Shown here piece after piece: positions 1 to 64,000 of a DNA stretch of 64,000 nt. Below the pieces are notes generated by a model. That model was given only the letters and a program-made list of their open reading frames with translations. It was not told the origin of the DNA and ran no database searches. Each line of letters begins with the position of its first letter. The stretch's first letter is position 1. Location of the stretch: the NCBI GenBank assembly GCA_049472315.1, contig JBLIRN010000015.1, forward strand, positions 2,598 to 66,597, in the 5' to 3' direction. The translations under genes were made by a program, and so were the position numbers. Origin of the DNA: a bacterium (GTDB taxonomy: Bacteria > SZUA-182 > DTGQ01 > JAFGSM01).

Positions 1-2227
1 TCCCTTCGTACTGCATCGGGAAATCCCCGGATATGCCGTCCCATGTATGGATGAAGTAGTTGGTTGCTGGCTCGAATTCCCTGTAGTGGATGGTGACCGT
101 TCCACCTCCATTCTCTTTCTCCACCCCCACCACCTGTTTCATATAGCTATCGAAGGTGATGACGTAGGTGCCCGGTCCTGCGGTGACCGGGTAATCGGAG
201 GGGGGATACGCCTCATCCCAGGAGTCTGCACGGTGCGAGATCTTGAACCGGGGATTGTCCGCGCCGAAGGTCTGGGTGGTCTCCCACAGCCCCTCCGCGT
301 TGAGCATCATCGGCGTGGCCCCCCAGTTGTTGGGGGTTCCCCGGAAGTACCAGATATCCTGGATGTCCACCGCATTCTCGTACGTGGTGAAGGTGCCCCC
401 GGAATCGGCATACCCGTCGATGTCACCCAGGAACACCGCCTTGGAGCAAAACCCGTACAGGGTCCCCAGGCCGTAGTCATGCCTGTTCGAGTCGGATATC
501 GCCGGATAGGTTCCCCCGCCCATGAGGGCGTGGGCCGGGGTGCCGGAGGGGATGTCAATCCCCGAGTCCCTCAGATTGACGTGGATATTCAGGGTATCGC
601 CGCTGAAGTTGTGGCTGACCAGGATCATCTCCCCATAGTATTCCCTGATGATGGAGAGGGTCTTTGATTCGCCCTGGAGCCCGTCCCACGCGTTTCCCGA
701 GCGGGTGGGCACCACGTAGATGATACCTCCCCCAAGTGCGCGGTAGGTGTTCCTCAGCCTTAGAAGCCTCCGGTAATGGTTGAAGAGGGATGCAGGGTCC
801 GTTTCCTGCTGTAGTGCCCTGGACCAGTCCATGGGCAGGCGGATGGGCTCGTCCCCATCCCCGGCCCCGTTTGCCATGCCTATCTCTTCACCGTAATAAA
901 TGGCCGGGTTGCCCGAGAGGAGCAGGTACAGGGATGCGACCCCCTTCATCTTCGCCGTGTTGCCGTTGAGCTGGGTGGCCACCCGGTCGCCGGCGAACCG
1001 GTCATGGTTGCTCAGGAATATGGTGTCCTGGGTGCCGGGGGGGAGCCTCCCCTGGATGGCGTATACCTCCTGCATGAGGTCACCGGGCCTGCGTTCATTT
1101 TTGAGGCAGGCCATGAGCTTCCCCTGGAGGTTGAAGTGGAAGGCGGTGTGGAACTCATCTCCCTCACCGTAATACGCGATCATCTGATCGGGACTCTCGG
1201 TGGGGGCCTCTGCGAGCAGGATCGCGTCCTGCTTGATGCGCCCAAGCCTCCCCCTGAGGTCCTTCCATATCCGGTGGGTTTCAGGCTGGTCCTTCTGGGA
1301 TCCCCTGCCGTTTTCCACAAGGTAGCGGACCGCGTCGCAACGGAACCCGTCCACATCCGTTTCCCTGATCCAGTGGCGCATCACGTTTTCGAACTCATCC
1401 AGGAGTTCCGCCTGCGAGGCGGGTGCATTGAAATTCAGATCCGGCATGGTGGCACCGCCGGCGTCGCCGAACACGCTGTAGTAGTAATCGTCGTCATGGG
1501 GCTCCCCGTTGTGGTTTCTGTCCAGGTCCGCCTGTGGATCGAGGAACCATGTCGCACCGGAGATATGCCCTGACCGGTTCTCCTCCCAGGGGTCCGGCCA
1601 CCCGAGGTCGGATGCGGTCCATATGAACCAGTGATCCTTGCGCACTGCGTCGTCCGGGGAGGAGAACCAGGGGTGTTCCGTGCCGCAGTGGTTCATCACC
1701 AGGTCGAGGATGACCCGCATCCCTTTGTTGTGGGCGCCGGCTACGAGATTATTGAGATCATGTGCCGTTCCGTAGCGTGGTTCGATGGCGTAGTAATCGG
1801 TGGTATTGTATCCGTGCTCGCTCATGGCCTTGAATATGGGCATGAGCCAGATGGTCTTGACACCCAGCTTCTCCAGGTAATCGAGCCTGTTGGTCACACC
1901 CTGGAGATTCCCTCCGAAGCGGTCCACAAACACCTCGTAGATACTGGTCCGGGTGACCCACGGGGATTCAAATTCCAGGGCGGCGGAAGATGCCGACGCT
2001 TCACCGGATGCAGCGGCAGGGGCTGATCGCGCCTCCGGGCGGCGGCGCTCCGCGGCAAGTGTACCGGGCTCTGAAGGAATGCCGCCGGTTTCAAGCACCT
2101 CGCTCCCGCGGGTAGCCTCACGGTGTCTGACCATTGACTGCCTGCAGGCGGTGAGGGAGACGGAAGAGACACAGAAAAAAAGCAATGCCGAAAACAGGAC
2201 AATCCGGTTTTTCCCCTTTGTTCTCAT
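1..2227 (-). CDS. alpha-amylase family (GH13) glycoside hydrolase lipoprotein, partial (C-terminal end runs off window start)
   Basis: Absent from the ORF track because it is open at the window edge. Minus-strand translation from the ATG at 2227 gives a lipoprotein signal MRTKGKNRIVLFSALLFFCVSSVSLTAC. GH13 motifs follow: DLVMNHCG, GFRCDAVRYL, LAEAP, FLSNHD. A C-terminal beta domain continues in frame to position 1. Confidence 0.85.
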   Translation of the reverse strand, partial: MRTKGKNRIVLFSALLFFCVSSVSLTACRQSMVRHREATRGSEVLETGGIPSEPGTLAAERRRPEARSAPAAASGEASASSAALEFESPWVTRTSIYEVFVDRFGGNLQGVTNRLDYLEKLGVKTIWLMPIFKAMSEHGYNTTDYYAIEPRYGTAHDLNNLVAGAHNKGMRVILDLVMNHCGTEHPWFSSPDDAVRKDHWFIWTASDLGWPDPWEENRSGHISGATWFLDPQADLDRNHNGEPHDDDYYYSVFGDAGGATMPDLNFNAPASQAELLDEFENVMRHWIRETDVDGFRCDAVRYLVENGRGSQKDQPETHRIWKDLRGRLGRIKQDAILLAEAPTESPDQMIAYYGEGDEFHTAFHFNLQGKLMACLKNERRPGDLMQEVYAIQGRLPPGTQDTIFLSNHDRFAGDRVATQLNGNTAKMKGVASLYLLLSGNPAIYYGEEIGMANGAGDGDEPIRLPMDWSRALQQETDPASLFNHYRRLLRLRNTYRALGGGIIYVVPTRSGNAWDGLQGESKTLSIIREYYGEMILVSHNFSGDTLNIHVNLRDSGIDIPSGTPAHALMGGGTYPAISDSNRHDYGLGTLYGFCSKAVFLGDIDGYADSGGTFTTYENAVDIQDIWYFRGTPNNWGATPMMLNAEGLWETTQTFGADNPRFKISHRADSWDEAYPPSDYPVTAGPGTYVITFDSYMKQVVGVEKENGGGTVTIHYREFEPATNYFIHTWDGISGDFPMQYEG

Positions 2228-2684
2228 ACACGGTGCCATCATGCCTCTCCTTTTTTGTCTGAGATTGAGCACAGTCCTGCCGCATCACCGGTGTGCATTC
2301 CTATGGCCGCTGACCCTGCACATGATGATCCGATCACCGGCAAGGGGTGGGATACCTTCACCGAAGGTACATTATCACCCGGTTGCAGCCCCTCTATAAT
2401 ATAAGAAATCCCATGTATTGCAACACCTGCCTTACACATACCCGCCTAATGTCAAACGGAGATATTCGTCATCCTACACGTGCCCGGGGTGGAGGCAGCG
2501 ATTCAAATTTTGAAATTGAATAATCGGAGTCAGAAGGTATGTCCGACCATGCTCCTTGACCAACGATACGACTTTGGAATTGGCAAGGGTGCGGTCGTTG
2601 TTATTTTGTATCGGGTTTGTTTATAATAACGTGATATCATTTTTTCATGTATCGTGCATTGAACTGCCCGGCAAGGATGGAGCA

Positions 2685-3293
2685 ATGGACATCAAGTGTC
2701 TTTTCAAGAGGATCAAGTACGGCAAACCCATCATCATTGTCTCCGGCCTGCCTCGGTCAGGGACCTCAATGGTGATGAAGATGCTGGAGGCAGGGGGAAT
2801 GAAGATCGCCTCCGATGGCATACGGGCCGCAGATGACGACAATCCCAAGGGGTACTATGAGCTCGAGAGGGTGAAGACACTGGACAAGGAAATGGACAAA
2901 TCCTGGCTTCGGGAGCTTCGCGGCAGGGCGGTGAAGATCATCTCCTACTTTCTGCGGTATCTGCCTGACAGCAATTACTACAAGGTGATATTCATCGACC
3001 GGAATCTGGACGAGGTGGTAGCCTCCCAGAACAAGATGCTGGCCAATCGGGAAAAAACCCATGATCCATGCGACGATGAATGCATCATCAAGAATTTCGA
3101 GAGCCATCTATGGAAGATACGGAATACGATTCTTGCCAAATCCTGGTTTGAGCCACTGTATCTCAACCATCGCCTTGTGCTCACCAATCCGAGGGAACAG
3201 GCCCGGATAATCAAGCGGTTTTTGGGCGGGTGCCTTGATGAGGAGCGGATGGCGAGTATCGTGGATCCCAAGCTCTACCGGAACCGCAAATAG
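2685..3293 (+). CDS. sulfotransferase family protein
   Basis: ORF 2556..3293. Likely true start is the ATG at 2685 (MDIKCLF), with an AAGGA RBS 7 nt upstream. The PAPS-binding P-loop-like motif IIIVSGLPRSGTSM and overall sulfotransferase-like layout support the call. Confidence 0.7.
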   Translation: MDIKCLFKRIKYGKPIIIVSGLPRSGTSMVMKMLEAGGMKIASDGIRAADDDNPKGYYELERVKTLDKEMDKSWLRELRGRAVKIISYFLRYLPDSNYYKVIFIDRNLDEVVASQNKMLANREKTHDPCDDECIIKNFESHLWKIRNTILAKSWFEPLYLNHRLVLTNPREQARIIKRFLGGCLDEERMASIVDPKLYRNRK

Positions 3294-3300
3294 GACGTTC

Positions 3301-4362
3301 TCAGGGGATCGGCACCAGCTCGACCCGGCGGTTTTTGGCCCTGCCGTGGATGGTCTTGTTTGATGCGACGGGCTTCGAAGAGCCATACCCTCCGGCGAAG
3401 AGCCGCGTGCTGTCAACGCCCTTGCTCACCAGATAATCCATCACCGCGCAGGCGCGCCTGTGAGAGAGAACGAGATTGTGCGCCTCGGATCCGGTGTTGT
3501 CCGTATGCCCCTGGATTTCAACCCTGAGGGAGGGATTCCCCTTCAGTATCGTAACGATTTCGTCCAGCAGCGGATACAACCCTTGCTTGATCTGCCATTT
3601 CCCCGGATCAAAATGAGCCCCGGTGATCACCCAGCAGCCTCGCTCGTTGATGGACGCCCCTCGAGGTGTGTCAGGGCATGCGTCCAGGTAATCGGGGACC
3701 CCGTCCAGGTCGGAGTCGACCGGACATCCCCTGGTGTCCACCGATACACTGGAGGGTGTCTTCGGGCAATCGTCCAGGTGATCGTAGACCCCATCCTGAT
3801 CGGAATCAGCCGGGCATCCCTTTCTGTCAACAGGGATCTCCCGGGGGGTGCCGGGACATACATCGGCCATGTCTGGCACACCGTCTGCATCCGTATCCTG
3901 CGGGCATCCGTTGGCGTTCACGGTGATGCCCGCAGGGGTGCCTGGGCAGCGATCGAATGCATCGTAGATCCCGTCACTGTCCGTATCCGCAGGACAGCCG
4001 CTCGGGCCGACCTTCATGGAGGACGGTGTTCGCGGGCACAGGTCGTGCTCGTCGGAGACGCCGTCCCCATCCTCATCCGCAGGTTTTTCTTCCCCATCCG
4101 GTAGCTGTATCCTTCTTCTGCCCCCGGCGGATAGAAGCGTCCGGTGACCTCTCTCGGTTTCTACGGGATTCTCATGCAGGGAATCGTTGCAGAAACCGCT
4201 GTTCAGGCCTTCCACGAGAGGTGGCTGCTTCTCGCCGATACGGATCTTCGAACTGGCGATACAGGCAGGGAGAGCGGTATTCTGCATGGCCCATACCCGT
4301 GCGGCGCATGCGGTGGTGACCGCACCTGTGATGATCATGGTGAGCACAAGGACCTTCTTCAT
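3301..4362 (-). CDS. OmpA family protein with thrombospondin type-3 (TSP3) calcium-binding repeats
   Basis: Signal peptide at the N-terminus. Multiple DxDxDGxxDxxDxCP repeats in the middle. C-terminal OmpA/MotB peptidoglycan-binding domain (RVEIQGHTDNTGSEAHNLVLSHRRA). Confidence 0.85.
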   Translation of the reverse strand: MKKVLVLTMIITGAVTTACAARVWAMQNTALPACIASSKIRIGEKQPPLVEGLNSGFCNDSLHENPVETERGHRTLLSAGGRRRIQLPDGEEKPADEDGDGVSDEHDLCPRTPSSMKVGPSGCPADTDSDGIYDAFDRCPGTPAGITVNANGCPQDTDADGVPDMADVCPGTPREIPVDRKGCPADSDQDGVYDHLDDCPKTPSSVSVDTRGCPVDSDLDGVPDYLDACPDTPRGASINERGCWVITGAHFDPGKWQIKQGLYPLLDEIVTILKGNPSLRVEIQGHTDNTGSEAHNLVLSHRRACAVMDYLVSKGVDSTRLFAGGYGSSKPVASNKTIHGRAKNRRVELVPIP

Positions 4363-4467
4363 GCCGGGTTCGTCACGCCTCCTTCCCTAATGTATATATC
4401 GATCCGAATCGCAAAGACCATGGGGGTGAAGGGTGCTGATGTGACGAAGGGGGGATGTGATGGATGC

Positions 4468-6039
4468 TCAGGATGGGGAGGGAGTCCCTTTTTCGGATGC
4501 CTGGCTTACAGGTTTCATCGGTTCGGGCGCATGCGGTTCATCCGGGGACCTTTTTTCAACCCCGCTCAGTTCATGGAGGTATCGGGTGAATTCCTCCTGG
4601 TCGGGGGTATTGGCAAGGGCGATCTCATCGCATGCGGCCCCGATCTCGTGTTTTCCCGGGGCATCGGAAGGGATCTGTTCGGCCCAGAGAATGAGCGCCG
4701 CAAGGAAGAGGGAGAGGTCCTGCTGCTGTTTCAGGGCGATCTTCTCCTTGAAATAGGAGGCAATCCTGTGCATGGTGTTCCTTTTTATTCCCCTCAATAT
4801 CGGGAGGAGTATCGCCGCTGCAACAAGGAAGGTGAGTGCCCCCACTTGAATCCCGGGGATACGATGCCCCATCTTTGCTGCGAACATGGCAATAGCGATG
4901 GCGAGCAATGTAAAGAAGATGAAGAGAAGGTGGATCACGCGCCGTGCGCCCCTGTCGTCCGCCTCCTCCCTCGATCCCTGGTACAGGTTGGAGAAATAGG
5001 TAAAGAGCTTGTCCTTCTGAGTTTGCAGGGTAGATGCCGCGCCGGGCGGGGGATACGTGCCGACGATATCGGATTGTGTTTCGGCAGGGACTTTTCGGCC
5101 CTCCACCTTGTCATCTGCGGTCTCCTTCACCCCTTCGGGCAGAGTGCCGGTTCCGGTGGAACTCCCAGCCGCCTGGGATGGTGATGATGGGGTCGGCCCT
5201 GTCCGGGGAGGGGTGACCTCGGTGATCTTAATCTCATCGGTTTCTGGCTCCTGCCGCACCTCTTCCTGTTTTTGCCTTTTTTTCATGAACTCTATATAGC
5301 GCGCAATGATGATGCCGCACCTGACGCATTCAGGTCCCTCCTTTTGCTCATATCCGCATTTCGGGCAGGTCATGAGGGGTGAGGGTGCGCCTGTCGGAGG
5401 GGATGCGGGTGCGGAGGGACGGGATGGGGTTGTGCCTGCCGAAGGGTGCGGAGGTGTAGACGATTGGGGCGAGGAGGCGCCTATCGGGGTTTTGGGGGGA
5501 GCGGAAGGTGATGATGAGGATGCACCTGTCGGGGCACTTGGCGGGCTGGAAGGGCGGGATGCAGGTGTATCTGCCTGAGCGCGTGGAGGTGTGGAGCCCT
5601 GTGATGGGGAAGCTCCTGCTGAAGGGTGCGGGGGGGGGGATGGTTGTGATGAAGAGGTGGAAGGTCTGGATGAGGCTGCACCCGACCCAGGGGATGGGGG
5701 TGCGGAGGGACGGGATGGGGAAGCTCCTGCGGGTGTTTGTTTCGGGCCGGCGGGCCGGGGTGAGGCCGGGGGACCGGTTGTTTTCCGGGGCTCGCCGATC
5801 CCCTTTTCCGGGCGAAAGATTTTGCATTGTGCCCCCGCTTGCTTGAACGGGCCGTAGATTTTGAGCGCGGTTTGATAATCGATGTTCTCTGCGATGGTGA
5901 TCGGGGCAAGGGAAAAGAGGTTGTCCACCCTGCTGCGGCTCCATTTGAAGATCCTGCACAGCTCGTTTTTGACCTCCTCCAGGTCGCGCCCTTGCAAGAC
6001 CTTTCCTTCAAAGATGATCTTGAAACATTTCTCAGTCAT
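4468..6039 (-). CDS. hypothetical membrane protein with Pro/Ser-rich low-complexity repeats and a zinc-ribbon
   Basis: 523-aa ORF. Long PS-rich segments carry imperfect tandem repeats (PPHPSAG...SPS). Zinc-ribbon CPKCG-x10-CVRCG. Two or three predicted TM helices (LLFIFFTLLAIAIAMFAA, ALTFLVAAAILLPIL). The overlapping plus-strand ORF 4144..5184 shows no features of a real protein. Confidence 0.6.
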   Translation of the reverse strand: MTEKCFKIIFEGKVLQGRDLEEVKNELCRIFKWSRSRVDNLFSLAPITIAENIDYQTALKIYGPFKQAGAQCKIFRPEKGIGEPRKTTGPPASPRPAGPKQTPAGASPSRPSAPPSPGSGAASSRPSTSSSQPSPPPHPSAGASPSQGSTPPRAQADTPASRPSSPPSAPTGASSSSPSAPPKTPIGASSPQSSTPPHPSAGTTPSRPSAPASPPTGAPSPLMTCPKCGYEQKEGPECVRCGIIIARYIEFMKKRQKQEEVRQEPETDEIKITEVTPPRTGPTPSSPSQAAGSSTGTGTLPEGVKETADDKVEGRKVPAETQSDIVGTYPPPGAASTLQTQKDKLFTYFSNLYQGSREEADDRGARRVIHLLFIFFTLLAIAIAMFAAKMGHRIPGIQVGALTFLVAAAILLPILRGIKRNTMHRIASYFKEKIALKQQQDLSLFLAALILWAEQIPSDAPGKHEIGAACDEIALANTPDQEEFTRYLHELSGVEKRSPDEPHAPEPMKPVSQASEKGTPSPS

Positions 6040-6063
6040 GAGACCTCCTGTGCCGGGCGATCA

Positions 6064-6726
6064 TCATTCCCCTGCCGCATCCCCATCTCGTGTTCCCACC
6101 TTTTCCCTGATTGCGTCGGCATCGAGATCCTCGATGAGCTTGACGAGATGGGTCCAGATCTTGTGATATCCGAATCCCCCGGTGGTCATCTCCGCTATCG
6201 CCTCCTGTTTTGACCAACCGCAGACAACGACCCGGTACGCCGCCACCATCACCCCGGTGCGGTCCGCCCCGTGCATACAGTGCACGAAGACCGGTGTTCG
6301 CGCCTTGTCGGTCACGATCTGCAGGAAATGAACGATATCCTTCTCGCTCGGATACCACGCGCCGACCCGGATGTGCTCGTTATCAAGCCCTGTGTCATCG
6401 ATTTCATCCTTGTCCGAATGGAACGTGCGCAGGTTTATAACGGTTTTGATCCCCATTTCCTTAAGCCGGCGCATCCCTTCTGCAGTAGGCTGGGCGCCGC
6501 GGTACAGGTCATCGCACACCTTGTGCAGGTTGGGAAGTCCCTCGTATTCGAGGGGTTGCGCCCAATGAGCAGGACGTGGCTCTATCCCCGAATCTCCCAT
6601 GGTTTCAGAAATCCCGGGAATCATGCCCACGAGGAGAACCGATACAAGTACACACCCCCATATTCCGTTGAGTCCGGGAAACCATGCCCTTGTGTGACAA
6701 TTGGCGATGATTCCAATGGATTTCAC
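6064..6726 (-). CDS. protein-tyrosine/dual-specificity phosphatase family protein (CX5R active site), membrane-anchored or secreted
   Basis: Catalytic motif VHCMHGADRTG (HCxxGxxR). N-terminal hydrophobic segment WGCVLVSVLLVGMIPGI. Same strand as, and downstream of, the glucan water dikinase operon. Confidence 0.8.
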   Translation of the reverse strand: MKSIGIIANCHTRAWFPGLNGIWGCVLVSVLLVGMIPGISETMGDSGIEPRPAHWAQPLEYEGLPNLHKVCDDLYRGAQPTAEGMRRLKEMGIKTVINLRTFHSDKDEIDDTGLDNEHIRVGAWYPSEKDIVHFLQIVTDKARTPVFVHCMHGADRTGVMVAAYRVVVCGWSKQEAIAEMTTGGFGYHKIWTHLVKLIEDLDADAIREKVGTRDGDAAGE

Positions 6727-7019
6727 CCTTGTCTGCTATCCCCTCCGCAATGCCGCCCTTGTATCATTGCCGGACGTTCTGCGCTGCCTTCACCCCTCCC
6801 CGCTCACAGGAATGACCTCACCGGGTGATGCCCCTGTGACGGGCCGTTTCGCAGGGCGCCGGAATGCATTGTGCATCCTGGATTGCATCCGGCGTCCCGG
6901 ATTAAAATTATCGCATCCTGCAATGGATTTGTAAACACGTGAGCGGCTCGTGAAGCACTTATGATTTCGGCATTGCGTCATTGTGGGCGGATATTCCGCA
7001 CCATTCGATGAACGAGACA

Positions 7020-7436
7020 TCATTTGCCCTCGATAGGGTACCGGGATCTCATCCACTCGTCCCACCCCCCGGAGAGGGTGTAGACCTTTTTGAATCCCTT
7101 CGACTTGAGCCTTTGTGCCAGTCCCGCGCTGGTCGAAATATTCGGGGATGCGCAATAGAGGATGATGGTATCCTCCTTCGGATATTTCTGTAGCCAGGAG
7201 TTTACCTTTTCGGCGGCTTCCCGCAGCGCCCCCTTGATCATGAAGCCGCTTTTTTTCCAGTCCGTTTCGGTGCGTACATCCAGAATGGTCGGATCGGTAT
7301 ATTCAATAAGCACCCTGAGTTCCTCTTTGGTGATTCTGGACTCTGCATCGGCAGCCAGGGTCGTACATGCGCTCACGGCGAGCATGAGCAGGAGGAACGA
7401 TATAACCCTGCACCGCATGAGAGTTTCGTCCAACAT
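7020..7436 (-). CDS. rhodanese-like domain lipoprotein (sulfurtransferase)
   Basis: Rhodanese fold with the active-site loop region IILYCASPNISTSAG. N-terminal signal with lipobox LAVSAC. Start may be the internal Met (MRCRV...) at 7418. Confidence 0.75.
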   Translation of the reverse strand: MLDETLMRCRVISFLLLMLAVSACTTLAADAESRITKEELRVLIEYTDPTILDVRTETDWKKSGFMIKGALREAAEKVNSWLQKYPKEDTIILYCASPNISTSAGLAQRLKSKGFKKVYTLSGGWDEWMRSRYPIEGK

Positions 7437-7439
7437 GAT

Positions 7440-8318
7440 TCATCCTCCCTCAAGGTAGTCATTATGCCGAGCGTGGACTGTTCCCTTCTCCTGCCGATGT
7501 TGATCGGTAAGCAGGAGCAGCCTCTCGCGTGCCCGATTGAGGAGTGACGGTGGATCCGGCCACTGCTCCAGTATGATGGAGCCGGAAAAACGGCGTTTCT
7601 TCAGCCGGTCGAGGAAACCCCGAAGTCCGCTTTCATCCCGGGCAGAAGGCCCTGAAAAGACAAGAAGATGGCTGTCCCTGTCCCCGAAATTTTCGTGAAG
7701 GTGGACATGGATGATGGGTATCGCCGGATCGAGCCGGTCAAAGAACCGGAGGTAGTCGTTCACCGTGGAAGGGGAGAGGTTTGCGTGCCCCAGGTCAAGG
7801 CACATGCCCACGTGAGAGGCATTCCGGGCTCGGGATGCGTGCAGGCGAGCGAATACCTCGTTAATGTCCTCGGGTGAGGTGTGGGGGGTGTTCTCGATGG
7901 AGAGACTGATCCCCATGGCAGCGGTAAGCCCTATAATGTCCTCTATTGCCGTAGCGAAACGCCCTGCCTCGGCGCTTAGATGGATGTTGAAGAGGGTGGC
8001 GCCGATTTCCCGGGCAAATGAAATCCCCTGCAGCATATGGTCATGCCCCACGGGGGTGAAGGGATCTGCTTCCCACGGTGCATGCACGGAGAGGGTTATG
8101 CCGCTGGCACGAGCAGTCTGCCCGATGGAACGGCGGGTCCGGTGGTTGATGTCGGGGATTAAAAACCCCGCGCCGGTCTCCTTCTTGTCTGGAAACCACT
8201 CGAACGCATCGAAGCCGCTGGTGACCGCATACTCGAAGGGGAGCAGGGGGTATCTGGCCGTATACGAGGTCTGGTTGCCGATCCTGAAGGGTTTCCGTTC
8301 GCTATCGATCCCTTTCAT
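7440..8318 (-). CDS. sugar phosphate isomerase/epimerase (xylose-isomerase-like TIM barrel)
   Basis: AP endonuclease 2 / xylose isomerase-like TIM-barrel signatures (HAPW, ISLSIEN, metal-binding H/D/E pattern). Start overlaps the 3-prime end of the dikinase gene by 17 nt, suggesting translational coupling. Confidence 0.8.
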   Translation of the reverse strand: MKGIDSERKPFRIGNQTSYTARYPLLPFEYAVTSGFDAFEWFPDKKETGAGFLIPDINHRTRRSIGQTARASGITLSVHAPWEADPFTPVGHDHMLQGISFAREIGATLFNIHLSAEAGRFATAIEDIIGLTAAMGISLSIENTPHTSPEDINEVFARLHASRARNASHVGMCLDLGHANLSPSTVNDYLRFFDRLDPAIPIIHVHLHENFGDRDSHLLVFSGPSARDESGLRGFLDRLKKRRFSGSIILEQWPDPPSLLNRARERLLLLTDQHRQEKGTVHARHNDYLEGG

Positions 8319-11300
8319 CCTTCCACTCCGTGAGCCCTACCTGGGGACGTGCCTGAACCACGAAACATTCCCCGCGGGCATAGGCCCCTTCGATATCCTG
8401 GGGGAGGCCCAGGGCATGCTCTGTTTCAATACCGGTCCTGGTGATCCCCAGGAGAAGGTCTCTCCTGAAATTCTCGTCCTGCACCAGTGGTTCGTGGGAA
8501 TAGTCGAGGACCACCCTGCGGGAAGGCCTCGACAGGATGCTGTCGTAGAGCCCGGCTCCCGCGTAGCCGGCAAGGTCCTCGGCGTTTGAATCCGAGCGGA
8601 AGATGAGCCCTGCGCCGAAGATTCCGGTGCCCTTGCTCGGATACGAGAGCACCTGCGGTTCGGGATGCCCCTTGTTTGAGACGAATCCCAGTGCCCTGCC
8701 AGGGTGGTTTCCGACCAGGGTTTCGCCCAACCCTACCACTACCTCCGCATAGAGTTCATGCCTGTTCCCGGTGAAGGGACTGGCGGTGTGGATCACGAAT
8801 GCGTAATCCGCTTTTACCACCTCCTGGATGAGCACCGCCATGAACAGATCCCGGTGCCTCAATCCCCATGCCCTGCGACTCAGGTATGCCCGTTCGTTCC
8901 ACTTGGATGCCCATACCCGTTTGATGCATTCCCATATATGATTCCAGTCTCCCCTGAAGCGAAGCCCCGCTTCCTCCATGGTTCCTTTGAGCGAGGGCAT
9001 GAATCCCTCAGGCTGCTCGAGAAGCATGAGGCAGGAGCGAACCTCCTGGAGGGTTTTGGCCGGATGTCTTCCGATCCTGCCGGTGAGATCCGCATAACGC
9101 TGCGCAATCACATGGTTTTTTCGATCAGAGAGCACCATGTCGAATGTACCGAAGGGAAGGGCCACGGATGCGGGGATGTGAATCCATGCAGGCAGTGCAT
9201 CGGCAAGGCGTTTCAAGTTGAAGGACTTCCCCCCTACGACCTCTCTTCTAAAATATTCCAATCCCACCGGCCGGGCACGGGTATCCACCTGTAAAGACAT
9301 ATTCGGCCGGGTAAGAAGGGTGCGCCGCATGCGAGGGGATGCCTGTTCAGCCTTTCTTTTCTTTCCTTGACCTTCCGCCATAAGCACCTCCCCGGATGCG
9401 GAGGAGGTGAGCCGGATGTATTGTCCCTCCAGGGCGGCAATACGATCCATCGTGTCCTTGTCGTAGCAGGCGGCAAAGAGAAGGCCGGTGTTGCGTGCCC
9501 GGATTGCTATGTGGGAGACACAATCGACTGTCTCGGCGGTAAGAAGGGCGTTAATTCCCTCGGGGATCTCCTCCTCGCCGGTGATGCCTCGGGCAACCAC
9601 CACGGTAGGGGTGGAAAACACCCTTCCCTGTATCGATCGGAGGCGGTCCACCACCATGACGGTTCCTTCTCCGCTGCCGGGACTGATGATCTGCCAGTTC
9701 CCGAGCTCGGCCAGGGTGCGCAGCACCGGGGTGAGATGACGCACGAATTGCGACAGGATAAAGGCGAGTCCCCCCCTGACCACCTCCTCGCTGAACAGGG
9801 TGATGCTCCAGGACTCTGCGCGGAGGGCATCGCCCAGCGATTCCGCCACGGGCTGGATGTGCTGGGAGAGGGCATCGATGAACGCGCCGAGGGCACGCTC
9901 CAGTCTCTCCAGCACGGATGCTGCCTGGAGGGACCATTCCCGGTCGAGGCGGCGGTCTTCCATGAGCCGGTCCCAATGGCGGCAGCATGCGGCGATCTCC
10001 TCATCATCCCGGGTAAGGATCATGTTTGTGAGCACCAGGCCGATGATCTCGACAAGCTGGCTCCTGTCGAAGTTATGGTGGAGGTTTCGCTCGGCAGCCG
10101 AGCGCAGAAGCCCTTCCAGTGAGAGGTCGAGGAAGAGGAGATCGCGGATCTGTTCAGGACTTTCTCCAGTGTGCAAAGACTCGTTGATATGAGTGCGGAC
10201 CATGGTGATTCGGGAGAGGAGGTCCGTCAGGGATGCGGCTGCGGTATCCCGGTGGCGCCAGATAAACCGGAGCTGGGCATTCGTCCTTTTATCGAGGTGC
10301 GGTTCGGCCGATTCCATGGCATTTTCAAGGTCGGTGGCCGAGTAAACCGATTTGAGAATCTTCAGGTAGCGCTCGAAGTCATCGATCAGCGCCTCCTGTA
10401 TATCCGGATAAAACTCCGGCTCCGTGAGAATGGGCCGCTCGAAGCCCCCCAGGCGACTTCTTCCGACCCCGCCCTCCTCGAGTGTTGCATAGAACAGGTC
10501 GAGATCCCCGCCGCTTCTGAGGAAGTCAAGATATGCCTCGCTGATGACGATGTCATCCGGCGTGGCATTGTTGTGGAGCTTCTGGTGCCACTCCTCCAGA
10601 AAATTACCGGCCACCTCCTTGATCCGGTGTCTGTGCATGATATTGAGGAACTCATCCCGTATTCGCTGCCCCTCTCCACCCCTGCCCAGTGTGGTCATGA
10701 TCAGACGGATCCATTCACGCAGCTTTTCTCCGCCCTTGCGGAAGTTGTCCGCAAGCCTCAGGGTGAGGCGGTCCAGGGCATGGCTCAGTTCCCGGGGCTG
10801 GGTGTTGTAGTGGCGTTGCCAGGTCAGTTGCCGTATGGCGGAAAGGCGCAGCCATCCGTAGAGCAGGGCCAATCCCTCGATATCCTCACCCACCCGCTCC
10901 AGGAGGTCGAAGGCAAGATTGTACCGGTGCATCAGTGACCAGGAGCCGCTCCTCGTTTCGGCATGGATGATTTCGGCGGCAATACCGGAAAGGAGCGGGG
11001 ATGCGCCCCACGACGACTGATACGATATATCACGGAGGGGCATAGAGAAATTGCGGCCGTTGTTCCTGATCCAGTATCCCGTATCGGGCTGCCACAGCAG
11101 GAAGGAGATGCCCTGTGGAGCATGTGTCCTTCCAAATTCCAGGCGGATTCGATTGATCCCCTCCCGCTCGGAAAAGGGGGTGCGGGCTGCGGATCGTTGA
11201 AATACAATGGTGCCGGGAGGGCGTATGGAGGGAGCGGGCAGGGACCATTCATCTCGACGGTTCTGCCGCGTTACGCCCCAGTGGAGAATAAGGGGGCCGG

Positions 11301-11823
11301 GCACGTTGGTCACCAGGGTTACCCGCAGGACGTCCTCCTCCCGGGTGACCGCACCTGCCAGAAGGCCATTCTCGAACCGGTAGAGGTGCTCGAACATCAC
11401 GGTTTTCTGAGCGATCTCCCCTTTAAGGACATTGGATGGGGAGGACGGCACCTTGAGGGCGGGCAATTCGATACGGTAATTCTCTCCGTTGTTGTTATCC
11501 CAGGATTCCTCCTCCGGAAAGAAGAGGACAAAATCGATGAGGGAAAAGTCCGGGGACAGGGGGAGCCGAATGTGGATACGCCCCTCGCCGTCATCGAGAC
11601 TGAAGGGGGTTTGTACCGCGTCCGGGCCGATCTGCCGTGTGCCCTCGGGCCAGTATGTGCGTGGCGGAATTCTCCATGGTGCTTTGGGGTAGCGGCTGAG
11701 CCCCCAGTGAAGGAGACAGCGCCTCCTGGGATTCAACCGCAGGAATACCTCGATCCCATGGGCGGCAATGTGCTTTTCCACATGGAGCCTGAGCCCCTTT
11801 CCTGTTTCTATTTCCTCAGTCAC
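8302..11823 (-). CDS. alpha-glucan, water dikinase (GWD/R1-like; starch/glycogen phosphorylating dikinase)
   Basis: ORF 8302..11985. Probable start is the GTG at 11823, preceded by an AGGA RBS (MTEEIETGK...). The phosphohistidine domain (TAETVDCVSHIAIRARNTG) is followed by a C-terminal nucleotide-binding domain; this is the GWD order, not the PEP-synthase order. Long C-terminal block is near-identical in pattern to plant GWD: WASKWNERAYLSRRAWG, MAVLIQEVVKADYAFVIHTASPFTGN, YAEVVVGLGETLVGN, FRSDSNAEDLAGYAGAGLYDS, LPQDIEGAYARGECFVVQARPQ. Confidence 0.85.
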   Translation of the reverse strand: MTEEIETGKGLRLHVEKHIAAHGIEVFLRLNPRRRCLLHWGLSRYPKAPWRIPPRTYWPEGTRQIGPDAVQTPFSLDDGEGRIHIRLPLSPDFSLIDFVLFFPEEESWDNNNGENYRIELPALKVPSSPSNVLKGEIAQKTVMFEHLYRFENGLLAGAVTREEDVLRVTLVTNVPGPLILHWGVTRQNRRDEWSLPAPSIRPPGTIVFQRSAARTPFSEREGINRIRLEFGRTHAPQGISFLLWQPDTGYWIRNNGRNFSMPLRDISYQSSWGASPLLSGIAAEIIHAETRSGSWSLMHRYNLAFDLLERVGEDIEGLALLYGWLRLSAIRQLTWQRHYNTQPRELSHALDRLTLRLADNFRKGGEKLREWIRLIMTTLGRGGEGQRIRDEFLNIMHRHRIKEVAGNFLEEWHQKLHNNATPDDIVISEAYLDFLRSGGDLDLFYATLEEGGVGRSRLGGFERPILTEPEFYPDIQEALIDDFERYLKILKSVYSATDLENAMESAEPHLDKRTNAQLRFIWRHRDTAAASLTDLLSRITMVRTHINESLHTGESPEQIRDLLFLDLSLEGLLRSAAERNLHHNFDRSQLVEIIGLVLTNMILTRDDEEIAACCRHWDRLMEDRRLDREWSLQAASVLERLERALGAFIDALSQHIQPVAESLGDALRAESWSITLFSEEVVRGGLAFILSQFVRHLTPVLRTLAELGNWQIISPGSGEGTVMVVDRLRSIQGRVFSTPTVVVARGITGEEEIPEGINALLTAETVDCVSHIAIRARNTGLLFAACYDKDTMDRIAALEGQYIRLTSSASGEVLMAEGQGKKRKAEQASPRMRRTLLTRPNMSLQVDTRARPVGLEYFRREVVGGKSFNLKRLADALPAWIHIPASVALPFGTFDMVLSDRKNHVIAQRYADLTGRIGRHPAKTLQEVRSCLMLLEQPEGFMPSLKGTMEEAGLRFRGDWNHIWECIKRVWASKWNERAYLSRRAWGLRHRDLFMAVLIQEVVKADYAFVIHTASPFTGNRHELYAEVVVGLGETLVGNHPGRALGFVSNKGHPEPQVLSYPSKGTGIFGAGLIFRSDSNAEDLAGYAGAGLYDSILSRPSRRVVLDYSHEPLVQDENFRRDLLLGITRTGIETEHALGLPQDIEGAYARGECFVVQARPQVGLTEWKDERDR

Positions 11824-12006
11824 ATCTTTTATCCTAATGATTCCTTGGAGTTTTTGACATGCGGGAGCACACCACACATATCCCGGATGACGGCCGTGCA
11901 AGGGTATACGGGGTCCGAGGAATGACGGAATCGCATTTATTCTATAGCAGCGGAAAAGGAAAAGTCCAGCATACACAAAATGCATGAAACAGCCGGCGAG
12001 GATGGG

Positions 12007-12215
12007 AAATGGGGTCAGGTCTTGAATTGACAGTTTTTTCCCGGGTAAAGATTTTTATTTTTTGTTGCGAAAATAGATTTTCATGCTTCGTGGTGCCACA
12101 AAGTGGCATGAGCGTTTGCTCCGAAAATAGAATCATATTTTCATGCTTCTTGGTGCCACAAAGGGATATGAGCGTTTGTTGTTAAAAACTGTCAATTCAA
12201 GACCTGACCCCATTT
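12007..12215. repeat. MITE-like element: 32-bp perfect terminal inverted repeats (AAATGGGGTCAGGTCTTGAATTGACAGTTTTT) flanking a ~145-bp core with two tandem ~50-bp hairpin-containing direct repeats
   Basis: IR-L at 12007..12038 and IR-R at 12184..12215 are perfect reverse complements. The core holds DR1 at about 12068..12118 and DR2 at about 12121..12178. Both copies share GAAAATAG...TTTTCATGCTTC.TGGTGCCACAAAG.G.ATGAGCGTTTG, with an embedded GCCAC-AAA-GTGGC hairpin in DR1. Located between tsaC and the dikinase gene. ORFs 11942..12136(-) and 12143..12364(+) are artefacts of this repeat. Confidence 0.6.
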
Positions 12216-12284
12216 TGTTATGTCTGATTATTTACTATTTCGCCCGGGCACCCGGATGCGGGGCCAAAATGCACAGAGAGGCCC

Positions 12285-12905
12285 CTAGAGAAAAGGAAAA
12301 GGAATGCCCTTCCCCTCCCGCAGCACCTTCACCTCTTCGCCTGAGAGATCCACCAGGGTGGTAGGCTCGGTCCCGCAGAATCCACCATCGATGATGAGAT
12401 CCACCTGCCTGTCCAGCCGCTCCCGTATCTCCTCCGGGTCCCTCATGGGGGATTCGTCTCCCGGGATGATCAGGGTGGTGGTGAGCATCGGCTCGTGCAA
12501 CTCGGCAAGCAGGGCTTGAACGATGCGATGGTCGGGGATGCGTATCCCGATGGTCTTTCTCTTCGGATGCAGCAGCCTTCGGGGCACTTCTTTGGTGGCC
12601 CTGAGGATGAAGGTGTAGGGACCGGGGGTATTCGTCCTGAGGAGGCGGAAGACCGGGGTATCGAACCGCGCGTATATCCTGGCCTCCGAAAGATTCCTGC
12701 AGATGAGGGTGAAATTGTGTTTTTCGGTAAGGTTGCGAATCTGGCAGATCCTCTCCTGTGCGGCCTTGTCTCCGATGTGGCATCCGAGCGCATAGGTCGA
12801 GTCGGTGGGATAGACCACCACCCCGCCGTTGCGTATGATCTCCACCGCCTGATCAATGAGCCTTATCTGGGGAGTGTCAGGGTGGACCACCAGGAACTGA
12901 CTCAT
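12285..12905 (-). CDS. tsaC: L-threonylcarbamoyladenylate synthase (YrdC/Sua5/TsaC family)
   Basis: YrdC-domain motifs VVVYPTDSTYALGC and K..R..P.....LL. Length ~206 aa, typical of TsaC. Confidence 0.85.
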   Translation of the reverse strand: MSQFLVVHPDTPQIRLIDQAVEIIRNGGVVVYPTDSTYALGCHIGDKAAQERICQIRNLTEKHNFTLICRNLSEARIYARFDTPVFRLLRTNTPGPYTFILRATKEVPRRLLHPKRKTIGIRIPDHRIVQALLAELHEPMLTTTLIIPGDESPMRDPEEIRERLDRQVDLIIDGGFCGTEPTTLVDLSGEEVKVLREGKGIPFPFL

Positions 12906-13104
12906 CTTCTGACCTCATCCCTTTCATCTGAACATCTCCCGTCTTTTCTTTATCGTAATCCGGGGATTGCTCCGCAAGCACGCCGGGCATCATAACGGCT
13001 TGTGGTCCGATCGTGCTGGTGTAAGCTGTATCCCCCGGTTATGGCCTCTTCAGCGAATGCAGCGATGATTCTCCGCCTGTGTGCCCACGGGTGGATGCGG
13101 ATGC

Positions 13105-14112
13105 TCAGGTCTTCCCTTTGGACCCCAAGGCAGTACAGAGGGACTCCGCTGCAACAGAGATCCGGTTGCGCCCACCGTTTTTTGCCTGATAGAGGCCGTG
13201 GTCCGCATCAGCAATGACCTCTCTCCAGGAACCCTTGGCTGTGCAGTCGGCGATGCCTCCGCTTATGGTAACAACCTTAAAAGGGGTTTTGCAATGGGGA
13301 ATGGCAAGAAGCTCTATATCCTTGATGACCCGTTCGGCAAAGGTAACGGCGCCTTCCGGCAGGGTTTCCGGCAACAGGAGGAGAATTTCGTCACCGCCGT
13401 AGCGGTAGAGGCGGTCGACCTTACGGGTGTTGACCTGAAGGAACTCGGATATTCGTTTGAGGAGACGGTCCCCAGCGGGATGTCCATAGTGGTCGTTGTA
13501 GAGCTTGAAATTATCGATGTCGAAGAGCACCACGGAATAAGGGCGCCTGTACCGAAGGTTCAGGGCATGGGTAAGTTCCAGGTCCACCTCCATGGCACGG
13601 CGGTTTCCGATATGCAGGAGGGAGTCTTCAAGGGAGAGGGCCTTGAGTTTTTCATTTGCATCCATGAGTTCCCGTATCCGCTGCTCGATGGATTCCTCGA
13701 TGGAGGTTCGCTGTGTATCCAGTATGTGGAAATAGGCCTTGACCAGATCCGACTGGGTGATGAGCCCTGCAAGCTCACCCTTTGAGTCCACCACGATGAG
13801 GTGCCTGATCTTCTGTACCCGGGTGATGGAAAGGGCATTGAAGAGCGTTTCGGTATCGTTGATGGTTATGGGAGGCGATGACATGACGTTGTATGCCTTC
13901 TTGGTGGGTTTTTTTGCCTTGTCGACCACATCCGTGAGAAAGCGCACCAGGTCCCTCTCGGTGATGATGCCCAGGGGGACGTTTCGCTCCTCGATCACCA
14001 CGCACGAGCAGTTCTTTTCCCTCAGGACATGGAGGATATCCTGTATGGAGGTGTCCGGAGAAACGGAGACGACCTGGCAGGTCATCAGGTTTTTTATGAG
14101 AATATCCTGCAC
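13105..14112 (-). CDS. CBS-pair domain-containing diguanylate cyclase (GGDEF)
   Basis: N-terminal tandem CBS domains (VVSVSPDTSIQDIL..., VMSSPPITINDTETL...). C-terminal GGDEF domain with RYGGDEI active site and VVLFDIDNFKLYNDHYGHPAGD. Confidence 0.85.
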   Translation of the reverse strand: MQDILIKNLMTCQVVSVSPDTSIQDILHVLREKNCSCVVIEERNVPLGIITERDLVRFLTDVVDKAKKPTKKAYNVMSSPPITINDTETLFNALSITRVQKIRHLIVVDSKGELAGLITQSDLVKAYFHILDTQRTSIEESIEQRIRELMDANEKLKALSLEDSLLHIGNRRAMEVDLELTHALNLRYRRPYSVVLFDIDNFKLYNDHYGHPAGDRLLKRISEFLQVNTRKVDRLYRYGGDEILLLLPETLPEGAVTFAERVIKDIELLAIPHCKTPFKVVTISGGIADCTAKGSWREVIADADHGLYQAKNGGRNRISVAAESLCTALGSKGKT

Positions 14113-14218
14113 CTTCTCCTCTCCTCGCTTTACATTGCAGTGTCGAGGTGCCCTTGATCATTGATAGGGCTCCACTTCTTGTTTCGGCCATTTCACGCGG
14201 AATGGACGAGGGGGGGGA

Positions 14219-14725
14219 TCATCCGGGGATTATTCTTCTCCGGATCAGGCAGAAGAGGAGGAGCATCAGGACGGCGATCGCAGAGGGCCAGAGATGGAAG
14301 AGGCGCTTCTTTTTATAGATGATAACGAGCGCATGGGTGGTGAAGATAAAGGATACCAGGAGGATGGCATAGCTGAGGTATTTCATCGACAAGTCGGCGG
14401 TGGCGGTGTTGGCCTGCAGCATCAATGCGCGTTCGGCGCACCATATGAAATAGAGTGTGGTGATCCCTTGTGCCGACAAGGGGATGAGGAAGTGCCGCCT
14501 GCCCCATCCTGCCCTGTAAAAGTGCGCCAGGAAGATGCCGAATGCAACCCAGGGCACCATCAGGGCGAGTCCATAGCACAGGGCGATTCCCCATGGGGAA
14601 TGCGCGAGGGAGCCGACCACAAGCATGACGACAATGGTCGCGGCAAGAAAGGGAAGGGTATCCCACGCCTCCTTCGCGTACGTCATATCCATCTCCTGCA
14701 TTCTGAACCTTTCCGGAGCATGCAT
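14219..14725 (-). CDS. hypothetical integral membrane protein
   Basis: Four to five hydrophobic helices. True start is probably an internal Met near 14701..14686. No recognisable family. Confidence 0.5.
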   Translation of the reverse strand: MHAPERFRMQEMDMTYAKEAWDTLPFLAATIVVMLVVGSLAHSPWGIALCYGLALMVPWVAFGIFLAHFYRAGWGRRHFLIPLSAQGITTLYFIWCAERALMLQANTATADLSMKYLSYAILLVSFIFTTHALVIIYKKKRLFHLWPSAIAVLMLLLFCLIRRRIIPG

Positions 14726-14783
14726 GAATCGATTGTGCCACTATACCCCATCCCCCACGATAAATAAAGGTGGTGATGCCGGA

Positions 14784-15164
14784 TCATTCCTCGGCATAAT
14801 ATACACCAGGGATCCAGCTCTTGCGTATCCTCACCGTCTTTTCTTCTTCAGCAGCGGTCTCTTCTACGAATTTGAAGGTGTTCCATCCTATACGAATCAG
14901 ATCTCCGTTTCGCAGCAGGGCCCGGGTGACCTTGTTGCCGTTTACATAGGTGCCGTTCGTGCTTCCGAGATCCTTGAGGCAATATAATGTGCCCCGTTCC
15001 CGGTCGGGGTCTTTTGTTGATTCAATCACTGCATGTTCGATGCTGACCACCGTGTCGTCGATGAGGATCTCACTATCCGCCTTGCGGCCTATGCGCAGGA
15101 GGGGCTTGTTGATGGGGAACCTCTTTATCGCCACGTCATCGTTTAAGAGAATGATGCTCGCCAT
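14784..15164 (-). CDS. FHA domain-containing protein
   Basis: FHA signature segments: IGRKADSEILIDDTVVSIEHAVIE, YCLKDLGSTNGTYVNGNKV, DLIRIG. Confidence 0.7.
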   Translation of the reverse strand: MASIILLNDDVAIKRFPINKPLLRIGRKADSEILIDDTVVSIEHAVIESTKDPDRERGTLYCLKDLGSTNGTYVNGNKVTRALLRNGDLIRIGWNTFKFVEETAAEEEKTVRIRKSWIPGVYYAEE

Positions 15165-15289
15165 GGTAAATCCCCCTGTACAAGAGTTGGTGTCTATTAC
15201 TTTGATCGGAATATGCCCCTCTTTTAATCTTGGTGAGGTAATCCCCTCTTCGACCTGTGCGGTGGGGAACCTTGTGAGCGGGCCGAGCC

Positions 15290-16030
15290 CTATCGTCCGA
15301 ATACCCTCCTGAGGAGATCGGTGGTCCGCGCAGTGGGGTCTTCGCGAATGCGTTTTTCCTCCTGCCCGAGGATGGTGAAAAGGCCGTCCAGTGCCCGTTC
15401 GGTGACATATGCGTTCAGGTCGATGGCCGGTTTGGTCACGAAGGGAAGGGTGTTGTAGCGGTTGGCGAGGTTCTCATAGATCCGGTAGAAACCCACCTCG
15501 CCCATCTTTGCGGTGACGATAGGCTGAAAACGGGAGCGAAGCATCTCTCCCGTGTGTTCCCGCAGGTAGTCAGTGGCTGCGGTATCCTTGCCCCTCAGAA
15601 TGCCGAAGGCATCAGCGAGGGTCATCTGTGTGATGGCATCCCAGAAGACCTCCCTTGCCTCGCCGGCAGCCTTCTCCGCAGCCCGGTTCATTGCCGTCTC
15701 CAGCGCATCCACCTGGCTGTCAAGGCCGATACTCCTCAATGAACGTGTCATTGGCCGAAGCTGATCAGGAAGCGCGATCCGGATCAGTGCGTTTGCAAGG
15801 TATCCGTCCACCCTGGAGGTGACATCAACCGATCGGGTCGTTCCGATTCGGAGGGCCTCCTTCAGCCCGGCTGCAACCGTTTCTTGGTCTAACGGGGAAT
15901 CCATTACGCCCTTGGCGGAGCGAAGAATTGCATCAAGAGAGTCTCCCTGTATTTCGGCGCAGCCGCAAGCCAGGATGGGAAGCAGGAGCAGGATGCAGCC
16001 GGCCTGCAGGATCATTCGGTTTTTTCTCAT
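15290..16030 (-). CDS. DUF4197-family lipoprotein
   Basis: ORF 15290..16048. Likely start is MRKNRMIL at 16030. Lipobox ILACGC. The GLKEALRIGTTRSVDVTSRVDGYLANALIRIALP pattern is typical of DUF4197. Confidence 0.65.
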   Translation of the reverse strand: MRKNRMILQAGCILLLLPILACGCAEIQGDSLDAILRSAKGVMDSPLDQETVAAGLKEALRIGTTRSVDVTSRVDGYLANALIRIALPDQLRPMTRSLRSIGLDSQVDALETAMNRAAEKAAGEAREVFWDAITQMTLADAFGILRGKDTAATDYLREHTGEMLRSRFQPIVTAKMGEVGFYRIYENLANRYNTLPFVTKPAIDLNAYVTERALDGLFTILGQEEKRIREDPTARTTDLLRRVFGR

Positions 16031-16353
16031 GGTATTCTCTCCATGCATTGAATTGACTCACATGACAATGCGGGAATGCGATGCATCATCCTAATCCATT
16101 CCTTGGTCGTTGTCCACCGGCATTGGATAGGGTGGGATATTCAGGGGGACATTTTTCCCTCTGCTATGCGTATTGGCTGAGGTTTCCCTCCCACGAGGGA
16201 TTCCGAGCAAAGGGTATGCTTATGTCGATAAAGGAAGTAACGTCACCATTCATCGACTGTACACACGGCAACGCTTGTTACTTCATGGCAGTCGATTTTT
16301 TTAGATGAGCGGGAAACCTCAGTCGGGATCGAACATTCAAAAAGATATTCGGT

Positions 16354-19300
16354 ATGGGCAACGGGGGTAAAGGAAAGGGTTCCGATCGTAGTGAATTGAC
16401 TGCATTGTGCCGACGGGTCGCTGCACGCCAGGGTAACGTAGGGGCACGTCGACAGGCATTGAAGGAACACGAGGAGCCCCGCAGGCCTATCAATGAAGGA
16501 ATCCCCGTGTCGGGCATCGAGGATATCGCTGCACGACGGCAGGCCGAGGAGCGACTGAGGGTGAGCGAGGAAAAGTACCGCAGCCTGGTGGAGAACTCCA
16601 ACGACGGCATCTGTATCCTGCAGGACGGCGTGGTCAAATTCGCCAATGCGCATCTTGCCGGTCTTCTCGGGTACACCATGGAAGAGGGCATTGGCAGTTC
16701 CTTTCAGCGGTATGTGTCCCCTGAGGAATTGCCCAAGGTCCAGGAGAGATATGTCTCCCTGGTGAAAGGGGAGAAGGATGAGGCGCGTTTCGAGACCACA
16801 CTGGTGAGCAGGGATGGCCGACGCATCGAAACGGAGCTCAATATAAGTGTCACCTACTACGAGGGCCGCAGATCGATACTTGTTTTCATACGGGATATCA
16901 CCGAACGGCATAGGGCGGAGGAGGCCCTGCGGCAGTCGGAGCGGAAATACCGAGAACTGGTTGAAAACATAAACGATGTCATCTACCGTGTGGATGAAAG
17001 CGGCACCATAGCCTACGTGAGTCCAGCCGTCGAAATCATGTTGGGATACACCCCCGCAGAGGTCGTCAACCACTCCTTCGCCAGGTTTATATACCGGGAG
17101 GATCTGCCGCGGTGTATGAAAAATTTTCAGCATACCCTCGAGGGCAACGTCACCTCGGGAGAATACCGGGTAGTTACGAGAGCCGGATCGATCCGGTGGA
17201 TCAGGACATCCACCAGGCCGGTCATGCAGGGTGAGCGTGTTATTGCCGTAGAAGGGGTGTTGACCGATATCACCGAGAGCAGGGAGGCAGAGGAACTGCT
17301 CAGGGAAAGCGAGGAACGGTACCGTACATTCCTTCAGAATTTCCAGGGGATCGCCTTCCGCCAGCACTTCGATTTTGCCCCGGTTTTTTTCCATGGAAAC
17401 TGCGAAGGGATCACCGGATACCGGGAGAAGGATCTTACGGGCGGGAAGATCAGGTGGAATGACATCGTGCATCCCGAAGACCTCGCCATGTTCTATGAAA
17501 CCGGTATCAGGCTGCATGGAACCCCTGATCAGGCCATCGAGCGACAGTACAGGATTATACGCAAGGACGGGCGGGTTGTATGGGTGCATGAATTCATTCG
17601 GAATATCTGCAACCACAAGGGCAGGCCAGTCATGCTCCAGGGCTCCGTCTATGACATCACCGATCACAAACTGGCTGATCAGGCACTTCAACAGTCCCAA
17701 AACGAGCTGAGCATCCGAAACAGGATCGCCAACATCTTTCTCACCCTCTCCGATGAGGCGATCTATTCGGAAGTGCTCAAGGTGGTGCTCGATGCAGTGG
17801 AAAGCCCCCTGGGATATTTCGGATATATCGATGAAGGCGGGAACCTTGTGTGTCCCATGCTGTCCAGGCACATCCGGGAGCGCTGTCGCATGCCCGGGAA
17901 GGACATCCGGTTTCACAGTGAATCCTGGCGCGGATTGTGGGGCAAATCACTTGCAGAAAAGGGTTCCTTCATCATGAACACGCCTCTTACTGTCCCCGAG
18001 GGGCATCCCCCCATCAACCGGACCCTCATCGTCCCGGTTATTCACAAGGGTGAGGTGATCGGACAGATCGTCGCTGCCAACAGGGACCAGGATTACTCCG
18101 AGGCGGACCTGGGGCTTCTGGAAACCATTGCCCACAGCATCGCCCCCATACTCCATGCCCGGTTACAGGTTGAAAAACAGGAGAAGGAGCGCAGCAGGGC
18201 GGAGACGGAACTCTTCCTGACCAAGTCCCACCTGGAATACCTTCTTCGCTCAGTGCCCGCGGTCATTTACAGCCGCAAGGCGCATGAGGATTGGTCTCCC
18301 ACCTTTGTGAGCGAGAACATCCTCGCACAGATCGGGTATACCCAGGAGGACCTTCTTGCGGATCCCAAATTTTGGATCAATCACGTCCACCCGGAAGACG
18401 TTCAGAGAGTCCTCGTTGGTCTCGAACGGATCATCGATGAGGGGGTGCTGATTCACGAGTATCGGTTTCTTCACCATGATGGCGTATATCACTGGCTGCG
18501 GGACGATTGCAGGCTGGTGCGAGATGCTGCGGGGGCACCCCTTGAAATCGTCGGCTCCCTGATCGATATCACCGAGCACAAGCGTCTGGAGGAACAGTTT
18601 TATCATGCCCAGAAGATGGAGGCCATCGGGATTCTGGCAGGGGGAATTGCCCATGATTTCAATAACCTCCTGCAGGCCATCATGGGATATAGCGACTCCA
18701 TCCTTCTGGATGGTGATGATCCCCAGCAGCACATCCGGGATGTCGAGCAGATAAAGAAGGCGACCGCAAAGGCGGCCTCCCTCACCAGGCAACTCCTTGC
18801 ATTCAGCAGGAAGCAGTCGACTAATCCCGGATTGCTCGATATAAATGCGCTGATTTCGGACATGGGTGCGATGCTCGGGCGGATCATAGGAGAGGACATC
18901 GAGCTTACGGAGATGCTTCAGTCTGATTTGAGGAGTGTGAAGGGGGACCAGGGGCAGATGGAGCAGGTCATCATGAATCTCGTGGTGAATGCACGGGACG
19001 CCATGCCCAAGGGGGGAAGGCTTATCCTTGGTACGGAAAATGTCACGGTGAGGAAGGAGGACTGCCAGGGAATCCCCCATGCGGAACCAGGGGAGTACGT
19101 ATGCCTTTCGGTTGAGGATACAGGGACAGGCATCGACAGGCAGATTATGGATCGTATCTTCGAGCCGTTTTTCAGTACCAAGCATCAGGCGGAGGGTACC
19201 GGCCTGGGGCTTTCCACGGTTTACGGGATCGTCAAACAGCATGGTGGATGGATAACCGTCGAGAGTACCCTAGGAGAGGGGAGCAGGTTCAGGATCTACC

Positions 19301-19743
19301 TGCCCTGTTCCGATTTGAGTGCGAAGGATTCATGGCCGGAGACGGCATCGGTTGCCGATTTGAAGGGAAACGGAGAAAGGATCCTTATTGTGGAGGACGA
19401 GGTATCGGTGCGGGAGCTGGCCAAAAGGGCGCTCTGCAATGCAGGGTATGTGGTCTTTGACGCATCCTGTGTGCAGGATGCCTTGGGCATATTCGAAGGG
19501 GAGGGCGGGAGGTTCGATCTCGTGCTGAGCGACGTGGTCCTCCCTGATCAGAGCGGGCTCTTTTTGACCCGTTGCCTGAAAACCAACGCCGCTTCCTTGA
19601 AGATCATCCTGAGCAGTGGTTACACGGATGAGAAATCACAAAGCAAGATCATCCTGGAGGAGGGGATCGATTTTCTTCAGAAACCCTACACCCTGCGAGA
19701 ACTCCTTAAATGTGTAAAACATTCTATTCAGTCGCCCTCTTGA
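16354..19743 (+). CDS. hybrid sensor histidine kinase/response regulator with multiple PAS domains and a GAF-like domain
   Basis: Four or more PAS/PAC repeats (e.g. ERHRAEEALRQSERKYRELVENINDVIYRVD). HisKA H-box HKRLEEQFYHAQKMEAIGILAGGIAHDFNN. HATPase_c blocks (NLVVNARDAMPKGG, DTGTGID, GTGLGLS). C-terminal REC domain (ILIVEDEVSVRELAK...DLVLSDVVLP). Antisense ORFs 16243..17916 and 18250..19242 are rejected. Confidence 0.9.
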   Translation: MGNGGKGKGSDRSELTALCRRVAARQGNVGARRQALKEHEEPRRPINEGIPVSGIEDIAARRQAEERLRVSEEKYRSLVENSNDGICILQDGVVKFANAHLAGLLGYTMEEGIGSSFQRYVSPEELPKVQERYVSLVKGEKDEARFETTLVSRDGRRIETELNISVTYYEGRRSILVFIRDITERHRAEEALRQSERKYRELVENINDVIYRVDESGTIAYVSPAVEIMLGYTPAEVVNHSFARFIYREDLPRCMKNFQHTLEGNVTSGEYRVVTRAGSIRWIRTSTRPVMQGERVIAVEGVLTDITESREAEELLRESEERYRTFLQNFQGIAFRQHFDFAPVFFHGNCEGITGYREKDLTGGKIRWNDIVHPEDLAMFYETGIRLHGTPDQAIERQYRIIRKDGRVVWVHEFIRNICNHKGRPVMLQGSVYDITDHKLADQALQQSQNELSIRNRIANIFLTLSDEAIYSEVLKVVLDAVESPLGYFGYIDEGGNLVCPMLSRHIRERCRMPGKDIRFHSESWRGLWGKSLAEKGSFIMNTPLTVPEGHPPINRTLIVPVIHKGEVIGQIVAANRDQDYSEADLGLLETIAHSIAPILHARLQVEKQEKERSRAETELFLTKSHLEYLLRSVPAVIYSRKAHEDWSPTFVSENILAQIGYTQEDLLADPKFWINHVHPEDVQRVLVGLERIIDEGVLIHEYRFLHHDGVYHWLRDDCRLVRDAAGAPLEIVGSLIDITEHKRLEEQFYHAQKMEAIGILAGGIAHDFNNLLQAIMGYSDSILLDGDDPQQHIRDVEQIKKATAKAASLTRQLLAFSRKQSTNPGLLDINALISDMGAMLGRIIGEDIELTEMLQSDLRSVKGDQGQMEQVIMNLVVNARDAMPKGGRLILGTENVTVRKEDCQGIPHAEPGEYVCLSVEDTGTGIDRQIMDRIFEPFFSTKHQAEGTGLGLSTVYGIVKQHGGWITVESTLGEGSRFRIYLPCSDLSAKDSWPETASVADLKGNGERILIVEDEVSVRELAKRALCNAGYVVFDASCVQDALGIFEGEGGRFDLVLSDVVLPDQSGLFLTRCLKTNAASLKIILSSGYTDEKSQSKIILEEGIDFLQKPYTLRELLKCVKHSIQSPS

Positions 19744-21544
19744 GGCGATATCCCCCGTAGTACAATACCTCTTCACCCCTGTCATCGCGTAAGGCGCGAA
19801 TCGTCTCCCCCATGAAGCGGCCCAGCCCATGAATGACCGCCTCATCCTCTGAAATGGGATCGAGTGCCATGGTCATCTTGGTGTCCGGCATATGGTAGAG
19901 GAAGTACTCGATCAGGAGGAGGCCGTCCCTCTCGATGAGGCGAGGCTCCTTGAACAATTCCGCATCATCCCCCAGATTGGTGATATGGTAAGGTCCCAGC
20001 CGATCCAGCCAGGCGGGCGGGATGCTCACGGGCTGAATCTTTGGGCCGAGAAGATATCTCTTGTTGTTGCGAACGAGCGCCAGGAGTTGCCGTCCGTCGA
20101 TACGCTCGAACGTAAAGGTGATGCCTGCGAGCTGCTTGACCGTTAGGGGAAAGAGACCGAATACCCGATATTTCATGGAGTATAACCCGTTGGTCATGGG
20201 CACGAGATCATATACCTTGTCCCAGAGGTGGACCCGCCTTCGCTCCCCGCATGTGTCGACCGTCAGCACCCCCAGGCACGTGGCATAGGTCCCTGTCAAC
20301 TCCTGCTGCTCTTCGTCGGCCAGGGAGACGATGCCCGGTTCGTTGTTTTTCTCCGGTGACGGTTCCTTGATGCCGGTCTTCGTCTCCAGGGCGAGCATCA
20401 GCCCGGTGCGGGCGATTTCGTCAACCGCCTTTCTCACGGGCGCCATGATACTGTTGGCGATCACCACGATCCCCAGCTTGTGATCGAGCAGGGTGACCAT
20501 TTTGCTGTATGTGCCCAGGGTGGCCCCGCCATGTCCGGCTACGCGGCCGGCATAGGCAAGCCCCTCGTCGTCCAGCCACCAGCCGAGACCGATCCGGAAA
20601 TCCATATCCAGGGGTATCGCACTGTTCTGGCACCGGAGGATTTCCTGGAGCGTTTCCTGGCCAAGGATTGTTTCCCTTCCTGCAGTGCCTTCTGCAAAGA
20701 TCATGTTCATGAATCGGGCAAGATCTCTGACTGTGGTGTACAATCCTCCGGCAGGAACCTCGCGCAGCCTATAGGGATTCAGCTCTCGATCCCCCTCGTA
20801 CTCCTTTGCCAGAAAGGGCTTCAGCTCAGGGGACAAAGAAAACGCAGAATGCGTCATACCGAGCGGATCCAATACGCATTCCTCGATATACGACTCGTAG
20901 GGCGTCCCACTCACCCGCTCTATGGTCAGGCCAAGGAGCGAGAATCCGACGTTCGAATATGAGAACACGTAGTCGGGAGGATGGGCCGTGTATGCATCCC
21001 GTAGCATCTCGACCACCATCTCGTAGGGTCCCGGATGTTCGGTCCACATTCCCTTCATGATGTCGGAGGGGAGTCCCGAGTGATGGGTCATGAGGTTGCG
21101 GAGGGTTATGGCCTTTTCGCCTTGAAAACGCGTCTTAACTTGGAATTCAGGAAGACAGGTGTTCAGGGATTCATCGATGTCAAGCCTCCCCTGCTCGGCG
21201 AGATGCATGATCCCGGTGACGGTGAACACCTTGGTGATTGATCCGACCTGATAGATGGTCTCCTCCGTTGCCGCGATTTTACCGGAGACGTCGGCAAGGC
21301 CGAATCCCCTGGACCATACCTCCTCCTGGTCGTCCACGATGGCGATGCTGAGCCCCTTTATATTGTGTTTCTTCATCTTCTTCTCGATCTTCCACGTGAG
21401 ATATTCTCCCGTGTACGCATAATCATCGGTCAGGACGGGAGGCCTTGGGGGCTCCGATGAACAGCCTGAGAACACAAAAACGATGCAGACCAGCAGACAT
21501 AGGAACTGTAGAAAAATAGCGTGATCGCCCTTCGCTGTGCTCAT
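19724..21544 (-). CDS. serine hydrolase, beta-lactamase/transpeptidase-like family lipoprotein
   Basis: Lipobox FSGCSS. SxxK active-site motif VGSITKVFT. YSN-like motif FSYSNVGFSLLG. Extra C-terminal domain. Confidence 0.85.
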   Translation of the reverse strand: MSTAKGDHAIFLQFLCLLVCIVFVFSGCSSEPPRPPVLTDDYAYTGEYLTWKIEKKMKKHNIKGLSIAIVDDQEEVWSRGFGLADVSGKIAATEETIYQVGSITKVFTVTGIMHLAEQGRLDIDESLNTCLPEFQVKTRFQGEKAITLRNLMTHHSGLPSDIMKGMWTEHPGPYEMVVEMLRDAYTAHPPDYVFSYSNVGFSLLGLTIERVSGTPYESYIEECVLDPLGMTHSAFSLSPELKPFLAKEYEGDRELNPYRLREVPAGGLYTTVRDLARFMNMIFAEGTAGRETILGQETLQEILRCQNSAIPLDMDFRIGLGWWLDDEGLAYAGRVAGHGGATLGTYSKMVTLLDHKLGIVVIANSIMAPVRKAVDEIARTGLMLALETKTGIKEPSPEKNNEPGIVSLADEEQQELTGTYATCLGVLTVDTCGERRRVHLWDKVYDLVPMTNGLYSMKYRVFGLFPLTVKQLAGITFTFERIDGRQLLALVRNNKRYLLGPKIQPVSIPPAWLDRLGPYHITNLGDDAELFKEPRLIERDGLLLIEYFLYHMPDTKMTMALDPISEDEAVIHGLGRFMGETIRALRDDRGEEVLYYGGYRLKRATE

Positions 21545-22461
21545 GACATTCCCTCGATTGTTTGTATCTCGCAGAGGACACCGCGATGGTCGGATACCTG
21601 GTCTTCAAGGACTCTATAGGCAGTGAATTCCAGGTCCGAAGAGATCAGTACCCAGTCAAGCCTCTTTCCAAGCAAGGGAAAGGTCTCCATGCCTGCCTGG
21701 CGGGTCTGGTATCCCTTGAGCCGGCATTGTTCCGCAAGCATGTGCAGGGCTGAGTCCCTGGCCTGCCACTCACAGTTGAAATCGCCCATGACGATTGAAA
21801 TCCTGTTGCGGGAGGAGAGGCGGTCGATGAGGTCTTCCATCTGCCGTTGACGCACGGAATTGCGTGAAAAATCAAGGTGAAGGGAGATCACATCGATCTC
21901 TATTGCGGGATCTCCCGGCCATGTCACGGTGGCCACAACGAATCCCTTGGAAAGTGTGGGTGGGGAAGGGGAGAAGGTGACCGAAACGGGCTCTCTGAGG
22001 GGTATCCTGGACAGCAGCGCGGTGCCGTAGGAGAGCTTCATCCCCTTTACATGCTCTCCCCTCACCGAGTAAGGGAAACCCCCTTTATGGGCGAGATATT
22101 CCACCTGGTCCCTCATGCCGCTCCAGATCGACGGCCCGTCGGCCTCCTGAAGGGCGACGATATCAGGGGCTTCACGCCTGAGCACCGCCGCGATATCATC
22201 CAGATTGACCTGGATGTCGCGGCCTTTCTGAAATACCCGGTAGGCATCGTTTCCTCTCCCGTGGGCCATGTTCAACGTCATCAGCCTTAGGGAAGGAAGG
22301 CGAACATGATGCCCTGCCTCCGATAAGGGAATAGGCCCCTCGTGCTCGAACACCGCGGGCTGCATCACCCTGCTTCCACTCATCATCGGGGGCAGGGCAA
22401 AGGCGGAGGTGACCGCGAGAATGCCTAACGAAAAACAGAGAATACGTTTTCTCCTTTGCAT
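21541..22461 (-). CDS. endonuclease/exonuclease/phosphatase (EEP) family protein, secreted
   Basis: ORF 21541..22737. Probable start is MQRRKRIL at 22461, followed by a signal peptide. EEP motifs LRLMTLNMAHG, DIVALQEAD, MGDFN, SDHRGV. Four-nt overlap with the downstream serine hydrolase gene. Confidence 0.8.
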   Translation of the reverse strand: MQRRKRILCFSLGILAVTSAFALPPMMSGSRVMQPAVFEHEGPIPLSEAGHHVRLPSLRLMTLNMAHGRGNDAYRVFQKGRDIQVNLDDIAAVLRREAPDIVALQEADGPSIWSGMRDQVEYLAHKGGFPYSVRGEHVKGMKLSYGTALLSRIPLREPVSVTFSPSPPTLSKGFVVATVTWPGDPAIEIDVISLHLDFSRNSVRQRQMEDLIDRLSSRNRISIVMGDFNCEWQARDSALHMLAEQCRLKGYQTRQAGMETFPLLGKRLDWVLISSDLEFTAYRVLEDQVSDHRGVLCEIQTIEGMS

Positions 22462-22609
22462 AATCACATGTGATTGAAGGTGCGTGTGCGGTAAAATCTT
22501 GGTGACTGGCTGCGCAGTGACAGGAGCCGGATCTTTCCGGAAAGAATAATCCAGATCGGTCGCGTTGTCAATACGGATCCTTGCCTGTGTCAACGAGCGG
22601 ACCTTATGG

Positions 22610-22945
22610 TTAATAGGGTATCTTCTCAGCGGGCCTTCGCTCCGGCACATACCGGTGAGGGATCCTTCCCTCGTTCCATTCCTTGGATACATAGAGATTG
22701 CAGTAACAGCTCCCGTATTCCTCGACATCCGGGGCACGGTACTCGCAGGGGCAGATGATGTCCTTGTCCTTATCGCGATCTCCGGACGCGAGCCTGCACG
22801 GGCAGCACATGTATCCGTAGCGCTTCTTGTTTACCAGCAAGCCCTCCAGGAGCTCGAAGGTCCGCTGCCTATCCTTGTTAAAAAGGTATCCCTTGGGCTT
22901 CTGGACCCGTTTCAGCATCTCATGGAGTTTTTCGACGTCGCTCAT
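22610..22945 (-). CDS. ferredoxin-thioredoxin reductase catalytic subunit-like protein
   Basis: ORF 22610..23026. Likely start is MSDVEKLHE at 22945. FTR-type Cys pattern CCPCR...CPCEY...CYC (two CPC motifs plus CxC). Confidence 0.75.
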   Translation of the reverse strand: MSDVEKLHEMLKRVQKPKGYLFNKDRQRTFELLEGLLVNKKRYGYMCCPCRLASGDRDKDKDIICPCEYRAPDVEEYGSCYCNLYVSKEWNEGRIPHRYVPERRPAEKIPY

Positions 22946-23193
22946 AGTCCCAGGGCCTCCCTGATCGCTTCTTCGTGAAATCCCACAATGACCTTGTCCC
23001 CGATGAGGATGGTGGGAAAGGTGCACCTGGGATTCATCCGTTTTACCTCATCGATGACGGCCTGTCTTTCCTCTCCCTCCAGTAGGTCCACATCCGTATA
23101 GTCGTAGCGCACATTGCACTCGTTCAGGAACTTTTTGGTTGCATTACAGTGGCTGCAGGTGCTGAGGGTGTAGATCCTTACCGGTTTCTGCAT
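22942..23193 (-). CDS. glutaredoxin-like protein
   Basis: Thioredoxin-fold with CSHC active site (IYTLSTCSHCNATKKFL). TFPTI cis-Pro loop. Four-nt overlap with the FTR-like gene. Confidence 0.8.
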   Translation of the reverse strand: MQKPVRIYTLSTCSHCNATKKFLNECNVRYDYTDVDLLEGEERQAVIDEVKRMNPRCTFPTILIGDKVIVGFHEEAIREALGL

Positions 23194-23305
23194 ATCATGG
23201 CCTCCGTTATCAACGAATCGGTGAATCCAACACGCGGTTCAGTCCGGACCAACCGGATTCGTACCCTTATTCATCAGACGGTCCTCGATGGGATTCCTTT
23301 TTTGT

Positions 23306-23488
23306 TTACCCTTTCTTCACGAGCGGTTTCCCACAGCATTCGATTGCACAGGTGCCCCCCGCATCGTGGCAGGCGCATTCCTCTTCGGGGGTTCCTACAT
23401 CCTTGCATTCCTTGACGACCTTGAGCTCGAGGCCGCAATCCTCGCACATGTAAATCTCCCCCATTCTCATATCATGACAACTGGACAT
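23306..23488 (-). CDS. desulforedoxin-like small iron-binding protein
   Basis: IYMCEDCGLELKVVKE resembles the desulforedoxin N-terminal CxxC strand. ECCGKPL resembles the C-terminal CC motif. An insertion with extra Cys lies between the two motifs. Confidence 0.55.
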   Translation of the reverse strand: MSSCHDMRMGEIYMCEDCGLELKVVKECKDVGTPEEECACHDAGGTCAIECCGKPLVKKG

Positions 23489-23910
23489 AATGGTCCCCCT
23501 TTCAGGATGTTAAGGATAGACACTGTCTTACGCATGGAAACATACGCTGGTGATAAGGACCCGAAGTCTGACCTGGATCCGGAAGAATCATTCGTGGATT
23601 CGCGCTGTATATACAATATATATACTATTTCAAATGAAATTCCTTTTCAACCCGGTAGTGGGAGAAATCAAGGAGCAGGGCATGTAATCCGACCGCCTTT
23701 TTCCCCGTCTTTACTATTGGGTATTCTTTGTATATTATTTCCATAATGGTTCGATTCCTTGACATTGCGAATCATTATGGTATTATGTAAATGAGCATTT
23801 ACTAACAATATTTTGTATCGAGCCTACTTAAGCATAGGGGGATTGTTTGGATCAGATAGCCTGAATACATGATCGTGCTGAATCAACCGAGAAGAACAAT
23901 AGGAGCAATA

Positions 23911-24564
23911 ATGCAAATACATGAGGAATTTCTTATATTCCTGGGTCAATGCGTAGACAAGGAGAGAGACGCCTGGGACGGTTTTGTCAAGAAATACAGC
24001 AACCTTATGTACCTTTACATTATAAGGACACTGAAAAGGTACTCCCATCCGGTGCAGTATGAGGAGGTCGATGAAATCTTCAACTGTATCTTTCTGGCAC
24101 TTTTAGAGAATGACTGTAAAAGGATGCGGAGTTTTCGCGGCCGCAACGAGCAATCCTTTGTGGCGTATCTGCGCGAGATCTGCTTTCATATGACCATTGA
24201 TTTTTTGAGGAGACAGAAGCCATTCGTCGACCTTGAGAAGATGCAATATTGTGTTTCCGCCCGTGACAACTATAATGGGATTGATTACCGTGACCTGAAA
24301 CAGCTCATCGGCATAATCAAGAATGATCTCCCGGAGCGGCACAGGTACCTGTTCACGTTGATGTATGAGGAGGACCTTTCGTCATCCGAAATCGCATCCA
24401 TCATGGGCATAAACCTCAACGCCCTCCACCAGTTGAAGTTTCGGATGATGAAGAATTTTGTCAAGATCGCAAAACGCAAGCGATTGTACCATGAGCTGAA
24501 GACATTTATTCACCAGCAGGTACCTCTTATGGTGGGGCTCAATGAAATCGGGTCGGTGATTTGA
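23911..24564 (+). CDS. RNA polymerase sigma-70 family ECF-type sigma factor
   Basis: ORF 23869..24564. Start is the ATG at 23911, after an AGGAG RBS. The region-2-like segment has a non-canonical aromatic core (SNLMYLYI). Region 4 HTH: LSSSEIASIMGINLNALHQLKFR. Sits in an AT-rich island. Confidence 0.7.
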   Translation: MQIHEEFLIFLGQCVDKERDAWDGFVKKYSNLMYLYIIRTLKRYSHPVQYEEVDEIFNCIFLALLENDCKRMRSFRGRNEQSFVAYLREICFHMTIDFLRRQKPFVDLEKMQYCVSARDNYNGIDYRDLKQLIGIIKNDLPERHRYLFTLMYEEDLSSSEIASIMGINLNALHQLKFRMMKNFVKIAKRKRLYHELKTFIHQQVPLMVGLNEIGSVI

Positions 24565-24759
24565 TGTATGGTGAAGGGCGTCATGGGATCAGCGGTTTTT
24601 GCCTCTTCCATTTCTTGCGCAGGGCTGAAGCGGTAATAAGCGGTCATAATACGGTTTCGGTCGATATGATCAAGCGGGACGAGGATACCCCCCGGGATGT
24701 GGATGTGAATCGATTGGGATGACATGTTCCTCCAACCAACCACGCCAAGGAGACGGTAG

Positions 24760-25359
24760 ATGGAAAGGAAACCCACCCAGATACGCAGGGCGGAGATTGT
24801 GCAGGCTGCGTGGGAGCTCATCATGGAAGAAGGGGTTCATGGGCTCACCATCAAAAATATCTGCAGGAAGAACAATATAACGGAGGCTGCCGTATACCGG
24901 CATTTTGCAGACAAGCACGCCATCCTCATGGCGCTCATCGACAGCTTCGAGGTAAATCTCATGCAGGCCCTGGACAACCCCATACGAAATTACCGGAATC
25001 CCCTGCAGCGGCTCAAGGAGGTCATGAAGACACACATGGCCTTTACCGAGGAGAAAAAGGGGATCCTCTTTGCCGTCACCGCCGAGTCCATCCACTTCAA
25101 CGACGACGAATTGCGCCGGCGGATCCTTGATGTTATCAATAGATACAGGGACAGGATCAAGGAGATGCTCAAGGAGGCGAAGAACGAGGGATTGCTGCGG
25201 GAAGACACCAATCTGGATGCAGCGAGTCTGACCTTCTTCGGCCTCATTCAGGCCGCAATCGTTCAATATGCATTAACCAGCTATACCATTCCACCCATTT
25301 CGAAGTTCAATACCCTCTGGGATATCTTTCTGAGGGGGGTTCAAAGGTGCGGGGCATAG
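24760..25359 (+). CDS. TetR/AcrR family transcriptional regulator (paralog 1)
   Basis: N-terminal HTH LTIKNICRKNNITEAAVYRHFADKH. About 55-60% identical to the minus-strand TetR at 29723..30337. Confidence 0.9.
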   Translation: MERKPTQIRRAEIVQAAWELIMEEGVHGLTIKNICRKNNITEAAVYRHFADKHAILMALIDSFEVNLMQALDNPIRNYRNPLQRLKEVMKTHMAFTEEKKGILFAVTAESIHFNDDELRRRILDVINRYRDRIKEMLKEAKNEGLLREDTNLDAASLTFFGLIQAAIVQYALTSYTIPPISKFNTLWDIFLRGVQRCGA

Positions 25360-25372
25360 AAGGCGTAACGAA

Positions 25373-26329
25373 ATGAAAGGGACATCTTACTCCAGCATCA
25401 TTGCATGGCTGACGGCCCTTTTCATATGCCTGTTTCCTCTCACCGGCCATGGAAGCGGGGCAAGGATTGCGATGTTTCTCTGGAGCGGTGAAACGAAGGC
25501 GGAAGAGGGCTTCAGGGATGTGCTTGCGGAGGAATTTCCCGAGCAGGCACCGACCTATACCCTTTTTGACGTAACAAAGGATATGGACTGTCTGGAACGC
25601 CATCTGGAGGACTTCGACGAGATTCAGTATGATCTTATCTACACGTTCGGCTCGAAGGTAACCTCTGAGATCGCAGGGCGATATACGAAGCCCCCCATTG
25701 TCTTCGATATCGTCTTTGATCCGGTGGGTTATGGGATCATTGAATCCTGGGACATGAAGCAGCCCAATCTCACCGGGGCATCAAACGCCGTTCCCGCGGA
25801 TATACAGATAGAGAAGATGCGGGAGGTCTTCGGCGAAGGGGCGATCGGTTTTATTTACAATCCCGCGGATGAGAAATCTGTGCAACTCAAGGAGGCCATG
25901 GAGCGATACCTCGAACAGGCCGGGAGTATCCTGCTCCCCTTCGAGTTCCGCAACAATTTTCGTCCCCTGCGCTCATATCTGGAGCGGGTGAGCAACCAGG
26001 CGGTGTGCATCTATCTTCCATCCGAATGGAGTATATCGAAATACGTCTCCCGCATCATTTCCGAGGGTACCCGGCGAAAGATCCCCACCTGCGTCACCAG
26101 CATATCCTACCTGAGAAAGAAGGCGCTCCTGTGCATAAGCGCGGAGTACTACAATGTAGGCAGAATGGCCGGGGCGCTTGCCGCACGCATCCTCAAGGGG
26201 GATGATCCGGCAGACCTGCCTGTCCGGCGCCCCTCGGCAACGGACGTGAAGCTCTACATCAATTCCTCGACCGCCAAGCGACTCAGGATGCAATTTCCCC
26301 CGGAGCTGGACGTAACCTATATAAAATAG
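25373..26329 (+). CDS. ABC transporter substrate-binding protein (ABC_sub_bind/PF04392-like) with signal peptide
   Basis: N-terminal signal IIAWLTALFICLFPLTG. Periplasmic binding-protein-like layout. Starts 14 nt after the TetR paralog 1 stop. Confidence 0.65.
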   Translation: MKGTSYSSIIAWLTALFICLFPLTGHGSGARIAMFLWSGETKAEEGFRDVLAEEFPEQAPTYTLFDVTKDMDCLERHLEDFDEIQYDLIYTFGSKVTSEIAGRYTKPPIVFDIVFDPVGYGIIESWDMKQPNLTGASNAVPADIQIEKMREVFGEGAIGFIYNPADEKSVQLKEAMERYLEQAGSILLPFEFRNNFRPLRSYLERVSNQAVCIYLPSEWSISKYVSRIISEGTRRKIPTCVTSISYLRKKALLCISAEYYNVGRMAGALAARILKGDDPADLPVRRPSATDVKLYINSSTAKRLRMQFPPELDVTYIK

Positions 26330-26629
26330 CCCCGGTACACTGTCCTGGGAGGGCGTTTCAATATTCGATGATCACCAACGATACGTACATGCCCGATAAC
26401 GTATAGTCGTCTTTCGGCAATCACCTATTCCCCGCAGGAGACCTTACAGGTGAAGGCATCCGTGAAAACAGGGGGCATCGGTCTTGGGCTGTTTTCCCCC
26501 TGGATTGCATCGGCCCTGAAGGATCGAGGTGTGCACGCGAAGCAGTGCGGAAGCCGCTGTCCGTTGGCATGGATGCGGAAGGCATTGTGAAGAGGCGTTG
26601 CGTATACCAAGGAGCATAAGGAGGAAGGG

Positions 26630-27241
26630 ATGAAGGTACTCATTGTCTTCTATTCGATGTATGGCCATACGCACCGCATGGCCGAGGCCGTTGCTGAAGG
26701 GGCACGGGAGGTCGGCGGCGCCGTTGTGGAGTTGCGTCGTGTCCCGGAGACACTTCCCCAGGATGTATTGACGAAGATGGGGGCAGTGGAGCCGCAGAAG
26801 GGATTCTCCCATATCCCCGTCTGCACCCCTGAGGAGCTTGAATCGGCGGATGCGATCATATTCGGCACTCCTACCCGGTTCGGCAACATGTGCGGTCAGA
26901 TGAGGCAATTTCTTGACGCCACCGGTTCGCTCTGGGCAAAGGGTGCACTGGTGGGCAAGGTGGGGAGTGTCTTCACGAGTTCGGCCACCCAGCACGGGGG
27001 GCAGGAGTCCACCATTCTCAGCTTCCACATCACCTTGCTTCATCATGGGTGTATCATTGTGGGCCTGCCCTACACCTTCCAGGGACAGATGCGGATCGAC
27101 GAGATTACGGGCGCCTCACCCTATGGGGCGTCCACCATCGCAGGCGGAAAGGGTGAGCGAATGCCGAGCGGGAACGAGTTGGAGGCGGCTCGGTACCAGG
27201 GTAGACATGTGGCAGCCATTGCATCGGGGCTTGCACGCTGA
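26630..27241 (+). CDS. wrbA: NAD(P)H:quinone oxidoreductase, WrbA (flavodoxin-like)
   Basis: [39 protein letters not shown] upstream. Strong similarity to WrbA along the whole length. Confidence 0.9.
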
Positions 27242-27381
27242 GTTTTCTTGTATTTCAGCCCTTATGAGGCATTTGGGTGACATCGACGGTGCATCCGTAT
27301 ACCGAATCGGTAAGCCCCTCATAATAGGGGCAGGGATTGCACCGTTCTCGGCGCAGCGATAGGCAATGAAGGCGTTCGCCG

Positions 27382-29574
27382 CTATATCCGGGGAGGATGG
27401 ATCTGCGTCCGAGGCGGTTCCTTTTTTGTGGGCCTTCCGGGCCGGGCACCCTCGGAGAGGGAGTAGGAATGGAATCCCCCCGAGAGGATGTCAACCCTGC
27501 CGTCCGGATTGGATACCACCGCGTCGTAGTCACCCGCGGGGAGGGTGGCGGGTATCAGGACCTGAAGCTCTCCGGAATTGATGTACCGGGCTGCCAGGCA
27601 GGGGGTAGGAAGCATCCGCATGATGTGGATGCCGCTGTACCCATCCGCCACGAAGATACATCTGCCGTGCACAGCTACGCCCAGTGTCTCGCCCACGGTG
27701 GGGTAGGTGCCCACCTTCTTCGGATAGGCCGGGTCGCTCACGTCGATCACCACAATCCCCAGCCCGGCCACTGCTGCATAGGCGTATCTGCCTGCCGCCG
27801 CAACATCGATGGCGCTTCCCGGCGTGTCAAAGCTTCCTGATAGACGTGGATGGGTGGGGTCACTGATATCGATGATGCGGACTCCCCTTTCCCCGTTTGC
27901 CAGAAAGGCGAATCCACCGCTCACCGCTGTCCCGTATATCCTTCCGTATGCAGGGAGTGCCCCCGCCAGCCGGGGCCGGGACGGGTTACTGACGTTGATC
28001 ACCTTCAGCCCGGTTTCCCCGTCTGCCACGTAGGCAAAGGCACCGTCTATGACCACATCGATGGCGCTTCCCTCGGTGTCGAACCGGCCGATCTCCCGCG
28101 GGGAACGAGGATCGCTCACATCGATGATGTCCAACCCCTCCCGGCCGGCGGCGACATATGCGCATGTCCCGCTCACCGCCACCCTGACGGCGCTCCCCTG
28201 GATAGCGAATGAGCCCGCACGGCGGGGTGCCCGCGGATCACTCACCTCCACGATGAGGAGGCCCTTGTCGCCGTCCGCAACGAAGGCGAACCTGCCGCTC
28301 ACTGCAACCCCGAGGGCATTTCCCGGGGTATCATACGCGCCTGTCTTCTTCGGATGCGGAAGGTCCCCGATATCGACGATGTGCAGGCCCTTGGCGAAAT
28401 CGGCGACATAGGCATAGGTACCGCTTATGGCAATATCATGGGCCCTCCCCGGTGTCTTGAAGTCCACCACCAGACGCGGGTTTGCCGCGTCACTCAGGTC
28501 GATGATACGTAATCCCTGGTTGAGGTCGGCGATATAGGCATACCTGCCGCGCACCGCGACATCGTAAGCCGTGCCCGGTGTCGGATATATCCCCACCTGC
28601 TTCGGTAGTCCGGGATCGCTTACATCCACGATGAGGAGTCCCTTTTTCGAGTCCGCCACATAGGCAAACCTGCCGCCTGCCACCGCTCCAAAGGCCTTCC
28701 CTGGGACCTCCAGCACACCTACACCCCGTGGATGCGCGGGATCGCTTACATCAACGATATGGAGCGCATCGGTTGCGGCGATATATGCGTATCGTCCGTT
28801 CACGGAGATGTCATTCGCCGTGCCGGACGTCGAAAATATACCTATCTCCTGTGGATGCGCGGCATCGCTTATATCGATGATATGCATTCCCTCCTCCCAA
28901 TCCGTGATATAGGCGTATCCACCCTCCACCGCGATACCCGATGCCGTACCTTTCATCGCGAGCGCACCCGTACGCTCGGGTTTGGACGGATCGCTGACAT
29001 CCACGATCACGAGCCCCTCCCCTCTATCCGCCAGATAGATCCGGTTTCCACTCACCGCCAGGTCGTAGGCCTCACCCGGTGTGCCGAAATGCCCAACGGA
29101 CACGGGGCGGCCCGGCTCGCTCACATCGATGATGCGCAGCCCCTTTTCGAAGTCGGCGACATAGGCGTATCTGCCGCTCACTACCACCCCGTAAGCCTTG
29201 CCCGGGGTATCCTGGGCACCCACCAGCCTCGGTGCCGAGGGGTCGCTGATGTCGATGATCTGCAATCCCCTTCCGAAGTCGGCGACATAGGCATATCTGC
29301 CGCTCACTACGACGCTGTAAGCCTTGCCCGGGGTCTTCTCTCCTGCCGTCAGATTTGAACCCACCCGGTACAGATGCACCTCGGTATCGGGGGTAAATCC
29401 CGTACCATGGATGGAAATCCCTGCGGATGAGGCATTTCGGTAGGAATCGGGAACCACGCCGGTGATGCGCAGGGGCTCGAAATACTCGCCGCGGGCACGA
29501 GTACTGATCATTATCGGGAGGAGCAAGACACAAGAAAGACAACAGGTCAAAATTGTGTATAGGAATCTATTCAT
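27382..29574 (-). CDS. LVIVD-repeat beta-propeller protein with IPT/TIG-like domains, secreted
   Basis: ORF 27382..29757. Probable start is MNRFLYT at 29574, with a signal peptide. More than 12 repeats of the pattern G.AYGVAVSGRYAYVAD...GL.IVDVSDP...P. Ig-like IPT segments at both ends. Confidence 0.85.
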   Translation of the reverse strand: MNRFLYTILTCCLSCVLLLPIMISTRARGEYFEPLRITGVVPDSYRNASSAGISIHGTGFTPDTEVHLYRVGSNLTAGEKTPGKAYSVVVSGRYAYVADFGRGLQIIDISDPSAPRLVGAQDTPGKAYGVVVSGRYAYVADFEKGLRIIDVSEPGRPVSVGHFGTPGEAYDLAVSGNRIYLADRGEGLVIVDVSDPSKPERTGALAMKGTASGIAVEGGYAYITDWEEGMHIIDISDAAHPQEIGIFSTSGTANDISVNGRYAYIAATDALHIVDVSDPAHPRGVGVLEVPGKAFGAVAGGRFAYVADSKKGLLIVDVSDPGLPKQVGIYPTPGTAYDVAVRGRYAYIADLNQGLRIIDLSDAANPRLVVDFKTPGRAHDIAISGTYAYVADFAKGLHIVDIGDLPHPKKTGAYDTPGNALGVAVSGRFAFVADGDKGLLIVEVSDPRAPRRAGSFAIQGSAVRVAVSGTCAYVAAGREGLDIIDVSDPRSPREIGRFDTEGSAIDVVIDGAFAYVADGETGLKVINVSNPSRPRLAGALPAYGRIYGTAVSGGFAFLANGERGVRIIDISDPTHPRLSGSFDTPGSAIDVAAAGRYAYAAVAGLGIVVIDVSDPAYPKKVGTYPTVGETLGVAVHGRCIFVADGYSGIHIMRMLPTPCLAARYINSGELQVLIPATLPAGDYDAVVSNPDGRVDILSGGFHSYSLSEGARPGRPTKKEPPRTQIHPPRI

Positions 29575-29722
29575 GACGTAGCAGCGATGATTATGGTATC
29601 CGATAACCTCCCTGACTGCCTTTGGCTTCCCCTGGGTCTCCTGTGTGCTGAGTTTTTCCAGAGTCTTGAAGTCAGTTAAAGGATTTTTCTTAGAGTCCAT
29701 GACGGCACTCCTCCTGATGATG

Positions 29723-30337
29723 CTATTTACCCTCAGTATGATCGCCGTCCTCGGCAATCCCCTCCAGAAAGATGTTCCAGAGTTTGCTGAATTTTTTCAT
29801 GGGCGAGACCGTGTAGTTGGTAAGGGCGTACTGCACGATTGCCGTATGAACCATGCCGAAAAAGAGCAGGCTCGCCGAGTCCAGGTTGATATCCCCTCTA
29901 ACCAGACGGCGCCGCTTCCCCTCCTCCAGTATCCCGCGTATCTTGCTGGTGTAGGTGTAGATCACCTCCAGTATCTTGCGGCGCAGTTTGTCGTCATTGC
30001 TGTGGATGGATTCCGCGGTAATGGCGAACAGGATGCCTTTTTGCTCTTCCGTAAAGGACATATGGGCCTTCATGATCTCCTGCAGTCTCAGCAGCGGGTT
30101 CTTGTGGTTTCGGATGGGGTACTCGATGACCCGCATCAGGTTATCCTCGAAGTCATCGGCAAGCGCCATCAAAATGGAGTGCTTGTCCATGAAGTGACGG
30201 TATATCCCGGCCTCCGAGATATTGATCTGCCTGGAGATATTCTTTATGGTAAGATTCTGTATCCCTTCCTGCGCAATCAATTCGATCGATGCATTGATGA
30301 TCTCGTTCCTTCGTTCCTCCGTGGTCTTTCGTTCCAT
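29723..30337 (-). CDS. TetR/AcrR family transcriptional regulator (paralog 2)
   Basis: HTH LTIKNISRQINISEAGIYRHFMDKH. Paralogous to 24760..25359. Leads the LVIVD propeller gene on the minus strand. Confidence 0.9.
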   Translation of the reverse strand: MERKTTEERRNEIINASIELIAQEGIQNLTIKNISRQINISEAGIYRHFMDKHSILMALADDFEDNLMRVIEYPIRNHKNPLLRLQEIMKAHMSFTEEQKGILFAITAESIHSNDDKLRRKILEVIYTYTSKIRGILEEGKRRRLVRGDINLDSASLLFFGMVHTAIVQYALTNYTVSPMKKFSKLWNIFLEGIAEDGDHTEGK

Positions 30338-30366
30338 ATATCATCACCTTGAAATCTCAACGATTG

Positions 30367-30382
30367 TACCGATGACACGGTA
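30367..30382. promoter_or_regulatory. candidate TetR operator: perfect palindrome TACCG-ATGACA-CGGTA 30-45 nt upstream of the TetR paralog 2 start
   Basis: Inverted repeat read directly from the sequence, in the promoter region of the regulator gene. Confidence 0.4.
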
Positions 30383-30395
30383 TCATCCCGTGCAA

Positions 30396-30722
30396 TCAGG
30401 TCCAGTATTTCGGCCTCCCGTAATAGTCATAGATTATCTCTTCCGTTTCCCGGTTCACCGGTGAGGAGGGATCGTACTCTGGATAGTTTTTGAGGGTCTC
30501 CCGGGTAAGATCCACATGCACCTTCGATCCCGCCCAATCGACCTCGGTGATCCATTGAATCGGGACCAGCACCTTTTTGCCGGGAAGCCAGTTGCAGGTA
30601 TCCACGACCAGGTACCGGATGGTCCACTGCTGGTCATCGAAGAAAAAATCCCTCACTGAACCGATTGTGCCGTCTTTGGCCTTTATGGAATAACCCTCCA
30701 ATCCCTTGACGCTTCTGAGCAT
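30396..30722 (-). CDS. PRC-barrel domain protein
   Basis: ORF 30396..30839. Likely start is MLRSVKG at 30722, with an AGGAGGG RBS. PRC-barrel-like GYSIKAKDGTIGSVRDFFFDDQQWTIRYLVVD. Confidence 0.65.
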   Translation of the reverse strand: MLRSVKGLEGYSIKAKDGTIGSVRDFFFDDQQWTIRYLVVDTCNWLPGKKVLVPIQWITEVDWAGSKVHVDLTRETLKNYPEYDPSSPVNRETEEIIYDYYGRPKYWT

Positions 30723-30857
30723 GAATATCCCTCCTTCGGATCGACTGGAATCATTTTGCCCTGTCGCGGGCAATGGCAAAGCAATCATCAAGTCTCTTCC
30801 AAGGACTTGCCGCTGCACTCGGTAGGCTGATTCAGGCATAGGAAAAGCCGATATAAC

Positions 30858-30877
30858 GTAAGTTAATATTTACTAAC
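30858..30877. promoter_or_regulatory. 20-bp AT-rich near-palindrome GTAAGTTAATATTTACTAAC (site A of a recurring motif)
   Basis: Lies between the polX 3-prime end and the PRC-barrel gene. Same motif as sites at 33525..33544 and 41272..41291. Confidence 0.45.
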
Positions 30878-30931
30878 ATTATATCACGCATCAGTCATAT
30901 GTCAAGGAACGCTGGACCCGGCGGCATGGCC

Positions 30932-32653
30932 CTATTTCCTTCTCAGGAGTCTCTTCACCTGTTTCCATGATCGGCTATTCAGGACGTCTTCCGGCTCCAG
31001 CCAGCCCCGCCGGGCCTGACCGACGCCGAAGGCCATGAAATCGAGGTCCCTGATGCTGTGGGCGTCCGTGGATATAACGATCTTCAACCCCTTCTCCTTG
31101 GCCATCTTGCAGTGGATGTCGTTGAGATCCAGCCGCACCGGATGGGCGTTGAGCTCAAGGAGGCACCCACGTTCCGCTGCCGCCTGCATGATCTTCTCCA
31201 TGTCCACCTCGTAGGGCGGGCGCTTCTTGATGAGCCTGCCGGTGGGATGACCGAGGATGGTGAAATACGGATTATCCATGGCCCGGATGATGCGCTTGGT
31301 CTGTTTTTGCCTGGAAAGCTTGGCATTGTAATGCACCGAGCAGACCGTGAGGTCGAGCTCCTTGAGGATGTCGTCCGGCAGGTCCAGGGAGCCATCCTCC
31401 AGGATGTCCACCTCAACCCCTTTCACAATAAAAAACGCCTTCTGTCTGCCATTCAATGCATCGATCTCCTTGATCTGCGTGGCAAGCGCCTTTTTGTCCA
31501 GGCCGTGCGCCATGGTCACCCGCTTGGAGTGCTCGGTGATCGCCATGTATTCGTAACCCCTCTCCTTGGCCGCCTTTACCATCTCCTCCAGGCTGAAGTG
31601 CCCGTCGGTGCGATTGGTGTGGGTGTGCAGGTCCCCCTTGATATGATCGAGGGTGATCAGGTCCGGCAGCCGTCCCTCCCGCGCCGCCTCCACCTCTCCC
31701 CGGCCTTCCCGAAGCTCCGGGGGGATAAAGGGAAGCCCCACCTGCACGAACACATCCTCCTCCCGTTTCCCGGCGATTCGCTTCTTTCCCTTGAATATGC
31801 CGTATTCGTTGATCTTGAGCCCCTTTTTTACCCCGATCTTCCGGATGGCGATGTTGTGGGCCTTCGACCCGGTGAAATAGTGGATGGCCGCGCCGTAGCT
31901 TTCCTGGGAAAACACCCGCAGATCCACCTGGGTCCCGGAGCGGAGTATCACCGTGGAGCGCATATCTCCGTGGGACACCACCGTGTCCACGTCCTCGTAT
32001 TTCACGAACCGATCCATGACCGGAGACCCCTTCGTGCAGGTCACCAGGATGTCCAGGTCCCCTACCGTTTCCTTGTGGCGCCGGTAGCTCCCCGCCACCT
32101 CGACATCCTTTACTCCGTCCACCTTCTGCAGGTAACTCCGGTAGTCCTCGGCGATCTCCCTGGCCACCAGCAGCCGTATGCGTCCCTTTTCCTCCTTGAC
32201 TCCCTGGATGCCCTCCAGTATGGACTGCTCCGTCTTTTCCCCGAACCCGGAGATCTCCCTGATCTTCCCATTCTCTGCCGCCTTCTTTAAATCGGAGATT
32301 GTGGTGATCCCCAGTTTCTCGTGGAGCGTCTTTACCCGCTTGGGACCCAGCCCGGCTATATTGAGCAGTTTGCTCAACGCGGGAGAAACCTCCTTTTTGA
32401 GATCCTCCAGGAGGGGAAGTTTACCGGTTTCCACGATCTCCTTGATCTTTCCGGCAAGGTCCTTGCCGATCCCCGACAGGCGTGAGAGGTCCTCGTTCTT
32501 TTTCACCATGTCAGCGGCGCTGGAGGAAAGGCCCCCTACCGTCCGGGCAGCGTCCCGATATGCACGAACCCGAAATGCGTTCTCCCCCTTGATCTCGAGA
32601 AGGTCCGCCACCTGGTTGAATATGGCGGCAATATCCGTGTTGTGAACAGGCAC
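30932..32653 (-). CDS. polX: DNA polymerase X family protein with C-terminal PHP phosphoesterase domain
   Basis: ORF 30932..32782. Likely start is the GTG at 32653, after a GGAGG RBS (MPVHNTDIAAIFNQVADLLEIKGENAFRVRAYR). Pol beta-like HhH and nucleotidyltransferase motifs (GSYRRHKETVGDLDILV). PHP motifs (HTHTNRTDGH, ITEH, TDAHS). Confidence 0.9.
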   Translation of the reverse strand: MPVHNTDIAAIFNQVADLLEIKGENAFRVRAYRDAARTVGGLSSSAADMVKKNEDLSRLSGIGKDLAGKIKEIVETGKLPLLEDLKKEVSPALSKLLNIAGLGPKRVKTLHEKLGITTISDLKKAAENGKIREISGFGEKTEQSILEGIQGVKEEKGRIRLLVAREIAEDYRSYLQKVDGVKDVEVAGSYRRHKETVGDLDILVTCTKGSPVMDRFVKYEDVDTVVSHGDMRSTVILRSGTQVDLRVFSQESYGAAIHYFTGSKAHNIAIRKIGVKKGLKINEYGIFKGKKRIAGKREEDVFVQVGLPFIPPELREGRGEVEAAREGRLPDLITLDHIKGDLHTHTNRTDGHFSLEEMVKAAKERGYEYMAITEHSKRVTMAHGLDKKALATQIKEIDALNGRQKAFFIVKGVEVDILEDGSLDLPDDILKELDLTVCSVHYNAKLSRQKQTKRIIRAMDNPYFTILGHPTGRLIKKRPPYEVDMEKIMQAAAERGCLLELNAHPVRLDLNDIHCKMAKEKGLKIVISTDAHSIRDLDFMAFGVGQARRGWLEPEDVLNSRSWKQVKRLLRRK

Positions 32654-32655
32654 CG

Positions 32656-33393
32656 TCAGCCTCCCTGAATCATGGATTGGAGCCGCAGGGCATTCCGAGC
32701 CGCATACCCTGCCTGGTCGTTGTCGAAATAGCAGTAGACGGTCCTTCCCCCCTTGGACCACGTGGAAAGGGCGCCCGCCCATCCGGCCAGTTCCTCTGTT
32801 TTGTATGATCCCTCATAAGGGCCTCCCGGGCCGTGGAGGCGGATATAGACGAAATCCGCAGTGATCTCCTTGGGTGATATGCTGCCGTTCAGGTCGAAGA
32901 TGCAGAAGGCGGCATTGCGTTTTTCCAGGGCGTGGTACACCCCTTCGTTGAACCAGCGGGGATCACGGAATTCGAAGGCATAGCGGTGGTTTACGGGCAA
33001 TGTATCGAGGAATGCATCCAGCCGCTCCAGGTTGGAACGCCATCGGGGGGGCAGTTGAAAAAGCACCGGGCCCAGTGTTGACCCCAGCGCCTCCACCCGG
33101 TCCAGAAAGGTGGACACCGGCTCCTTCGGGTCCTTGAGCCGCTTTATATGGGTGATGAAGCGACTCGCCTTGACCGCGAAGATGAACCCCTCCGGTACGG
33201 TTGTGCTCCATATCTTCAGTGTCTCCGTATCAGGGATCTGATAGAAGGTGTTGTTGATCTCCACCGTTCGGAAGCGATCGGCATAGTATTCCAGAAAGTC
33301 CCTGGATCGCATCTCCCGGGGATAGAAACTTCCCTTCCAGTGTTGATAGTGCCATCCTGATGTCCCGATATGTATGCTGCCCTTCCTGTTCAT
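32656..33393 (-). CDS. DUF72 (YecE-like) domain protein
   Basis: HIGTSGWHYQHWKGSFYP. TVEINNTFY. GPVLFQLPP. Stop abuts the polX start, suggesting translational coupling. Confidence 0.85.
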   Translation of the reverse strand: MNRKGSIHIGTSGWHYQHWKGSFYPREMRSRDFLEYYADRFRTVEINNTFYQIPDTETLKIWSTTVPEGFIFAVKASRFITHIKRLKDPKEPVSTFLDRVEALGSTLGPVLFQLPPRWRSNLERLDAFLDTLPVNHRYAFEFRDPRWFNEGVYHALEKRNAAFCIFDLNGSISPKEITADFVYIRLHGPGGPYEGSYKTEELAGWAGALSTWSKGGRTVYCYFDNDQAGYAARNALRLQSMIQGG

Positions 33394-33524
33394 TGTTCTC
33401 CTCTGAGGCGGCTTTTACCGATGCATTCGCATTTTCCCGGCGCGGTCATGAAAAGTGGCCCATGGGCGCCGCAGGCTGTCTCCGCACTTGCACAATGGAA
33501 AGGTGCGGTGTATACTGTTAAATT

Positions 33525-33544
33525 GTTAGTAAATATTCACTAAC
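33525..33544. promoter_or_regulatory. 20-bp near-perfect palindrome GTTAGTAAATATTCACTAAC (site B of the recurring motif)
   Basis: About 130 nt upstream of the DUF72-polX operon start. One mismatch from a perfect palindrome. Confidence 0.5.
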
Positions 33545-33750
33545 ACTACCATGATACCATGAAATTGCATCTTGTCAAGGGGGGCAAACGGGAGCAGCAA
33601 TTCTAATTTTGATGTTCCATCGTCGTGAGCTGACATGTTTGACTATACTCTCGACCCGAAGGTCAAAAATGAGCATTGCTGAAACGGCAGGCCCTATGGC
33701 CGGCAGGATGGTGAGCCAATGCATTTTGGCGCAGGTTGTGTCGAAGGCAT

Positions 33751-34440
33751 TTACCTATCGGCGGGTTTGAGGAACGTACTCAGGTGGTCGTAGAGAACCG
33801 GAAGGAGAAAGAACAGCGCGAGTGAGATGAATGCGATCCATGCCTTCCATGAGAAGATGTCATCCGGACTTTTGATGTGTGCAAGCTGCTGGCCGGCAAA
33901 GGTGCAGATGAACGAACCGGGAAGTGCCCCTACCGATGTGGTCCACACGAAGGTCTTCAGGGGGATACCGGTGATGCCGGCAAGATAATTGATAAGGAAA
34001 AAGGGGAGAAGGGGAATCAGGCGCAGGCTCAGCATATAGTTGTGGCTGTGGTCGCGTATCCTTTCGTTGAACAATCGCAACTGGTCACGGAACCGGTGAC
34101 GAACCCATCCCCCTATCAGATACCGGGCGCTCAGGAAGGCCAGGGTCCCTCCTATCACCGTGGCAAGGTTGATATATATCATGCCAAGAATCACCCCGAA
34201 GAGGAAGCCTGCGGCTACGGAAAGGATCAGGGCGCCCGGCAGCAGGAAGGCGGTCATGATATACATAGCGATAAATGCAAGCAGGGAAGGAACATAGTGA
34301 CGATCCACGAATTCCTTGATCTTGGAGCGGTTATCCTTGAGCCTCTGGAAGGCCAGATCCTGGCCGGTCCTGGAGGTCCATACGAAAAAAATCGTCACTG
34401 CGACCAGGATGATTATGAGTCCGAGGGATTTGATTTTCAT
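33751..34440 (-). CDS. TVP38/TMEM64 (DedA/SNARE-associated) family membrane protein
   Basis: ORF 33751..34497. Likely start is MKIKSLG at 34440. Multiple TM helices. DedA core FLLPGALILSVAAGFLFG ... ARYLIG ... INYLAGITGIPLKTF. Confidence 0.8.
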   Translation of the reverse strand: MKIKSLGLIIILVAVTIFFVWTSRTGQDLAFQRLKDNRSKIKEFVDRHYVPSLLAFIAMYIMTAFLLPGALILSVAAGFLFGVILGMIYINLATVIGGTLAFLSARYLIGGWVRHRFRDQLRLFNERIRDHSHNYMLSLRLIPLLPFFLINYLAGITGIPLKTFVWTTSVGALPGSFICTFAGQQLAHIKSPDDIFSWKAWIAFISLALFFLLPVLYDHLSTFLKPADR

Positions 34441-34561
34441 GATACTGATACATCCTTCCCCAACATGCCATGCCAGCGCTGCCGATCCAATATACACGGT
34501 ATCACAGGAGGGTCAGCTGTAACAAGCAGTGCCTCTGCAATGCATGGGGGGGAAAAATCGT

Positions 34562-35311
34562 ATGAGCGAACCGACATTCAGGGTTATGACCTACAATGTC
34601 CACAGTTGCATCGGCAGTGACCGGAAGGCGTCGCCTTTGAGAACAGCCGAGGTGATCCGACAGCACTCCCCGGACATTGTGGCGCTGCAGGAGCTCGATG
34701 CGGGTCAGGAACGAAGCGGGGCGCAGTTTCAGGCCCATGTCATCGCACAGAGCCTGAATATGACCTATCGGTTTCATCCCTCCGACATTGTGGGAGGGGG
34801 AGAGTACGGAAACGCCATCCTGAGCCGCTTTCCCATCCGGTTGGTAAAGGCCGGGGATCTCCCCGGATATGTGTATTCCGGACGTGTCCCTGAGAAACGA
34901 GGTGCCCTATGGGTGGAGGTGTACCTGGCCGACCGGGGGGTGCAGGTCGTCACCACCCACCTGGGGCTTACCCGCAGGGAACGGCTGGTCCAGGCACACG
35001 CCCTGCTCGGCCCGCAATGGTTCAATCATCCGGAGTGCCGTTGCCCTCTGGTCATCACCGGCGATTTTAACGCACTCCCCTGTTCACAGGTATATCGTCT
35101 TTTCCGGCGGGTGCTGCGTGACATACAGTGCCACGGGGGAAACGGGAATCGACCCCGGAGTACATGGCCGAGCCGCTGTCCGGTATTTCGCATCGATCAT
35201 GTGTTTGTAACCCCGGACATCGTGGTGCATGGCGTACGGGTCCCCCGAACCAGGCTGGAGCGCACGGCATCGGATCACCTCCCGCTGGTTGCTGATCTGG
35301 GATTCTTGTGA
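34562..35311 (+). CDS. endonuclease/exonuclease/phosphatase (EEP) family protein
   Basis: ORF 34529..35311. Start is the ATG at 34562. EEP motifs FRVMTYNVHS, DIVALQELD, ITGDFN, SDHLPLVADL. Confidence 0.8.
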   Translation: MSEPTFRVMTYNVHSCIGSDRKASPLRTAEVIRQHSPDIVALQELDAGQERSGAQFQAHVIAQSLNMTYRFHPSDIVGGGEYGNAILSRFPIRLVKAGDLPGYVYSGRVPEKRGALWVEVYLADRGVQVVTTHLGLTRRERLVQAHALLGPQWFNHPECRCPLVITGDFNALPCSQVYRLFRRVLRDIQCHGGNGNRPRSTWPSRCPVFRIDHVFVTPDIVVHGVRVPRTRLERTASDHLPLVADLGFL

Positions 35312-35349
35312 TGTCGGGAGGAAAAAGTGCATGACCGGAGAGACCAATA

Positions 35350-37053
35350 ATGGAGAAAATTCTCGCCCCCGGGCGTAATTGCTGGGGAAACTTTCAGGTC
35401 CGGGATAGCGGGCTTCTCATTGACGGCCGCAACTATTACCGGGCCTTTTATCATGCCGCCCGGCAAGCGCAGCGCTACATCCTCATCGCCGGATGGCAGT
35501 TTGACAGTGACGTGCGGCTGCTTCGAGGCGCGGACGCGGCAGAGGCCGGCGGGGACGTGCGCCTGCTCCCCTTTCTCAAGGGGCTTTGCCGGGGTAACCC
35601 GGACCTCGCCATCTATATCCTGGCATGGGATTTCAGCATGCTCTTTTCCATAAAGCGCGAATGGTTTCAGGAGTGGATCTTCAACTGGACCACCAACCGG
35701 CAGCTTCGGTTTCGCTTCGACAGCAGGCATGCGGTGGGTGCCAGCCATCATCAGAAGTTCGTGGTGATCGACGGGGTGCTCGCATTCGTGGGTGGCTTTG
35801 ATATCTGCGCCGAGCGGTGGGATGATCGTGATCACCGGCCGGAGAATCCCGATCGCGTCAACAGTGCGGGCAAGGGGTATGAGTTGTATCACGATATACA
35901 GACCTATCACGTCGGGCCGGCGGCGATGAGGCTGACGGAGCTTTTCAAGGATCGATGGGCGCATTCCGATGGAGGAACGCTCGATCTGCCTCCCCCTCCC
36001 CGCGGGTATCATTTTGACGTGGAAGGGGGTATCGCCATTGCCGCCGACCGGGTCGCCATAAGCAGGACCCAGTCAAAAACCCTGGTGCCTGCCTGGAAAT
36101 CGATCCGTGAGATCCGCCGGCTTTTCACAGATGCCATCCATGGTGCGGAGCGGTTGATTTATATAGAGAATCAGTACTTCAGCTCCCAGGCTGTTTACCG
36201 GGCACTGCTCGACCGGATGCGGAAGACGAGTGGGGAATCCCTCCAGGTGATCGTCATCCTCCCCCAAAAACCCCATGCGCTGATCGAGGAGATTTCCCTG
36301 GGGATCGCCCAGATGAGCATGATCCATTCCCTTACGGAGGCGGCGGCCGGACAGGGGCATTCGCTGGGATTCTATTATCCTGCATCCGTATCGAGCAAGG
36401 ATACATCGGCTTCGGTATACGTGCATGCGAAGCTGCTTCTGGTTGACGACCGTTTTCTTACCGTGGGATCGGCGAACATCTCCAACCGGAGCATGGGGCT
36501 GGATACCGAGCTGAATGCCTCCTGGGAGGCAACAACCGGTGATCAGCGCGCAGTCATTCGTTCCATCCGGCGGACCAGGGTGAGCCTCCTCGCCGAACAT
36601 GCCGGTATAAAGTCCCGCCGGGACCTTCGGCGGTTGTGCCGCACGGATGGTATCGTTCGTTTCCTTGACGGTCTTGCGGATCGCCCCCGTTCGCCCCTGC
36701 GTCACCACACCACGGAGACCCTTTTCAAGAATGCATCATGGCTTGAGGAGATAAAGATCGAGGACCTTTCCCTGGACCCGGAGAGACCCATTGTGGAGGA
36801 GAACATCTACGAGCTTATCTCCCGGGACACCTCCGGCCTTTTCGCCAAGGGTATCACCCTGCTGCGTACAATGAAACGCGGACACCCCTCGAATTCCGAC
36901 GGGAAGCCCAGGCGGGGACGGCAATTCCACTTCCCGTTATGGGGGCGCTTTATGGACACTACCAGCCTCGTCGGTCATACCCGGCATTTAAAATGGATCA
37001 CCCTCTTCCTCATCATGCTCCTTGCGGCAGCGGTGGTTCTGTTACTCATGTGA
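35350..37053 (+). CDS. phospholipase D / cardiolipin-synthase-like protein (two HKD motifs) with C-terminal TM anchor
   Basis: HKD-1 HHQKFVVIDGVLAFVGGFDI. HKD-2 VHAKLLLVDDRFLTVGSANISNRS. C-terminal hydrophobic tail ITLFLIMLLAAAVVLLLM. Confidence 0.9.
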   Translation: MEKILAPGRNCWGNFQVRDSGLLIDGRNYYRAFYHAARQAQRYILIAGWQFDSDVRLLRGADAAEAGGDVRLLPFLKGLCRGNPDLAIYILAWDFSMLFSIKREWFQEWIFNWTTNRQLRFRFDSRHAVGASHHQKFVVIDGVLAFVGGFDICAERWDDRDHRPENPDRVNSAGKGYELYHDIQTYHVGPAAMRLTELFKDRWAHSDGGTLDLPPPPRGYHFDVEGGIAIAADRVAISRTQSKTLVPAWKSIREIRRLFTDAIHGAERLIYIENQYFSSQAVYRALLDRMRKTSGESLQVIVILPQKPHALIEEISLGIAQMSMIHSLTEAAAGQGHSLGFYYPASVSSKDTSASVYVHAKLLLVDDRFLTVGSANISNRSMGLDTELNASWEATTGDQRAVIRSIRRTRVSLLAEHAGIKSRRDLRRLCRTDGIVRFLDGLADRPRSPLRHHTTETLFKNASWLEEIKIEDLSLDPERPIVEENIYELISRDTSGLFAKGITLLRTMKRGHPSNSDGKPRRGRQFHFPLWGRFMDTTSLVGHTRHLKWITLFLIMLLAAAVVLLLM

Positions 37054-37071
37054 AAAGGGCAACCATCTGTT

Positions 37072-37242
37072 TCACCATTCTCTTTCAGGAACACCAAGAC
37101 GCTTCAGCCACCAGGTCATGCCCATGGCGGCAGCGGTGGTGACCATGATAACGGCCGCATGCAATGCGAATCCCAGAGGGGTGGCATTCCGGATAATCGG
37201 CCCTGCTGGAGCAGCATATACATGGGTATCACAGGAGGATAT
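37072..37242 (-). pseudogene. remnant of a DedA/TVP38 C-terminal end: degenerate copy of the 3-prime end of the PLD-DedA fusion gene
   Basis: Minus-strand frame reads ...AAPAGPIIRNATPLGFALHAAVIMVTTAAAMGMTWWLKRLGVPEREW*. The C-terminus of gene 38262..40394 reads ...ADRAGAIIRNPAPLEFVLLAAAIILTATAALGVVWWLKRLGVSGSER*. About 70% nucleotide identity over ~115 nt. No start codon; an in-frame stop lies upstream. Confidence 0.55.
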
Positions 37243-37455
37243 CCTTTAAGGCATGAATATGGAAGGGAATTTATAAAGGACACGTTAAGGTGGGGATTTT
37301 TATAATCTCACGAGGGGGACATGCAGGCTAATTTCAGTTCCATCAAAATCATTATCAGTGCCGGTTATGGTCAGATGGTGTTTTTCGGCTGCTACGTACT
37401 GCATTGCATTCTCTTGACAAGACCATGGCTATTCCATTTCCCCCGTATCAAGGAG

Positions 37456-37779
37456 TTAATAAAGCCCCAATTGAACCTTGATCGCCTCCCCGATCTTGAG
37501 CATGTCATCTTCAGAGAGAATCCCCGCAGGTTTAAAGAGCCGTAATTTACTCACCGTGGCCAGTTGATCGGCCATGGCCTTGCTTTCCCTGCCGTCAAAC
37601 ATGACAATCGCTTCACTTGGATATTGACGGCCTGTCTTACTCGTCAGGGGAACAACCTGAACGCGATTGAGGAATCTATTGGAGGCATCATTGCTGACGA
37701 TTACGGCAGGACGCCTTTTTTTGATCTCACCGCCCACGGAGGGATCAAAATTGACCCACCAGACCTCACCCCGCTTCAT
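37456..37779 (-). CDS. mazF: type II toxin-antitoxin system PemK/MazF family toxin (mRNA interferase)
   Basis: ORF 37456..37911. Start is the ATG at 37779 (MKRGEVWWVNFDPSVGGEIKKRRPAVIVSND...VVPLTSK). Classic MazF/PemK pattern. Confidence 0.85.
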   Translation of the reverse strand: MKRGEVWWVNFDPSVGGEIKKRRPAVIVSNDASNRFLNRVQVVPLTSKTGRQYPSEAIVMFDGRESKAMADQLATVSKLRLFKPAGILSEDDMLKIGEAIKVQLGLY

Positions 37780-37996
37780 GGGTGATGTCCCTGAAGGTGG
37801 CCTCTGCCCACTCCAAGGCCTCCTCTTCGCGCTTTTTGTCCTTTGACATTTGGGAATAGGCGGATTCCAGATTGGGGCGAACGACATGGGGACGCACGAG
37901 ATTTTCAACAAATTTGCTGATTCGACGAGGACCTATAACCTTATGAAGACCCTCGTAAACTTCCTCATCCACGGTTATGGTCAGCTTTTTCTGCAT
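37766..37996 (-). CDS. type II toxin-antitoxin system antitoxin (RHH/MazE-like), cognate of the downstream MazF
   Basis: 76-aa ORF. Overlaps the toxin start by 14 nt. N-terminal beta-strand KKLTITVDEEVYEGL is typical of ribbon-helix-helix or swapped-hairpin antitoxins. AGGAGG RBS. Confidence 0.7.
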   Translation of the reverse strand: MQKKLTITVDEEVYEGLHKVIGPRRISKFVENLVRPHVVRPNLESAYSQMSKDKKREEEALEWAEATFRDITHEAG

Positions 37997-38016
37997 GTCA
38001 GATCCTCCTTCACGTT

Positions 38017-38037
38017 TATACGTATAGTATACGTATA
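38017..38037. promoter_or_regulatory. candidate TA operator/promoter: two tandem copies of the 10-bp palindrome TATACGTATA immediately upstream of the antitoxin RBS
   Basis: TATACGTATA-G-TATACGTATA at 38017..38037. The RBS (RC AAGGAGG) is at 38003..38008 and the antitoxin start at 37996. Confidence 0.5.
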
Positions 38038-38261
38038 ATGCTGCATGATGTCAAATATGAATAACTTAAGAAAAAATACTCCATAACCTACCCATTGGAC
38101 CGACTTTTGGCGCATTCACGGCGAGGATGATACGGAAGGCCCGGCGTGCCGCTTGGTTTCCCACCACCGGTCGAGGTGAAACATACGGCTTGCATGAGAG
38201 AGGTTCAGCGATGTATTCATGGTGCCTGAGGGTGTTTGGAATGATTGCCGCTTTTACGATT

Positions 38262-40394
38262 TTACCGTTCACTTCCGGAGACACCGAGACGTTTCAGCCA
38301 CCACACCACGCCGAGGGCGGCAGTGGCGGTGAGTATGATCGCTGCGGCCAGCAATACGAATTCCAGGGGTGCGGGGTTGCGGATAATGGCCCCCGCCCGG
38401 TCTGCAACGATGGCAACAATCAGAAGACCCGGCAGCACACCGAGGATGGTGCCCGGCAGGAAATGGCGGAAACGGGTGTGTGATGCCCCGGCCACAAGAT
38501 TCACCAGTGTAAAGGACGCCACAGGCACCACCCGTACCGCCAGGACCGAACGCACCCCGTTTCGAGCGATGAGCCGGCTGACTATATTGAGCCGGGGACC
38601 GGCGATCCGCCGGATGATCCCCCGGCCGAGGAGGCGGCCAAGCCAGAAGGTGAACACGGCGCCTGCCAGTATCCCCGCATAGGCGTAAGCGAAACCGGTA
38701 AATGGGCCAAAAATCACCACGGTGGCCACGATGAGCAGGGTGACCGGCAGGGCGATAAGTGAGAAAACGGCGTATACGAGCATGACCCACAGGGACGTGA
38801 GCTTGGAGCTCCTGATTATTGCAGCAAGTTGTTTCAGGGCCTCCACGTCGATCCATTCCCCGAAAGGCGACCACCGCCAGGCGGCGACGAGCCCTGCAAC
38901 GGCTGCAAGAATGAGGGTGACCACAACGATGCGCTGCCTGGCGGAACGGCGGTGCTCGGAGGGAAGCATCTCCCGGGCCAGACGATCGGGATCGATGGGC
39001 ACCTCCGGATCGATAACCACCGCCTCGGGCACCATGGCGTCAACGGCAAGCGGGATGTCCGCAGGAATGGGCCCCATGCTCCGTTCGCCGCCCTGAAGCT
39101 GTTGAATTGCCCTGATCAGCGATCCGGTCCCCGAATGCACCTCTGCAACCCGTTCCGGGGTCGCCCCCAGGTGCTCGGCAAGAAGCCGGCAGCGCAGGCT
39201 GGCAATGGCTGCGGCATGGGTTTCGGTGAGGGCCTCCATGGCCAGATCGCACTCCGTGTCATATCCCATGGACCGGTTGTTGAGATTGGCCGAGCCTATG
39301 CGCACGAACCGGTCATCGACGATCATCAGCTTGCTGTGAAGATTGATCTGCGCTGCCTCCAGTGCCGCATGACGCGGATAGCACACCAGAAGTCTTTCCC
39401 GTTTATCCACCTCCCTCAACCTTTTGACGAGCCGTGCCCGCAACACCTCCATGGTCACCTCCTCCAGCCAGCCTCCTCCGGACAGGCGGGAGACAATGAC
39501 TACCTCCGGTCCTTTCGCCTCCTGCAGGCGCGTTGACAGTGCCTCTGCAATCTCCGCTGAGGTGAGGTATTGATTTTCGATATAGATGAACCGGCGGGCC
39601 GCGGCAATGGCGTCAAGGTAGAGCTGTTTCACCTCCCGCACCTCCGGGTGTTGTTTGTACCGGGGCTCGGTGCGGGCAATGGCCACCTCTGCATCGCGTA
39701 TATCCGGTGAAACCCCGGCGGGCCATGGATCAGGGCCTTCCGGGGCATGTGATGAGGGAGGCCGGTGGCCGGTGGCACGGCGCCACCGCTCCCCGGCCAG
39801 TTCACCCAGGGCGGCTGCGGCCTTCCCGTCGACCAGCATCTGTATGTCGTGAAAGGGCGGATAGGGGTTCCCTTGCGGATTGATACGGCGTGGGTCACCG
39901 GGGAGATGCTCGGGGGTGTCCCATCGTCCCCTGGTGAGATCCAGTCCCCCCACAAAGGCCACGGCATCGTCGATCACCACGATCTTCTGATGGTGGGACC
40001 CACCCACAGGATGGGCGGCGTCCAGGCGGAAGCGGAGTCTGGGATGGGAGGTCCATGCAGGCCGGAAAACGGGAAACAACTCGCGGTTGAATGCGTAGAC
40101 CATGGCAAAGTCCCAGTCCAGCAGATACACCTGAAGGTCCCTGCGCTGCGAGACCAGGGCGTCGAGGAATTCACCAAGCCGAACCGGCAGGTCGTCCTGA
40201 GGCGTGTCCCGCACCATTCGGACCTGGCTGTGCATATCCCAGCCGACGATGAATAGGGAACGCTGTGCACGGGCCGCTGCCTCCCTGAAGGCCGCGAAGT
40301 AGGATGCGCCGTCTATCAGAAAGGCCACCCTGTCCGACCTGAAGATACGCCAGCAGTTGCGGCCCGGACGAAGGATGCGGTCACTCATCTTCAT
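38262..40394 (-). CDS. phospholipase D-like (two HKD motifs) fused to a C-terminal DedA/TVP38 membrane domain
   Basis: HKD-1 HHQKIVVIDDAVAFVGGLDL. HKD-2 LHSKLMIVDDRFVRIGSANLNNRS. C-terminal ~230 aa with multiple TM helices and DedA-like pattern (FGPFTGFAYAYAGILAGAVFTFWLGRLLG...). Long antisense ORFs 38269..38874(-) and 38829..39536(+) are rejected. Confidence 0.9.
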   Translation of the reverse strand: MKMSDRILRPGRNCWRIFRSDRVAFLIDGASYFAAFREAAARAQRSLFIVGWDMHSQVRMVRDTPQDDLPVRLGEFLDALVSQRRDLQVYLLDWDFAMVYAFNRELFPVFRPAWTSHPRLRFRLDAAHPVGGSHHQKIVVIDDAVAFVGGLDLTRGRWDTPEHLPGDPRRINPQGNPYPPFHDIQMLVDGKAAAALGELAGERWRRATGHRPPSSHAPEGPDPWPAGVSPDIRDAEVAIARTEPRYKQHPEVREVKQLYLDAIAAARRFIYIENQYLTSAEIAEALSTRLQEAKGPEVVIVSRLSGGGWLEEVTMEVLRARLVKRLREVDKRERLLVCYPRHAALEAAQINLHSKLMIVDDRFVRIGSANLNNRSMGYDTECDLAMEALTETHAAAIASLRCRLLAEHLGATPERVAEVHSGTGSLIRAIQQLQGGERSMGPIPADIPLAVDAMVPEAVVIDPEVPIDPDRLAREMLPSEHRRSARQRIVVVTLILAAVAGLVAAWRWSPFGEWIDVEALKQLAAIIRSSKLTSLWVMLVYAVFSLIALPVTLLIVATVVIFGPFTGFAYAYAGILAGAVFTFWLGRLLGRGIIRRIAGPRLNIVSRLIARNGVRSVLAVRVVPVASFTLVNLVAGASHTRFRHFLPGTILGVLPGLLIVAIVADRAGAIIRNPAPLEFVLLAAAIILTATAALGVVWWLKRLGVSGSER

Positions 40395-40512
40395 TGCATC
40401 CCATCTCCCTTCGCCGCCTCACCCTGTTTGGGGTGGATTCTTGATCCTTGCAGGTCTCGGATGGGAGGGGATCTGATTGAAAGGACCCCTTCGGGATCAT
40501 CGGCCTGGCTGA

Positions 40513-40803
40513 TTACTTGAATCTGGACAGGGCCGACTTGACCGCCTCGCCCATGGAATCCCAGGCGCTCTCAACGCCTTCCTTGAGGTCCTCCCAGGCA
40601 TCCCCGCCGGCATCCTGAAGGGCCTTCAACCGTTCCTCCAGTTCCTTGCGTTTGGCCTGCAGATTCTCAATCTGCTCATGGAGCTTGATCTTCCTTTCGG
40701 CCTCCGCCTGATCCATCTTTGCCCTGAACTTGTCGATCTGGGCATTCCATTCGTCCAATTTGGCCTTCAACTGTGCCACATAGGCGTCCCTTTTTTCGCT
40801 CAC
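40513..40803 (-). CDS. hypothetical coiled-coil protein
   Basis: ORF 40513..40884. Likely start is the GTG at 40803, after an AGGAGG RBS (MSEKRDAYVAQLKAKLDEWNAQIDKFRAKMDQAEAERK...). Heptad-rich, about 96 aa. Confidence 0.5.
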   Translation of the reverse strand: MSEKRDAYVAQLKAKLDEWNAQIDKFRAKMDQAEAERKIKLHEQIENLQAKRKELEERLKALQDAGGDAWEDLKEGVESAWDSMGEAVKSALSRFK

Positions 40804-41271
40804 GTCGTTTTCCTCCTGTGCATAGGGATACGATGTTCGGTGACTGATGTGTCGAGTGCCTCCTCGAGTTCTGCCCATGGGCACCGCTTGCTAGGGTTGC
40901 CCGCAATGTCCCCGTTTCCGGATAACATTATCGGTCAGGCAAACGATGCGCTGGTGAAGGATAAACGCGGTGTATCGTGTCATGTGTTCGCTGCGGCGAA
41001 TATCGTCATGAAGGAGTCGCGTCCGAATTTATAAGAAGCAGAAGGATCAAAGGAAAAAGGCAAGACAGCGTGTCATTACTAGTTTACAGCACCCTGAAAT
41101 CCCTTGTCAATATGGGCGTTCGGATATCCGGGCACATTTCAAGGGCCGCCGCGATTATCCGCTGGCTGACCCGCATGTGCCGGCTACATCGGTATGCCTT
41201 GGAACATGCCATGTGCCGAAGTCATGGGGAGCGGGGCATCAACTTGACACGCAACAACGATCTGATAATAG

Positions 41272-41291
41272 ATATGCAAATATTTACTAAC
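41272..41291. promoter_or_regulatory. site C of the recurring AT-rich motif (half-palindrome ...CAAATATTTACTAAC)
   Basis: The 13-mer AATATTTACTAAC at 41279..41291 is identical to site A. Lies about 380 nt upstream of the AI-2E transporter gene in a 630-bp non-coding gap. Confidence 0.4.
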
Positions 41292-41671
41292 TATACAACC
41301 TCGTTTATTCACTTTGTCAAGGGAAAACAACCGGCAATTTTTTTTGGCTGATGTACTTCATTTGCACGAATCCGTCCTCCCTCTCAATTCGCGGGCCGGA
41401 GGCCAAATCCAATACAGATGGCCTGATGCATTACCGCGCCTTGTTCCATACCGTTCACCGTATGCCCGGTCGGGCCGTCCTTCATGATAATGGGGCGTGA
41501 CGGTGCCAGCGGGAGTGGACATAATTCCATTAACCGCCGCTCGGATGGATGGGTGATTTGATTCGGGAAGGGGTTTCTGGTATCAATGAGCATAGCCTCG
41601 CGCCTACCCATGCTTTGGGACTCAAGGACCATACTTGGAATTGCCGGTAATGACTCTGGGGGGATTGTGCC

Positions 41672-42736
41672 ATGGAATTCAAACGGTATAATATCTATTT
41701 TCTCTTTCTCCTTCTGGCTGCAAACGGGATTTTGATCTATCTCATCTTTAAGCCCTTTCTCATTGCGATACTCACCGCAGCGGTGCTGGCGGTCGTTTTC
41801 AGCGGCCCCTATCGATTTTTCCTCAGGATTCTCCGCAAACGCATGGCCATCGCATCCCTGCTCACCTGCATCCTGGTTGCGGTCACCATCATCATCCCTG
41901 TATCGGCCATCCTTGGCCTGGTGATGAGGGAGGCGAACAGCCTGTATCAGGGGATATCCTCTGAGACCGGCGTGTACCAGAAATACATAGTGGAAGCCAT
42001 GTCTTACCTGAAAAACCTTCCCTTTGCATCATCACTGAAGCCCGAGGAAATCCTGGGACAGAAGTGGGTCTTGGACGCACTCAGGAACCTGAGCCAATGG
42101 CTGATCCTGATCGTGAGGAAGACCTACGAGAATGTCATGGGGATCGGCATTGGCACCTTTGTGATGTTCTTCACCCTTTTTTACTTCTTTATGGATGGGG
42201 AGCGGCTGGTGGAAAGGCTCCTGTATTTGAGCCCGTTGAAAAGCAGCCAGGAGGAAATGCTGCTCGGAAAATTCGTGTCCATCAGCAGGGCCACCCTCAA
42301 GGGTGCCCTTATCGTAGGCATCATCCAGGGACTCATCGGAGGGATCATCTTCGCGGTCACGGGTGTTCCTTCGCCTGTCATCTGGACGATCGTGATGATC
42401 ATCCTCTCCATGGTCCCCCTGCTGGGATCGGGTCTGGTATGGTTTCCGGTGGGGGTGGTGCAACTGCTGACGGGTAATATATGGCAGGGTTTCGTGGTGC
42501 TGGGCGTGGGCCTCGGCATTATCTCCACCATCGACAACCTGCTCAGACCCCGGTTGGTGGGACACGACATTCAGATGCACCCCTTGCTGGTCTTCTTCGC
42601 CACCCTGGGCGGTATTGTGGTTTTCGGGATTGCCGGGTTCATTCTCGGCCCCATACTCACCGCATTTTTTCTGACCCTCCTTGAGATCTATGCAATAGAG
42701 TTCAAGCATCAACTCGATAACACGGACAATGCATGA
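41672..42736 (+). CDS. AI-2E family transporter (PerM/YhhT, UPF0118)
   Basis: Eight TM helices. Family pattern ...GALIVGIIQGLIGGIIFAVTGVPSPVIWTIVMIILSMVP..G..VW.P. Confidence 0.9.
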   Translation: MEFKRYNIYFLFLLLAANGILIYLIFKPFLIAILTAAVLAVVFSGPYRFFLRILRKRMAIASLLTCILVAVTIIIPVSAILGLVMREANSLYQGISSETGVYQKYIVEAMSYLKNLPFASSLKPEEILGQKWVLDALRNLSQWLILIVRKTYENVMGIGIGTFVMFFTLFYFFMDGERLVERLLYLSPLKSSQEEMLLGKFVSISRATLKGALIVGIIQGLIGGIIFAVTGVPSPVIWTIVMIILSMVPLLGSGLVWFPVGVVQLLTGNIWQGFVVLGVGLGIISTIDNLLRPRLVGHDIQMHPLLVFFATLGGIVVFGIAGFILGPILTAFFLTLLEIYAIEFKHQLDNTDNA

Positions 42737-42840
42737 TCGGTCTTCCGGGGGGTCGGTTCGCCATCGACATGCCAGGAAAGGCAGAAGAGGAGAATTGATG
42801 ACTCCCAGGATCGGGATTTGAAGATGCGCCCTTCGCACAA

Positions 42841-43803
42841 TCAATATCCGATTCCTTTCAGCACCTGTTTCAGGCTCTCCGCCGAATGCCTGAACCCATC
42901 CTGTTCCTGCTCGGAGAGCGTTAGTGCCAAGAATCGCTCCACACCGGTTTTATTCACCAGGGAGGGGATGCTCAGGCACACGTCGTTTACACCGTAATAG
43001 TCGTTGATCAGGGTGGAAATGGGGAGCACGGAGTTTTCGTCCCGCAACAGCGCCTCGGTGATCCGCACCAGTGCAAGGGCGATCGCATAGTAGGTCGCCC
43101 CCTTGTCCTCTATGATCTTGTAGGCGGCGTTCTTTACCTCTTCGAAGATATGCTCGCGGTTTCGCTCCATGTCGCATTGCCTCTGCTGGACGCAGTGCGT
43201 GCAGTAAGACTCGAAGTGCATGCCGCCGATGCTCGCGTTGCTCCAGACGGGGAGCTCCGTATCACCGTGTTCACCGATGATGTAGGCGTGCACGTTCCTG
43301 GGATCCACATTACAGTGGTCGCTGAGCAGATACCGCAGTCTCGATGTGTCCAGGACCGTTCCCGATCCCAAGACCCTGTGGGAGGCATACCCGGATACCT
43401 TCAGGGTGACATAGGTGAGGATGTCCACGGGATTGGTGACCACCAGGATCACGGAATCCCCGGCGTACCTGGTGATCTGGGGGATCATCTCCTTGAATAT
43501 TCCGACATTCTTTTCCACCAGATCGATCCGGGTCTCTCCCGGCTTCTGGCTCGCACCGGCGGTAATAACCACCAGGTCCGAGCCCACGCACCCTTCGTAT
43601 CCTGCATCGTAGATCCTTGCCGGCTGTGCAAAGCTCAGGCCATGGTTCAGGTCCATACACTCACCGGCGGCCCTCTCCCGATTCAGGTCAATGAGCACGA
43701 TCTCCCGGGCCAGCCCGCTGAGCATCAGGGAAAAGGCAAAGGTGCTTCCCACGTTTCCTGCGCCTACGATGGATACCTTGGGCCTCATTGCAGTCATGCT
43801 CAT
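42841..43803 (-). CDS. ldh: L-lactate dehydrogenase
   Basis: NAD-binding VSIVGAGNVG. Substrate loop AGASQKPGETRIDL with Gln at the LDH-specific position. Catalytic IIGEHGDTELPVWS. Alternative starts at 43797/43788. Confidence 0.85.
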   Translation of the reverse strand: MSMTAMRPKVSIVGAGNVGSTFAFSLMLSGLAREIVLIDLNRERAAGECMDLNHGLSFAQPARIYDAGYEGCVGSDLVVITAGASQKPGETRIDLVEKNVGIFKEMIPQITRYAGDSVILVVTNPVDILTYVTLKVSGYASHRVLGSGTVLDTSRLRYLLSDHCNVDPRNVHAYIIGEHGDTELPVWSNASIGGMHFESYCTHCVQQRQCDMERNREHIFEEVKNAAYKIIEDKGATYYAIALALVRITEALLRDENSVLPISTLINDYYGVNDVCLSIPSLVNKTGVERFLALTLSEQEQDGFRHSAESLKQVLKGIGY

Positions 43804-44236
43804 CCCCCTTTCGGTCTTTCGTTATGTTCGGAATGCCGGCTTGTCCTGACCATACCGGATTGTGATCATGATTTTGTATGAAGTTTTATAATGAATTATT
43901 TGTTTTTATGAGTTCTCATCCCTCGTTGCGATCGAAGGATCATGATGGCTATTGTGCAATCATGGTCTATTATGTAATCGTAGCCATGCCGAGTAATCGT
44001 AGCCTGAGTATGTATGTGAGAAGCCTATTATATTATAAAAAGAGGTGTGAGGGGATTGCCTTTTTCGCCTTCTTTATGGCCATTTCCCATTACGTGGCCG
44101 GTAATGATGAATGGAACAGCGGTATCAGACTCGGGAAGCAGGGCTTTTGATGATCATGCCTTCAGGATCAGGCGACTGTGCCTCGATATCCGGTTGCTTA
44201 TATGATGCCCCGCCCTTGAATAAACGAAGACCTACC

Positions 44237-44692
44237 TCAAAAGGGGTAAAAAGGCAGCAGCCCTCCGGCAATGATCGCTGAAAGGAAGAGTGCTTCAGGG
44301 GTGTAGTCTTCAGGGTAGAGATAGATCGTGAAGGGCGCCTCCAGTTCCTCAAGTTTAATGGTATCCAAATCCGGCGGTTTGATGAGGACCTTGATATCCG
44401 TAATCGCCGACGGTGGCAGAAAGATGGTGGTGGTACCCGCGATACGGGCCAGAGGACTCTGCAAAGGCGAAGGAACGGCAAAGGTCGGGGGATTGGAGAA
44501 AACGGGGTTCAACCACGCCTGGCCATAGAGAGGGCTCAGGGGCGGCAGGAACGGGCGAAATGGCCCCCAAACGGCATAGGGATTTATCCACTGCGCTGTT
44601 GATGTCTGTCCAATGCCTATACCTGCCAGAATGATTATCGCAATAACCAACCATCCGAATCCCTTGACCGGAAACCGTGCCTTCATTTCCAT
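44237..44692 (-). CDS. hypothetical secreted protein
   Basis: 151-aa ORF with signal peptide KGFGWLVIAIIILAGIGIG. Pro-rich. No recognisable family. Lies between AT-rich spacers. Confidence 0.4.
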   Translation of the reverse strand: MEMKARFPVKGFGWLVIAIIILAGIGIGQTSTAQWINPYAVWGPFRPFLPPLSPLYGQAWLNPVFSNPPTFAVPSPLQSPLARIAGTTTIFLPPSAITDIKVLIKPPDLDTIKLEELEAPFTIYLYPEDYTPEALFLSAIIAGGLLPFYPF

Positions 44693-45302
44693 CCCCCCAA
44701 ATCATCGTAAATAACGGCTGCAAGACCGTGTCGACGCCTTTCGGCACCTTTAATTACCGTTTTTATATAAAGCATTATTAATACCACGGTGAGCCCTGCA
44801 CGATGGACATTACCTCTCATCGTATATTCGAATTAAACTAATTGAAAAATAGAAGATACCAGACCAATGCCAAAAAAGAATATTTTTTCATATTGTTAAA
44901 AATATATAATGCTCTATGCATAGTTGCAAATTTTTTCATATACCCTGTGCCCTTTTCCACTGACATTCCGTCCGATGACCAAGGGAGATATCCTTGTGCC
45001 TGATCGGGAGGTGAGTGGCCCGGTTTCGAGGCCCTGTCCGGGGTGAGAAGAGAGCCCGACCGCAGCACGTGTGTATGAGCTGCCCAGGCAATCACAACGG
45101 GGTGCACGATTCCGCCTTCCACGATGATAGATGAAAAGATGCGGCATTGTGCGGCGGCTCGGCGGGCGGGCACCACCGGGAACGTTTTGACGGGCGGGCA
45201 AGGCTATGAGAAAATAACCTGAAGGCATGAAGGCGTTTACATGACCCAGCGTCCCTAACAATTGGAATGGATTATCATTCACTCGAAAGGAGGTAGGTCC
45301 CA

Positions 45303-45698
45303 ATGGCCACATTCAGGGATTTATTACAATCTGCTGACTGGAAGCAGGAAAAGCACGTTCCCATCATCGTGTGTCCGAAAAGGATCAAGAAGGGTGAATT
45401 CTTCAGGATCGAGGTGAGCATCGGCAAGGAGGTGGCCCATCCCAACACCACCGGGCATCACATCCGATGGATCGCGGTTTATTTTAAACCAACGGAGGAG
45501 AAGTTCCCCTATCAGATAGGACGGGCGGATTTCACCGCACACGGCGAGTCCAGTAAGGGTCCGGACACCAGCACGGTATATACGCATCACGAGGTGGTCT
45601 TAAGCTTCAAAACCGACCTGCCGGGCACCGTTTTCGCCGCAAGTTATTGCAACATTCACGGATTGTGGCAGAACGCACAGGAAATAGACGTGGAATAA
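45303..45698 (+). CDS. superoxide reductase (1Fe-SOR, neelaredoxin/desulfoferrodoxin catalytic-domain family)
   Basis: Ligand pattern (E)KHVPII ... HP....HHI.WI ... C.IHGLW, matching the SOR center II His4Cys site. AAAGGAGG RBS 6 nt upstream. Confidence 0.85.
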   Translation: MATFRDLLQSADWKQEKHVPIIVCPKRIKKGEFFRIEVSIGKEVAHPNTTGHHIRWIAVYFKPTEEKFPYQIGRADFTAHGESSKGPDTSTVYTHHEVVLSFKTDLPGTVFAASYCNIHGLWQNAQEIDVE

Positions 45699-45811
45699 GG
45701 GAGTGTGCCGAAGGGTTCCTGCTCACCGACCTCTACCGGCTTACCTTGGCCCAGCCCTGGTAACGGATAAGGCTTCATGAGCGGGGTGGGCAGTTCGACT
45801 TCTTCCGCCAG

Positions 45812-46438
45812 TCACTGACCCAGCGTTTTCACCACCGTATCGCTTGTGATGATACGCGCCCCCTTGTGCTCCATTTCCTTGAATGCCCTGTCAACATCCC
45901 CGAGGTTCAGGTCGACGCCGCGAACACCGTCCTTAACCACTGTGACGCTATACCCGAGTTCCAATGCATCCAGGGCGGTGAACTTGACACAATAGTCGGT
46001 GGCCAGGCCGGCAATAAAAAATTCACCGATGCCTTTGTCATGCAGGTAGTCGTCAAGGGGTGTCTTGTTGATTCTCCGATTGTCGAAGAATGCGCTGTAG
46101 GAATCCACCCCGGGATCGGTTCCCTTGTGCAGGATGAAATCGCCCTCCCTTACTATGAGCCCCTCGTGCAGGCGGGCGCCCCATGTGTTCTGGATACAGT
46201 GGTCAGGCCAGAGGATCTGAGGGATGGCGCCGACATCGATGACCTCGCCGGGCTTTCTGCCGTGTGTTGAGGCGAAACTCACATGATTTTTTGGGTGCCA
46301 GTCCTGGGTGAAGACCACATCATCGAATAGGTCCCTTATCCTGTTTATTACCGGGACTATCTGATCCCCTTCATTCACCGGAATCGCCCCTCCGGGGCAG
46401 AAATCGTTCTGAACGTCCACGACGATGAGAGCATGCAT
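45812..46438 (-). CDS. pncA: nicotinamidase/pyrazinamidase (isochorismatase family)
   Basis: ALIVVDVQNDFCPGGA. Catalytic triad context D..K..C with GLATDYCV. Confidence 0.85.
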   Translation of the reverse strand: MHALIVVDVQNDFCPGGAIPVNEGDQIVPVINRIRDLFDDVVFTQDWHPKNHVSFASTHGRKPGEVIDVGAIPQILWPDHCIQNTWGARLHEGLIVREGDFILHKGTDPGVDSYSAFFDNRRINKTPLDDYLHDKGIGEFFIAGLATDYCVKFTALDALELGYSVTVVKDGVRGVDLNLGDVDRAFKEMEHKGARIITSDTVVKTLGQ

Positions 46439-46787
46439 CGTTTACCTCCTTTGTGGGATTTTCACGGGATATTGTCTTCGGACACCCTGAGAAAGGGGGC
46501 ATGAGGATGGTCACAATGGGCGTCCCATTGTTGATTCCACTGTGGATATGTCGAGATTCTCGTGCCCACTGCAGGCTGTATCCCAGGATCTGATGAAAAT
46601 CCACGATCAACGAAATTTCCCACGAGCGTTACATGTGACAGCCTTTATACAGGCGGATTGACAGGAAAACGGGTTTGCTACTAAAGAGTATAAACCAAGG
46701 CATGTTATGAAATCAATTGTGATTCCATGGCGCTGGCACTGATGCCCGGGCAGAGGCTCTGTCGGGTAAAGGGTAGGATGGGGAGGA

Positions 46788-48953
46788 TTAGGAGGATGTA
46801 TGTATCCGTGAGGAGGATTCCTTCAATTCGATCTTTCGGATTGCCGCACTATCGCGGAGCAGCTTCCTGACACCCCTTTTCCGCCAGATTTGCTCCAGTG
46901 GATAGCGGGTTTTCCTCCTCCAGTTAGGCCGCTCCTCTATGGTCCCGGGAACATTCTGGGGAAGGGTTTCCTGCCAGAGGTCCTCCAGGTTCACCAGCAC
47001 AATCCTCACCGGGCTTTCGCACAGATAGAAAAGACAAGCCTGAAGGACAGCAGGGAGGTCGCCGCGGCTGTTCAGCCATGTCCCGTGTCGAAGAAGACGC
47101 ACGCAGAACTCCCTGATTCGTTTTCGCCGCTGTTTTTCCTTCCTGGCACCCTGGTGATCGAGAAGGCCCAATTTCACCCGGTCGTCGATGTCCAGTCCCC
47201 GCCAGAAGGCGGTGAAGGTGGGCATATCGTGGGTGTTGAGCCCGGCCAGGGCGTTGGCAGGAGCCCCTTTGATTACCTTATGGGGGTTATCGGGGAGCTC
47301 AAATTGAAGGATGTACATGTGTAGCAGGTTGTGGCGATCCATATCCCTGTTGACATAGAAGGGTACGGTTCCCAGGTTCTCACCGATGATGAGGGAATCA
47401 TGGCGGTGGGATTCAATGCTCAGGATGGCGTAGAACTCATCCGCATGGTAGTGCACGTATACCCCCTGATCGGCCTCCAAGCCTTCCGGTATCCAGAAGA
47501 GCCGATGAAGGCCCATCACGTGATCGATTCGAAGGAGCGATGCATGCTCGAGTTGCGTGCGGAGCGAGGCTATGTAGTAGGCATAGCATTGCTCCCTGAG
47601 CCGATGGGGGTGGAGCGGCGGAAAACACCAGTTTTGCCCTTTGGAGAAGAAGGGATCGGGTGGGGCGCCTGCCGAGACCTCCGGGCAATAAAGCCCCTGG
47701 TCATGCCAGACATCGAAACTGTGGCGATGGACCCCCAGAGGCATGTCAAGGCAGAGCCCATGACCTAAGTCCTCCGCCTTTCGGGCTACCGATGCGAGTT
47801 GCTCCTGCATGACCCACTGCGCGTATAGATGGTACTGCATATCGGTGCGTTCAAAATCATGGCTTGACAGGCTTCCTTCCCGGAGAGGGCTGGGCCATTC
47901 GGGCCATGGGCGGCCTTGTGCCTCACAGGTTGACTGGAACCGGGCATATTCCTCTGCCAGGGGATGTGCATCGAGATAGTGGAGGTATTCTTCGTAGCGG
48001 GAGGGGGGCCTTTCTGAAAAGAAGAAGGCGGCCAATCGCTCCATGATCCCTCTTTTCTGGGTAGCGTGACGGCGGTAGTCCACCAGGGGGGATGTCTGCA
48101 GGGCTTTTAGCTCCCTTTTGAAATCGGAGGACCCAAGGATCGTTTGCGCCTCGCTGCAGTGTGCCAATTCCGGTACCCGTGAGATATCGATATACAGCTC
48201 GTTCCAAAAGAGGCGGCTTGCAGGTGCATAGGGGCTCGGATCGAACACGCCGTTCAGGAACGAGGCGAGGATTGGGGTGGTGGCGGTTATCTCAACCCCT
48301 GCTTCGGCGACCTTTGTAATAAGGGCCTCAAGGTCGGTGAGGTCCCCCGTACCCCAGCTCCGTTTGCTATGCAAGGCATAAATAGGGGCAAATACCCCCA
48401 ACTGTTTATTAAAAGAGTTGCTGGAAGAGCCAAATGCCTTGATTGGAGAGGCGATGACCATCACCCGGAACAGGTCCCTTCCCATCTCCACGGTAAGTTG
48501 ATGATATCCGATTGGGAGCCTGACAGGAATGGTGAATATTGTGACTACATAAGGGATTCCATCAATTTTCCTTAATGCTCGTGAAGAAATATGGGAAGGT
48601 GTGAAGATGAAGTCATTCACCCCCCCATCCTCGGTCACGAGATGGCACCGGATAGGCTCTTCAGCTCGGTCATGGGGAATGCGCAGCTTCAGGCGTGCCG
48701 GTACGCCCTCCCACGCAACAACGACCGGCTCCACAAAACGGCCATACAGGAATCGTCTGCGGGACGCAAGCATGTCTGGCACGTCTTGAAGGTCGTGTAT
48801 ATGGGCGCTTAGGGTCCGGAGCACTCGTATAAGGGCCTCCGGAGAGGCGTGCCTGCAATTGCCCTCCACATCATAGTAGGCAAGCTGTATTCCATATAAT
48901 CTGGCCAGCTTGTGTAACTGTTTGATCAATGGATCGGTCATGATGCGCGTCAT
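46788..48953 (-). CDS. malQ: 4-alpha-glucanotransferase (amylomaltase, GH77) with N-terminal extension
   Basis: GH77 blocks: GVFAPIYAL.S...WG.GD, LRIDHVMGLHRLFWIP, YVHYHADEF, IIGENLGTVP, NTHDMPTFTAFW. Confidence 0.85.
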   Translation of the reverse strand: MTRIMTDPLIKQLHKLARLYGIQLAYYDVEGNCRHASPEALIRVLRTLSAHIHDLQDVPDMLASRRRFLYGRFVEPVVVAWEGVPARLKLRIPHDRAEEPIRCHLVTEDGGVNDFIFTPSHISSRALRKIDGIPYVVTIFTIPVRLPIGYHQLTVEMGRDLFRVMVIASPIKAFGSSSNSFNKQLGVFAPIYALHSKRSWGTGDLTDLEALITKVAEAGVEITATTPILASFLNGVFDPSPYAPASRLFWNELYIDISRVPELAHCSEAQTILGSSDFKRELKALQTSPLVDYRRHATQKRGIMERLAAFFFSERPPSRYEEYLHYLDAHPLAEEYARFQSTCEAQGRPWPEWPSPLREGSLSSHDFERTDMQYHLYAQWVMQEQLASVARKAEDLGHGLCLDMPLGVHRHSFDVWHDQGLYCPEVSAGAPPDPFFSKGQNWCFPPLHPHRLREQCYAYYIASLRTQLEHASLLRIDHVMGLHRLFWIPEGLEADQGVYVHYHADEFYAILSIESHRHDSLIIGENLGTVPFYVNRDMDRHNLLHMYILQFELPDNPHKVIKGAPANALAGLNTHDMPTFTAFWRGLDIDDRVKLGLLDHQGARKEKQRRKRIREFCVRLLRHGTWLNSRGDLPAVLQACLFYLCESPVRIVLVNLEDLWQETLPQNVPGTIEERPNWRRKTRYPLEQIWRKRGVRKLLRDSAAIRKIELKESSSRIHTSS

Positions 48954-49679
48954 GGGTCTTCCATATCGATGCTCAGGAGAATTTACTTGTCAACCTCAGG
49001 GTAAGGCATGCCCTCCTCATCCACGGTATGAAGACATGAATCATCTTATCCGGTCGGCTCAAGGATGATTGAATCATTGCAACCGATTTCTCCCAGCCTG
49101 GATAAAATCCGCTCCCGCTCAATTGCTCCCTTGCCGTGGGGAGGGGGGTACCGTTATCTGCCTCGTTATAGCTAACGCGAGTCGGACCTGGGTGCCAGCA
49201 AGATGTGCCACCCAGGTGAAGACATTTCCGGTACTTGGCCATTCCCCCATAGCCAAGGTCACACTGTTCCCTTGTTGACCGTACACAATCCATTAAGGAT
49301 ATCATTGGCCTGTCCGAACATCAAATGGGTGGGCACATTTCCCAATGCCGAAGGCATGCTCAACGACAAAAATGTTTCGCTATCCGAGCGAATGCCTTTC
49401 CTTTCCCCTTTTTGTTATTAAGTGATCCAGAATGCTTCGCGTATATGTAAGTGTATAGTTACTTCAAAAATGGGTGTATTTCATAATACCAGGTATTACT
49501 TCGAAGCGAAAGAAACGAAGGAATGCATGCTGACTACAATGGAACGTCAGAATTGGAATTGCAGCAGGGACAGGGAGTGAATTTTCTGCAAGGGTAAGAT
49601 ATGATATAATTATAATCGTAATTGGTGTATTCAGGGAAGGGATGCAGTTGGAGTACATGGTGAGGAAGGGGGGCGCAGG

Positions 49680-50936
49680 ATGTCGGAAGAATTGATGCAC
49701 GAGATGTCCTATGAGATGGAGGGGGTAGTGCCCATCGCCGGGCTCATTATATTGAGCCCCAGGGAACGGGCGTGCGTGGTCACGGTGGCACGGATGATCA
49801 CCCCCCATACCCATGATTTGACCAGTGCATGGTCCACCATCTTTTTCAGCCACCTCAGCACGCAAAAGGGGGTCCCCCTGGAAGAGATAATGAAACACCC
49901 CGAAAACATCTCCCTTCAGGCGCACCTCATCAGCCTCGTCGACGATCTTGCCCGGAATATCGGGGAGGATGATCTCGAAGGGTATGTAAGGCAGGTAGTG
50001 GAGTTGGGTGTGTGCATGGCCAAAGAGGATCTGCCCTTTGAAACCGTGGTGCAGGGGTTTCATTTTTTCGAGGTGGTCACCGACACCTTTTTGAGTGAGC
50101 GTTTTTCGGACAGCGCCGAGCTCTTCGAAACCCTCAAGTCCATGGATACCCTCTGCCACGCCACCCTGGCGGTTATCGCCAAGGAGTATTTCAATGAAAA
50201 GAACCGGCGGATAAACCTGCTGCAGGTTTCCCGGGCCGAAATGGTCACCGGACTTGTCCATGACGTGAGGGACAAGCTCTCCTTCGGCAAGACCCTGCCT
50301 GATATGTATCGCAGCGGGGTGTTCGAGAAGAACCCCGAAAAGCTCGGGCATTATATGGACATGCTCAAGGATATCATGGAGGAGGCCCTCGAGGTCATCA
50401 CCCATGCCCTCGACTATGGCAAGATCATCGACGGCTCCTACAAGATTAAGGCGCGCAAGACGGACCTGGTGAGCCTGGTGAGAAGGATCGTGGAGCCGTT
50501 TATCAAGATCCTGGAGGATGAACATAAGAAGGTGTTCATCAACGGGCAGCTCTACAAGGGAGGACCTGTTGACCTGAAGGCCATGGCGTATGTGGACACC
50601 AAACAGATCGGCCGCGTGTTCGGCAGCCTTTTCGCGAATGCGGTGAAATACACACGCGATGAGATACGATTTACCTTCGAGGAGCGGGAGTGCTGTATTT
50701 GGTGCTCGGTTACTGATAACGGCATAGGGATCGCCGAGGAACACAAGAAAAAGATGTTTCATTCAGGGATTGCAGGGATACAGATCCCCGGTGACCACAT
50801 GGAGGTGAATTACGGCATCTGCACCGATACGGTCAAAAGGATCGTCGAGTTGCACGGCGGGTCGATCGGTGTGGATTCATCGCCCGACACAGGGACCACC
50901 TTCTACTTCTGCATCCCTAAAAGCCCCAGCAGATAG
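49680..50936 (+). CDS. cytoplasmic sensor histidine kinase-like protein (HATPase_c domain; divergent H-box)
   Basis: C-terminal GHKL ATPase blocks (FANAVKYT, VTDNGIGIAEEH, GTTFYF). Possible H-box LVHDVRDKL. No TM segments. Competing antisense ORF 49464..50762 has no recognisable domains. Confidence 0.65.
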   Translation: MSEELMHEMSYEMEGVVPIAGLIILSPRERACVVTVARMITPHTHDLTSAWSTIFFSHLSTQKGVPLEEIMKHPENISLQAHLISLVDDLARNIGEDDLEGYVRQVVELGVCMAKEDLPFETVVQGFHFFEVVTDTFLSERFSDSAELFETLKSMDTLCHATLAVIAKEYFNEKNRRINLLQVSRAEMVTGLVHDVRDKLSFGKTLPDMYRSGVFEKNPEKLGHYMDMLKDIMEEALEVITHALDYGKIIDGSYKIKARKTDLVSLVRRIVEPFIKILEDEHKKVFINGQLYKGGPVDLKAMAYVDTKQIGRVFGSLFANAVKYTRDEIRFTFEERECCIWCSVTDNGIGIAEEHKKKMFHSGIAGIQIPGDHMEVNYGICTDTVKRIVELHGGSIGVDSSPDTGTTFYFCIPKSPSR

Positions 50937-50944
50937 GCTGTTTG

Positions 50945-53302
50945 CTACATCCCCTTCTTCATGATCTTTTCCATAAGGGTGTGGGCCCTGAGAAAATCGG
51001 GCCGAATCCGGGTGGCCTCCCTGAGAAGCTGCATCGCCCTAGTAATATCTCCTTCGGTTGCATAGATGACCGCAAGGGAATAATAGGCATCCGTGCATGA
51101 CGGATCGACCGCGATGACCTTCCGGAATCCCTCCTTCGCCGGTTGAAAGTCCTTGCGCTCGTAGTTGATTACAGCCAGGTTATAGTGGGGCGCTGTCAGG
51201 TCCGGGTCGAGACGGAGTGCCTTTTCGAACTCTTCGATGGCATTGCCGGTTCTGCCCATCTTTGTATACACGAGCCCCAGATTGTTGTGGAACTCCGCCT
51301 GGGTCGGGTCGAGGGCGATGGCCCTGGAAAGGCACGACACCGCATCGTCCGTCATCCCGACGGTCCCGTATGCATGGCCGAGATGGTTCCATGCCTGCGC
51401 ATGGCCGGGAAGGAGGTCGAGGGTGGTCTGGTACTCCTTGATTGCGCCCTCGATATCACCGCTTTGTTCCAGCGCCACTCCGAGGTTGAAGTGGAGCTCG
51501 TGGCTGCCGGAATCGATGGCGGTTGCCTCTCTCAGGGCACTGATTGCCTTTGCATACTCACCCCGGGAGAAGTATACCGCACCCATGGAGTTCAACGCCT
51601 CGGTCCTGCCGAGATCGACACGTGCTGCCTGCATGAATTCCCGCAGGGCCCTTTCATGGTCTCCCAGGTTGAGATAGATCTCGCCCAGGTGCTGGTGGAT
51701 ATCGAGATAATCCGGGTTGTTGCGTACCACATGACGGAATGCCTCAAGGGCCCTGCCGAAATCCCCTTCTTCCTGGTATACGGAACCCAACAGGAAATTG
51801 GCCAGAAGGTTCCCGGGGTCTTCGGTGAGAACCGAGCGCAGGCGTTTTCTGGCTGCCATGAGATCACCCTCCACATAGGCGGCCATCCCCAGATCCAATG
51901 CGGCCACCACCGATGCCTTATCCTTGGGGTCCGGGAGATTCTGCACCTCCATTCGGTCGCCTCCCTTAATATCGTCTCCGGTGACCACATATCCAAGGGA
52001 GAGGAGACGTTTACGGGTGAGGTCATCGACGGCAACAGGCTTCACGTGGTGGGTGCGGTCGACAAGGTCCTCCCTGGCCTCGTTGAGCCGGGCATGGAGT
52101 GCGGCAGCCTGCTGCGGCGCCCTGCGAAAAAGATTCTTCCGTTCCCCGGGGTCCTTGTGTAGCTCATACAGTTCGGGTCGCGGTGCATGGATATACTTCC
52201 ACCCCTCGGTCCTGATTCCCTCCAGGGGTGCCCACCCAAATCCCCGGTACGGATATTCGCTCGCGCAGAGAAGATCGAGTCCTGCCTCCCTTTTGCCATA
52301 TACATAGGGAAGCAGGGTCTCGCCGTCGCAGGAGGCGGCGTCGCAGCCCAGCACATCCAGTATCGTGGGGAAGATGTCGATGGTCCTGACCTGGGGGGAG
52401 AGCCTTTTCCCCTGGGGGAGGTGCCCCGGATACCTCATAATGAGGGGGATGTGGAGAGTGGCGTCGTAGATGAAAAGCCCGTGGGTCCGTTCGCCGTGCT
52501 CTCCCAATCCTTCTCCGTGATCGGCGGTGAGCACGATCAGGGTGGAGTCCAGTTTCCCATTCCGTTCGAGGGCATCGAGCAGTTCCCCGATGCACGTGTC
52601 GGTGTATGCAATCTCCCCATCGTAGGGGGCATGTTCGTACGATTTCCGGTAAAGACCGGGTGGATCGTAGGGGATGTGGGGATCGAAGTAGTGCACCCAG
52701 GCAAAGAAGGGATCGGGTGTGTCATCATCCAGGAATCGAATCGCCGCCTGGGCTACCGTTTCCCCCTTCCTCTCCTGGTACAGGGAGGTATCCTGCGATC
52801 CGGCAGGTGCCATGCGGTCGTTGTAGATATCGAAGCCCTGCGCAAGACCGAATCGCGCATCCAGGATAAACGATCCCACGAATGCCCCGCACCGGTATCC
52901 CTTGCCGTGGAGTACCTCCGCCAGGGTCAGAAAATCGTCCTCCAGCATGAATATACCGTTGTCCTTCACCCCGTGAACGGCAGGAAGCAGCCCGGTCATG
53001 ATGGATGCATGGGAGGGGAGGGTGATGGGCACCGGCGTGAATGCCTGGAGAAACTGCACGCCCTCGCGCGCAAGGCGGTCGATTGTCGGCGTCCGGATCT
53101 CCTCGTATCCGTAACACCCAAGGTGATCCGCCCGCAGGGTATCCACGGTGATCAGGAGTACGTTGCACTGATTACCATGGGGTGAAATCCTCGAATCAGG
53201 TCGGACCCTGCACCCGACCAGGCAGAGCATCCCCAGGAGGAGGGTACACAAAACGAGACTGTCTTTATAGAAGGATTTTTTCAACTGCATAGACACTTCC
53301 AA
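50945..53302 (-). CDS. sulfatase-like (alkaline-phosphatase superfamily) lipoprotein with C-terminal TPR repeats
   Basis: First codon of the ORF is TTG. Likely start is MQLKKSF at 53290, with lipobox LVGC. Sulfatase N-domain LLITVDTLRADHLGCYG. The formylglycine motif is replaced (TLPSH instead of C/S-x-P-x-R). C-terminal TPR repeats number eight or more. Confidence 0.85.
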   Translation of the reverse strand: MEVSMQLKKSFYKDSLVLCTLLLGMLCLVGCRVRPDSRISPHGNQCNVLLITVDTLRADHLGCYGYEEIRTPTIDRLAREGVQFLQAFTPVPITLPSHASIMTGLLPAVHGVKDNGIFMLEDDFLTLAEVLHGKGYRCGAFVGSFILDARFGLAQGFDIYNDRMAPAGSQDTSLYQERKGETVAQAAIRFLDDDTPDPFFAWVHYFDPHIPYDPPGLYRKSYEHAPYDGEIAYTDTCIGELLDALERNGKLDSTLIVLTADHGEGLGEHGERTHGLFIYDATLHIPLIMRYPGHLPQGKRLSPQVRTIDIFPTILDVLGCDAASCDGETLLPYVYGKREAGLDLLCASEYPYRGFGWAPLEGIRTEGWKYIHAPRPELYELHKDPGERKNLFRRAPQQAAALHARLNEAREDLVDRTHHVKPVAVDDLTRKRLLSLGYVVTGDDIKGGDRMEVQNLPDPKDKASVVAALDLGMAAYVEGDLMAARKRLRSVLTEDPGNLLANFLLGSVYQEEGDFGRALEAFRHVVRNNPDYLDIHQHLGEIYLNLGDHERALREFMQAARVDLGRTEALNSMGAVYFSRGEYAKAISALREATAIDSGSHELHFNLGVALEQSGDIEGAIKEYQTTLDLLPGHAQAWNHLGHAYGTVGMTDDAVSCLSRAIALDPTQAEFHNNLGLVYTKMGRTGNAIEEFEKALRLDPDLTAPHYNLAVINYERKDFQPAKEGFRKVIAVDPSCTDAYYSLAVIYATEGDITRAMQLLREATRIRPDFLRAHTLMEKIMKKGM

Positions 53303-53559
53303 TCATACTGCGGGGTTATCATTCATTCCTTATCGGACACTGTGCAACGTGCTGCCGGAATCTCACCCGGCCCACGCCATGCAGGTGTTTCTCGCGTGCA
53401 GATCGTGTAAGCCCCTCAAGGCCCTTTATTTGGCGCAAAATCGTCGTTTTCCTTATGCAAGGCCGGGTTTTTACCACCGGGCAGATACTCCTTTGCATAC
53501 CGTAACCCACATCCCAATACAAGGAATTACCTCTGGGGCACTCAGGGATCTTCAATGCC

Positions 53560-55515
53560 CTATGCAATGATCCTCTTCAGCGCCGACTTCAGTTCCTGTG
53601 CGGTCGAGGGGGGAAGGTCCGTCCTTCCATAGCGCACGTCACAGAAGCAGAAGGTGATCAGGCGGATGTCATCCATCCGTTCATGCCCGTTTTCCTCGAG
53701 GAAACGGAGGAATTCCAGAGGTGTCTGTGAGGGGGACCGAATCAGATGCTGCCTGGCCAGGACCCGGAGCATCCGGCCATAGAAGTGATGTGCCTCCTGA
53801 GCCGTCCAGTCGCGTGGTTTTCTGGGCATGACAGGCCTTTTCACGAGAGGCGCCAGGGATCGCAGCAGAATCAGCGCAAATATCCCGCCCAAGGCGATCG
53901 CCAGCACATTCCAGCCCTTTCGTACGGCTCTCACCACAGCCGCGATGCCGCCGCCGATACCGGATACGAGCCGTATCTGGTCGGAGGAGCCGAAGTCCAC
54001 GATCTTCGAATACCACACATACTCGATCCATTCATAGAACGTCTGGACGAAGCGCCCATATTCAACGTCAAGGCCGGTCCCGAAGGGGGTGGCGTCCAGG
54101 GTGATCCAGCCTTTCCCCTCAAACCACGCCTCGGTCCAGGCATGGGCATGCCGGGCCCTCACATTGTAGAAGCCCCCGAGGGGATTCCTTTCCGTGGCCA
54201 CATATCCGATCACCACCCTGGCCGGGATGCCCGATCCCCGCAGCAGGAGGGTCAGGGCGGAGGCAAAGCGCTCGCAGTGCCCTTCCCGTTTTTCAAAGAG
54301 AAATTCCTCCAGTGCGGAGTGGCGATTCAGATCGGGTGCACCGATCGTATAGTTGAATTCCGTAAGGAAGTAATTCACCAGGATAGTAGCCCGCCGCAGG
54401 GGGTCTTCCTCGTGCCCGATGAGCTGGTCGAGCCATTGGTCGATCTTCGGGCCGAAGGGGGGGTGGCGGAGGTATCGTTCCTTCTGGTTGGGGTGGAGGT
54501 CGTCCGCCAGGGGGCCGGGCACGGTCCAATACTCGTAGGTGAATGGCTGATTGCGGTTGAAGGGAAGGATAAACCCGCCGAATTCCGCAGGGTAGGGCTT
54601 TCGATACCGGAATCCCTCCATATCCACCACCTGGCCGTCCACCGGAAGCATGGACCCCACCAGGTCCGGAGCGGCGACGGTCACCCGCCTGTATACACTG
54701 CCTGTCCCTTCTCCGGAGACCGGCTGTTTACGAAACTGATAGATGGCCTTTCCCGCGCGCCACGTGTTATCACGGAATGTGTCCAGGGCAAGGCATCGCA
54801 GATATGTTACGTCCCTTCCCTCGATCCTTAATACGAGCTGATGTGTCCCTTGATTGCCCCCCCTGGCGCTGTTCAATTCAGGAACGAAACCACGCCTTCT
54901 CAGGCCGAATCGCCCGGAGAAGGGCGAAAGCTGCCATCGGGGAAAGAACAGAAAGAAGACCATCATGAAGGCGAATACCCCTGCTGTCCTCTGCCAGTTT
55001 ATCAGGTCCGGGGGCCTCGTGTATGTCCCTTTGAAGCGGCGGACCTCCAATTCATTGAGCGTGGTGGGGATGAGAATGATTGCAGCGATCAGGATGAGGG
55101 CAAAGGGGTAGTTGAAGACCACCTGTGAACCAACGGCGACATGGGTGATGGCCATGGCGGTGGAGAGGATCCTTTCGCGGCGGTTCGAAGGCCAGGTCAT
55201 ACGAATGAGCTGGGTAACGGCCAAGGCGTTTCCCAGGGCGGTAAACCAGATATGCCCGGACGAGGGCTTGATTTTGAATCCGCCCACCAGGACGAGGAAG
55301 AAGATCACGGCCTCGGCCGTCTGGGAGAGATACCGCTTGTCTCTTTTGACCATGATGGCCACCATCCAGAGGCCGGTCATTATGAGCGGCATGAACCAGA
55401 GTTCCCAGACGAAGCCGTGGCAGATCAATCCGAGGAGGATCAAATAGTGCCTGATCTCTATCCCGGGTTTCCGATCCTTCATGTGTGCTTCCCTATGCCG
55501 ATCCGGTTTCGTCAT
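53560..55515 (-). CDS. transglutaminase-like membrane protein (TgpA-like: DUF3488 + transglutaminase core + DUF4129)
   Basis: N-terminal multi-TM region. Transglutaminase core GHCERFASALTLLLRGSGIPARVVIGY. C-terminal TM plus DUF4129-like tail. Confidence 0.85.
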   Translation of the reverse strand: MTKPDRHREAHMKDRKPGIEIRHYLILLGLICHGFVWELWFMPLIMTGLWMVAIMVKRDKRYLSQTAEAVIFFLVLVGGFKIKPSSGHIWFTALGNALAVTQLIRMTWPSNRRERILSTAMAITHVAVGSQVVFNYPFALILIAAIILIPTTLNELEVRRFKGTYTRPPDLINWQRTAGVFAFMMVFFLFFPRWQLSPFSGRFGLRRRGFVPELNSARGGNQGTHQLVLRIEGRDVTYLRCLALDTFRDNTWRAGKAIYQFRKQPVSGEGTGSVYRRVTVAAPDLVGSMLPVDGQVVDMEGFRYRKPYPAEFGGFILPFNRNQPFTYEYWTVPGPLADDLHPNQKERYLRHPPFGPKIDQWLDQLIGHEEDPLRRATILVNYFLTEFNYTIGAPDLNRHSALEEFLFEKREGHCERFASALTLLLRGSGIPARVVIGYVATERNPLGGFYNVRARHAHAWTEAWFEGKGWITLDATPFGTGLDVEYGRFVQTFYEWIEYVWYSKIVDFGSSDQIRLVSGIGGGIAAVVRAVRKGWNVLAIALGGIFALILLRSLAPLVKRPVMPRKPRDWTAQEAHHFYGRMLRVLARQHLIRSPSQTPLEFLRFLEENGHERMDDIRLITFCFCDVRYGRTDLPPSTAQELKSALKRIIA

Positions 55516-55673
55516 CCGTTCTCATTGTGCATGCGTGGTTCCAATGCCTGGTCAATTATCCTTATTCCGTTTGCCGGACAGCCTTTTTCATGATGCTTCC
55601 GACTCCATGCATAAGCAGGGGGCCCGATGCCGGGTGATCGTATAGATTTTTCATGCATGGATGGATTCCCCCT

Positions 55674-56807
55674 TCAACGGCCATGATATATCTGGTGCGC
55701 CGAATAGCGACAAATCGGATACCCCTTCAGCCATGCCGTATTTTCGACAAAGTCCGGGAGGTACACGAAGATGAGCCGTTTAGCGCACGCGGGATTTTCC
55801 TGCAAGAATCCAGGGAGATCCCGGTCTTCACCGATGAGCACAAAGCAGAGGCTCGATTTTTTTGGGACATGGGCGAGGATGTCCTCCAGATGCGTGATCA
55901 CGGTCGCTGCCTGATGCTCCTCCATTCTGGCCATGATCTCCAGCACGATATCGGAGCCGTTAAAGGGGGATACATGGGAGATCTCTCCCGTTCCCAGGTT
56001 CGCCAGGGAGATCTGGTTCCCCTTGTCCAGGGCAGCCAGGGCCAGGGAGCCTGCAGCGCGAGCCGCCCAATCAAGCGCAGGGCTGTCCTCGGGCGTCGAG
56101 TTCCGGCGGCTGTCAACGAGCACGCAGACCCGTCCGGACAACTCCTCGTCGAACTCCTTGACCATCATCCCTTGTCCCTTGGAGGAACTGGGCCAGTGGA
56201 TGAGCTTCACCGGATCCCGCTCCTGCATCGGACGAACCCCATGGAACTGATCCCCCATGCTCGTCCGGTATTTCCCTTTCATCTGCCCCCCCAGCATGGG
56301 GATAAAACCACCGGCATGCGGCGGGTCACAGTGGTACACCGAGGGATAGACCAGGATCTCCCCGGCCCGGTCAAACGGTCTTTGATAGCGGATCAATCCG
56401 AACGGGAAACCACAGGAAACGGTCAACCCTGTATAGGGGTACACCCCCCGTTTAACCAGGGTGAGTTCAGGTGACCGGCGGATGCACTCTCCGGGAGGAA
56501 TCGCGCCGACCCTGAACAGCGGTCCCCATGTGCTTTTGATCTCGATGAATCCGCGCATGCGCGAGGTTGGATTACGGAAGGTCCAGGTTCCCCGGACCGG
56601 TTGACCCTCGGTGGCGGTCAGCGTATTGGCCGGTGTGATGCGGAGGGACGAGAGGTGCCTGATTGCGGCTATGAGATTGTATATATAGCAGCCGATGATG
56701 ATACCCAGCACCAGAAAGAGCAGGCCGCTCAATTCCTGCATGGAGGCGATATACATGAGGAGCGCAAGGCAGGCCAGACCGTATCCGAATTTTGTGGGGA
56801 AAATCAC
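55674..56807 (-). CDS. DUF58 domain protein (vWA-like, MoxR-associated)
   Basis: Two N-terminal TM helices. DUF58 pattern G...FRPG.....G..F.GVR.Y..GD..R.IHW..SAR. Four-nt overlap with moxR. Confidence 0.8.
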   Translation of the reverse strand: MIFPTKFGYGLACLALLMYIASMQELSGLLFLVLGIIIGCYIYNLIAAIRHLSSLRITPANTLTATEGQPVRGTWTFRNPTSRMRGFIEIKSTWGPLFRVGAIPPGECIRRSPELTLVKRGVYPYTGLTVSCGFPFGLIRYQRPFDRAGEILVYPSVYHCDPPHAGGFIPMLGGQMKGKYRTSMGDQFHGVRPMQERDPVKLIHWPSSSKGQGMMVKEFDEELSGRVCVLVDSRRNSTPEDSPALDWAARAAGSLALAALDKGNQISLANLGTGEISHVSPFNGSDIVLEIMARMEEHQAATVITHLEDILAHVPKKSSLCFVLIGEDRDLPGFLQENPACAKRLIFVYLPDFVENTAWLKGYPICRYSAHQIYHGR

Positions 56808-57775
56808 ACAGGGACCTCTATCTCGGCGAGGATACTCTCAATGACGTGACGCATATCGAGGTGTGTCTGGGGGGTACCTTTCCTGACGATCAGGCGATGG
56901 GCCAGGACAAGGGGGGCGGATGCCTTGATATCATCGGGCAGCACATAATCACGGCGATTGATCAGGGCGGTTGCCTGGCTGAAACGCACCAGATCCAGGC
57001 CTGCCCGCGGACTGGCGCCATGCTCTATGCCAGGGGTGGATCGTGTCTTCTGGACGATGGCCACGGCATAGTCGATCAGCTCCTCGGTGATCCGGACCTG
57101 TCTCACTGCATGCTGCAATTCCAGGAGCTCTTGACAATCCAGGACAGGTTCCAGTGTGTCTATGGGAGAGGCGCCGATCTGTTCCTGGATCATGGTCCGT
57201 TCCTCCAGCGGTCCCAGGTACCCGAGCCGCAGCCGGATGATAAAGCGATCCAGTTGGGCGAAGGGCAGGGGATAGGTGCCCTCCAGTTCGATGGGATTCT
57301 GGGTGGCGATCACAAAGAATGGCTTGGGAACCGGATAGAACGTGCCGTCTATGGAGACCTGGTTTTCCTCCATGGCCTCCAGAAGGCTCGATTGCGTTCG
57401 GGGGGTGGCCCTGTTGATCTCATCCCCCAGCAGTACATTGGTGAACAGGGGACCGGGCCGAAACCGGAATTCGCCCGACTGCTGGTGATAGATGTTGACA
57501 CCCGTGATGTCTGAGGGCAACAGATCGGCGGTGAACTGTATCCGTTTGAACTGCGCATTCACCGACTTGGCAATGGCCTTGGCGAGCATGGTCTTCCCGA
57601 TTCCGGGGACATCCTCGATGAGCATGTGCCTATCGGCGAGGAGTGCCGATATCGCCCAGATCACCTCCCGGTTCTTCCCGATGATGACCTTCTCTATATT
57701 GGATACGAGCCTGGAGGCCCGATCCACAATGGTCATCTCCGCACAGGCCTTTTCTATATCATCGATCTTTTTCAT
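56804..57775 (-). CDS. MoxR family AAA+ ATPase
   Basis: Walker A EDVPGIGKT. Walker B LLGDEINRA. Typical MoxR length and order. Heads the moxR-DUF58-tgpA operon. Confidence 0.9.
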   Translation of the reverse strand: MKKIDDIEKACAEMTIVDRASRLVSNIEKVIIGKNREVIWAISALLADRHMLIEDVPGIGKTMLAKAIAKSVNAQFKRIQFTADLLPSDITGVNIYHQQSGEFRFRPGPLFTNVLLGDEINRATPRTQSSLLEAMEENQVSIDGTFYPVPKPFFVIATQNPIELEGTYPLPFAQLDRFIIRLRLGYLGPLEERTMIQEQIGASPIDTLEPVLDCQELLELQHAVRQVRITEELIDYAVAIVQKTRSTPGIEHGASPRAGLDLVRFSQATALINRRDYVLPDDIKASAPLVLAHRLIVRKGTPQTHLDMRHVIESILAEIEVPV

Positions 57776-58297
57776 ATCCTACCCATTTAATCGGTCATTC
57801 CGGGATTATGGTCAGAATTTTTCCTTCACCACCCGGATCATCATCTTTCCCTGTCTGGATTATATCCCGGCTTTATAGCTGCTCCTTGCATGCGGGCATG
57901 GTGAAAAATAGGGCTGTTCTGTGCGGCATGCCTGCCCGAAGGCGCAGCACCAGCGGCACTACAAGCAGTATATCATCAAGCCCCTGGTAAGCCAAGAAAA
58001 GACGGTATATAAGAAAGGTGAAATCTCAATGCACCATGTGAGGGGTGATCCATATCGTAGTACCCCATAAGGAACATAATACATTGTTTTTATCCCCAAC
58101 AAGGTATTGGCGTCGCATACTGATGTGCCGGATTTGACTTATGTCAATGCATCGTACGTGGAAGTATTTATAATTACGTGTAGAATGCAATGATTGGAAA
58201 GACGAATTTAAACACTATAGAGATCAGCGATTCAGGATGCATGGCAATACAACAGGGATGCCGGGAAGATCGACCATACCGATGGGAGGAAAAAATC

Positions 58298-58636
58298 ATG
58301 AGGATCATAGAACTGAAGGATGCGGCATTGAGCCCGAATCCGCATCAAGTCGATGCAAGAAGGCTTTACGACACGGATAACGCCCAGGTTGTCCACATCA
58401 TGTTGAAGCCCGGGGAGTCTTTAAAGCGGCACATCACCCCTGTGGATGTGTTCTTTTATGTGCTTGAAGGACAAGGGATCGTGGAGATAGGGGATGAAAG
58501 GGAATCGGTCGGCCCTGACACCCTCATTGAAAGCCCGGCGCGTATACCGCATTGCCTGCATAATGAGGGTGCGGGGATATTCCGGGTGCTCGTGGTCAAG
58601 GTGCCGAGGCCCCAGGAATCGACAAAAATCCTATAG
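58298..58636 (+). CDS. cupin domain protein
   Basis: ORF 58190..58636. Start is the ATG at 58298, after a GGGAGG RBS. Cupin motifs G.S..H.H.....FYVLEG.G and P...H...N.G. Confidence 0.7.
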   Translation: MRIIELKDAALSPNPHQVDARRLYDTDNAQVVHIMLKPGESLKRHITPVDVFFYVLEGQGIVEIGDERESVGPDTLIESPARIPHCLHNEGAGIFRVLVVKVPRPQESTKIL

Positions 58637-59014
58637 GATTGACACAAGGCCCGGCAGACGTCGCACACAAACCCGGGCTTCAGTATCCGATCAATCGCAT
58701 CTATATCAGTATCATACCTTCCCTGATGACGTGGTTGATGATATCCTTGATACTGTTCCTTCGAGTCTCTTGAATCTGAATGCGCTCCATCAATGAAGGT
58801 ATCGAATAATCGACAACAGGGTCAGGTTTGCAGGTGAACGGCATCTGTTGTCCGAAGGATCGCTTCAGTGGTCAACCCCACGCCGGCCCGGGTTAGTCAT
58901 CCTGTCATGGGGTTTCATGGGCCTGTGCGATCCGTATCTTTGAGAAAGATCAAGGCCCGCAGGCAGAGTGTGTGCAGAGGATGATAGGTGAATCGGATGA
59001 ATGGGGGTACGGTT

Positions 59015-59962
59015 ATGAAGAATGAAGCTCAGCATGTGATCGAAATCGATCAACTCACCAAGAGGTTCGGTTCGATCTATGCGGTCGATGCAATTTCATT
59101 CCACGTGAACCATGGTGAATTATTCGGTTTTCTCGGACCGAATGGGGCGGGAAAGACCACCACCATCAGGATGCTCACCGGCCTGCTCTCCCCGGACTCC
59201 GGAGATGTCCGTATCGATGGGATTGATATCACCAAACACCCCATTCAGGGGAAACTGAAGATGGGGGTCATCCCTGAGATGGGAAATATCTATATCGACT
59301 TGACTGCACGACAGAACATTACCATGGCGGGCAGATTTTACGGGATTCCTAGAAGGCAGTTGGATGAAAAAACGGATAGCCTTTTACAGCGGTTTAAACT
59401 GGACGACAGGAAGGACAATCCCGTGAAGACCTTTTCAAAAGGGATGCAACAAAGGGTGAATATCGCCAGTGCCCTGGTTCATGATCCCGAGATCCTGTTT
59501 CTGGATGAACCGACATCAGGGTTGGATGTCCAGAGTCAGCGACTGATCAAGAATATTATCAAGGAGATGAATCAGAAAGGGACCACCATTTTCTTGACCA
59601 CGCACAATATCGAGGAGGCGAATATACTCTGCGAGAGGTTAGCGATCATAGACCGGGGAAGGATCGCCACCATCGACACCCCCGAGAGATTGAGGAGGAC
59701 CTTTCAATCCACGCAGTCGGTGGAAATCGCCTTTGATCGACCGGTTGACGAGCATTGGATCGAGAAAGAGGGATTGACCGGCACGATAGAGAAAATGGGA
59801 GACAAGAGAAAAATCTATACGGATGATCCCGACACGCTGGTGAAGTATCTGGTCGGGCTTGCCCGGGATCGGGATCTGAAGATCATCTCTCTGGAGATAT
59901 GCAGGGCCAGCTTGGAGGATGTATTCCTGAAATTGACCGGGGGTGACAGCCATGAACATTAA
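59015..59962 (+). CDS. ABC transporter ATP-binding protein (ABC-2 exporter type)
   Basis: ORF 58988..59962. Likely start is MKNEAQH at 59015. Walker A GPNGAGKTT. Signature FSKGMQQR. Walker B ILFLDEPTSGLD. H-loop TTH. Confidence 0.9.
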   Translation: MKNEAQHVIEIDQLTKRFGSIYAVDAISFHVNHGELFGFLGPNGAGKTTTIRMLTGLLSPDSGDVRIDGIDITKHPIQGKLKMGVIPEMGNIYIDLTARQNITMAGRFYGIPRRQLDEKTDSLLQRFKLDDRKDNPVKTFSKGMQQRVNIASALVHDPEILFLDEPTSGLDVQSQRLIKNIIKEMNQKGTTIFLTTHNIEEANILCERLAIIDRGRIATIDTPERLRRTFQSTQSVEIAFDRPVDEHWIEKEGLTGTIEKMGDKRKIYTDDPDTLVKYLVGLARDRDLKIISLEICRASLEDVFLKLTGGDSHEH

Positions 59963-60707
59963 GGATATCAACAGGCAGTTTTTCCGCGGCTTATTCATGA
60001 CCACGGAAAAGAATATACGGATCTATTACACCAAGCCCCCGGTGATCATATTCGGTCTCCTGTTTCCCCTGTTCATATTTATGGCCTTCTATCTGGGAAG
60101 GGCGATCGATTTTCATGTCTTTTTTCCCGGACTTTTCGCCATGTCCGTTTTCTTTATCGCCTCGTCGGTGGGACCGCTCATTACCCCCTGGGAAAAACAG
60201 GCCCGGACCTATGAACGGCTGTTATCCTTCCCGGTGGATATTAATGTGATCATCCTGGGGGATACGGTGGCAGGGATGATTTACGGCATTCTGATAAATC
60301 TGGCCGTGCTCGTTCTGGGGTTGGTATTCCTGCAGTATCATCTGCGCATCCTGCTTCTGGTGGCCAGTTTATTTCTGGGGGCATTCTGCTTTTCCTCCAT
60401 CGGTGTCTTATTGGCGTCTCCTTCGGTTCCCAATCCATCACATATCATGATGCTTTCCAGCCTGGTGCGTTTCCCCCTGATTTTCATCAGCGGCATATTC
60501 ATTCCCTTGGGGGATCTGCACGGCATGGGCAAGGCACTGGCCTATTGCTCACCCCTGACCTATCTGGTGGATATATTCAATTTCAGCTTTCGGGGCGAAT
60601 CCCATATCTCCCTGTGGGTTGATTTCATCATGTTATGTGTATTCAGTGCGATATTCCTGTTCTTTTCCAATCGATTTCATACGAGGAATTTGATGAGGGG
60701 ATTGTAA
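59943..60707 (+). CDS. ABC-2 type transporter permease
   Basis: Six TM helices. Overlaps the ATPase stop by 20 nt. Confidence 0.8.
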   Translation: MTAMNIKDINRQFFRGLFMTTEKNIRIYYTKPPVIIFGLLFPLFIFMAFYLGRAIDFHVFFPGLFAMSVFFIASSVGPLITPWEKQARTYERLLSFPVDINVIILGDTVAGMIYGILINLAVLVLGLVFLQYHLRILLLVASLFLGAFCFSSIGVLLASPSVPNPSHIMMLSSLVRFPLIFISGIFIPLGDLHGMGKALAYCSPLTYLVDIFNFSFRGESHISLWVDFIMLCVFSAIFLFFSNRFHTRNLMRGL

Positions 60708-60886
60708 ATGGACAGAAGGAATGCGTTCATCCATTTCCTCCGGCCGGGATCGGGATATTATTGAGACGTGAATGGCCTTCATGGATCGTTCGGCTGTCGG
60801 CCGGGGAGCGTGATGTTTGATGCTCAGGCATGCAGGCCTCTATATGGGGGGCGAAATATTGTAGGCTGATGAGGAGATATGCAAGA

Positions 60887-61051
60887 ATGGAAAATGAAAG
60901 TGATCTCCATGAAGAGATAGTAATGCTCGAAAAGGAGATAGCGGAATTAAAGGCCAGGATGCCTGCTCATTCAATACCTGTAGCGATGCTTCAGCAACTC
61001 GAAGACCTGGAAGAGGCGCTCGATTCAAAAAAGAGGGCATGTGAGCCATGA
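60887..61051 (+). CDS. small hypothetical coiled-coil protein (54 aa)
   Basis: ORF 60830..61051. Probable start is the ATG at 60887, after a GAGGAG RBS. Sequence MENESDLHEEIVMLEKEIAELKARM.... Stop overlaps the next ORF start (ATGA). Confidence 0.35.
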   Translation: MENESDLHEEIVMLEKEIAELKARMPAHSIPVAMLQQLEDLEEALDSKKRACEP

Positions 61052-61230
61052 TCTGTGTCAATCATCCCGAGAGAGAAGCCCCTCTTATCTGCCAGAAGCA
61101 TGGGATAGCATACTGCCATGAGTGTTGTATATGCCCTCAGCCCAAGACCTTTTGTGAATTCAGAGCGAATTGCCCTATATGGGTGCACTGCGTGAAGGAA
61201 TCCGGGGATTTGATCGGACAAGAGGGATAG
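61048..61230 (+). CDS. small Cys-rich protein (9 Cys in 60 aa), B-box-like zinc-finger pattern
   Basis: CVNH-x8-C-x7-CHECCIC resembles the C-x2-H-x7/8-C-x7-C-x2-C B-box arrangement. Translationally coupled to the upstream small ORF. Confidence 0.4.
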   Translation: MICVNHPEREAPLICQKHGIAYCHECCICPQPKTFCEFRANCPIWVHCVKESGDLIGQEG

Positions 61231-61300
61231 GCATTGGCAGGATATGGGAGAATTATATCAAAAAGTCTCCGTTAATCAGTCTATCAAATAAAGGAGATTG

Positions 61301-61411
61301 AGAAACGGCGATTGATGTCAATGACACCACCGTTAAGGAGGAGGTATTGGCCTCTGAAACACCCGTTTGCGTGGATTTTTGGGCACCATGGTGTATGCCA
61401 TGTAGAATGTA
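61301..61411 (+). pseudogene. thioredoxin N-terminal remnant (truncated after the active site)
   Basis: Frame reads [36 protein letters not shown] then stop (TAG at 61409..61411). A TGA lies immediately upstream and there is no start codon. The downstream frames do not continue a thioredoxin. Confidence 0.55.
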
Positions 61412-61476
61412 GCCCGGCACGGCCATTGAAAACCGGAATGCATTGTGATGACGGGCGTTCTTTGGAGGCGGAACAC

Positions 61477-61821
61477 ATGTTCGGCAGGTCCTTGAGAAGG
61501 AAACGAGAGGAAAGGACAATTGAGAGGATGATACGGATCTACTGCTCCGGGAGGCACAATACCGATACCGGCCTCTGCCCTGAATGCGAAGGGCTTTTGC
61601 GGTATGCCCTGGAACGTATTGATCGTTGTCCCCTGAAGGGGCGGAAGACAACCTGCGCACGGTGTACAATTCACTGCTACGCACCTGCTATGAGGCAAAG
61701 GATACGGGAGGTCATGCGGTATGCGGGTCCCCGCATGGCATACACACACCCCCTTTTGACCCTGCTTCATCTTTTTGATGGGTTGCGGTTACGAGGTTCA
61801 TCAAATATCAAAGAAGAATAA
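61477..61821 (+). CDS. nitrous-oxide-stimulated-promoter (YgbA-like) family Cys-rich protein
   Basis: ORF 61312..61821. Likely start is the ATG at 61477, after a GGAGG RBS. Pattern MIRIYCSGRHNT..GLCPECEGLLRYALERIDRCPLKGRKTTCARCTIHCY. Confidence 0.55.
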   Translation: MFGRSLRRKREERTIERMIRIYCSGRHNTDTGLCPECEGLLRYALERIDRCPLKGRKTTCARCTIHCYAPAMRQRIREVMRYAGPRMAYTHPLLTLLHLFDGLRLRGSSNIKEE

Positions 61822-61834
61822 GGAGAGCCATCAC

Positions 61835-62224
61835 ATGCTGCTGAGAATAATCCTTGTGTCATTTTCCTGTCTCCTCCTGGGGGCACATTTTTTAAGAGGC
61901 GGCAATTTTGTACTGACGCTCCTGTGCCTTTCGCTCCCGTTTCTGCTTGTAATAAAGAAACGCTGGAGTCTGGCTGTCGTACAGATATCCCTGTTTATAG
62001 GGGCATGGATCTGGGTGCGCTCGATCGTCATTATACTGCATACGCGGATCACCAACGGCCTCCCCTGGGCAAGGGTGGTAACGATCCTTGGGGCGGTGGC
62101 CATGCTTACCCTTTGTTCGGGCCTGCTATTGTTTGCACCGGCGGTGAAGAAACGCTATCCTCGATGCAATCAAGGGATAGAGAATTGCGAGCATGATCCG
62201 GAGGGTGGGGAACAGGTTCGATAG
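61835..62224 (+). CDS. hypothetical membrane protein
   Basis: ORF 61775..62224. Start is the ATG at 61835, after an AAGGAG RBS. Four predicted TM helices. Confidence 0.55.
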   Translation: MLLRIILVSFSCLLLGAHFLRGGNFVLTLLCLSLPFLLVIKKRWSLAVVQISLFIGAWIWVRSIVIILHTRITNGLPWARVVTILGAVAMLTLCSGLLLFAPAVKKRYPRCNQGIENCEHDPEGGEQVR

Positions 62225-62283
62225 GGATATTCAGGGTGCTTGTGGTCAAGGTGTCGAGGCCGCAGGAGTCAACTGATGCCTGA
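62224..62283 (+). repeat. orphan copy of the cupin gene 3-prime end (encodes GIFRVLVVKVSRPQESTDA*), direct repeat of 58574..58625
   Basis: About 85% nucleotide identity to the last ~50 nt of the cupin CDS. Reading frame preserved. Begins at the stop codon of the preceding membrane-protein gene. Confidence 0.55.
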
Positions 62284-62458
62284 GGAGGGATGAACGGCAC
62301 GGGTGTATCCATGCTTATCCGCGCACGACAAAAGGGGTACGAAACGAAAGTGACATTGCCTCTCCACGTGATTCGGTCTATAATTGATATAGACCTGATT
62401 CCTTTGACCCCGGAGGGTCAGAATCATTAGGTGTTCTTCGGGCTGCGGGCAAAAGGCC

Positions 62459-64000
62459 ATGAACACGATGACGATAGTGTATGAGAAGTTTTGGACGTCG
62501 AAGGGCATCGTGGCATGCCTTATCGTTCTCATGGTGCTTGCCGGAGTCTCCTCATTTCCCTGTGCCCAGACCATTTGGCCTGGGCCACATTGGAGTGAAC
62601 TGCACGATCCACCACTCGTCTACAAGGTTCTTGAATCCGGCGATATCCTTATCGATGACTTTGAATCCGGCAGCCTTAAGGATAATGGCTGGGGGGATTA
62701 CGTTTATGGCAATGGGTTGGGGATTCCGGTATACCCCCCCGAATATCCGGTAGAAATACTGTGGGATTCATCGAAAAAGAGCAATGTCCTTTCGATAGAG
62801 TTTTATGAATCGATATTTCTTTTGGGAACCCCGGGACCTTCAATGTCCAAGCCGATACCTTGCATAGATGTTTCCACACATTCGAATCTATCCTTTGACC
62901 TGCGCTTGCCTTATAGTGTGGACTGGGATGAAACCGATTATTTTAGGTTCGCGGCTTACGGGAAAAATGCAGCAGGTGACAAGCAGATTATCGTTAAATT
63001 CTTCGCCTTGCCGCAACCGGATACCGCTTCTTCAGTGCCCGTTAAATCCTTTATTGACCCTGTCACTAAAGACAAATGGAATTGCACGGTAACGCACTAT
63101 GAATCCGATTCTATAACCATCTCAGTAAGCCCTGCCGGTAGAATAGATTACTTCTCCGCCTGGCACAAGGTACATCTGAATCTTGCAAAGGCGGTCACAA
63201 AGGCTGTCGATGCGTACGAGGAAATTCCCTGTCCCTCTGACTGGTATTTGGACAGGATCGAATCATTTCGCATATTTTGCTATTGTTTTCGTTTGGATGC
63301 CCTCATGTTCACCTGTGCCCCGCCTCCGCCCCCGCCCCGGCATCCCGTTCTCTTTGAGATGGGGGATCTCTCTGCGCAGATGTTCGAGCCTTATAGGTAC
63401 CTGTTCATCGCGGACTGTACGGGTGCGGGCATCGTGGCCCACGATGTTTTTGGTCACGTGAGCACGTGTGATCGCATTGCCGACCTGATGCTCAACCCTG
63501 ACAACTTCATCGTCGCCGAGGATCCCAACGATCCCAACGACCCTGTCGTGAAGTACTGGACCGATCTGGGCGCCGATCCCGACCTGTTCGGGAGGGATAA
63601 CGATCCCGTCATCAGCGATATTTTGGGCAGGGACTTCAAGGTGGACCTGACCCTTCCCATCTTTGCGGATCCCGATCTACGTCTTACCCAGTCCGGACCA
63701 GGACCCATGGCGAAGCACATCATCAACCTGGGCACCCTGGAATGGAACGCCACGCTCGATGGATATGGCGAATACGGCATCCAGGCATTCCTGCTCCAGC
63801 CGCTTTGGCTCTATCCCTATGACGGCATGCCGACCTATATACCGGTTTACTACAACGCCTTGCATGTCAAGAAGGAAACAGGCAAACCATACTTTGGGCC
63901 CGACATGGTATACGTGCTGGAATCCGCCTTGTGGAATGCGGGGATTACGGTATGGCCCAATATCGCGGCCCTTGAGTACACGCCAATGTACTTTGAGGAC
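62459..64000 (+). CDS. hypothetical secreted protein, partial (continues past window end); possible N-terminal carbohydrate-binding-like domain and poly-Pro linker
   Basis: Not in the ORF track because it is open-ended. Verified codon by codon: 514 sense codons from the ATG at 62459 to 64000 with no stop. Signal peptide IVACLIVLMVLAGVSSFP. DDFESGSLKDNGW motif. PPPPPPRHP linker. Local GC is clearly lower than the window average. Confidence 0.7.
   Translation, partial: MNTMTIVYEKFWTSKGIVACLIVLMVLAGVSSFPCAQTIWPGPHWSELHDPPLVYKVLESGDILIDDFESGSLKDNGWGDYVYGNGLGIPVYPPEYPVEILWDSSKKSNVLSIEFYESIFLLGTPGPSMSKPIPCIDVSTHSNLSFDLRLPYSVDWDETDYFRFAAYGKNAAGDKQIIVKFFALPQPDTASSVPVKSFIDPVTKDKWNCTVTHYESDSITISVSPAGRIDYFSAWHKVHLNLAKAVTKAVDAYEEIPCPSDWYLDRIESFRIFCYCFRLDALMFTCAPPPPPPRHPVLFEMGDLSAQMFEPYRYLFIADCTGAGIVAHDVFGHVSTCDRIADLMLNPDNFIVAEDPNDPNDPVVKYWTDLGADPDLFGRDNDPVISDILGRDFKVDLTLPIFADPDLRLTQSGPGPMAKHIINLGTLEWNATLDGYGEYGIQAFLLQPLWLYPYDGMPTYIPVYYNALHVKKETGKPYFGPDMVYVLESALWNAGITVWPNIAALEYTPMYFED

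Follow-up and report, generated by a model that had tools for sequence, protein, structure and literature searches.

In MprF, a lysyl-phosphatidylglycerol synthase is joined to a flippase domain, and we know of no EEP-family phosphoesterase that accompanies this protein. Like the fusion protein described here, it joins in one polypeptide a cytoplasmic lipid-modifying domain and a membrane domain that translocates the product, but the likeness is one of analogy only: its aminoacyl-PG synthase and PF03706 flippase domains are unrelated to the HKD phospholipase D (PLD) and DedA domains considered below. In E. coli, the genes ybhP (EEP), clsB (a two-HKD PLD-superfamily cardiolipin synthase) and ybhN/pplT (MprF-flippase-like, a putative phospholipid translocase) follow one another in one operon with reading frames overlapping by 4 nt and 1 nt, and PplT has been reported to interact with ClsB (bioRxiv 10.1101/2022.03.11.483950). 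Closest in architecture are the DedA-PLD fusions, each a PLD domain plus a PF09335 DedA/VTT domain, that Roney and Rudner (PNAS 2023; PMC10193950, Fig. 5) listed as supporting evidence that DedA proteins move lipids, with the same inference as ours that a lipid-making or lipid-modifying enzyme is coupled to lipid translocation. According to the discussion of that paper, the only VTT proteins with demonstrated scramblase activity are eukaryotic, those of the TMEM41B/VMP1 branch, and DedA proteins have also been proposed as ion-coupled transporters. As far as its figure on the fusions and its discussion go, it mentions no EEP partner, compares no fused with unfused forms and describes no experiments on the fusion proteins.

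Here we describe a 6.6-kb region, lying within a 64,000-nucleotide stretch of bacterial DNA (the window), in which this combination of domains occurs in both unfused and fused form. ORF and Pfam annotation recovered, at the positions given, every gene and domain that an initial annotation had described from the sequence. The features of the region are as follows.

33751..34440, minus strand: DedA1, stand-alone TVP38/YdjX-type DedA (VTT) membrane protein, 229 aa, divergent from EEP-PLD1
34441..34561, no strand: divergent intergenic region between DedA1 and EEP, 121 bp, read from sequence
34562..35311, plus strand: EEP-family metal-dependent phosphoesterase, 249 aa, soluble (Exo_endo_phos, E 3.6e-29)
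35350..37053, plus strand: PLD1, unfused two-HKD eukaryote-type PLD, 567 aa (PLDc + PLDc_2)
37070..37206, minus strand: relic, truncated 3' end (about 45 codons and stop) of a second PLD::DedA-type gene; direct repeat
37456..37779, minus strand: MazF/PemK-type toxin, 107 aa by gene caller (PemK_toxin, E 1.1e-26)
37766..37996, minus strand: MazE-like antitoxin, 76 aa, overlapping mazF by 14 nt
38262..40394, minus strand: PLD::DedA fusion, 710 aa, HKD motifs at H135 and H353
38955..40394, minus strand: PLD half of the fusion (residues 1-480), two-HKD eukaryote-type catalytic domain, predicted cytoplasmic
38262..38954, minus strand: DedA half of the fusion (residues 481-710), TVP38/YdjX-type VTT membrane domain
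40513..40803, minus strand: sll1863-family small coiled-coil stress protein, 96 aa by gene caller, upstream of the fusion (NCBIfam sll1863_fam, E 2.4e-35)

Judged by sequence, the fusion does end in a true DedA/VTT domain, as had been proposed, and not in an unrelated multi-TM region; the domain is of the TVP38/YdjX subtype. The Pfam VTT_dom match covers residues 549-663 (E 1.9e-22; 80.5 bits vs a cut-off of 33.9) and is preceded by a hydrophobic segment read as a TM helix (488-506). By phmmer this half matched YdjZ (8e-17) and YdjX (1.8e-16), with no match to YqjA. In the AF2 model it is all-helical; the linker has a pLDDT of about 52-69 and the whole a pTM of 0.68, so that the mutual orientation of the PLD and DedA domains is uncertain. 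DedA1, whose ATG start at 34440 agrees with the gene callers, likewise exceeds the VTT_dom threshold (E 1.5e-24); among the E. coli proteins, phmmer matched it to YdjX (1.7e-14) and to YdjZ (5e-13) but not significantly to YqjA. With E-values of 1e-13 to 1e-17 against YdjX/YdjZ, both window DedA domains go with the COG0398 branch, which also holds TMEM41B, VMP1 and Tvp38, and can be viewed as putative scramblases.

That the PLD domains of the window are lipid-type PLDs is supported by their relatives in both sequence and fold. The PLD half of the fusion (PLDc, E 1.3e-19; PLDc_2, E 3.9e-14), at whose N-terminus no hydrophobic segment was found, has as its closest solved relatives human PLD2 and PLD1, plant PLDalpha1 and Pseudomonas aeruginosa PldA (Tle5), with sequence E-values of 1e-21 to 1e-14 and a fold E-value of 6e-21; Streptomyces PLD was also among the best solved matches. 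Two HKD motifs and an IYIENQY(F/L) motif are common to the window PLDs and the eukaryotic PLD1/2, PLDalpha and PldA, whereas the window proteins lack PX/PH, C2 or secretion-related domains, are anchored through a DedA domain or TM tail, and are encoded in an operon with EEP. PLD1, which belongs to a family of unfused PLDs of ~500-575 aa, carries its two HxKxxxxD motifs at H134 and H359; its hydrophobic C-terminal tail (residues 549-567) is predicted to span the membrane.

PLD1 begins 38 nt 3' of the EEP gene. The EEP product, in which neither a signal peptide nor a TM segment was found, retains N12, E44, H133, D168, N170, D212, D238 and H239, all invariant in our alignment (A2), and the HKD and EEP catalytic residues are intact in the window proteins. 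A fold search with its AF2 model (pLDDT 94) ranked nocturnin, TDP2 and structural-genomics entries first, and no sphingomyelinase or inositol 5-phosphatase appeared in the top 50. The EEP fold bears no particular likeness to lipid-acting EEP enzymes, a point against the lipid module proposed below. Promoters of the DedA1 and EEP units presumably sit in the 121 bp between them, where promoter-like matches were weak; the promoter scan overall was not above chance.

The E. coli ybhP-clsB-ybhN genes follow the same three-part logic, with the EEP -> PLD order of the unfused set, and the window EEP is 27% identical to YbhP over its full length (E 2e-21). The window PLD is nevertheless eukaryote-type and not a ClsB equivalog (23% identity; NCBIfam ClsB, 44 bits vs a cut-off of 281), and its membrane partner is a DedA/VTT protein instead of the PF03706 MprF-flippase-like YbhN, to which the window DedA proteins showed no similarity. 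The E. coli genes are an independent analogue.

PLD1 and the PLD half of the fusion are paralogues (37% identity over 485 aa, E 8e-84), and DedA1 is 27% identical to the DedA half. Between the two sets lies the relic, a direct repeat of 38260-38396 (74% nt identity) whose translation, “...AGPIIRNATPLGFALHAAVIMVTTAAAMGMTWWLKRLGVPEREW*”, resembles the fusion C-terminus; tblastn places it at 37078-37221 with 56% aa identity. This gene end indicates a rearrangement between the modules. The adjoining MazEF pair is inserted cargo, outside the lipid module. Its antitoxin is weakly identified (NCBIfam TA_MazE_antitoxin, E 1e-4; 22.6 bits vs a cut-off of 65). Where mazE lies and how it overlaps mazF is as expected for a type II TA pair. 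The same gene arrangement, including the TA cassette and a mazF of 107 aa, is present on contigs from two independent sequencing runs and is thus not an assembly artefact.

The initial annotation had drawn attention to the second, unfused PLD and DedA pair beside the fusion; the pair is certainly there, but it is not a conserved feature. Apart from the window, only an 86%-identical relative (L001), with different cargo at the MazEF position, has a second PLD near the fusion; in a further locus (L003) one extra PLD- or DedA-like ORF lies at a distance of about 7.5 kb, and no extra PLD or DedA accompanies the fusion in 78 of the 80 loci. Since the extra pair is absent from nearly all loci, we read the 6.6 kb as two adjoining paralogous modules, not as one conserved six-gene system, and their adjacency as a lineage-specific trait. 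We give about even chances to the view that the modules are uncoupled in the window, having come to lie together by chance through duplication or horizontal insertion, and that they work independently or one is redundant. The modest identities between the copies, which belong to separate widespread families, and the relic and cassette separating them fit such a view, as does the rarity of the arrangement; it opposes only a single-system reading and is compatible with the two-module explanation. In the window the fusion has no adjacent EEP, the cassette and relic occupying that place, and it might use the EEP of the unfused module.

The PLD::DedA fusion is not rare. The PLDc + VTT architecture occurs in thousands of database proteins and, given also its published listing in PMC10193950, Fig. 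5, had already been recognised. We found relatives at at least 566 loci in species-representative genomes and kept 80 for comparison, from Desulfobacterota, Gammaproteobacteria, Nitrospinota, Nitrospirota, Myxococcota and Burkholderiales. Among 112 fused loci with downstream sequence, an EEP gene lies directly downstream on the same strand in 72 and inside the flank in 83, commonly at gaps of -4, -1, 0 or +1 nt and with frequent overlaps of 1–4 nt. Roughly one fused locus in four has no EEP in its flank, and of the 23 unfused PLD1-type loci with upstream sequence only 8 have one upstream; EEP is thus a frequent, not an obligatory, partner. The neighbourhood survey of fusion loci found no other conserved neighbour. 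The EEP gene, first presented as one of several neighbours, is indeed present and proves to be the only conserved partner of the fusion. Homologues of the sll1863-family protein occur in 9 of the 80 loci, 8 of them with the gene some 570 nt upstream of the fusion, and it is doubtful that this occasional neighbour belongs to the lipid module.

The linkage extends to unrelated genomes in unfused form as well. Geomonas silvestris has the window layout, DedA1 <- | -> EEP -> PLD1, with a 4-nt EEP->PLD overlap and flanks that look housekeeping (M17 peptidase, Fapy DNA glycosylase, TPP-dependent enzyme); other loci carry the triad in several gene orders (L088, L094, L099, L109), and Nitrospirota MAGs have a similar set with intervening genes. 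A second, independent fusion (P0144) joins a PLD1-type PLD (57% identity) to a DedA1-type DedA (43% identity). The joining of PLD and DedA in one gene is evidence for their functional coupling.

A two-gene operon in non-conserved neighbourhoods across phyla, next to a TA cassette in the window and other cargo in its 86%-identical relative, with a rearrangement at this spot in the window, could also be expected of an anti-phage or toxin-like module in which a membrane-anchored PLD attacks membranes or nucleic acid, EEP serving as a nuclease; both folds are known from nucleases and defence systems. We consider this very improbable. PADLOC gave no match for DedA or EEP and, for the PLDs, only short HKD-local DrmC matches (27-36 bits; NCBIfam DrmC 35.5 and 32.1 vs a cut-off of 133), the PLDs are nearer to lipid PLDs than to Nuc/DrmC-type nucleases, and neither the housekeeping-like flanks in Geomonas silvestris nor the analogous core lipid operon of E. 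coli suggests conflict.

Instead, we think it rather probable that one type of membrane-phospholipid module is present in the region in two paralogous copies, working as follows. Each combines a eukaryote-type two-HKD PLD, whose catalytic domain is predicted to lie at the inner membrane on its cytoplasmic side, with a DedA domain of the TVP38/YdjX type, whose clade also contains TMEM41B and VMP1, scramblases of eukaryotes; the canonical module adds a small soluble EEP metal-dependent phosphoesterase. In module 1 the parts are separate genes (DedA1 <- | -> EEP -> PLD1), and in module 2 PLD and DedA form one polypeptide. The PLD would act on a glycerophospholipid of the cytoplasmic leaflet, cleaving off or exchanging its head group by way of the covalent phosphatidyl-histidine intermediate that HKD enzymes typically form. 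The tethered DedA domain may then shift substrate or product lipid across the leaflets, keeping the reaction supplied and preventing leaflet imbalance, or delivering new lipid to the outer leaflet, and EEP would pull the reaction forward by hydrolysing a phosphoester of the released head group or of a phosphorylated lipid intermediate.

The same parts could serve scavenging, with DedA feeding outer-leaflet lipid to cytoplasmic enzymes and PLD and EEP degrading it to phosphatidic acid and head group, followed by phosphoester hydrolysis; phosphate or head groups would be released in starvation, as in PlcP-type remodelling, and no new lipid made. The nearest solved PLDs are mainly hydrolytic, a PLD and a phosphoesterase could plausibly carry out degradation in two steps, and the sll1863-family stress protein that precedes the fusion here and has homologues in 9 of the 80 loci would be in keeping with this. 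HKD enzymes of the same type also transphosphatidylate, however, so homology cannot separate hydrolysis from exchange; no conserved phosphate-regulon genes lie near fusion loci, and the upstream regions of 74 fusion genes showed no excess of Pho-box-like sites (mean best match 8.78 vs 8.82 in controls), a weak test that applied the E. coli consensus only. We regard a purely catabolic role as unlikely.

Our literature search found no biochemical or genetic report on any family member, and the basis in hand consists of the identity of the domains, their intact catalytic motifs, a predicted topology and the conservation of linkage and fusion. The PLD–DedA combination in the window is an ordinary-to-moderately interesting member of a known, widespread family. 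To that family we add EEP as the conserved partner of the PLD::DedA fusion, in a module that would function in lipid modification and translocation.

Here we report that the region holds two paralogous modules, one split and one fused, and that both are ordinary members of large catalogued families. To these families we add a conserved partner of the PLD::DedA protein, namely an EEP (endonuclease/exonuclease/phosphatase-family) phosphoesterase, the finding that two paralogous families each exist both fused and split, with one copy of each in the window, and a parallel with the ybhP-clsB-ybhN operon of Escherichia coli. The open reading frames (ORFs) called in the initial annotation were all found at their coordinates with the domains ascribed to them, and the arrangement, including the toxin-antitoxin (TA) cassette, is present on contigs of two independent sequencing runs.

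Features of the lipid-gene cluster
33751..34440, minus strand: DedA1, stand-alone DedA protein (VTT_dom, E 1.5e-24, 87.2 bits against a cut-off of 33.9)
34562..35311, plus strand: EEP phosphoesterase (Exo_endo_phos, PF03372, E 3.6e-29, 102.5 bits, cut-off 24.5)
35350..37053, plus strand: PLD1, unfused PLD (HKD motifs at H134 and H359; hydrophobic C-terminal tail, residues 549-567)
37070..37206, minus strand: relic of 137 nt, the last ~45 residues and stop of a DedA-type gene end, pairing with 38260..38396
37456..37996, minus strand: MazF and MazE-like pair (PemK_toxin, E 1.1e-26)
38262..40394, minus strand: PLD::DedA fusion, 710 aa (two HKD motifs, H135 and H353; VTT domain over residues 549-663 with E 1.9e-22 and 80.5 bits, cut-off 33.9)

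PLD1 and the PLD half of the fusion are paralogues (37% identity over 485 aa), and DedA1 shares 27% identity with the fusion's DedA domain. Domain annotation of the fusion places both PLDc and VTT_dom above their Pfam thresholds, bearing out its description as a PLD joined to a DedA protein. Adjoining the cluster are genes for a PHP-domain DNA polymerase of the PolX family (30932..32782, minus strand) and a DUF72 protein (32656..33393, minus strand). The longest ORFs of the two share 127 nt, which makes an internal codon the probable start of PolX. In other genomes, neither gene is conserved beside the lipid genes. Farther off, a large hybrid sensor kinase (16354..19743, plus strand; 1,129 aa), with several PAS domains, one GAF domain, HisKA/HATPase and a receiver domain, has no evident tie to the lipid modules.

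Both window PLDs belong to the PLD superfamily as eukaryote-type two-HKD phospholipases D with predicted lipid activity. They match Pfam PLDc (PF00614) at 69.7 and 49.4 bits (cut-off 21.9), contain the motif IYIENQY(F/L) and carry two HxKxxxxD motifs per chain; H135, K137, D142, H353, K355 and D360 of the fusion are invariant across 52 homologues. The fusion's closest solved structures by sequence are human PLD2 (E 1.2e-21), PLD1 (not the window protein), plant PLDalpha1 and 7v53, a 1,099-residue PLD that the fold search names as Pseudomonas aeruginosa PldA. An AlphaFold model of the fusion (mean pLDDT 79.6) retrieved the same set followed by Streptomyces PLDs, and its top 45 fold matches are all lipid-acting PLDs. 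Membership among the cardiolipin synthases (ClsA/ClsB equivalogs) was rejected, both proteins falling far below the curated cut-offs of TIGR04265 (290 bits) and NF008427 (281 bits): PLD1 reaches 46.4 and 44.2 bits, respectively, and the fusion 38.3 and 36.5. We retain E. coli ClsB, which shares 23% identity with PLD1 (E 3e-7), as an analogy. PLD1 and its kin, all unfused PLDs of ~500-575 aa, make up a widespread family of their own.

DedA1 and the DedA half of the fusion fall in the COG0398/TVP38/YdjX branch of the DedA superfamily, with putative lipid-scrambling or lipid-flipping activity. In phmmer comparisons with three E. coli reference proteins only, both domains matched YdjX/YdjZ at E 1e-13 to 1e-17 and neither matched YqjA (COG0586) significantly. 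No N-terminal hydrophobic segment was found in PLD1, the fusion's PLD or EEP, and the first transmembrane (TM) segment of the fusion (residues 488-506) is preceded by the basic stretch HRRSARQR. From this the PLD and EEP catalytic domains are predicted to lie on the cytoplasmic side. The linker between the two halves of the fusion is of low confidence in the AF2 model.

In the EEP protein N12, E44, H133, D168, N170, D212, D238 and H239 are invariant across 39 homologues, an Asn/Glu/Asp/His set occupying the positions expected of EEP active sites, and we regard its activity as putative. Its model (pLDDT 94) gave top Foldseek matches that are all EEP enzymes, the nearest being Nocturnin, TDP2 and structural-genomics entries; since these are generic small EEPs, the fold gives no reading of the substrate. 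E. coli YbhP, for which our literature search yielded no assigned function, aligns with the window protein from end to end (27% identity, E 2e-21) and with the EEPs of the surveyed loci at median identities of 28-30%, and both YbhP and the window EEP lie in operon context with a PLD-superfamily gene. A second EEP-domain protein of 398 aa is encoded ~12 kb upstream of the cluster (21541..22737, minus strand); it has a ~150-residue N-terminal extension and 27% identity to the cluster EEP, and its gene overlaps by 4 nt that of a 606-aa beta-lactamase-family serine hydrolase (19724..21544, minus strand).

The fusion is widespread. A search of 5.8 billion proteins, with 8,000 candidates scored, returned at least 7,749 matches at E <= 1e-5, the best 120 of which all have the PLDc + PLDc_2 + VTT architecture at ~700-760 aa, apart from an 830-aa protein and a single partial entry. 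Species-representative genomes hold at least 566 relatives, from which 80 were kept as loci, spanning Desulfobacterota, many Gammaproteobacteria, Nitrospinota, Nitrospirota, Myxococcota and Burkholderiales. Roney & Rudner (PNAS 2023, PMC10193950) expressly name DedA domains fused to a lysyl-PG synthase, a CDP-alcohol phosphatidyltransferase or a phospholipase D domain, and take them as an argument that DedA proteins are lipid transporters. The survey of DedA subfamilies by Todor et al. makes no mention of PLD fusions, and our literature search found no paper characterising a PLD-DedA protein. The fusion is thus recognised in the literature but uncharacterised, so that the novelty first claimed for it holds only in part.

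What is conserved around the fusion is the EEP gene. A comparison of the window proteins against every ORF in the 80 genome loci turned up an EEP homologue in 55. Its gene nearly always comes directly 3' of the fusion in the same orientation, at distances that include -4, -1, 0 and +1 nt. De novo clustering of the ~1,070 ORFs in these loci recovered EEP as the only family conserved around the fusion, other families reaching at most 8 loci. An independent set of 80 metagenome loci, retrieved with PLD1 as query, included 29 unfused PLD1-like genes and 48 fused ones, and the fused genes repeat the pattern. Among the 112 fused loci that extend 800 nt or more downstream, the EEP gene lies directly downstream on the same strand in 72 and anywhere in the flank in 83, which makes PLD::DedA followed by EEP the canonical unit. 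The survey of public genomes proposed in the initial annotation thus finds the fusion to be common and its EEP linkage to be kept. The EEPs of fused PLDs are closer to each other (median 42.6% identity) than to those of unfused PLDs (33%), which weakly suggests that the EEP diverged together with its PLD partner.

The surroundings of the fusion vary. In three loci of Candidatus Thiodiazotropha (L050, L051 and L059) and one of Desulfobacula (L048) the EEP gene does not follow the fusion directly but is on the opposite strand, 1.3-2 kb downstream. Just upstream of the window fusion is a gene for a small coiled-coil stress protein of the sll1863 family (40513..40803, minus strand), homologues of which occur in 9 of the 80 unrelated fusion loci and in 8 of them cluster ~570 nt ahead of the fusion gene, a weak association.

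The split module recurs as well. An EEP gene is present in the flank of 8 of the 23 unfused PLD1-type metagenome loci having upstream sequence, in more than one order.

Gene order in unfused loci
L088: DedA <- / -> EEP -> PLD, the order of the window
L109: DedA -> PLD -> EEP
L094 and L099: PLD -> <- EEP <- DedA

The cultured Geomonas silvestris has the exact layout of the window, with the VTT gene on the minus strand and EEP -> PLD overlapping by 4 nt, and Nitrospirota MAGs have it with one to three small intervening genes. One fused relative, P0144 (755 aa, on a Logan assembly contig of 45,193 nt), joins a PLD1-type PLD (57% identity) to a DedA1-type DedA (43% identity to DedA1 vs 30% to the fusion's DedA). 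By homology it directly links the proteins that in the window are encoded by the divergently transcribed PLD1 and DedA1 genes, which suggests more than one origin or splitting of the PLD-DedA fusion. The TM helix at its junction is aligned by both the C-terminal TM tail of PLD1 and the first TM segment of DedA1, which is compatible with a history of fission or fusion, TM composition being too simple for proof.

The window departs from the canonical unit in that its fusion is without the usual downstream EEP gene; a MazEF cassette and then the relic stand there instead. The relic shares 74% nucleotide identity with the fusion's own 3' end, and since relic and intact gene end flank the cassette, they suggest that the interval separating the convergent genes for PLD1 and the fusion has undergone insertion or gene replacement. 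In L001, the locus of an 86%-identical relative, the same convergent layout encloses other cargo (1749-6491), with ORFs on the minus strand that encode 164 and 1,121 aa. The spot has thus been rearranged more than once, and the gap between the two genes seems to be a recurrent insertion site. L001 is also the only one of the 80 genome loci with a second PLD beside a fusion (L003 has a distant extra PLD-/DedA-like ORF ~7.5 kb off), so that the side-by-side placement is lineage-specific. The region, initially read as a single lipid system of fusion and unfused pair, is best seen as two paralogous modules.

The cassette itself is a MazEF type II TA system by homology, with predicted function: MazF matches PemK_toxin at 93.6 bits (cut-off 23.1), and the MazE-like antitoxin ORF of 76 aa, upstream of the toxin gene with a 14-nt overlap, gives a MazE match under the cut-off (22.6 bits against 65). 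A scan of the cluster for promoters and terminators gave counts not above shuffled expectation, and the only near-consensus promoter was a sigma-70-like site (TTGACA-17-TATACT, 11/12) just upstream of mazE (38019..38054, minus strand), where the palindrome-like stretch acgtatagtatacgtat also lies. These are probably the cassette's own promoter and operator.

The adjoining TA cassette and the variable neighbourhoods suggest a defence or toxin role for the PLD, DedA and EEP genes, against which several findings speak. The PLDs score 35.5 and 32.1 bits against DrmC (NF038319, cut-off 133), PADLOC matches are confined to ~40 residues around the HKD motif with no match from DedA or EEP, no DISARM partner genes lie near the cluster, and the Geomonas and E. 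coli contexts resemble those of ordinary chromosomal genes. As PADLOC and NCBIfam gave only sub-threshold, HKD-local matches and none for DedA or EEP, a defence or toxin system was rejected as the main explanation.

Domain identity, intact catalytic residues, and the conservation of fusion and operon best support a lipid mechanism in three steps, inferred from sequence. The cytoplasm-facing HKD domain would hydrolyse or exchange the head group of an inner-leaflet phospholipid, the attached or adjacent DedA domain would equilibrate substrate or product across the leaflets, and the EEP would take a phosphoester off the released head group or a phosphorylated intermediate. A degradative role of PLD and EEP in phosphate scavenging fits the homology equally well; against it, a weak test showed no enrichment of Pho-box-like sites in the upstream regions of 74 fusion genes.

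The gene set has an analogue in E. coli K-12, where the EEP gene ybhP, clsB for a cardiolipin synthase of the PLD superfamily, and ybhN (PF03706) form an operon with overlaps of 4 and 1 nt. The PF03706 domain of YbhN is the MprF-flippase-like 'PplT' domain. As in the window, a phosphoesterase, an HKD lipid enzyme and a putative lipid translocase occur together; unlike in the window, the translocase is PF03706 rather than DedA, and YbhN has no similarity to the window proteins. The three-role set therefore recurs with an unrelated translocase. Neither this parallel nor the EEP partnership was found stated in the limited literature searched. MprF, which combines a PF03706 (LPG_synthase_TM) flippase with an aminoacyl-PG synthase, resembles the fusion in function only, and membership of the window proteins among MprF-type synthase-flippase fusions was rejected, as they have neither PF03706 nor the synthase domain.

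We put forward, as a tentative and rather unlikely generalisation, that PLD, lipid translocase and EEP make up a general bacterial unit for making or remodelling lipids, assembled at least twice, with DedA in the window and surveyed loci and with PplT/YbhN in Enterobacteriaceae. The EEP (YbhP family) might then supply a missing enzymatic step, for instance by dephosphorylating a phosphorylated lipid intermediate or head group, on a route to an anionic phospholipid that does not depend on CDP-diacylglycerol. If this were true, the fused protein would be a built-in means of assigning a lipid substrate to a COG0398 DedA scramblase.

These observations touch the question of how bacteria move phospholipids between leaflets and what most DedA proteins carry. 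They overturn nothing, and sharpen a testable hypothesis on DedA substrates and YbhP. A DedA protein tied to a recognisable type of lipid enzyme narrows the search for the substrate of that DedA, while the tight and widespread EEP pairing offers a testable lead on E. coli YbhP and may bear on the role of ClsB. The split and fused versions in the window, together with the split layout in cultured Geomonas, are natural constructs for such experiments.

Follow-up and report, generated by a model that had tools for sequence, protein, structure and literature searches.

We conclude that a complete toxin-antitoxin (TA) module of the MazF/PemK type entered the 3' end of a PLD::DedA fusion gene and left a second, degenerate gene end behind, as had been proposed from a reading of the sequence before any comparison with relatives. 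The case is a real scar of gene transfer, of a known kind. In the window (the whole 64,000-nt stretch of DNA that was analyzed, from an uncultured bacterium), two diverged copies of the end of this gene enclose the module (Table 1), and the only close relative found, L011, has one copy of the tail, no remnant, and no TA module. The tail now in use is probably xenologous, having come with the insert, and the remnant is probably the original gene end, which appears to be decaying neutrally as a pseudogene fragment. We give about an even chance to the view that a single old recombination event produced this arrangement, anchored by homology within the gene, illegitimate on its other side, and with the new tail supplied by the donor. 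Both the mechanism of recombination and the identity of the original copy are matters that we infer.

Results

The gene that would have been the insertion target encodes two PLD active-site motifs (PLDc, HKD-type) and a VTT/DedA membrane domain. Its 3' end and the remnant form a direct repeat that is 137 nt long, ungapped, and 74% identical, with a spacing of 1,190 nt, and that ends 2 nt beyond both stop codons. The sequence-only reading had put the identity at about 70% over about 115 nt; the similarity stands, and the figure was slightly conservative. Comparison with shuffled controls bears out its significance, since local alignment of the two copies scored 99, compared with 18.1 ± 2.2 (maximum, 27) in 500 shuffles. 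The differences are interleaved along the entire 137 nt, and no exact match is longer than 11 nt (TGGTGGCTGAA). A frame check agrees with the earlier description of the remnant (translation ending in AGPIIRNATPLGFALHAAVIMVTTAAAMGMTWWLKRLGVPEREW, followed by the stop) as start-less and preceded by an in-frame stop; its first start is an internal ATG that would yield only 24 aa. The stop codon of the PLD gene lies 18 nt from that of the remnant, and the junction between the remnant and spacer B, at 37206/37207, is abrupt. The same layout occurs in ten independently assembled metagenome contigs that are at least 99.92% identical, which rules out an assembly artifact, and exact-sequence look-ups with MazF and PLD::DedA led to this species alone, always in this layout. 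A paralogous DedA gene (33751-34497) was considered as the source of the tail and rejected, as the C termini are unrelated.

Table 1. Features of the variable junction between the PLD::DedA and PLD genes (window coordinates)
Feature	Position	Strand	Basis
Convergent PLD gene, 567 aa; borders the variable junction on the right	35350..37053	+	ORF, Pfam
Repeat copy 2, start-less remnant of the PLD::DedA 3' end	37070..37206	-	Repeat search
Spacer B, MazF stop to remnant; 249 nt of orphan sequence, AT-rich (43% GC)	37207..37455	-	GC, without similarity
MazF/PemK toxin gene, 107 aa, intact	37456..37779	-	ORF, PF02452
Antitoxin gene, 76 aa	37766..37996	-	ORF
TA promoter and putative operator	38016..38054	-	Promoter scan, hairpin search
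Spacer A, PLD::DedA stop to TA promoter; 199 nt of orphan sequence	38061..38259	-	Without similarity
Repeat copy 1, PLD::DedA 3' end in use (codons 666-710, stop, and 2 nt)	38260..38396	-	Repeat search
PLD::DedA fusion gene, 710 aa; putative insertion target	38262..40394	-	ORF; Pfam PLDc, PLDc_2, VTT_dom

The TA operon that separates the two gene ends is complete and has a putative operator of its own, as the sequence-only reading had it, and it also has its own promoter. Judged by its sequence, the module has the organization of a type II TA operon: the antitoxin gene lies upstream of the MazF gene, the two overlap by 14 nt, and they are preceded by a promoter with a palindrome. The toxin matches PF02452 with an E value of 4e-27 and 95 bits (cutoff, 23.1), residues 2 to 103 aligning to positions 1 to 108 of the 109 in the profile, and its nearest solved structure is that of M. 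tuberculosis MazF9 (5hjz; E = 3e-17; full-length alignment). The antitoxin has no Pfam match at E ≤ 0.01. It matches the NCBIfam MazE model NF050104 weakly (E = 1e-4; 22.6 bits, below the cutoff of 65), its match to CopG is not significant (E = 0.8), and it is probably a ribbon-helix-helix MazE-like protein. The promoter scan found a -35 box TTGACA (38054-38049) and a -10 box TATACT (38031-38026) with a 17-nt spacer, amounting to 11 of 12 matches. A perfect 10-bp inverted repeat, TTATACGTAT-ACT-ATACGTATAA (38016-38038), is the predicted operator; the palindrome and the -35 box are conserved in the TA homologs L012 to L014.

The module is predicted to be active. As in other chromosomal mazEF systems, the complex of antitoxin and toxin would act at the palindrome to repress the promoter of the operon, and free MazF would cleave RNA once the labile antitoxin was lost. 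Because loss of the antitoxin would release the toxin, the insert may be hard to lose; every sampled member of the species has it. Compared with chromosomal MazEF/PemIK modules, this one is nothing unusual, save for an antitoxin that Pfam does not recognize. It shares with them the overlapping small genes with the antitoxin first, a full-length PemK/MazF domain, a sigma-70-like promoter of its own overlapped by a palindromic (putative) operator, and an occurrence in scattered, unrelated chromosomal contexts and on plasmids.

The insert as a whole (37207-38259; 1,053 nt) is foreign in composition, its 48% GC lying below the 55% of the window and the 63% of PLD::DedA. In blastn and tblastx comparisons, spacers A and B resembled nothing else in the window, in L011, at the other TA loci, or around 80 PLD::DedA genes, they match no Rfam family, and their secondary structure is not in excess of that of shuffled sequences (z = +0.56 and +1.50). 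No plasmid or phage match was found outside the TA genes, flanks included. A 15-mer that follows the MazF stop (CTTGATACGGGGGAA) and is shared with a repeated element of L013 was set aside, as it has one copy in the window and is compatible with chance.

The PLD::DedA genes of L011 and the window are 88% identical in nucleotide sequence and 86% identical in amino acid sequence. The two loci align at 88% through the PLD gene as well; this homology runs from inside the PLD gene to window position 37063 and then ends, and at the same convergent junction L011 carries two unrelated genes. Its single tail is 83% identical to the remnant over 123 nt. The sequence-only reading had named a remnant without the TA module in related genomes as evidence against it; L011 has neither. 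As L011 does not provide an empty site, the ancestral state is inferred, not observed. Searches for more relatives added little to this picture: the full-length PLD::DedA query returned one protein at 86% amino acid identity and the next at 58%, a scan of GTDB genomes returned only L011 again, the C-terminal 200 aa retrieved nothing close, and of two DNA scans of JGI metagenomes with tail patterns, one yielded 0 hits and the other 5, all of them chance matches. No empty site was found in these searches.

The question of which tail is original can be approached through codon positions. Over all positions of the 133 sites compared, 16 to 18 changes are unique to the remnant, 16 to 17 to the current tail, and 5 to 8 to L011, and at third positions alone the current tail has 11 unique changes, the remnant 4, and L011 3. 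The distribution of unique changes over first, second, and third positions is 8/4/4 in the remnant, a spread that suggests neutral, pseudogene-like decay. In the current tail it is 3/2/11, and this mostly synonymous pattern suggests a functional sequence with a longer history. The third-position distance to L011 is 0.23 for the remnant, near the gene-wide ortholog value of 0.198, and 0.38 to 0.39 for the current tail (Fisher p = 0.007 for 0.38 against the gene-wide value), the highest of any 45-codon window. Only 4.4 third-position changes would be expected in the current tail had it evolved along a vertical branch of the window lineage, compared with the 11 seen (Poisson p = 0.005), and the raised synonymous divergence starts near codons 655 to 666 and continues to the stop.

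This excess of synonymous divergence suggests that the current tail probably arrived with the insert, in a case based on 44 codons and one relative. The earlier proposal that the insert supplied a replacement end is thus mildly favored, the current tail being a long branch at third positions. The direct contrast of 11 with 4 changes gives a two-sided p of 0.12, that of the distances of the remnant and the current tail to L011 gives a Fisher p of 0.16, and the excess vanishes if all ortholog divergence is placed on the window lineage (p = 0.26). The total nucleotide divergence of the PLD-DedA linker (codons ~491 to 550) nearly equals that of the tail. Composition does not mark the current tail as foreign, since GC3 is 0.71 in the tail and 0.72 in the gene body.

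The high divergence of the two copies may suggest an old event, and the junction is variable, with other genes occupying it in L011. Both observations would fit an old event, unrelated to the TA module, in which the gene end was duplicated in tandem, or the decay of a second, paralogous PLD::DedA or DedA gene, with the TA module later landing between the two copies by chance. However, we consider this very unlikely. The closest relative lacks the remnant, and the third-position distance of the remnant to L011 is that of an ortholog, so that the remnant behaves as an ortholog and not as an old paralog. Two independent events within one 1.2-kb spot would also be needed, and no further upstream coding sequence of such a paralog could be traced in spacer B.

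Discussion

In the single recombination event that we favor, PLD::DedA (minus strand) and PLD (plus strand) would have been ancestrally convergent neighbors with stop codons about 18 nt apart, and their junction would survive as the series of remnant, 18 nt, and PLD stop. A foreign segment with a self-contained TA operon would have come in within the final 45 codons of PLD::DedA. Most probably, this DNA also bore the homologous 3' end of a PLD::DedA gene from a donor that was related but distinct, and in which the TA module would already have lain downstream of PLD::DedA. One side would have been anchored by the homology of the gene, and the other end would have been joined illegitimately within the resident tail, at 37206/37207. 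Because the 3' end of the donor would have been recombined in, PLD::DedA would have kept a working end (38260-38396), and the original 45 codons, shifted 1,190 nt downstream, would have lost their translation start and decayed neutrally. A dedicated recombinase would not have been involved. A donor locus, with the PLD::DedA tail, spacer A, and the TA module in series, was found in none of the collections searched.

The main rival is a long target duplication of the kind reported for restriction-modification (RM) systems (Nobusato et al. 2000; Furuta et al. 2010, PMC2853133). The 1,053-nt TA segment would have been inserted just past the stop codon, and the resident last 137 nt would have been duplicated, for example by repair of a staggered break, into copies that were identical at first and diverged later. 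Published criteria for such events comprise a repeat, an addiction module, and a single copy in a relative (PMC2853133), and the window resembles them in that a direct repeat longer than 30 bp, in the 100-bp range like those of the RM cases, flanks an addiction gene pair of less than 20 kb with no mobility genes and corresponds to a single copy in L011. The length of the repeat is within the reported range of 46 to ~420 bp (PMC2853133), its ends lie 2 nt past both stops, and the equal GC3 of current tail and gene body is also as a duplication would have it. Nevertheless, we regard this reading as rather unlikely. The published repeats are 88 to 100% identical (PMC2853133), compared with 74% here, and the two copies differ at 41% of third positions, compared with about half as much (20%) between the window gene and its L011 ortholog, even though the duplication is missing from L011. 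If the duplication is younger than the split from L011, ~11 third-position changes must have accrued in the functional copy where ~4 are expected (p = 0.005); if it is older, L011 must have cleanly lost both the TA module and the remnant. In this small sample, the third-position pattern tends to pair the remnant with L011 and not with the current tail, and the codon positions suggest that, unlike in the RM cases, the two copies differed from the outset. The cargo also differs, being a TA and not an RM system, and the related genome offers no empty site.

Elements that carry an integrase target the 3' ends of genes (tRNA, tmRNA, and some protein genes). A larger site-specific element, now decayed, could have integrated through a tyrosine integrase at an att site within the PLD::DedA 3' end and supplied a new end for the gene, with later deletions taking the integrase and cargo and leaving the TA module and two att-bearing copies. 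The classical attL/attR geometry is a direct repeat of the target end in which the copy next to the element makes the gene whole and the other is a displaced remnant. The current tail appears xenologous, the orphan spacers A and B could be remains of the element, and TA modules are common cargo, often surviving after their element is lost. Against these points, there is no integrase, transposase, or other recombinase among the called genes within ~6 kb or in ten ORFs of at least 180 aa scanned from 21.5 to 55.5 kb (within ~15 kb), in keeping with the original observation that none is present. The tail copies contain no identical attL/attR core, their longest exact match being that of 11 nt (an old core may have decayed), and a chimeric (Campbell-type) pattern is ruled out, as the unique changes are interleaved. 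None of 79 other PLD::DedA loci has an adjoining tail duplicate, TA module, or second PLD gene, so the end of this gene is not a recurrent att site. Finally, the insert is only ~1 kb long, and its flanks lack phage or plasmid matches. We therefore consider a decayed integrative element quite improbable. Given these findings, and the fact that the conserved TA unit elsewhere excludes the DedA tail, it was an overstatement to call the arrangement a hallmark of site-specific integrative elements; of the two origins that had been offered, the evidence leans toward recombination-driven capture of a TA module and less toward a decayed integration scar. An integron cassette was also looked for, and there is no attC hairpin in the spacers (folding of spacer B gave nothing attC-like) and no integrase nearby.

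[quoted passage not shown] There, as in the event we propose, the 3' end of a gene gives way to an incoming homologous segment with new genes behind it, the former end is pushed downstream and left without a start, and no recombinase gene is needed. In contrast to those loci, the displaced piece here is the conserved C-terminal DedA/VTT helix in place of a variable toxin tip, the cargo has no relation to what the host gene does, and a single event left no array. The window would thus hold a clean, datable example of a solitary TA module that reached a chromosome without a phage, transposon, or integrase, and that entered inside a gene without destroying it, since the gene had a replacement end. 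Few scars of this sort have been documented for type II TA modules. A single case alone alters no concept; a collection of them could show whether TA modules spread by the routes of RM systems (long target duplication) or by those of polymorphic toxins (homology-anchored illegitimate recombination). For annotators, the case is a warning that 37072-37206 is probably a pseudogene fragment and not a small gene.

The TA family itself is widespread. More than 100 MazF homologs were found, all of 107 aa and 80 to 88% identical in amino acid sequence, and the antitoxin homologs are 81 to 86% identical. Every MazF homolog examined has a 76-aa gene upstream with the same 14-nt overlap, and the 76-aa/107-aa pair is present in L012 to L016. 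In other MAGs, the neighbors of the pair include smpB, an MFS transporter gene, and pmbA/tldD, and in other phyla and on plasmids (those of Xylella, Acidithiobacillus, and Azotobacter carry relatives) the contexts are likewise unrelated to that of the window. These loci share with the window only the promoter-to-stop block at 38036..37458 (~79% nucleotide identity). By analogy with RM systems, for which such a route has been proposed, the mazEF family could itself be a minimal mobile unit that enters with long target duplications and without a recombinase of its own, the window preserving a fossil of one such entry, an idea that we consider quite improbable. Throughout the family, the unit is a promoter-to-stop block of ~620 nt, with 80 to 88% amino acid identity across several phyla. 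The TA homolog in L014 is flanked by a 28-nt direct repeat, which, if the family does move in this way, would be a second trace.

A toxin-antitoxin operon between two copies of one gene end

The 1.2-kb intergenic stretch between PLD::DedA and the second PLD gene, read here on the minus strand, holds a toxin-antitoxin (TA) operon bracketed by a remnant of the PLD::DedA 3' end and the tail now in use (see the table). The sequence-only reading, which had described degenerate direct copies of this end on either side of the operon, was right in every particular. The two copies align gap-free at 74% identity with a spacing of 1190 nt, and their local alignment score is 99, compared to 18 +/- 2 in shuffles. 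The remnant frame is, as described, preceded by a stop and has no usable start codon. The insert (37207-38259; 1053 nt) is compositionally foreign: its GC content is 48%, whereas the window is at 55% and PLD::DedA at 63%. The same layout appears in ten metagenome contigs from 10 sequencing runs, each matching the window at 99.92% identity or higher; thus, the arrangement is genuine and is fixed in the population sampled.

Features of the locus and neighboring genes (window coordinates)
Feature	Position	Strand	Description
PLD::DedA	38262-40394	minus	710 aa; PLDc, PLDc_2, and VTT domains
Current tail	38260-38396	minus	last 45 codons and stop of PLD::DedA
Spacer	38061-38259	minus	199 nt; first feature after PLD::DedA
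Predicted promoter, TTGACA-17-TATACT	38054..38026	minus	strong, sigma-70-like; promoter scan
Perfect 10-bp inverted repeat	38016-38038	minus	overlaps promoter; hairpin search
76-aa ORF	37766-37996	minus	TA partner of MazF
107-aa ORF (MazF)	37456-37779	minus	14-nt overlap with 76-aa ORF
AT-rich spacer	37207-37455	minus	249 nt; after 107-aa ORF
Remnant	37070-37206	minus	137 nt; repeats the current tail
74-aa ORF	37321-37545	plus	antisense to mazF 3' end
Promoter-like site, AGGACA-18-TATAAT	37277-37306		upstream of 74-aa ORF
Second PLD gene	35350-37053	plus	567 aa; convergent with PLD::DedA
Endonuclease/exonuclease/phosphatase	34529-35311		split system
DedA/VTT	33751-34497		split system
PolX	30932-32782	minus	family-X DNA polymerase with PHP domain
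Second endonuclease/exonuclease/phosphatase-family protein	21541-22737	minus

Gene calls in all metagenome assemblies include the 74-aa ORF. It matches no family and is probably not a real gene; antisense transcription across the mazF end is conceivable.

The module belongs to a widespread predicted MazF family

Judged by homology, this is an unremarkable MazF/PemK type II module. The 107-aa protein matches the full-length PemK/MazF domain (Pfam, E = 4e-27), and its nearest solved structure is Mycobacterium tuberculosis MazF9 (E = 3e-17). The 76-aa protein has no Pfam match, a below-threshold match to NCBIfam MazE, and no significant match to CopG; its gene accompanies MazF in every homologous locus, with identical lengths and the identical 14-nt overlap. 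The family is very large and unusually uniform: more than 100 relatives of exactly 107 aa share 80 to 88% identity and come from MAGs labeled Nitrospirota, Planctomycetes, and Thermodesulfobacteriota, and more distant relatives are carried on plasmids of Xylella, Acidithiobacillus, and Azotobacter. The neighbors of homologous modules include smpB (locus L012), an MFS transporter (L013), and pmbA/tldD (L014 to L017).

Nucleotide similarity to these loci (~79%) is limited to 38036..37458, comprising the operator, ribosome-binding site, and two genes; the -35 box and palindrome are kept, with no conservation further upstream or past the stop codon downstream. The traveling unit would therefore be ~620 nt, with no DedA tail at the other loci. 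The promoter/operator palindrome, ATACGTATAnTATACGTAT, is nearly invariant across L012 to L017, which, together with the uniformity of the 107-aa proteins, suggests recent and frequent horizontal spread. The 64-kb window holds one TA copy.

Repeats also occur near two homologs. In L014, the MazEF homolog lies between copies of a 28-nt direct repeat (1368-1395 and 2214-2241; 82% identity, spacing 846 nt), the downstream one overlapping both the MazF stop codon and the conserved sequence 3' of it. Either target duplication or a former TA copy could have left this repeat. L013 has a ~75-nt repeated element upstream of its homolog (2914-2986 and 3216-3286; 87 to 93% identity, 300 nt apart). The 15-mer CTTGATACGGGGGAA, common to that element and window positions 37438-37452, just after the MazF stop, is probably shared by chance.

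The junction in other genomes

The collections searched yielded a single close relative, L011 (contig JBLIRP010000123.1 of GCA_049472355.1), which is 88% identical in nucleotides across both PLD::DedA and PLD. It has a single tail, with neither remnant nor TA; in place of the TA, the interval between the convergent genes holds genes of 164 aa and 1121 aa, the latter repeat-rich (L011 1987-5887). The 1121-aa product has CarboxypepD_reg/SdrD_B-type repeats and looks secreted. On the PLD side, homology ends ~10 nt past the PLD stop. Given this ending and the differing content, the lineage has a hotspot for variable cargo at this junction. A relative bearing the remnant without the TA had been named as the sign of an old duplication unrelated to the TA; L011 lacks both, and such a duplication is less likely. 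A further 79 PLD::DedA loci (at most 53% amino acid identity) lack the TA, the second PLD, and the tail duplicate alike, which argues for a single event rather than a recurrent integration site.

Which tail is original

The remnant is 83% identical to the single L011 tail over 123 nt. In a three-way alignment of 133 sites, unique changes number 16 to 18 in the remnant, 16 to 17 in the current tail, and 5 to 8 in L011. By codon position (1/2/3), those of the remnant are even and pseudogene-like (8/4/4), those of the current tail largely synonymous (3/2/11), and those of L011 2/3/3. Third-position distances are 0.23 for remnant-L011, 0.39 for current-L011, and 0.41 for remnant-current, with a gene-wide ortholog value of 0.198. 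No other 45-codon window of PLD::DedA diverges as much at third positions as the current tail, which differs from the rest of the gene (Fisher P = 0.007) and whose branch has 11 third-position changes versus ~4.4 expected under vertical descent (P = 0.005). In this comparison of 44 codons with one relative, direct contrasts between the tails are weak (P = 0.06 to 0.16). The overall divergence of the linker region of PLD::DedA nearly equals that of the current tail, and the GC3 of the tail is indistinguishable from that of the gene body. On these substitution patterns, we lean toward the remnant being the orthologous original end and the current tail having a longer separate history and arriving with the insert. 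The remnant has diverged by ~12%, roughly neutrally over all codon positions, an amount similar to what each lineage has accumulated at third positions since the L011 split; thus, the insertion event is old, of roughly the same age as that split.

Mechanism

There is no sign of a dedicated recombinase. The earlier remark that no integrase is present held, for transposases also, among the called genes within ~6 kb and in the ten scanned ORFs, each 180 aa or longer, between 21.5 and 55.5 kb. The tail copies share no identical core (longest exact match, 11 nt, with differences interleaved), neither attC-like structure nor any other excess of secondary structure was seen in the spacers, Rfam gave no family matches, and no phage or plasmid match was found in the flanks. 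A decayed integrative element is less likely.

Two known recombinase-free routes fit. In insertion with long target duplication, both tails would derive from one resident sequence. This is documented for restriction-modification (RM) addiction modules that lack mobility genes and are flanked by repeats of 46 to ~420 bp (PMC2853133, PMC3874152), and its formal features are present here. However, it requires initially identical copies, a requirement not easily reconciled with the 41% difference between them at third positions when orthologs differ from the duplication-free L011 by only 20%. In the literature searched, type II TA insertion is linked to long target duplication only in general reviews of RM/TA mobility, and we consider it improbable that this MazEF family inserts autonomously in this way.

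We prefer homology-facilitated illegitimate recombination, which fits the apparently xenologous tail. The donor would be related DNA in which PLD::DedA was already followed by the TA; the incoming DNA would pair inside the resident gene and its far end would be joined illegitimately within the resident tail, replacing the gene end and displacing the old one. End replacement with displacement of the old end is also the logic put forward to explain the orphaned 3' regions at Rhs, CDI, and T6SS loci (PMC5361080). The scar is a combination of features already known and the TA is ordinary; the locus thus adds a neat example without establishing a new principle.

PolX and the second endonuclease/exonuclease/phosphatase-family protein lie <16 kb from the locus. 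Beside the fused PLD::DedA, a split system (33751-37053), made up of DedA/VTT, the endonuclease/exonuclease/phosphatase, and the second PLD gene, forms a side-by-side paralogous version of it. Identity between the two PLDs is only ~33%. Of the 80 PLD::DedA loci compared (the 79 and L011), L011 alone has this pairing too.

Follow-up and report, generated by a model that had tools for sequence, protein, structure and literature searches.

Tyrosine recombinases place genomic islands at the 3' ends of tRNA or protein genes, where attL/attR direct repeats flank them. C-terminal (3'-end) displacement has been described in Rhs, CdiA and T6SS effector loci, where it gives rise to strings of orphan 3' fragments (Kirchberger 2017, PMC5361080; see also Jackson 2009, as cited there). 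Experimental demonstrations of homology-facilitated illegitimate recombination (HFIR) come from Acinetobacter, Streptococcus pneumoniae and Pseudomonas stutzeri, in studies cited in PMC5361080. HcpR, a regulator of the Crp/Fnr family, controls a nitrosative-stress regulon of anaerobes (Rodionov 2005, PMC1274295). The locus analyzed here lies in a stretch of bacterial DNA of 64,000 nucleotides (JBLIRN010000015.1:2598-66597), hereafter called the window. It features a 3.6-kb block located behind an intact cupin gene, and a relic of the cupin 3' end on the far side of the block (Table 1).

Table 1. Features of the cupin locus and of the toxin-antitoxin (TA) locus, in window coordinates.
Feature	Position	Strand	Basis
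Candidate operator, palindrome TTGACTTATGTCAA, HcpR1-type (Crp/Fnr family), upstream of the cupin operon	58134..58147	.	sole match in window
Intact cupin gene, 112 aa	58298..58636	+	Pfam Cupin_2, E=7.6e-15
Repeat copy 1, codons 93-109 of the intact cupin	58574..58624	+	alignment and degenerate-core search
Inserted 3.6-kb block	58637..62223	+	absent from uninterrupted site in L107
Non-coding left end of block; no relative found	58637..59014	.	comparison with L107 and relatives
ABC transporter ATPase, DrrA-like	59015..59962	+	Pfam ABC_tran 5.2e-33; TIGR01188 drrA 1.9e-98 (NCBIfam)
ABC-2 type permease	59952..60707	+	Pfam ABC2_membrane 5.9e-20
54-aa ORF, no family; stop overlaps next start (ATGA)	60887..61051	+	called as gene in L090-L096
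60-aa Cys-rich ORF (9 Cys), no family	61048..61230	+	ORF call; no Pfam/NCBIfam match
Thioredoxin N-terminal pseudogene fragment	61302..61412	+	Pfam Thioredoxin 3.3e-08; tblastn with E. coli TrxA
YgbA-like (nitrous oxide-stimulated promoter family) protein	61477..61821	+	Pfam YgbA_NO 6.7e-40; NF007714 1.4e-37
129-aa membrane protein	61835..62224	+	homologs P0121-P0130
Cupin 3'-end relic (codons 93-109, P103S), cut on both sides	62224..62275	+	left edge from L102, right edge from L107
Ancestral spacer segment just upstream of downstream gene	62274..62458	+	corresponds to L107 9804-9993
Secreted-protein gene, cut by window end; ancestral cupin neighbour	62459..64000	+	ortholog P0131
Relic of last 45 codons and stop of a PLD-VTT (DedA) gene allele	37070..37206	-	101/137 identity to 38260-38396, in frame, stop codons aligned
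Cargo: PemK/MazF-type toxin (37456-37779) and antitoxin (37766-37996)	37456..37996	-	PF02452 on identical gene in L108-L110
Intact PLD-VTT gene with duplicated 3' end	38262..40394	-	ORF and family matches

The cupin is a small, conserved gene of the stress-response or housekeeping type. Its product scores 54.8 bits against Pfam Cupin_2 (curated cut-off 27.2), and has 3534 homologs, nearly all 112 aa long. The best 120 of these, also nearly all of 112 aa, invariably end in PRPxExT[KR]xL. The candidate operator upstream of the operon matches the HcpR consensus TTGACnnnnGTCAA published in PMC1274295. Six related loci (L005, L009, L010, L103, L104, L107) each have a single occurrence of this palindrome, likewise placed ahead of the cupin operon. 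As in the HcpR regulon, a divergent Crp/Fnr regulator, Hcp, ferredoxin-like proteins and YgbA are encoded next to the cupin in related loci. Unlike in the regulon, neither hcp nor a regulator gene adjoins the cupin in the window, and in the passages of PMC1274295 consulted, no mention of this cupin or of the 129-aa membrane protein as a regulon member was noticed.

The two repeat copies (58574-58623 and 62224-62273) are identical at 44 of 50 positions (88%), ungapped and on the same strand, confirming the direct repeat of the cupin end proposed in the original prediction. The match can be extended by one base, to 51 nt with 7 differences, and the longest exact run measures 12 nt. The repeat also survives a control for the high GC composition, which had been seen as a possible source of spurious similarity: a 30-nt degenerate core matches only the two copies in the window, and is matched in 0/100 dinucleotide-preserving shuffles. 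The local alignment score of the copies is 38, about 25 sd above that of shuffles (6.5 +/- 1.2). No sequence similarity was detected downstream of the two copies (p=0.38). The left junction of the block is covered by four independent assemblies (L001-L004), the right junction in 10/10 places listed, from 23 contigs carrying the membrane protein, at 99.4-99.9% identity (L090-L099).

The copies differ in structure. The block had been described as bracketed by two gene ends; the repeat is there, but the left copy belongs to a gene that is complete, and the right copy is a lone 52-nt relic truncated at both edges. Similarly, the claim that the last ~50 nt of the cupin coding sequence recur holds for codons 93-109 and not for the whole gene end, as similarity halts 11 nt upstream of the cupin stop codon. 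Copy 2, translated in its own frame, reads GIFRVLVVKVSRPQESTDA followed by a stop; it ends in D-A-stop, against [KR]-[ILVFM]-L in 120/120 best cupin homologs (of 3534). As stated in the original prediction, copy 2 starts at the stop codon of the last block gene. Its first base is the last base of the membrane-protein TAG (62222-62224), and the two are read in different frames.

The uninterrupted site is found in a related metagenome contig, L107, which features an HcpR-type operator, a single orthologous cupin (8938-9276; 90% nt identity to the window gene), a spacer of ~720 nt, and an ortholog of the secreted-protein gene starting at about 9992-10001, the product of which (P0131) is 74% identical in amino acids to the window protein. 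L107 8775-9266, spanning operator and cupin, is 84% identical to window 58132-58626, and L107 9804-11526 is 81% identical to window 62274-63999. Homology stops at 58626 and restarts at 62274, and one complete cupin lies between the two flank segments, without the block. Comparison of the two loci shows that a putative HcpR operator, the cupin, a ~720 nt spacer and the secreted-protein gene made up the ancestral locus. Because the site is uninterrupted in L107, the window lineage must have gained 58637-62223 behind the cupin stop codon, as originally proposed for cargo inserted at the cupin 3' end with part of that end duplicated. Of a cupin 3' end it retains a 52-nt relic, and some 540 nt of the old spacer have disappeared. 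L107 is not the product of a deletion between the repeats: its cupin ends properly (KVL and stop), and it has a 527-nt spacer, no part of which was found in the window.

The right part of the block is present elsewhere, joined to other DNA. L102, from a closer relative, is 88% identical at the nucleotide level to window 61285-62226, and L100/L101 are 78% identical to window 61419-62217. Past the membrane-protein end, these contigs feature downstream DNA which differs from that of the window and is common to each other; no cupin sequence follows the membrane-protein gene in L102 and L100. The possibility that the block has identical boundaries in distant relatives, which would make it ancient, is thus not borne out. 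The match to L102 ends at 62226, where the relic begins. The junction sequences (TAGGG/ATATTC in the window, TAGGGGGGC in L102, GCGGGGATATTC in the cupin) reveal a 3-nt microhomology, GGG, between the end of the membrane gene (TAGGGGGGC in L102) and codons 92/93 of the cupin (GCGGGGATA). At the right edge of the relic, L107 position 9804 aligns with 62274.

The originally listed block contents (ABC-2 exporter, small ORFs, thioredoxin remnant, YgbA, membrane protein) stand, except that only the second small ORF (61048-61230) is Cys-rich. The view of the block as a heterogeneous mosaic does not hold, as YgbA and the membrane protein are usual neighbours of this cupin in other lineages. The cupin lies upstream of one or both in L005-L008 and L111; the membrane-protein gene follows YgbA in L100, L102 and L005-L008, and directly follows the cupin in L111. 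Its C-terminal tail is native, being common to P0122 and P0123. The thioredoxin fragment covers residues ~6-38 and retains the WCMPC motif, but lacks a start codon and has a premature stop. It was joined to YgbA before the event, since L102 likewise carries a shortened, differently decayed thioredoxin copy ahead of YgbA. The original prediction called for a GC and codon-usage profile of the block against its flanks; GC3 is mildly lower (0.44-0.64, against 0.64 in the cupin, 0.61 in the downstream gene and 0.69 +/- 0.05 in the background), with no composition step at the block edges. All block ORFs are accounted for, and no recombinase or transposase was found among them in Pfam and NCBIfam searches. 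A transposon or insertion sequence was rejected, as inverted repeats at 58637/62223 and a transposase are both missing and the repeat is of 50 nt and inexact.

We consider it moderately probable that the block was acquired by 3'-end displacement, in which DNA enters by one-sided homology and a deletion follows. The incoming fragment would have carried a related cupin allele and the genes that lay behind it (ABC-2 exporter, two small ORFs, thioredoxin remnant, YgbA, membrane protein). The incoming allele would have paired with the resident cupin, which served as homologous anchor, and the other end of the fragment, just past the membrane-protein stop, would have been joined illegitimately into resident cupin codon 93 across GGG. 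The incoming allele would thus become the working cupin, and the last codons of the resident gene would be displaced 3.6 kb downstream as a dead relic, with no mobile-element enzyme taking part in the insertion. As the relic lacks the last 11 nt, a second event must be assumed, a later deletion of ~540 nt that took its last three codons, its stop and the greater part of the old spacer. The anchor is one that we infer, since no contig in which a cupin directly precedes this ABC-2 exporter was found. L005-L008 and L111, with the cupin upstream of YgbA and/or the membrane protein, show what a plausible donor could have looked like. Consistent with displacement, a single gene occupies the ancestral site and is linked to the same downstream neighbour (L107; flanks 81-84%), the cupin gene is intact (112 aa), the relic (codons 93-109) adjoins DNA corresponding to L107 9804 onward, and the illegitimate junction falls at a short microhomology, GGG.

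This reading shares with HFIR one homologous anchor (putatively the cupin gene), an opposite end joined across a few bases of microhomology, and the gain of foreign or non-homologous DNA without an element-encoded enzyme. Unlike in HFIR experiments, the cupin case is read from a natural footprint in an uncultured lineage, with no anchor-bearing donor found, and requires an extra deletion for the trimmed relic. As in Rhs, CdiA and T6SS loci, a new 3' end and linked downstream genes were inserted, the gene remains intact, and the old 3' end, moved downstream, survives as an orphan fragment. In contrast to those loci, the gene concerned is a small cupin of the housekeeping type (at the second locus, a PLD-VTT gene) rather than a polymorphic toxin. 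The sequence encoded is the same in the new and the old end, so that no new specificity is gained and the payload consists of the downstream genes, and a single relic, not an array, is found at the cupin.

Differences between the copies bear on their origin. Six of the 7 codon differences found in the 51 nt are synonymous (p=0.002 under free drift of both copies, p=0.03 under free drift of one alone), which suggests that two once-functional cupin alleles lie behind the copies. With 7/51 differences in each case, the relic lies equally far from the intact copy, L107 and L103; the intact copy differs from L107 at 5 of the 51 positions, the relic at 7. Over these 51 nt, either copy may be the resident 3' end and the other the incoming one.

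The original prediction pointed to the same architecture at the TA locus, and the 3' end of the PLD-VTT gene is indeed duplicated there (37070-38396, 101/137 identical). The longest exact run is of 11 nt within 74% identity, and the relic retains its stop codon and adjoins the old downstream neighbour. The copies are 26% diverged, with many conservative replacements, and look like two alleles rather than a decayed self-copy. We infer that the PemK toxin-antitoxin pair was inserted behind the PLD-VTT gene by the same route as the cupin block.

Template switching within one genome, a copy-paste process of the MMBIR type during replication or repair, is an unlikely alternative. Synthesis would have passed through the cupin, switched to another locus carrying ABC...YgbA-membrane protein, returned to cupin codon 93 at GGG, re-copied 52 nt and then jumped once more, into the spacer. 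The copies would have been identical at birth and have diverged later. The relic edges are sharp, the source of the 52-nt patch lies right beside the junction, the left junction features microhomology, and one event suffices for the insertion and the ~540-nt spacer loss alike. Moreover, the YgbA and membrane-protein genes of the block match L100 about as closely (78%) as the flanks match L107 (81-84%), L100 and L107 being from the same metagenome, though not established as one organism; this is expected of native DNA, and such similar distances would fit a copy or move within the same genome equally well. Against it, the excess of synonymous changes is marginally unlikely (p=0.03) had the relic drifted freely since birth. 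Orthologs of other lineages are at least as close to the relic as is the intact copy of the same genome, and the TA copies resemble two alleles.

An improbable reading is that two resident cupin paralogs once flanked the block, the second having lost its 5' part and tail by deletions. Mostly synonymous differences are expected between two functional genes, and pairs of cupin-family genes do occur in some genomes, with weak second matches in L049, L053, L064 and L074. These, however, are distant cupins (24-29% identity) of another family. L107, the closest relative with both flanks, has a single cupin, the place of which is filled in the window by the intact gene plus the relic, and cupin sequence is missing after the membrane-protein gene in L102 and L100. 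Recombination between cupin paralogs, the alternative originally offered, is thus disfavoured.

Very improbable is a decayed site-specific element which used an att site in the cupin 3' end, brought in a replacement end, and later lost its integrase, the repeats being attL/attR. Co-oriented cargo set between direct repeats of a gene 3' end, with the gene left intact, does resemble classic islands, and the block holds at least one decayed gene, the thioredoxin fragment. Unlike in such islands, no integrase, excisionase or remnant was found in any frame of the block. There is no identical att core, exact identity not exceeding 12 nt (11 nt at the TA locus), and the right repeat is not followed by the true gene end, as an attR should be. 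The site is not recurrently used, a second 3' relic being found within +/-8 kb of the cupin in 0/88 other loci, and in relatives the right part of the cargo belongs to the ordinary chromosome. Chance similarity or a chimeric assembly, for which nothing speaks except the shortness of the repeat, has a negligible probability and is already refuted by the shuffles and by both junctions being reproduced in independent assemblies from several sequencing runs, which rules out an assembly artefact.

3'-end displacement anchored in the cupin gene would account for the locus with no need of the common, unrecognised insertion mechanism originally suggested, the architecture being the known footprint of homology-facilitated illegitimate recombination (PMC5361080). 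Such footprints are already known from other bacterial loci; the cupin locus is of modest interest as a clean example, not as a new mechanism. Since the new genes are co-oriented behind a predicted HcpR-controlled promoter, the outcome of the insertion is probably a rebuilt cupin...YgbA-membrane protein cluster for nitrosative stress, like that of other lineages.

A 50-nt direct repeat brackets the block of genes found behind the cupin gene, with 44 bases identical in an ungapped alignment of the window; the match runs on for one base, to 51 nt with 7 differences, and the longest exact run common to both copies measures 12 nt. The 30-nt degenerate core of the repeat has two matches only in the window and none in 100 dinucleotide-preserving shuffles, and the local alignment score is 38, as compared with 6.5 +/- 1.2 in shuffled sequence. 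The repeat that the original prediction had placed at the cupin end is thus confirmed. Both junctions recur in independent assemblies and several sequencing runs at 99.4-99.9% identity, which rules out an assembly artefact; the block and the toxin-antitoxin pair described below are present in every contig, and no presence/absence polymorphism of either was found within the species.

Window coordinates of the repeats, genes and other features discussed in the text
Feature	Coordinates	Remarks
MoxR ATPase gene	56804-57775	complete
Palindrome TTGACnnnnGTCAA	58134-58147	only perfect occurrence in the window
Cupin_2 gene	58298-58636	intact, 112 aa
Repeat, copy 1	58574-58623	codons 93-109 of the cupin gene
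Block	58637-62223	3.6 kb
Two small ORFs	60887-61230	translationally coupled, stop/start overlap ATGA
Thioredoxin fragment	61302-61412	N-terminal piece, 36 codons
Membrane-protein gene	61835-62224	129 aa
Repeat, copy 2	62224-62273	begins at last base of membrane-protein stop codon; different frame
Secreted-protein gene	62459-64000	
PLD-VTT gene	38262-40394	minus strand
PLD-VTT repeat, intact copy	38260-38396	
PLD-VTT repeat, relic	37070-37206	minus strand, in frame
Inverted repeat	12007-12038 / 12184-12215	perfect, 32 nt, intergenic
Tandem direct repeats	12077-12127 / 12137-12187	51 nt each, 84% identical
Inverted pair	24746-25341 / 29756-30351	596 nt, 67% identity, paralogous genes on opposite strands
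Repeat-rich ORF	27382-29757	126-nt periodic repeats

Copy 2 matches cupin codons 93-109 only. Past codon 109 it reads D-A-stop, and the DNA further downstream shows no relatedness to the DNA after the intact cupin gene (p=0.38). Because the match is limited in this way and the downstream DNA is unrelated, copy 2 is an isolated relic, cut on both sides, and not a second gene end. The upstream flank of copy 2, which is the tail of the membrane-protein gene, matches cupin codons 84-92 marginally (p=0.005 locally, 0.05 against the whole gene), and a cupin-like match is absent in the membrane-protein tails of L102 and L100, two contigs related to the right part of the block. The C-terminal tail is common to the homologous proteins P0122 and P0123, and therefore was not made by the junction; since it is native to the membrane-protein family, the match is treated as chance.

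Seven codons differ between the copies, six by synonymous changes and one by replacement of the invariant proline 103 with serine, while random changes in the same codons are expected to be synonymous 27.5% of the time. For free drift of both copies the excess has p=0.002; where drift was confined to one copy and the other took silent changes only, p=0.03. The distance of the relic is alike (7/51) to the intact copy, to the cupin ortholog in L107, a related locus with an uninterrupted site, and to the cupin of a further locus, L103. The synonymous bias and the equal distances weakly favour two alleles, each functional for some time, over a fresh self-duplication. Used as outgroups, L107 and L103 give too few sites to tell which 3' end is the resident one.

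The ancestral site was recovered through the secreted-protein gene located downstream of the relic. Its best homolog (P0131, 74% amino acid identity) resides on the 40-kb JGI contig L107, in which a complete cupin gene is found about 720 nt upstream. In blastn alignments L107 8775-9266 corresponds to window 58132-58626 at 84% identity, covering operator, promoter region and cupin, and L107 9804-11526 to window 62274-63999 at 81%; a MoxR fragment further upstream corresponds to window 57122-57265. L107 position 9804 aligns precisely with the relic's right edge, where the window reads ...GTCAAC/TGATGCCTGAGGAGGGATGAACGG and L107 ...TTTCCGA/TGATGCCAAGGCAGGGATGAAAGG (slash, edge). Relative to L107, the window has gained the block right after the cupin stop codon and the 52-nt relic, and is without L107 9264-9803, a stretch made up of the final three cupin codons, the stop codon and a spacer of 527 nt. 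The spacer has no counterpart anywhere in the block, every non-coding part included. A deletion between the repeats cannot have produced L107 secondarily, because the proper cupin end (KVL*) and the spacer, both present there, would not have survived it. The uninterrupted site supports the earlier proposal that cargo was inserted at a gene 3' end with duplication of that end.

The left flank appears to have been rearranged in the L107 lineage, because of the MoxR ATPase gene just a 145-nt fragment is left (L107 8437-8581), adjoined by a branched-chain amino-acid ABC transporter operon. A scan of JGI metagenomes for relatives of the downstream gene yielded nothing beyond a homolog of 42%, whose context is uninformative (L106). 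The secreted protein belongs to a large family of about 780-aa proteins without Pfam assignment; several paralogs appear to carry ACMUIS_, the locus-tag prefix of the genome from which the window derives, others are found in sister genomes, and some relatives have thrombospondin type 3 or MopE-like metal-binding repeats.

Domain and family searches bore out the predicted gene content of the block, which includes a DrrA-like ABC ATPase, an ABC-2 permease, two overlapping small ORFs, the thioredoxin fragment, a YgbA_NO protein and the small membrane protein. The small ORFs, placed behind the exporter, encode two proteins that match neither Pfam nor NCBIfam, one of 54 aa and helical, the other of 60 aa and containing 9 cysteines. 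Gene callers assign YgbA a longer ORF than the one taken here. The membrane protein has few homologs, the two closest of which lie behind YgbA genes. L102 is related to window 61285-62226 at 88% nucleotide identity, thioredoxin fragment included, and L100 and L101 to window 61419-62217 at 78%. In all three, similarity to the window stops at the membrane-protein stop codon, and downstream of it L102 and L100 share one sequence, which is not cupin-like. At the right junction the window reads TAGGG/ATATTC, L102 TAGGGGGGC and the cupin GCGGGGATATTC, and the breakpoint thus features a 3-nt microhomology. The thioredoxin fragment has lost the start codon and kept WCMPC in the window; in L102 (positions 28-129) the truncation is the same, and decay took a different course, the ATG being kept and the first active-site cysteine lost (WRMPC). 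The fragment is an old pseudogene piece, which the window shares with this relative of 88% nucleotide identity.

The simplest account of these data is homology-facilitated illegitimate recombination (HFIR), that is, one-sided recombination anchored by homology. Directly shown are the ancestral site, both breakpoints, the microhomology and the lack of element features. We infer that an incoming fragment, of foreign or sibling origin, would have contained a cupin allele with its downstream genes and paired with the resident cupin. The far end of the fragment would have been ligated into resident codon 93 at the GGG microhomology, and the resident 3' end displaced downstream; a later deletion, in the order favoured here, would have trimmed relic and orphaned spacer. 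The same footprint, known as C-terminal displacement, marks T6SS effector, Rhs and CdiA loci, and HFIR has been suggested to cause it there (PMC5361080). A less probable alternative is intragenomic copy-paste by template switching, which would explain insertion and spacer loss in one step; it would also fit the divergence of the block from L100, which matches that of the flanks from L107.

A second 3'-end displacement is likely represented by window 37070-38396. The two copies of the repeat found there are identical at 101/137 positions, and the relic reads as the end of a diverged PLD-VTT allele (final 45 codons and stop codon); of the differences, 10 are synonymous and 19 are replacements, mostly conservative. 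The intact gene and the 137-nt relic are separated by a PemK/MazF toxin-antitoxin pair, and the relic lies 17 nt from the end of a convergent neighbour gene. This relic has its stop codon, as the displacement model exactly predicts before trimming. By sensitive self-comparison, the cupin and PLD-VTT repeats are the only ones of this type in the window; two footprints in 64 kb suggest that this lineage may undergo the process often. An unrecognised insertion mechanism, as put forward in the original prediction, is not needed for a known kind of event. It is very improbable that in this uncultured lineage an enzyme systematically places gene cassettes exactly behind stop codons and regenerates the gene end, the cupin and PLD-VTT cases being products of one such machinery instead of two accidents of homology-anchored recombination.

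Features of mobile elements were looked for in the block. No ORF encodes a recombinase or transposase, the block has no terminal inverted repeats, and no tRNA gene was found. A second copy of the cupin end was searched for at 88 other cupin loci (last 60 nt of each, +/-8 kb) and found in none, and a recurrent att site was accordingly rejected. GC and GC3 of the block are just mildly below the window background, with no step at the edges, and composition does not decide the question. Between them, the element searches, the right end and the uninterrupted site contradict both a decayed island of the integrase type and a pair of resident paralogs.

The cupin subfamily is very conserved and very widespread: 3534 matches, nearly all of 112 aa and 60-83% identical, were found in bacteria and archaea, and the C-terminus ...PRPxExT[KR]xL is present in all of the best 120. 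The palindrome TTGACnnnnGTCAA also occurs once per locus, at the equivalent promoter position, in six related loci (L005 5188, L009 9859, L010 1542, L103 32, L104 58, L107 8777), always upstream of an operon with the 112-aa cupin and often adjacent to a divergent Crp/Fnr regulator gene. It corresponds to the HcpR1-type operator as published (PMC1274295), and its distribution suggests that the HcpR nitrosative-stress regulon includes this cupin family. Examples of clusters with the cupin in other lineages are Crp/Fnr regulator, HD protein, Fer4 protein, cupin, Hcp, YgbA and membrane protein, with Hcp and membrane protein truncated, in L005-L008 (TANS21 relatives); Crp/Fnr regulator, cupin and Hcp in L009, L010 and L103; cupin, membrane protein, HD protein and Fer4 protein in L111. 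In L005-L008 only 190 aa remain of the hcp gene that follows the cupin (L005 7271-7843; full length 542 aa, as in L010), and 53 aa of the membrane-protein gene behind YgbA (L005 8370-8531); the cupin-YgbA stretch is decaying or under remodelling in several lineages. The block places YgbA, membrane protein and exporter, all co-oriented, behind the predicted HcpR-type promoter. Judged from gene order, it is not random cargo, and a donor order cupin...YgbA-membrane protein is plausible; relics of Hcp, Crp, HD or Fer4 genes were not found in the non-coding stretches of the block.

Other repeats reside in the window. The perfect inverted repeat at 12 kb encloses the two tandem direct repeats and looks like a small structured or MITE-like element, and the 596-nt inverted pair flanks the large repeat-rich ORF.

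The cupin locus adds a well-resolved case to a known type of event: each junction is placed to the single base, and the ancestral site was recovered, as was part of the source arrangement. It provides a natural example of how operons of uncultured anaerobes gain genes without mobile-element machinery, and it shows that short orphan gene ends can serve as markers for finding and dating events of this kind in metagenome-assembled genomes. The link of the 112-aa cupin, the 129-aa membrane protein and YgbA to HcpR-type operators gives these unstudied proteins a testable nitrosative-stress context.
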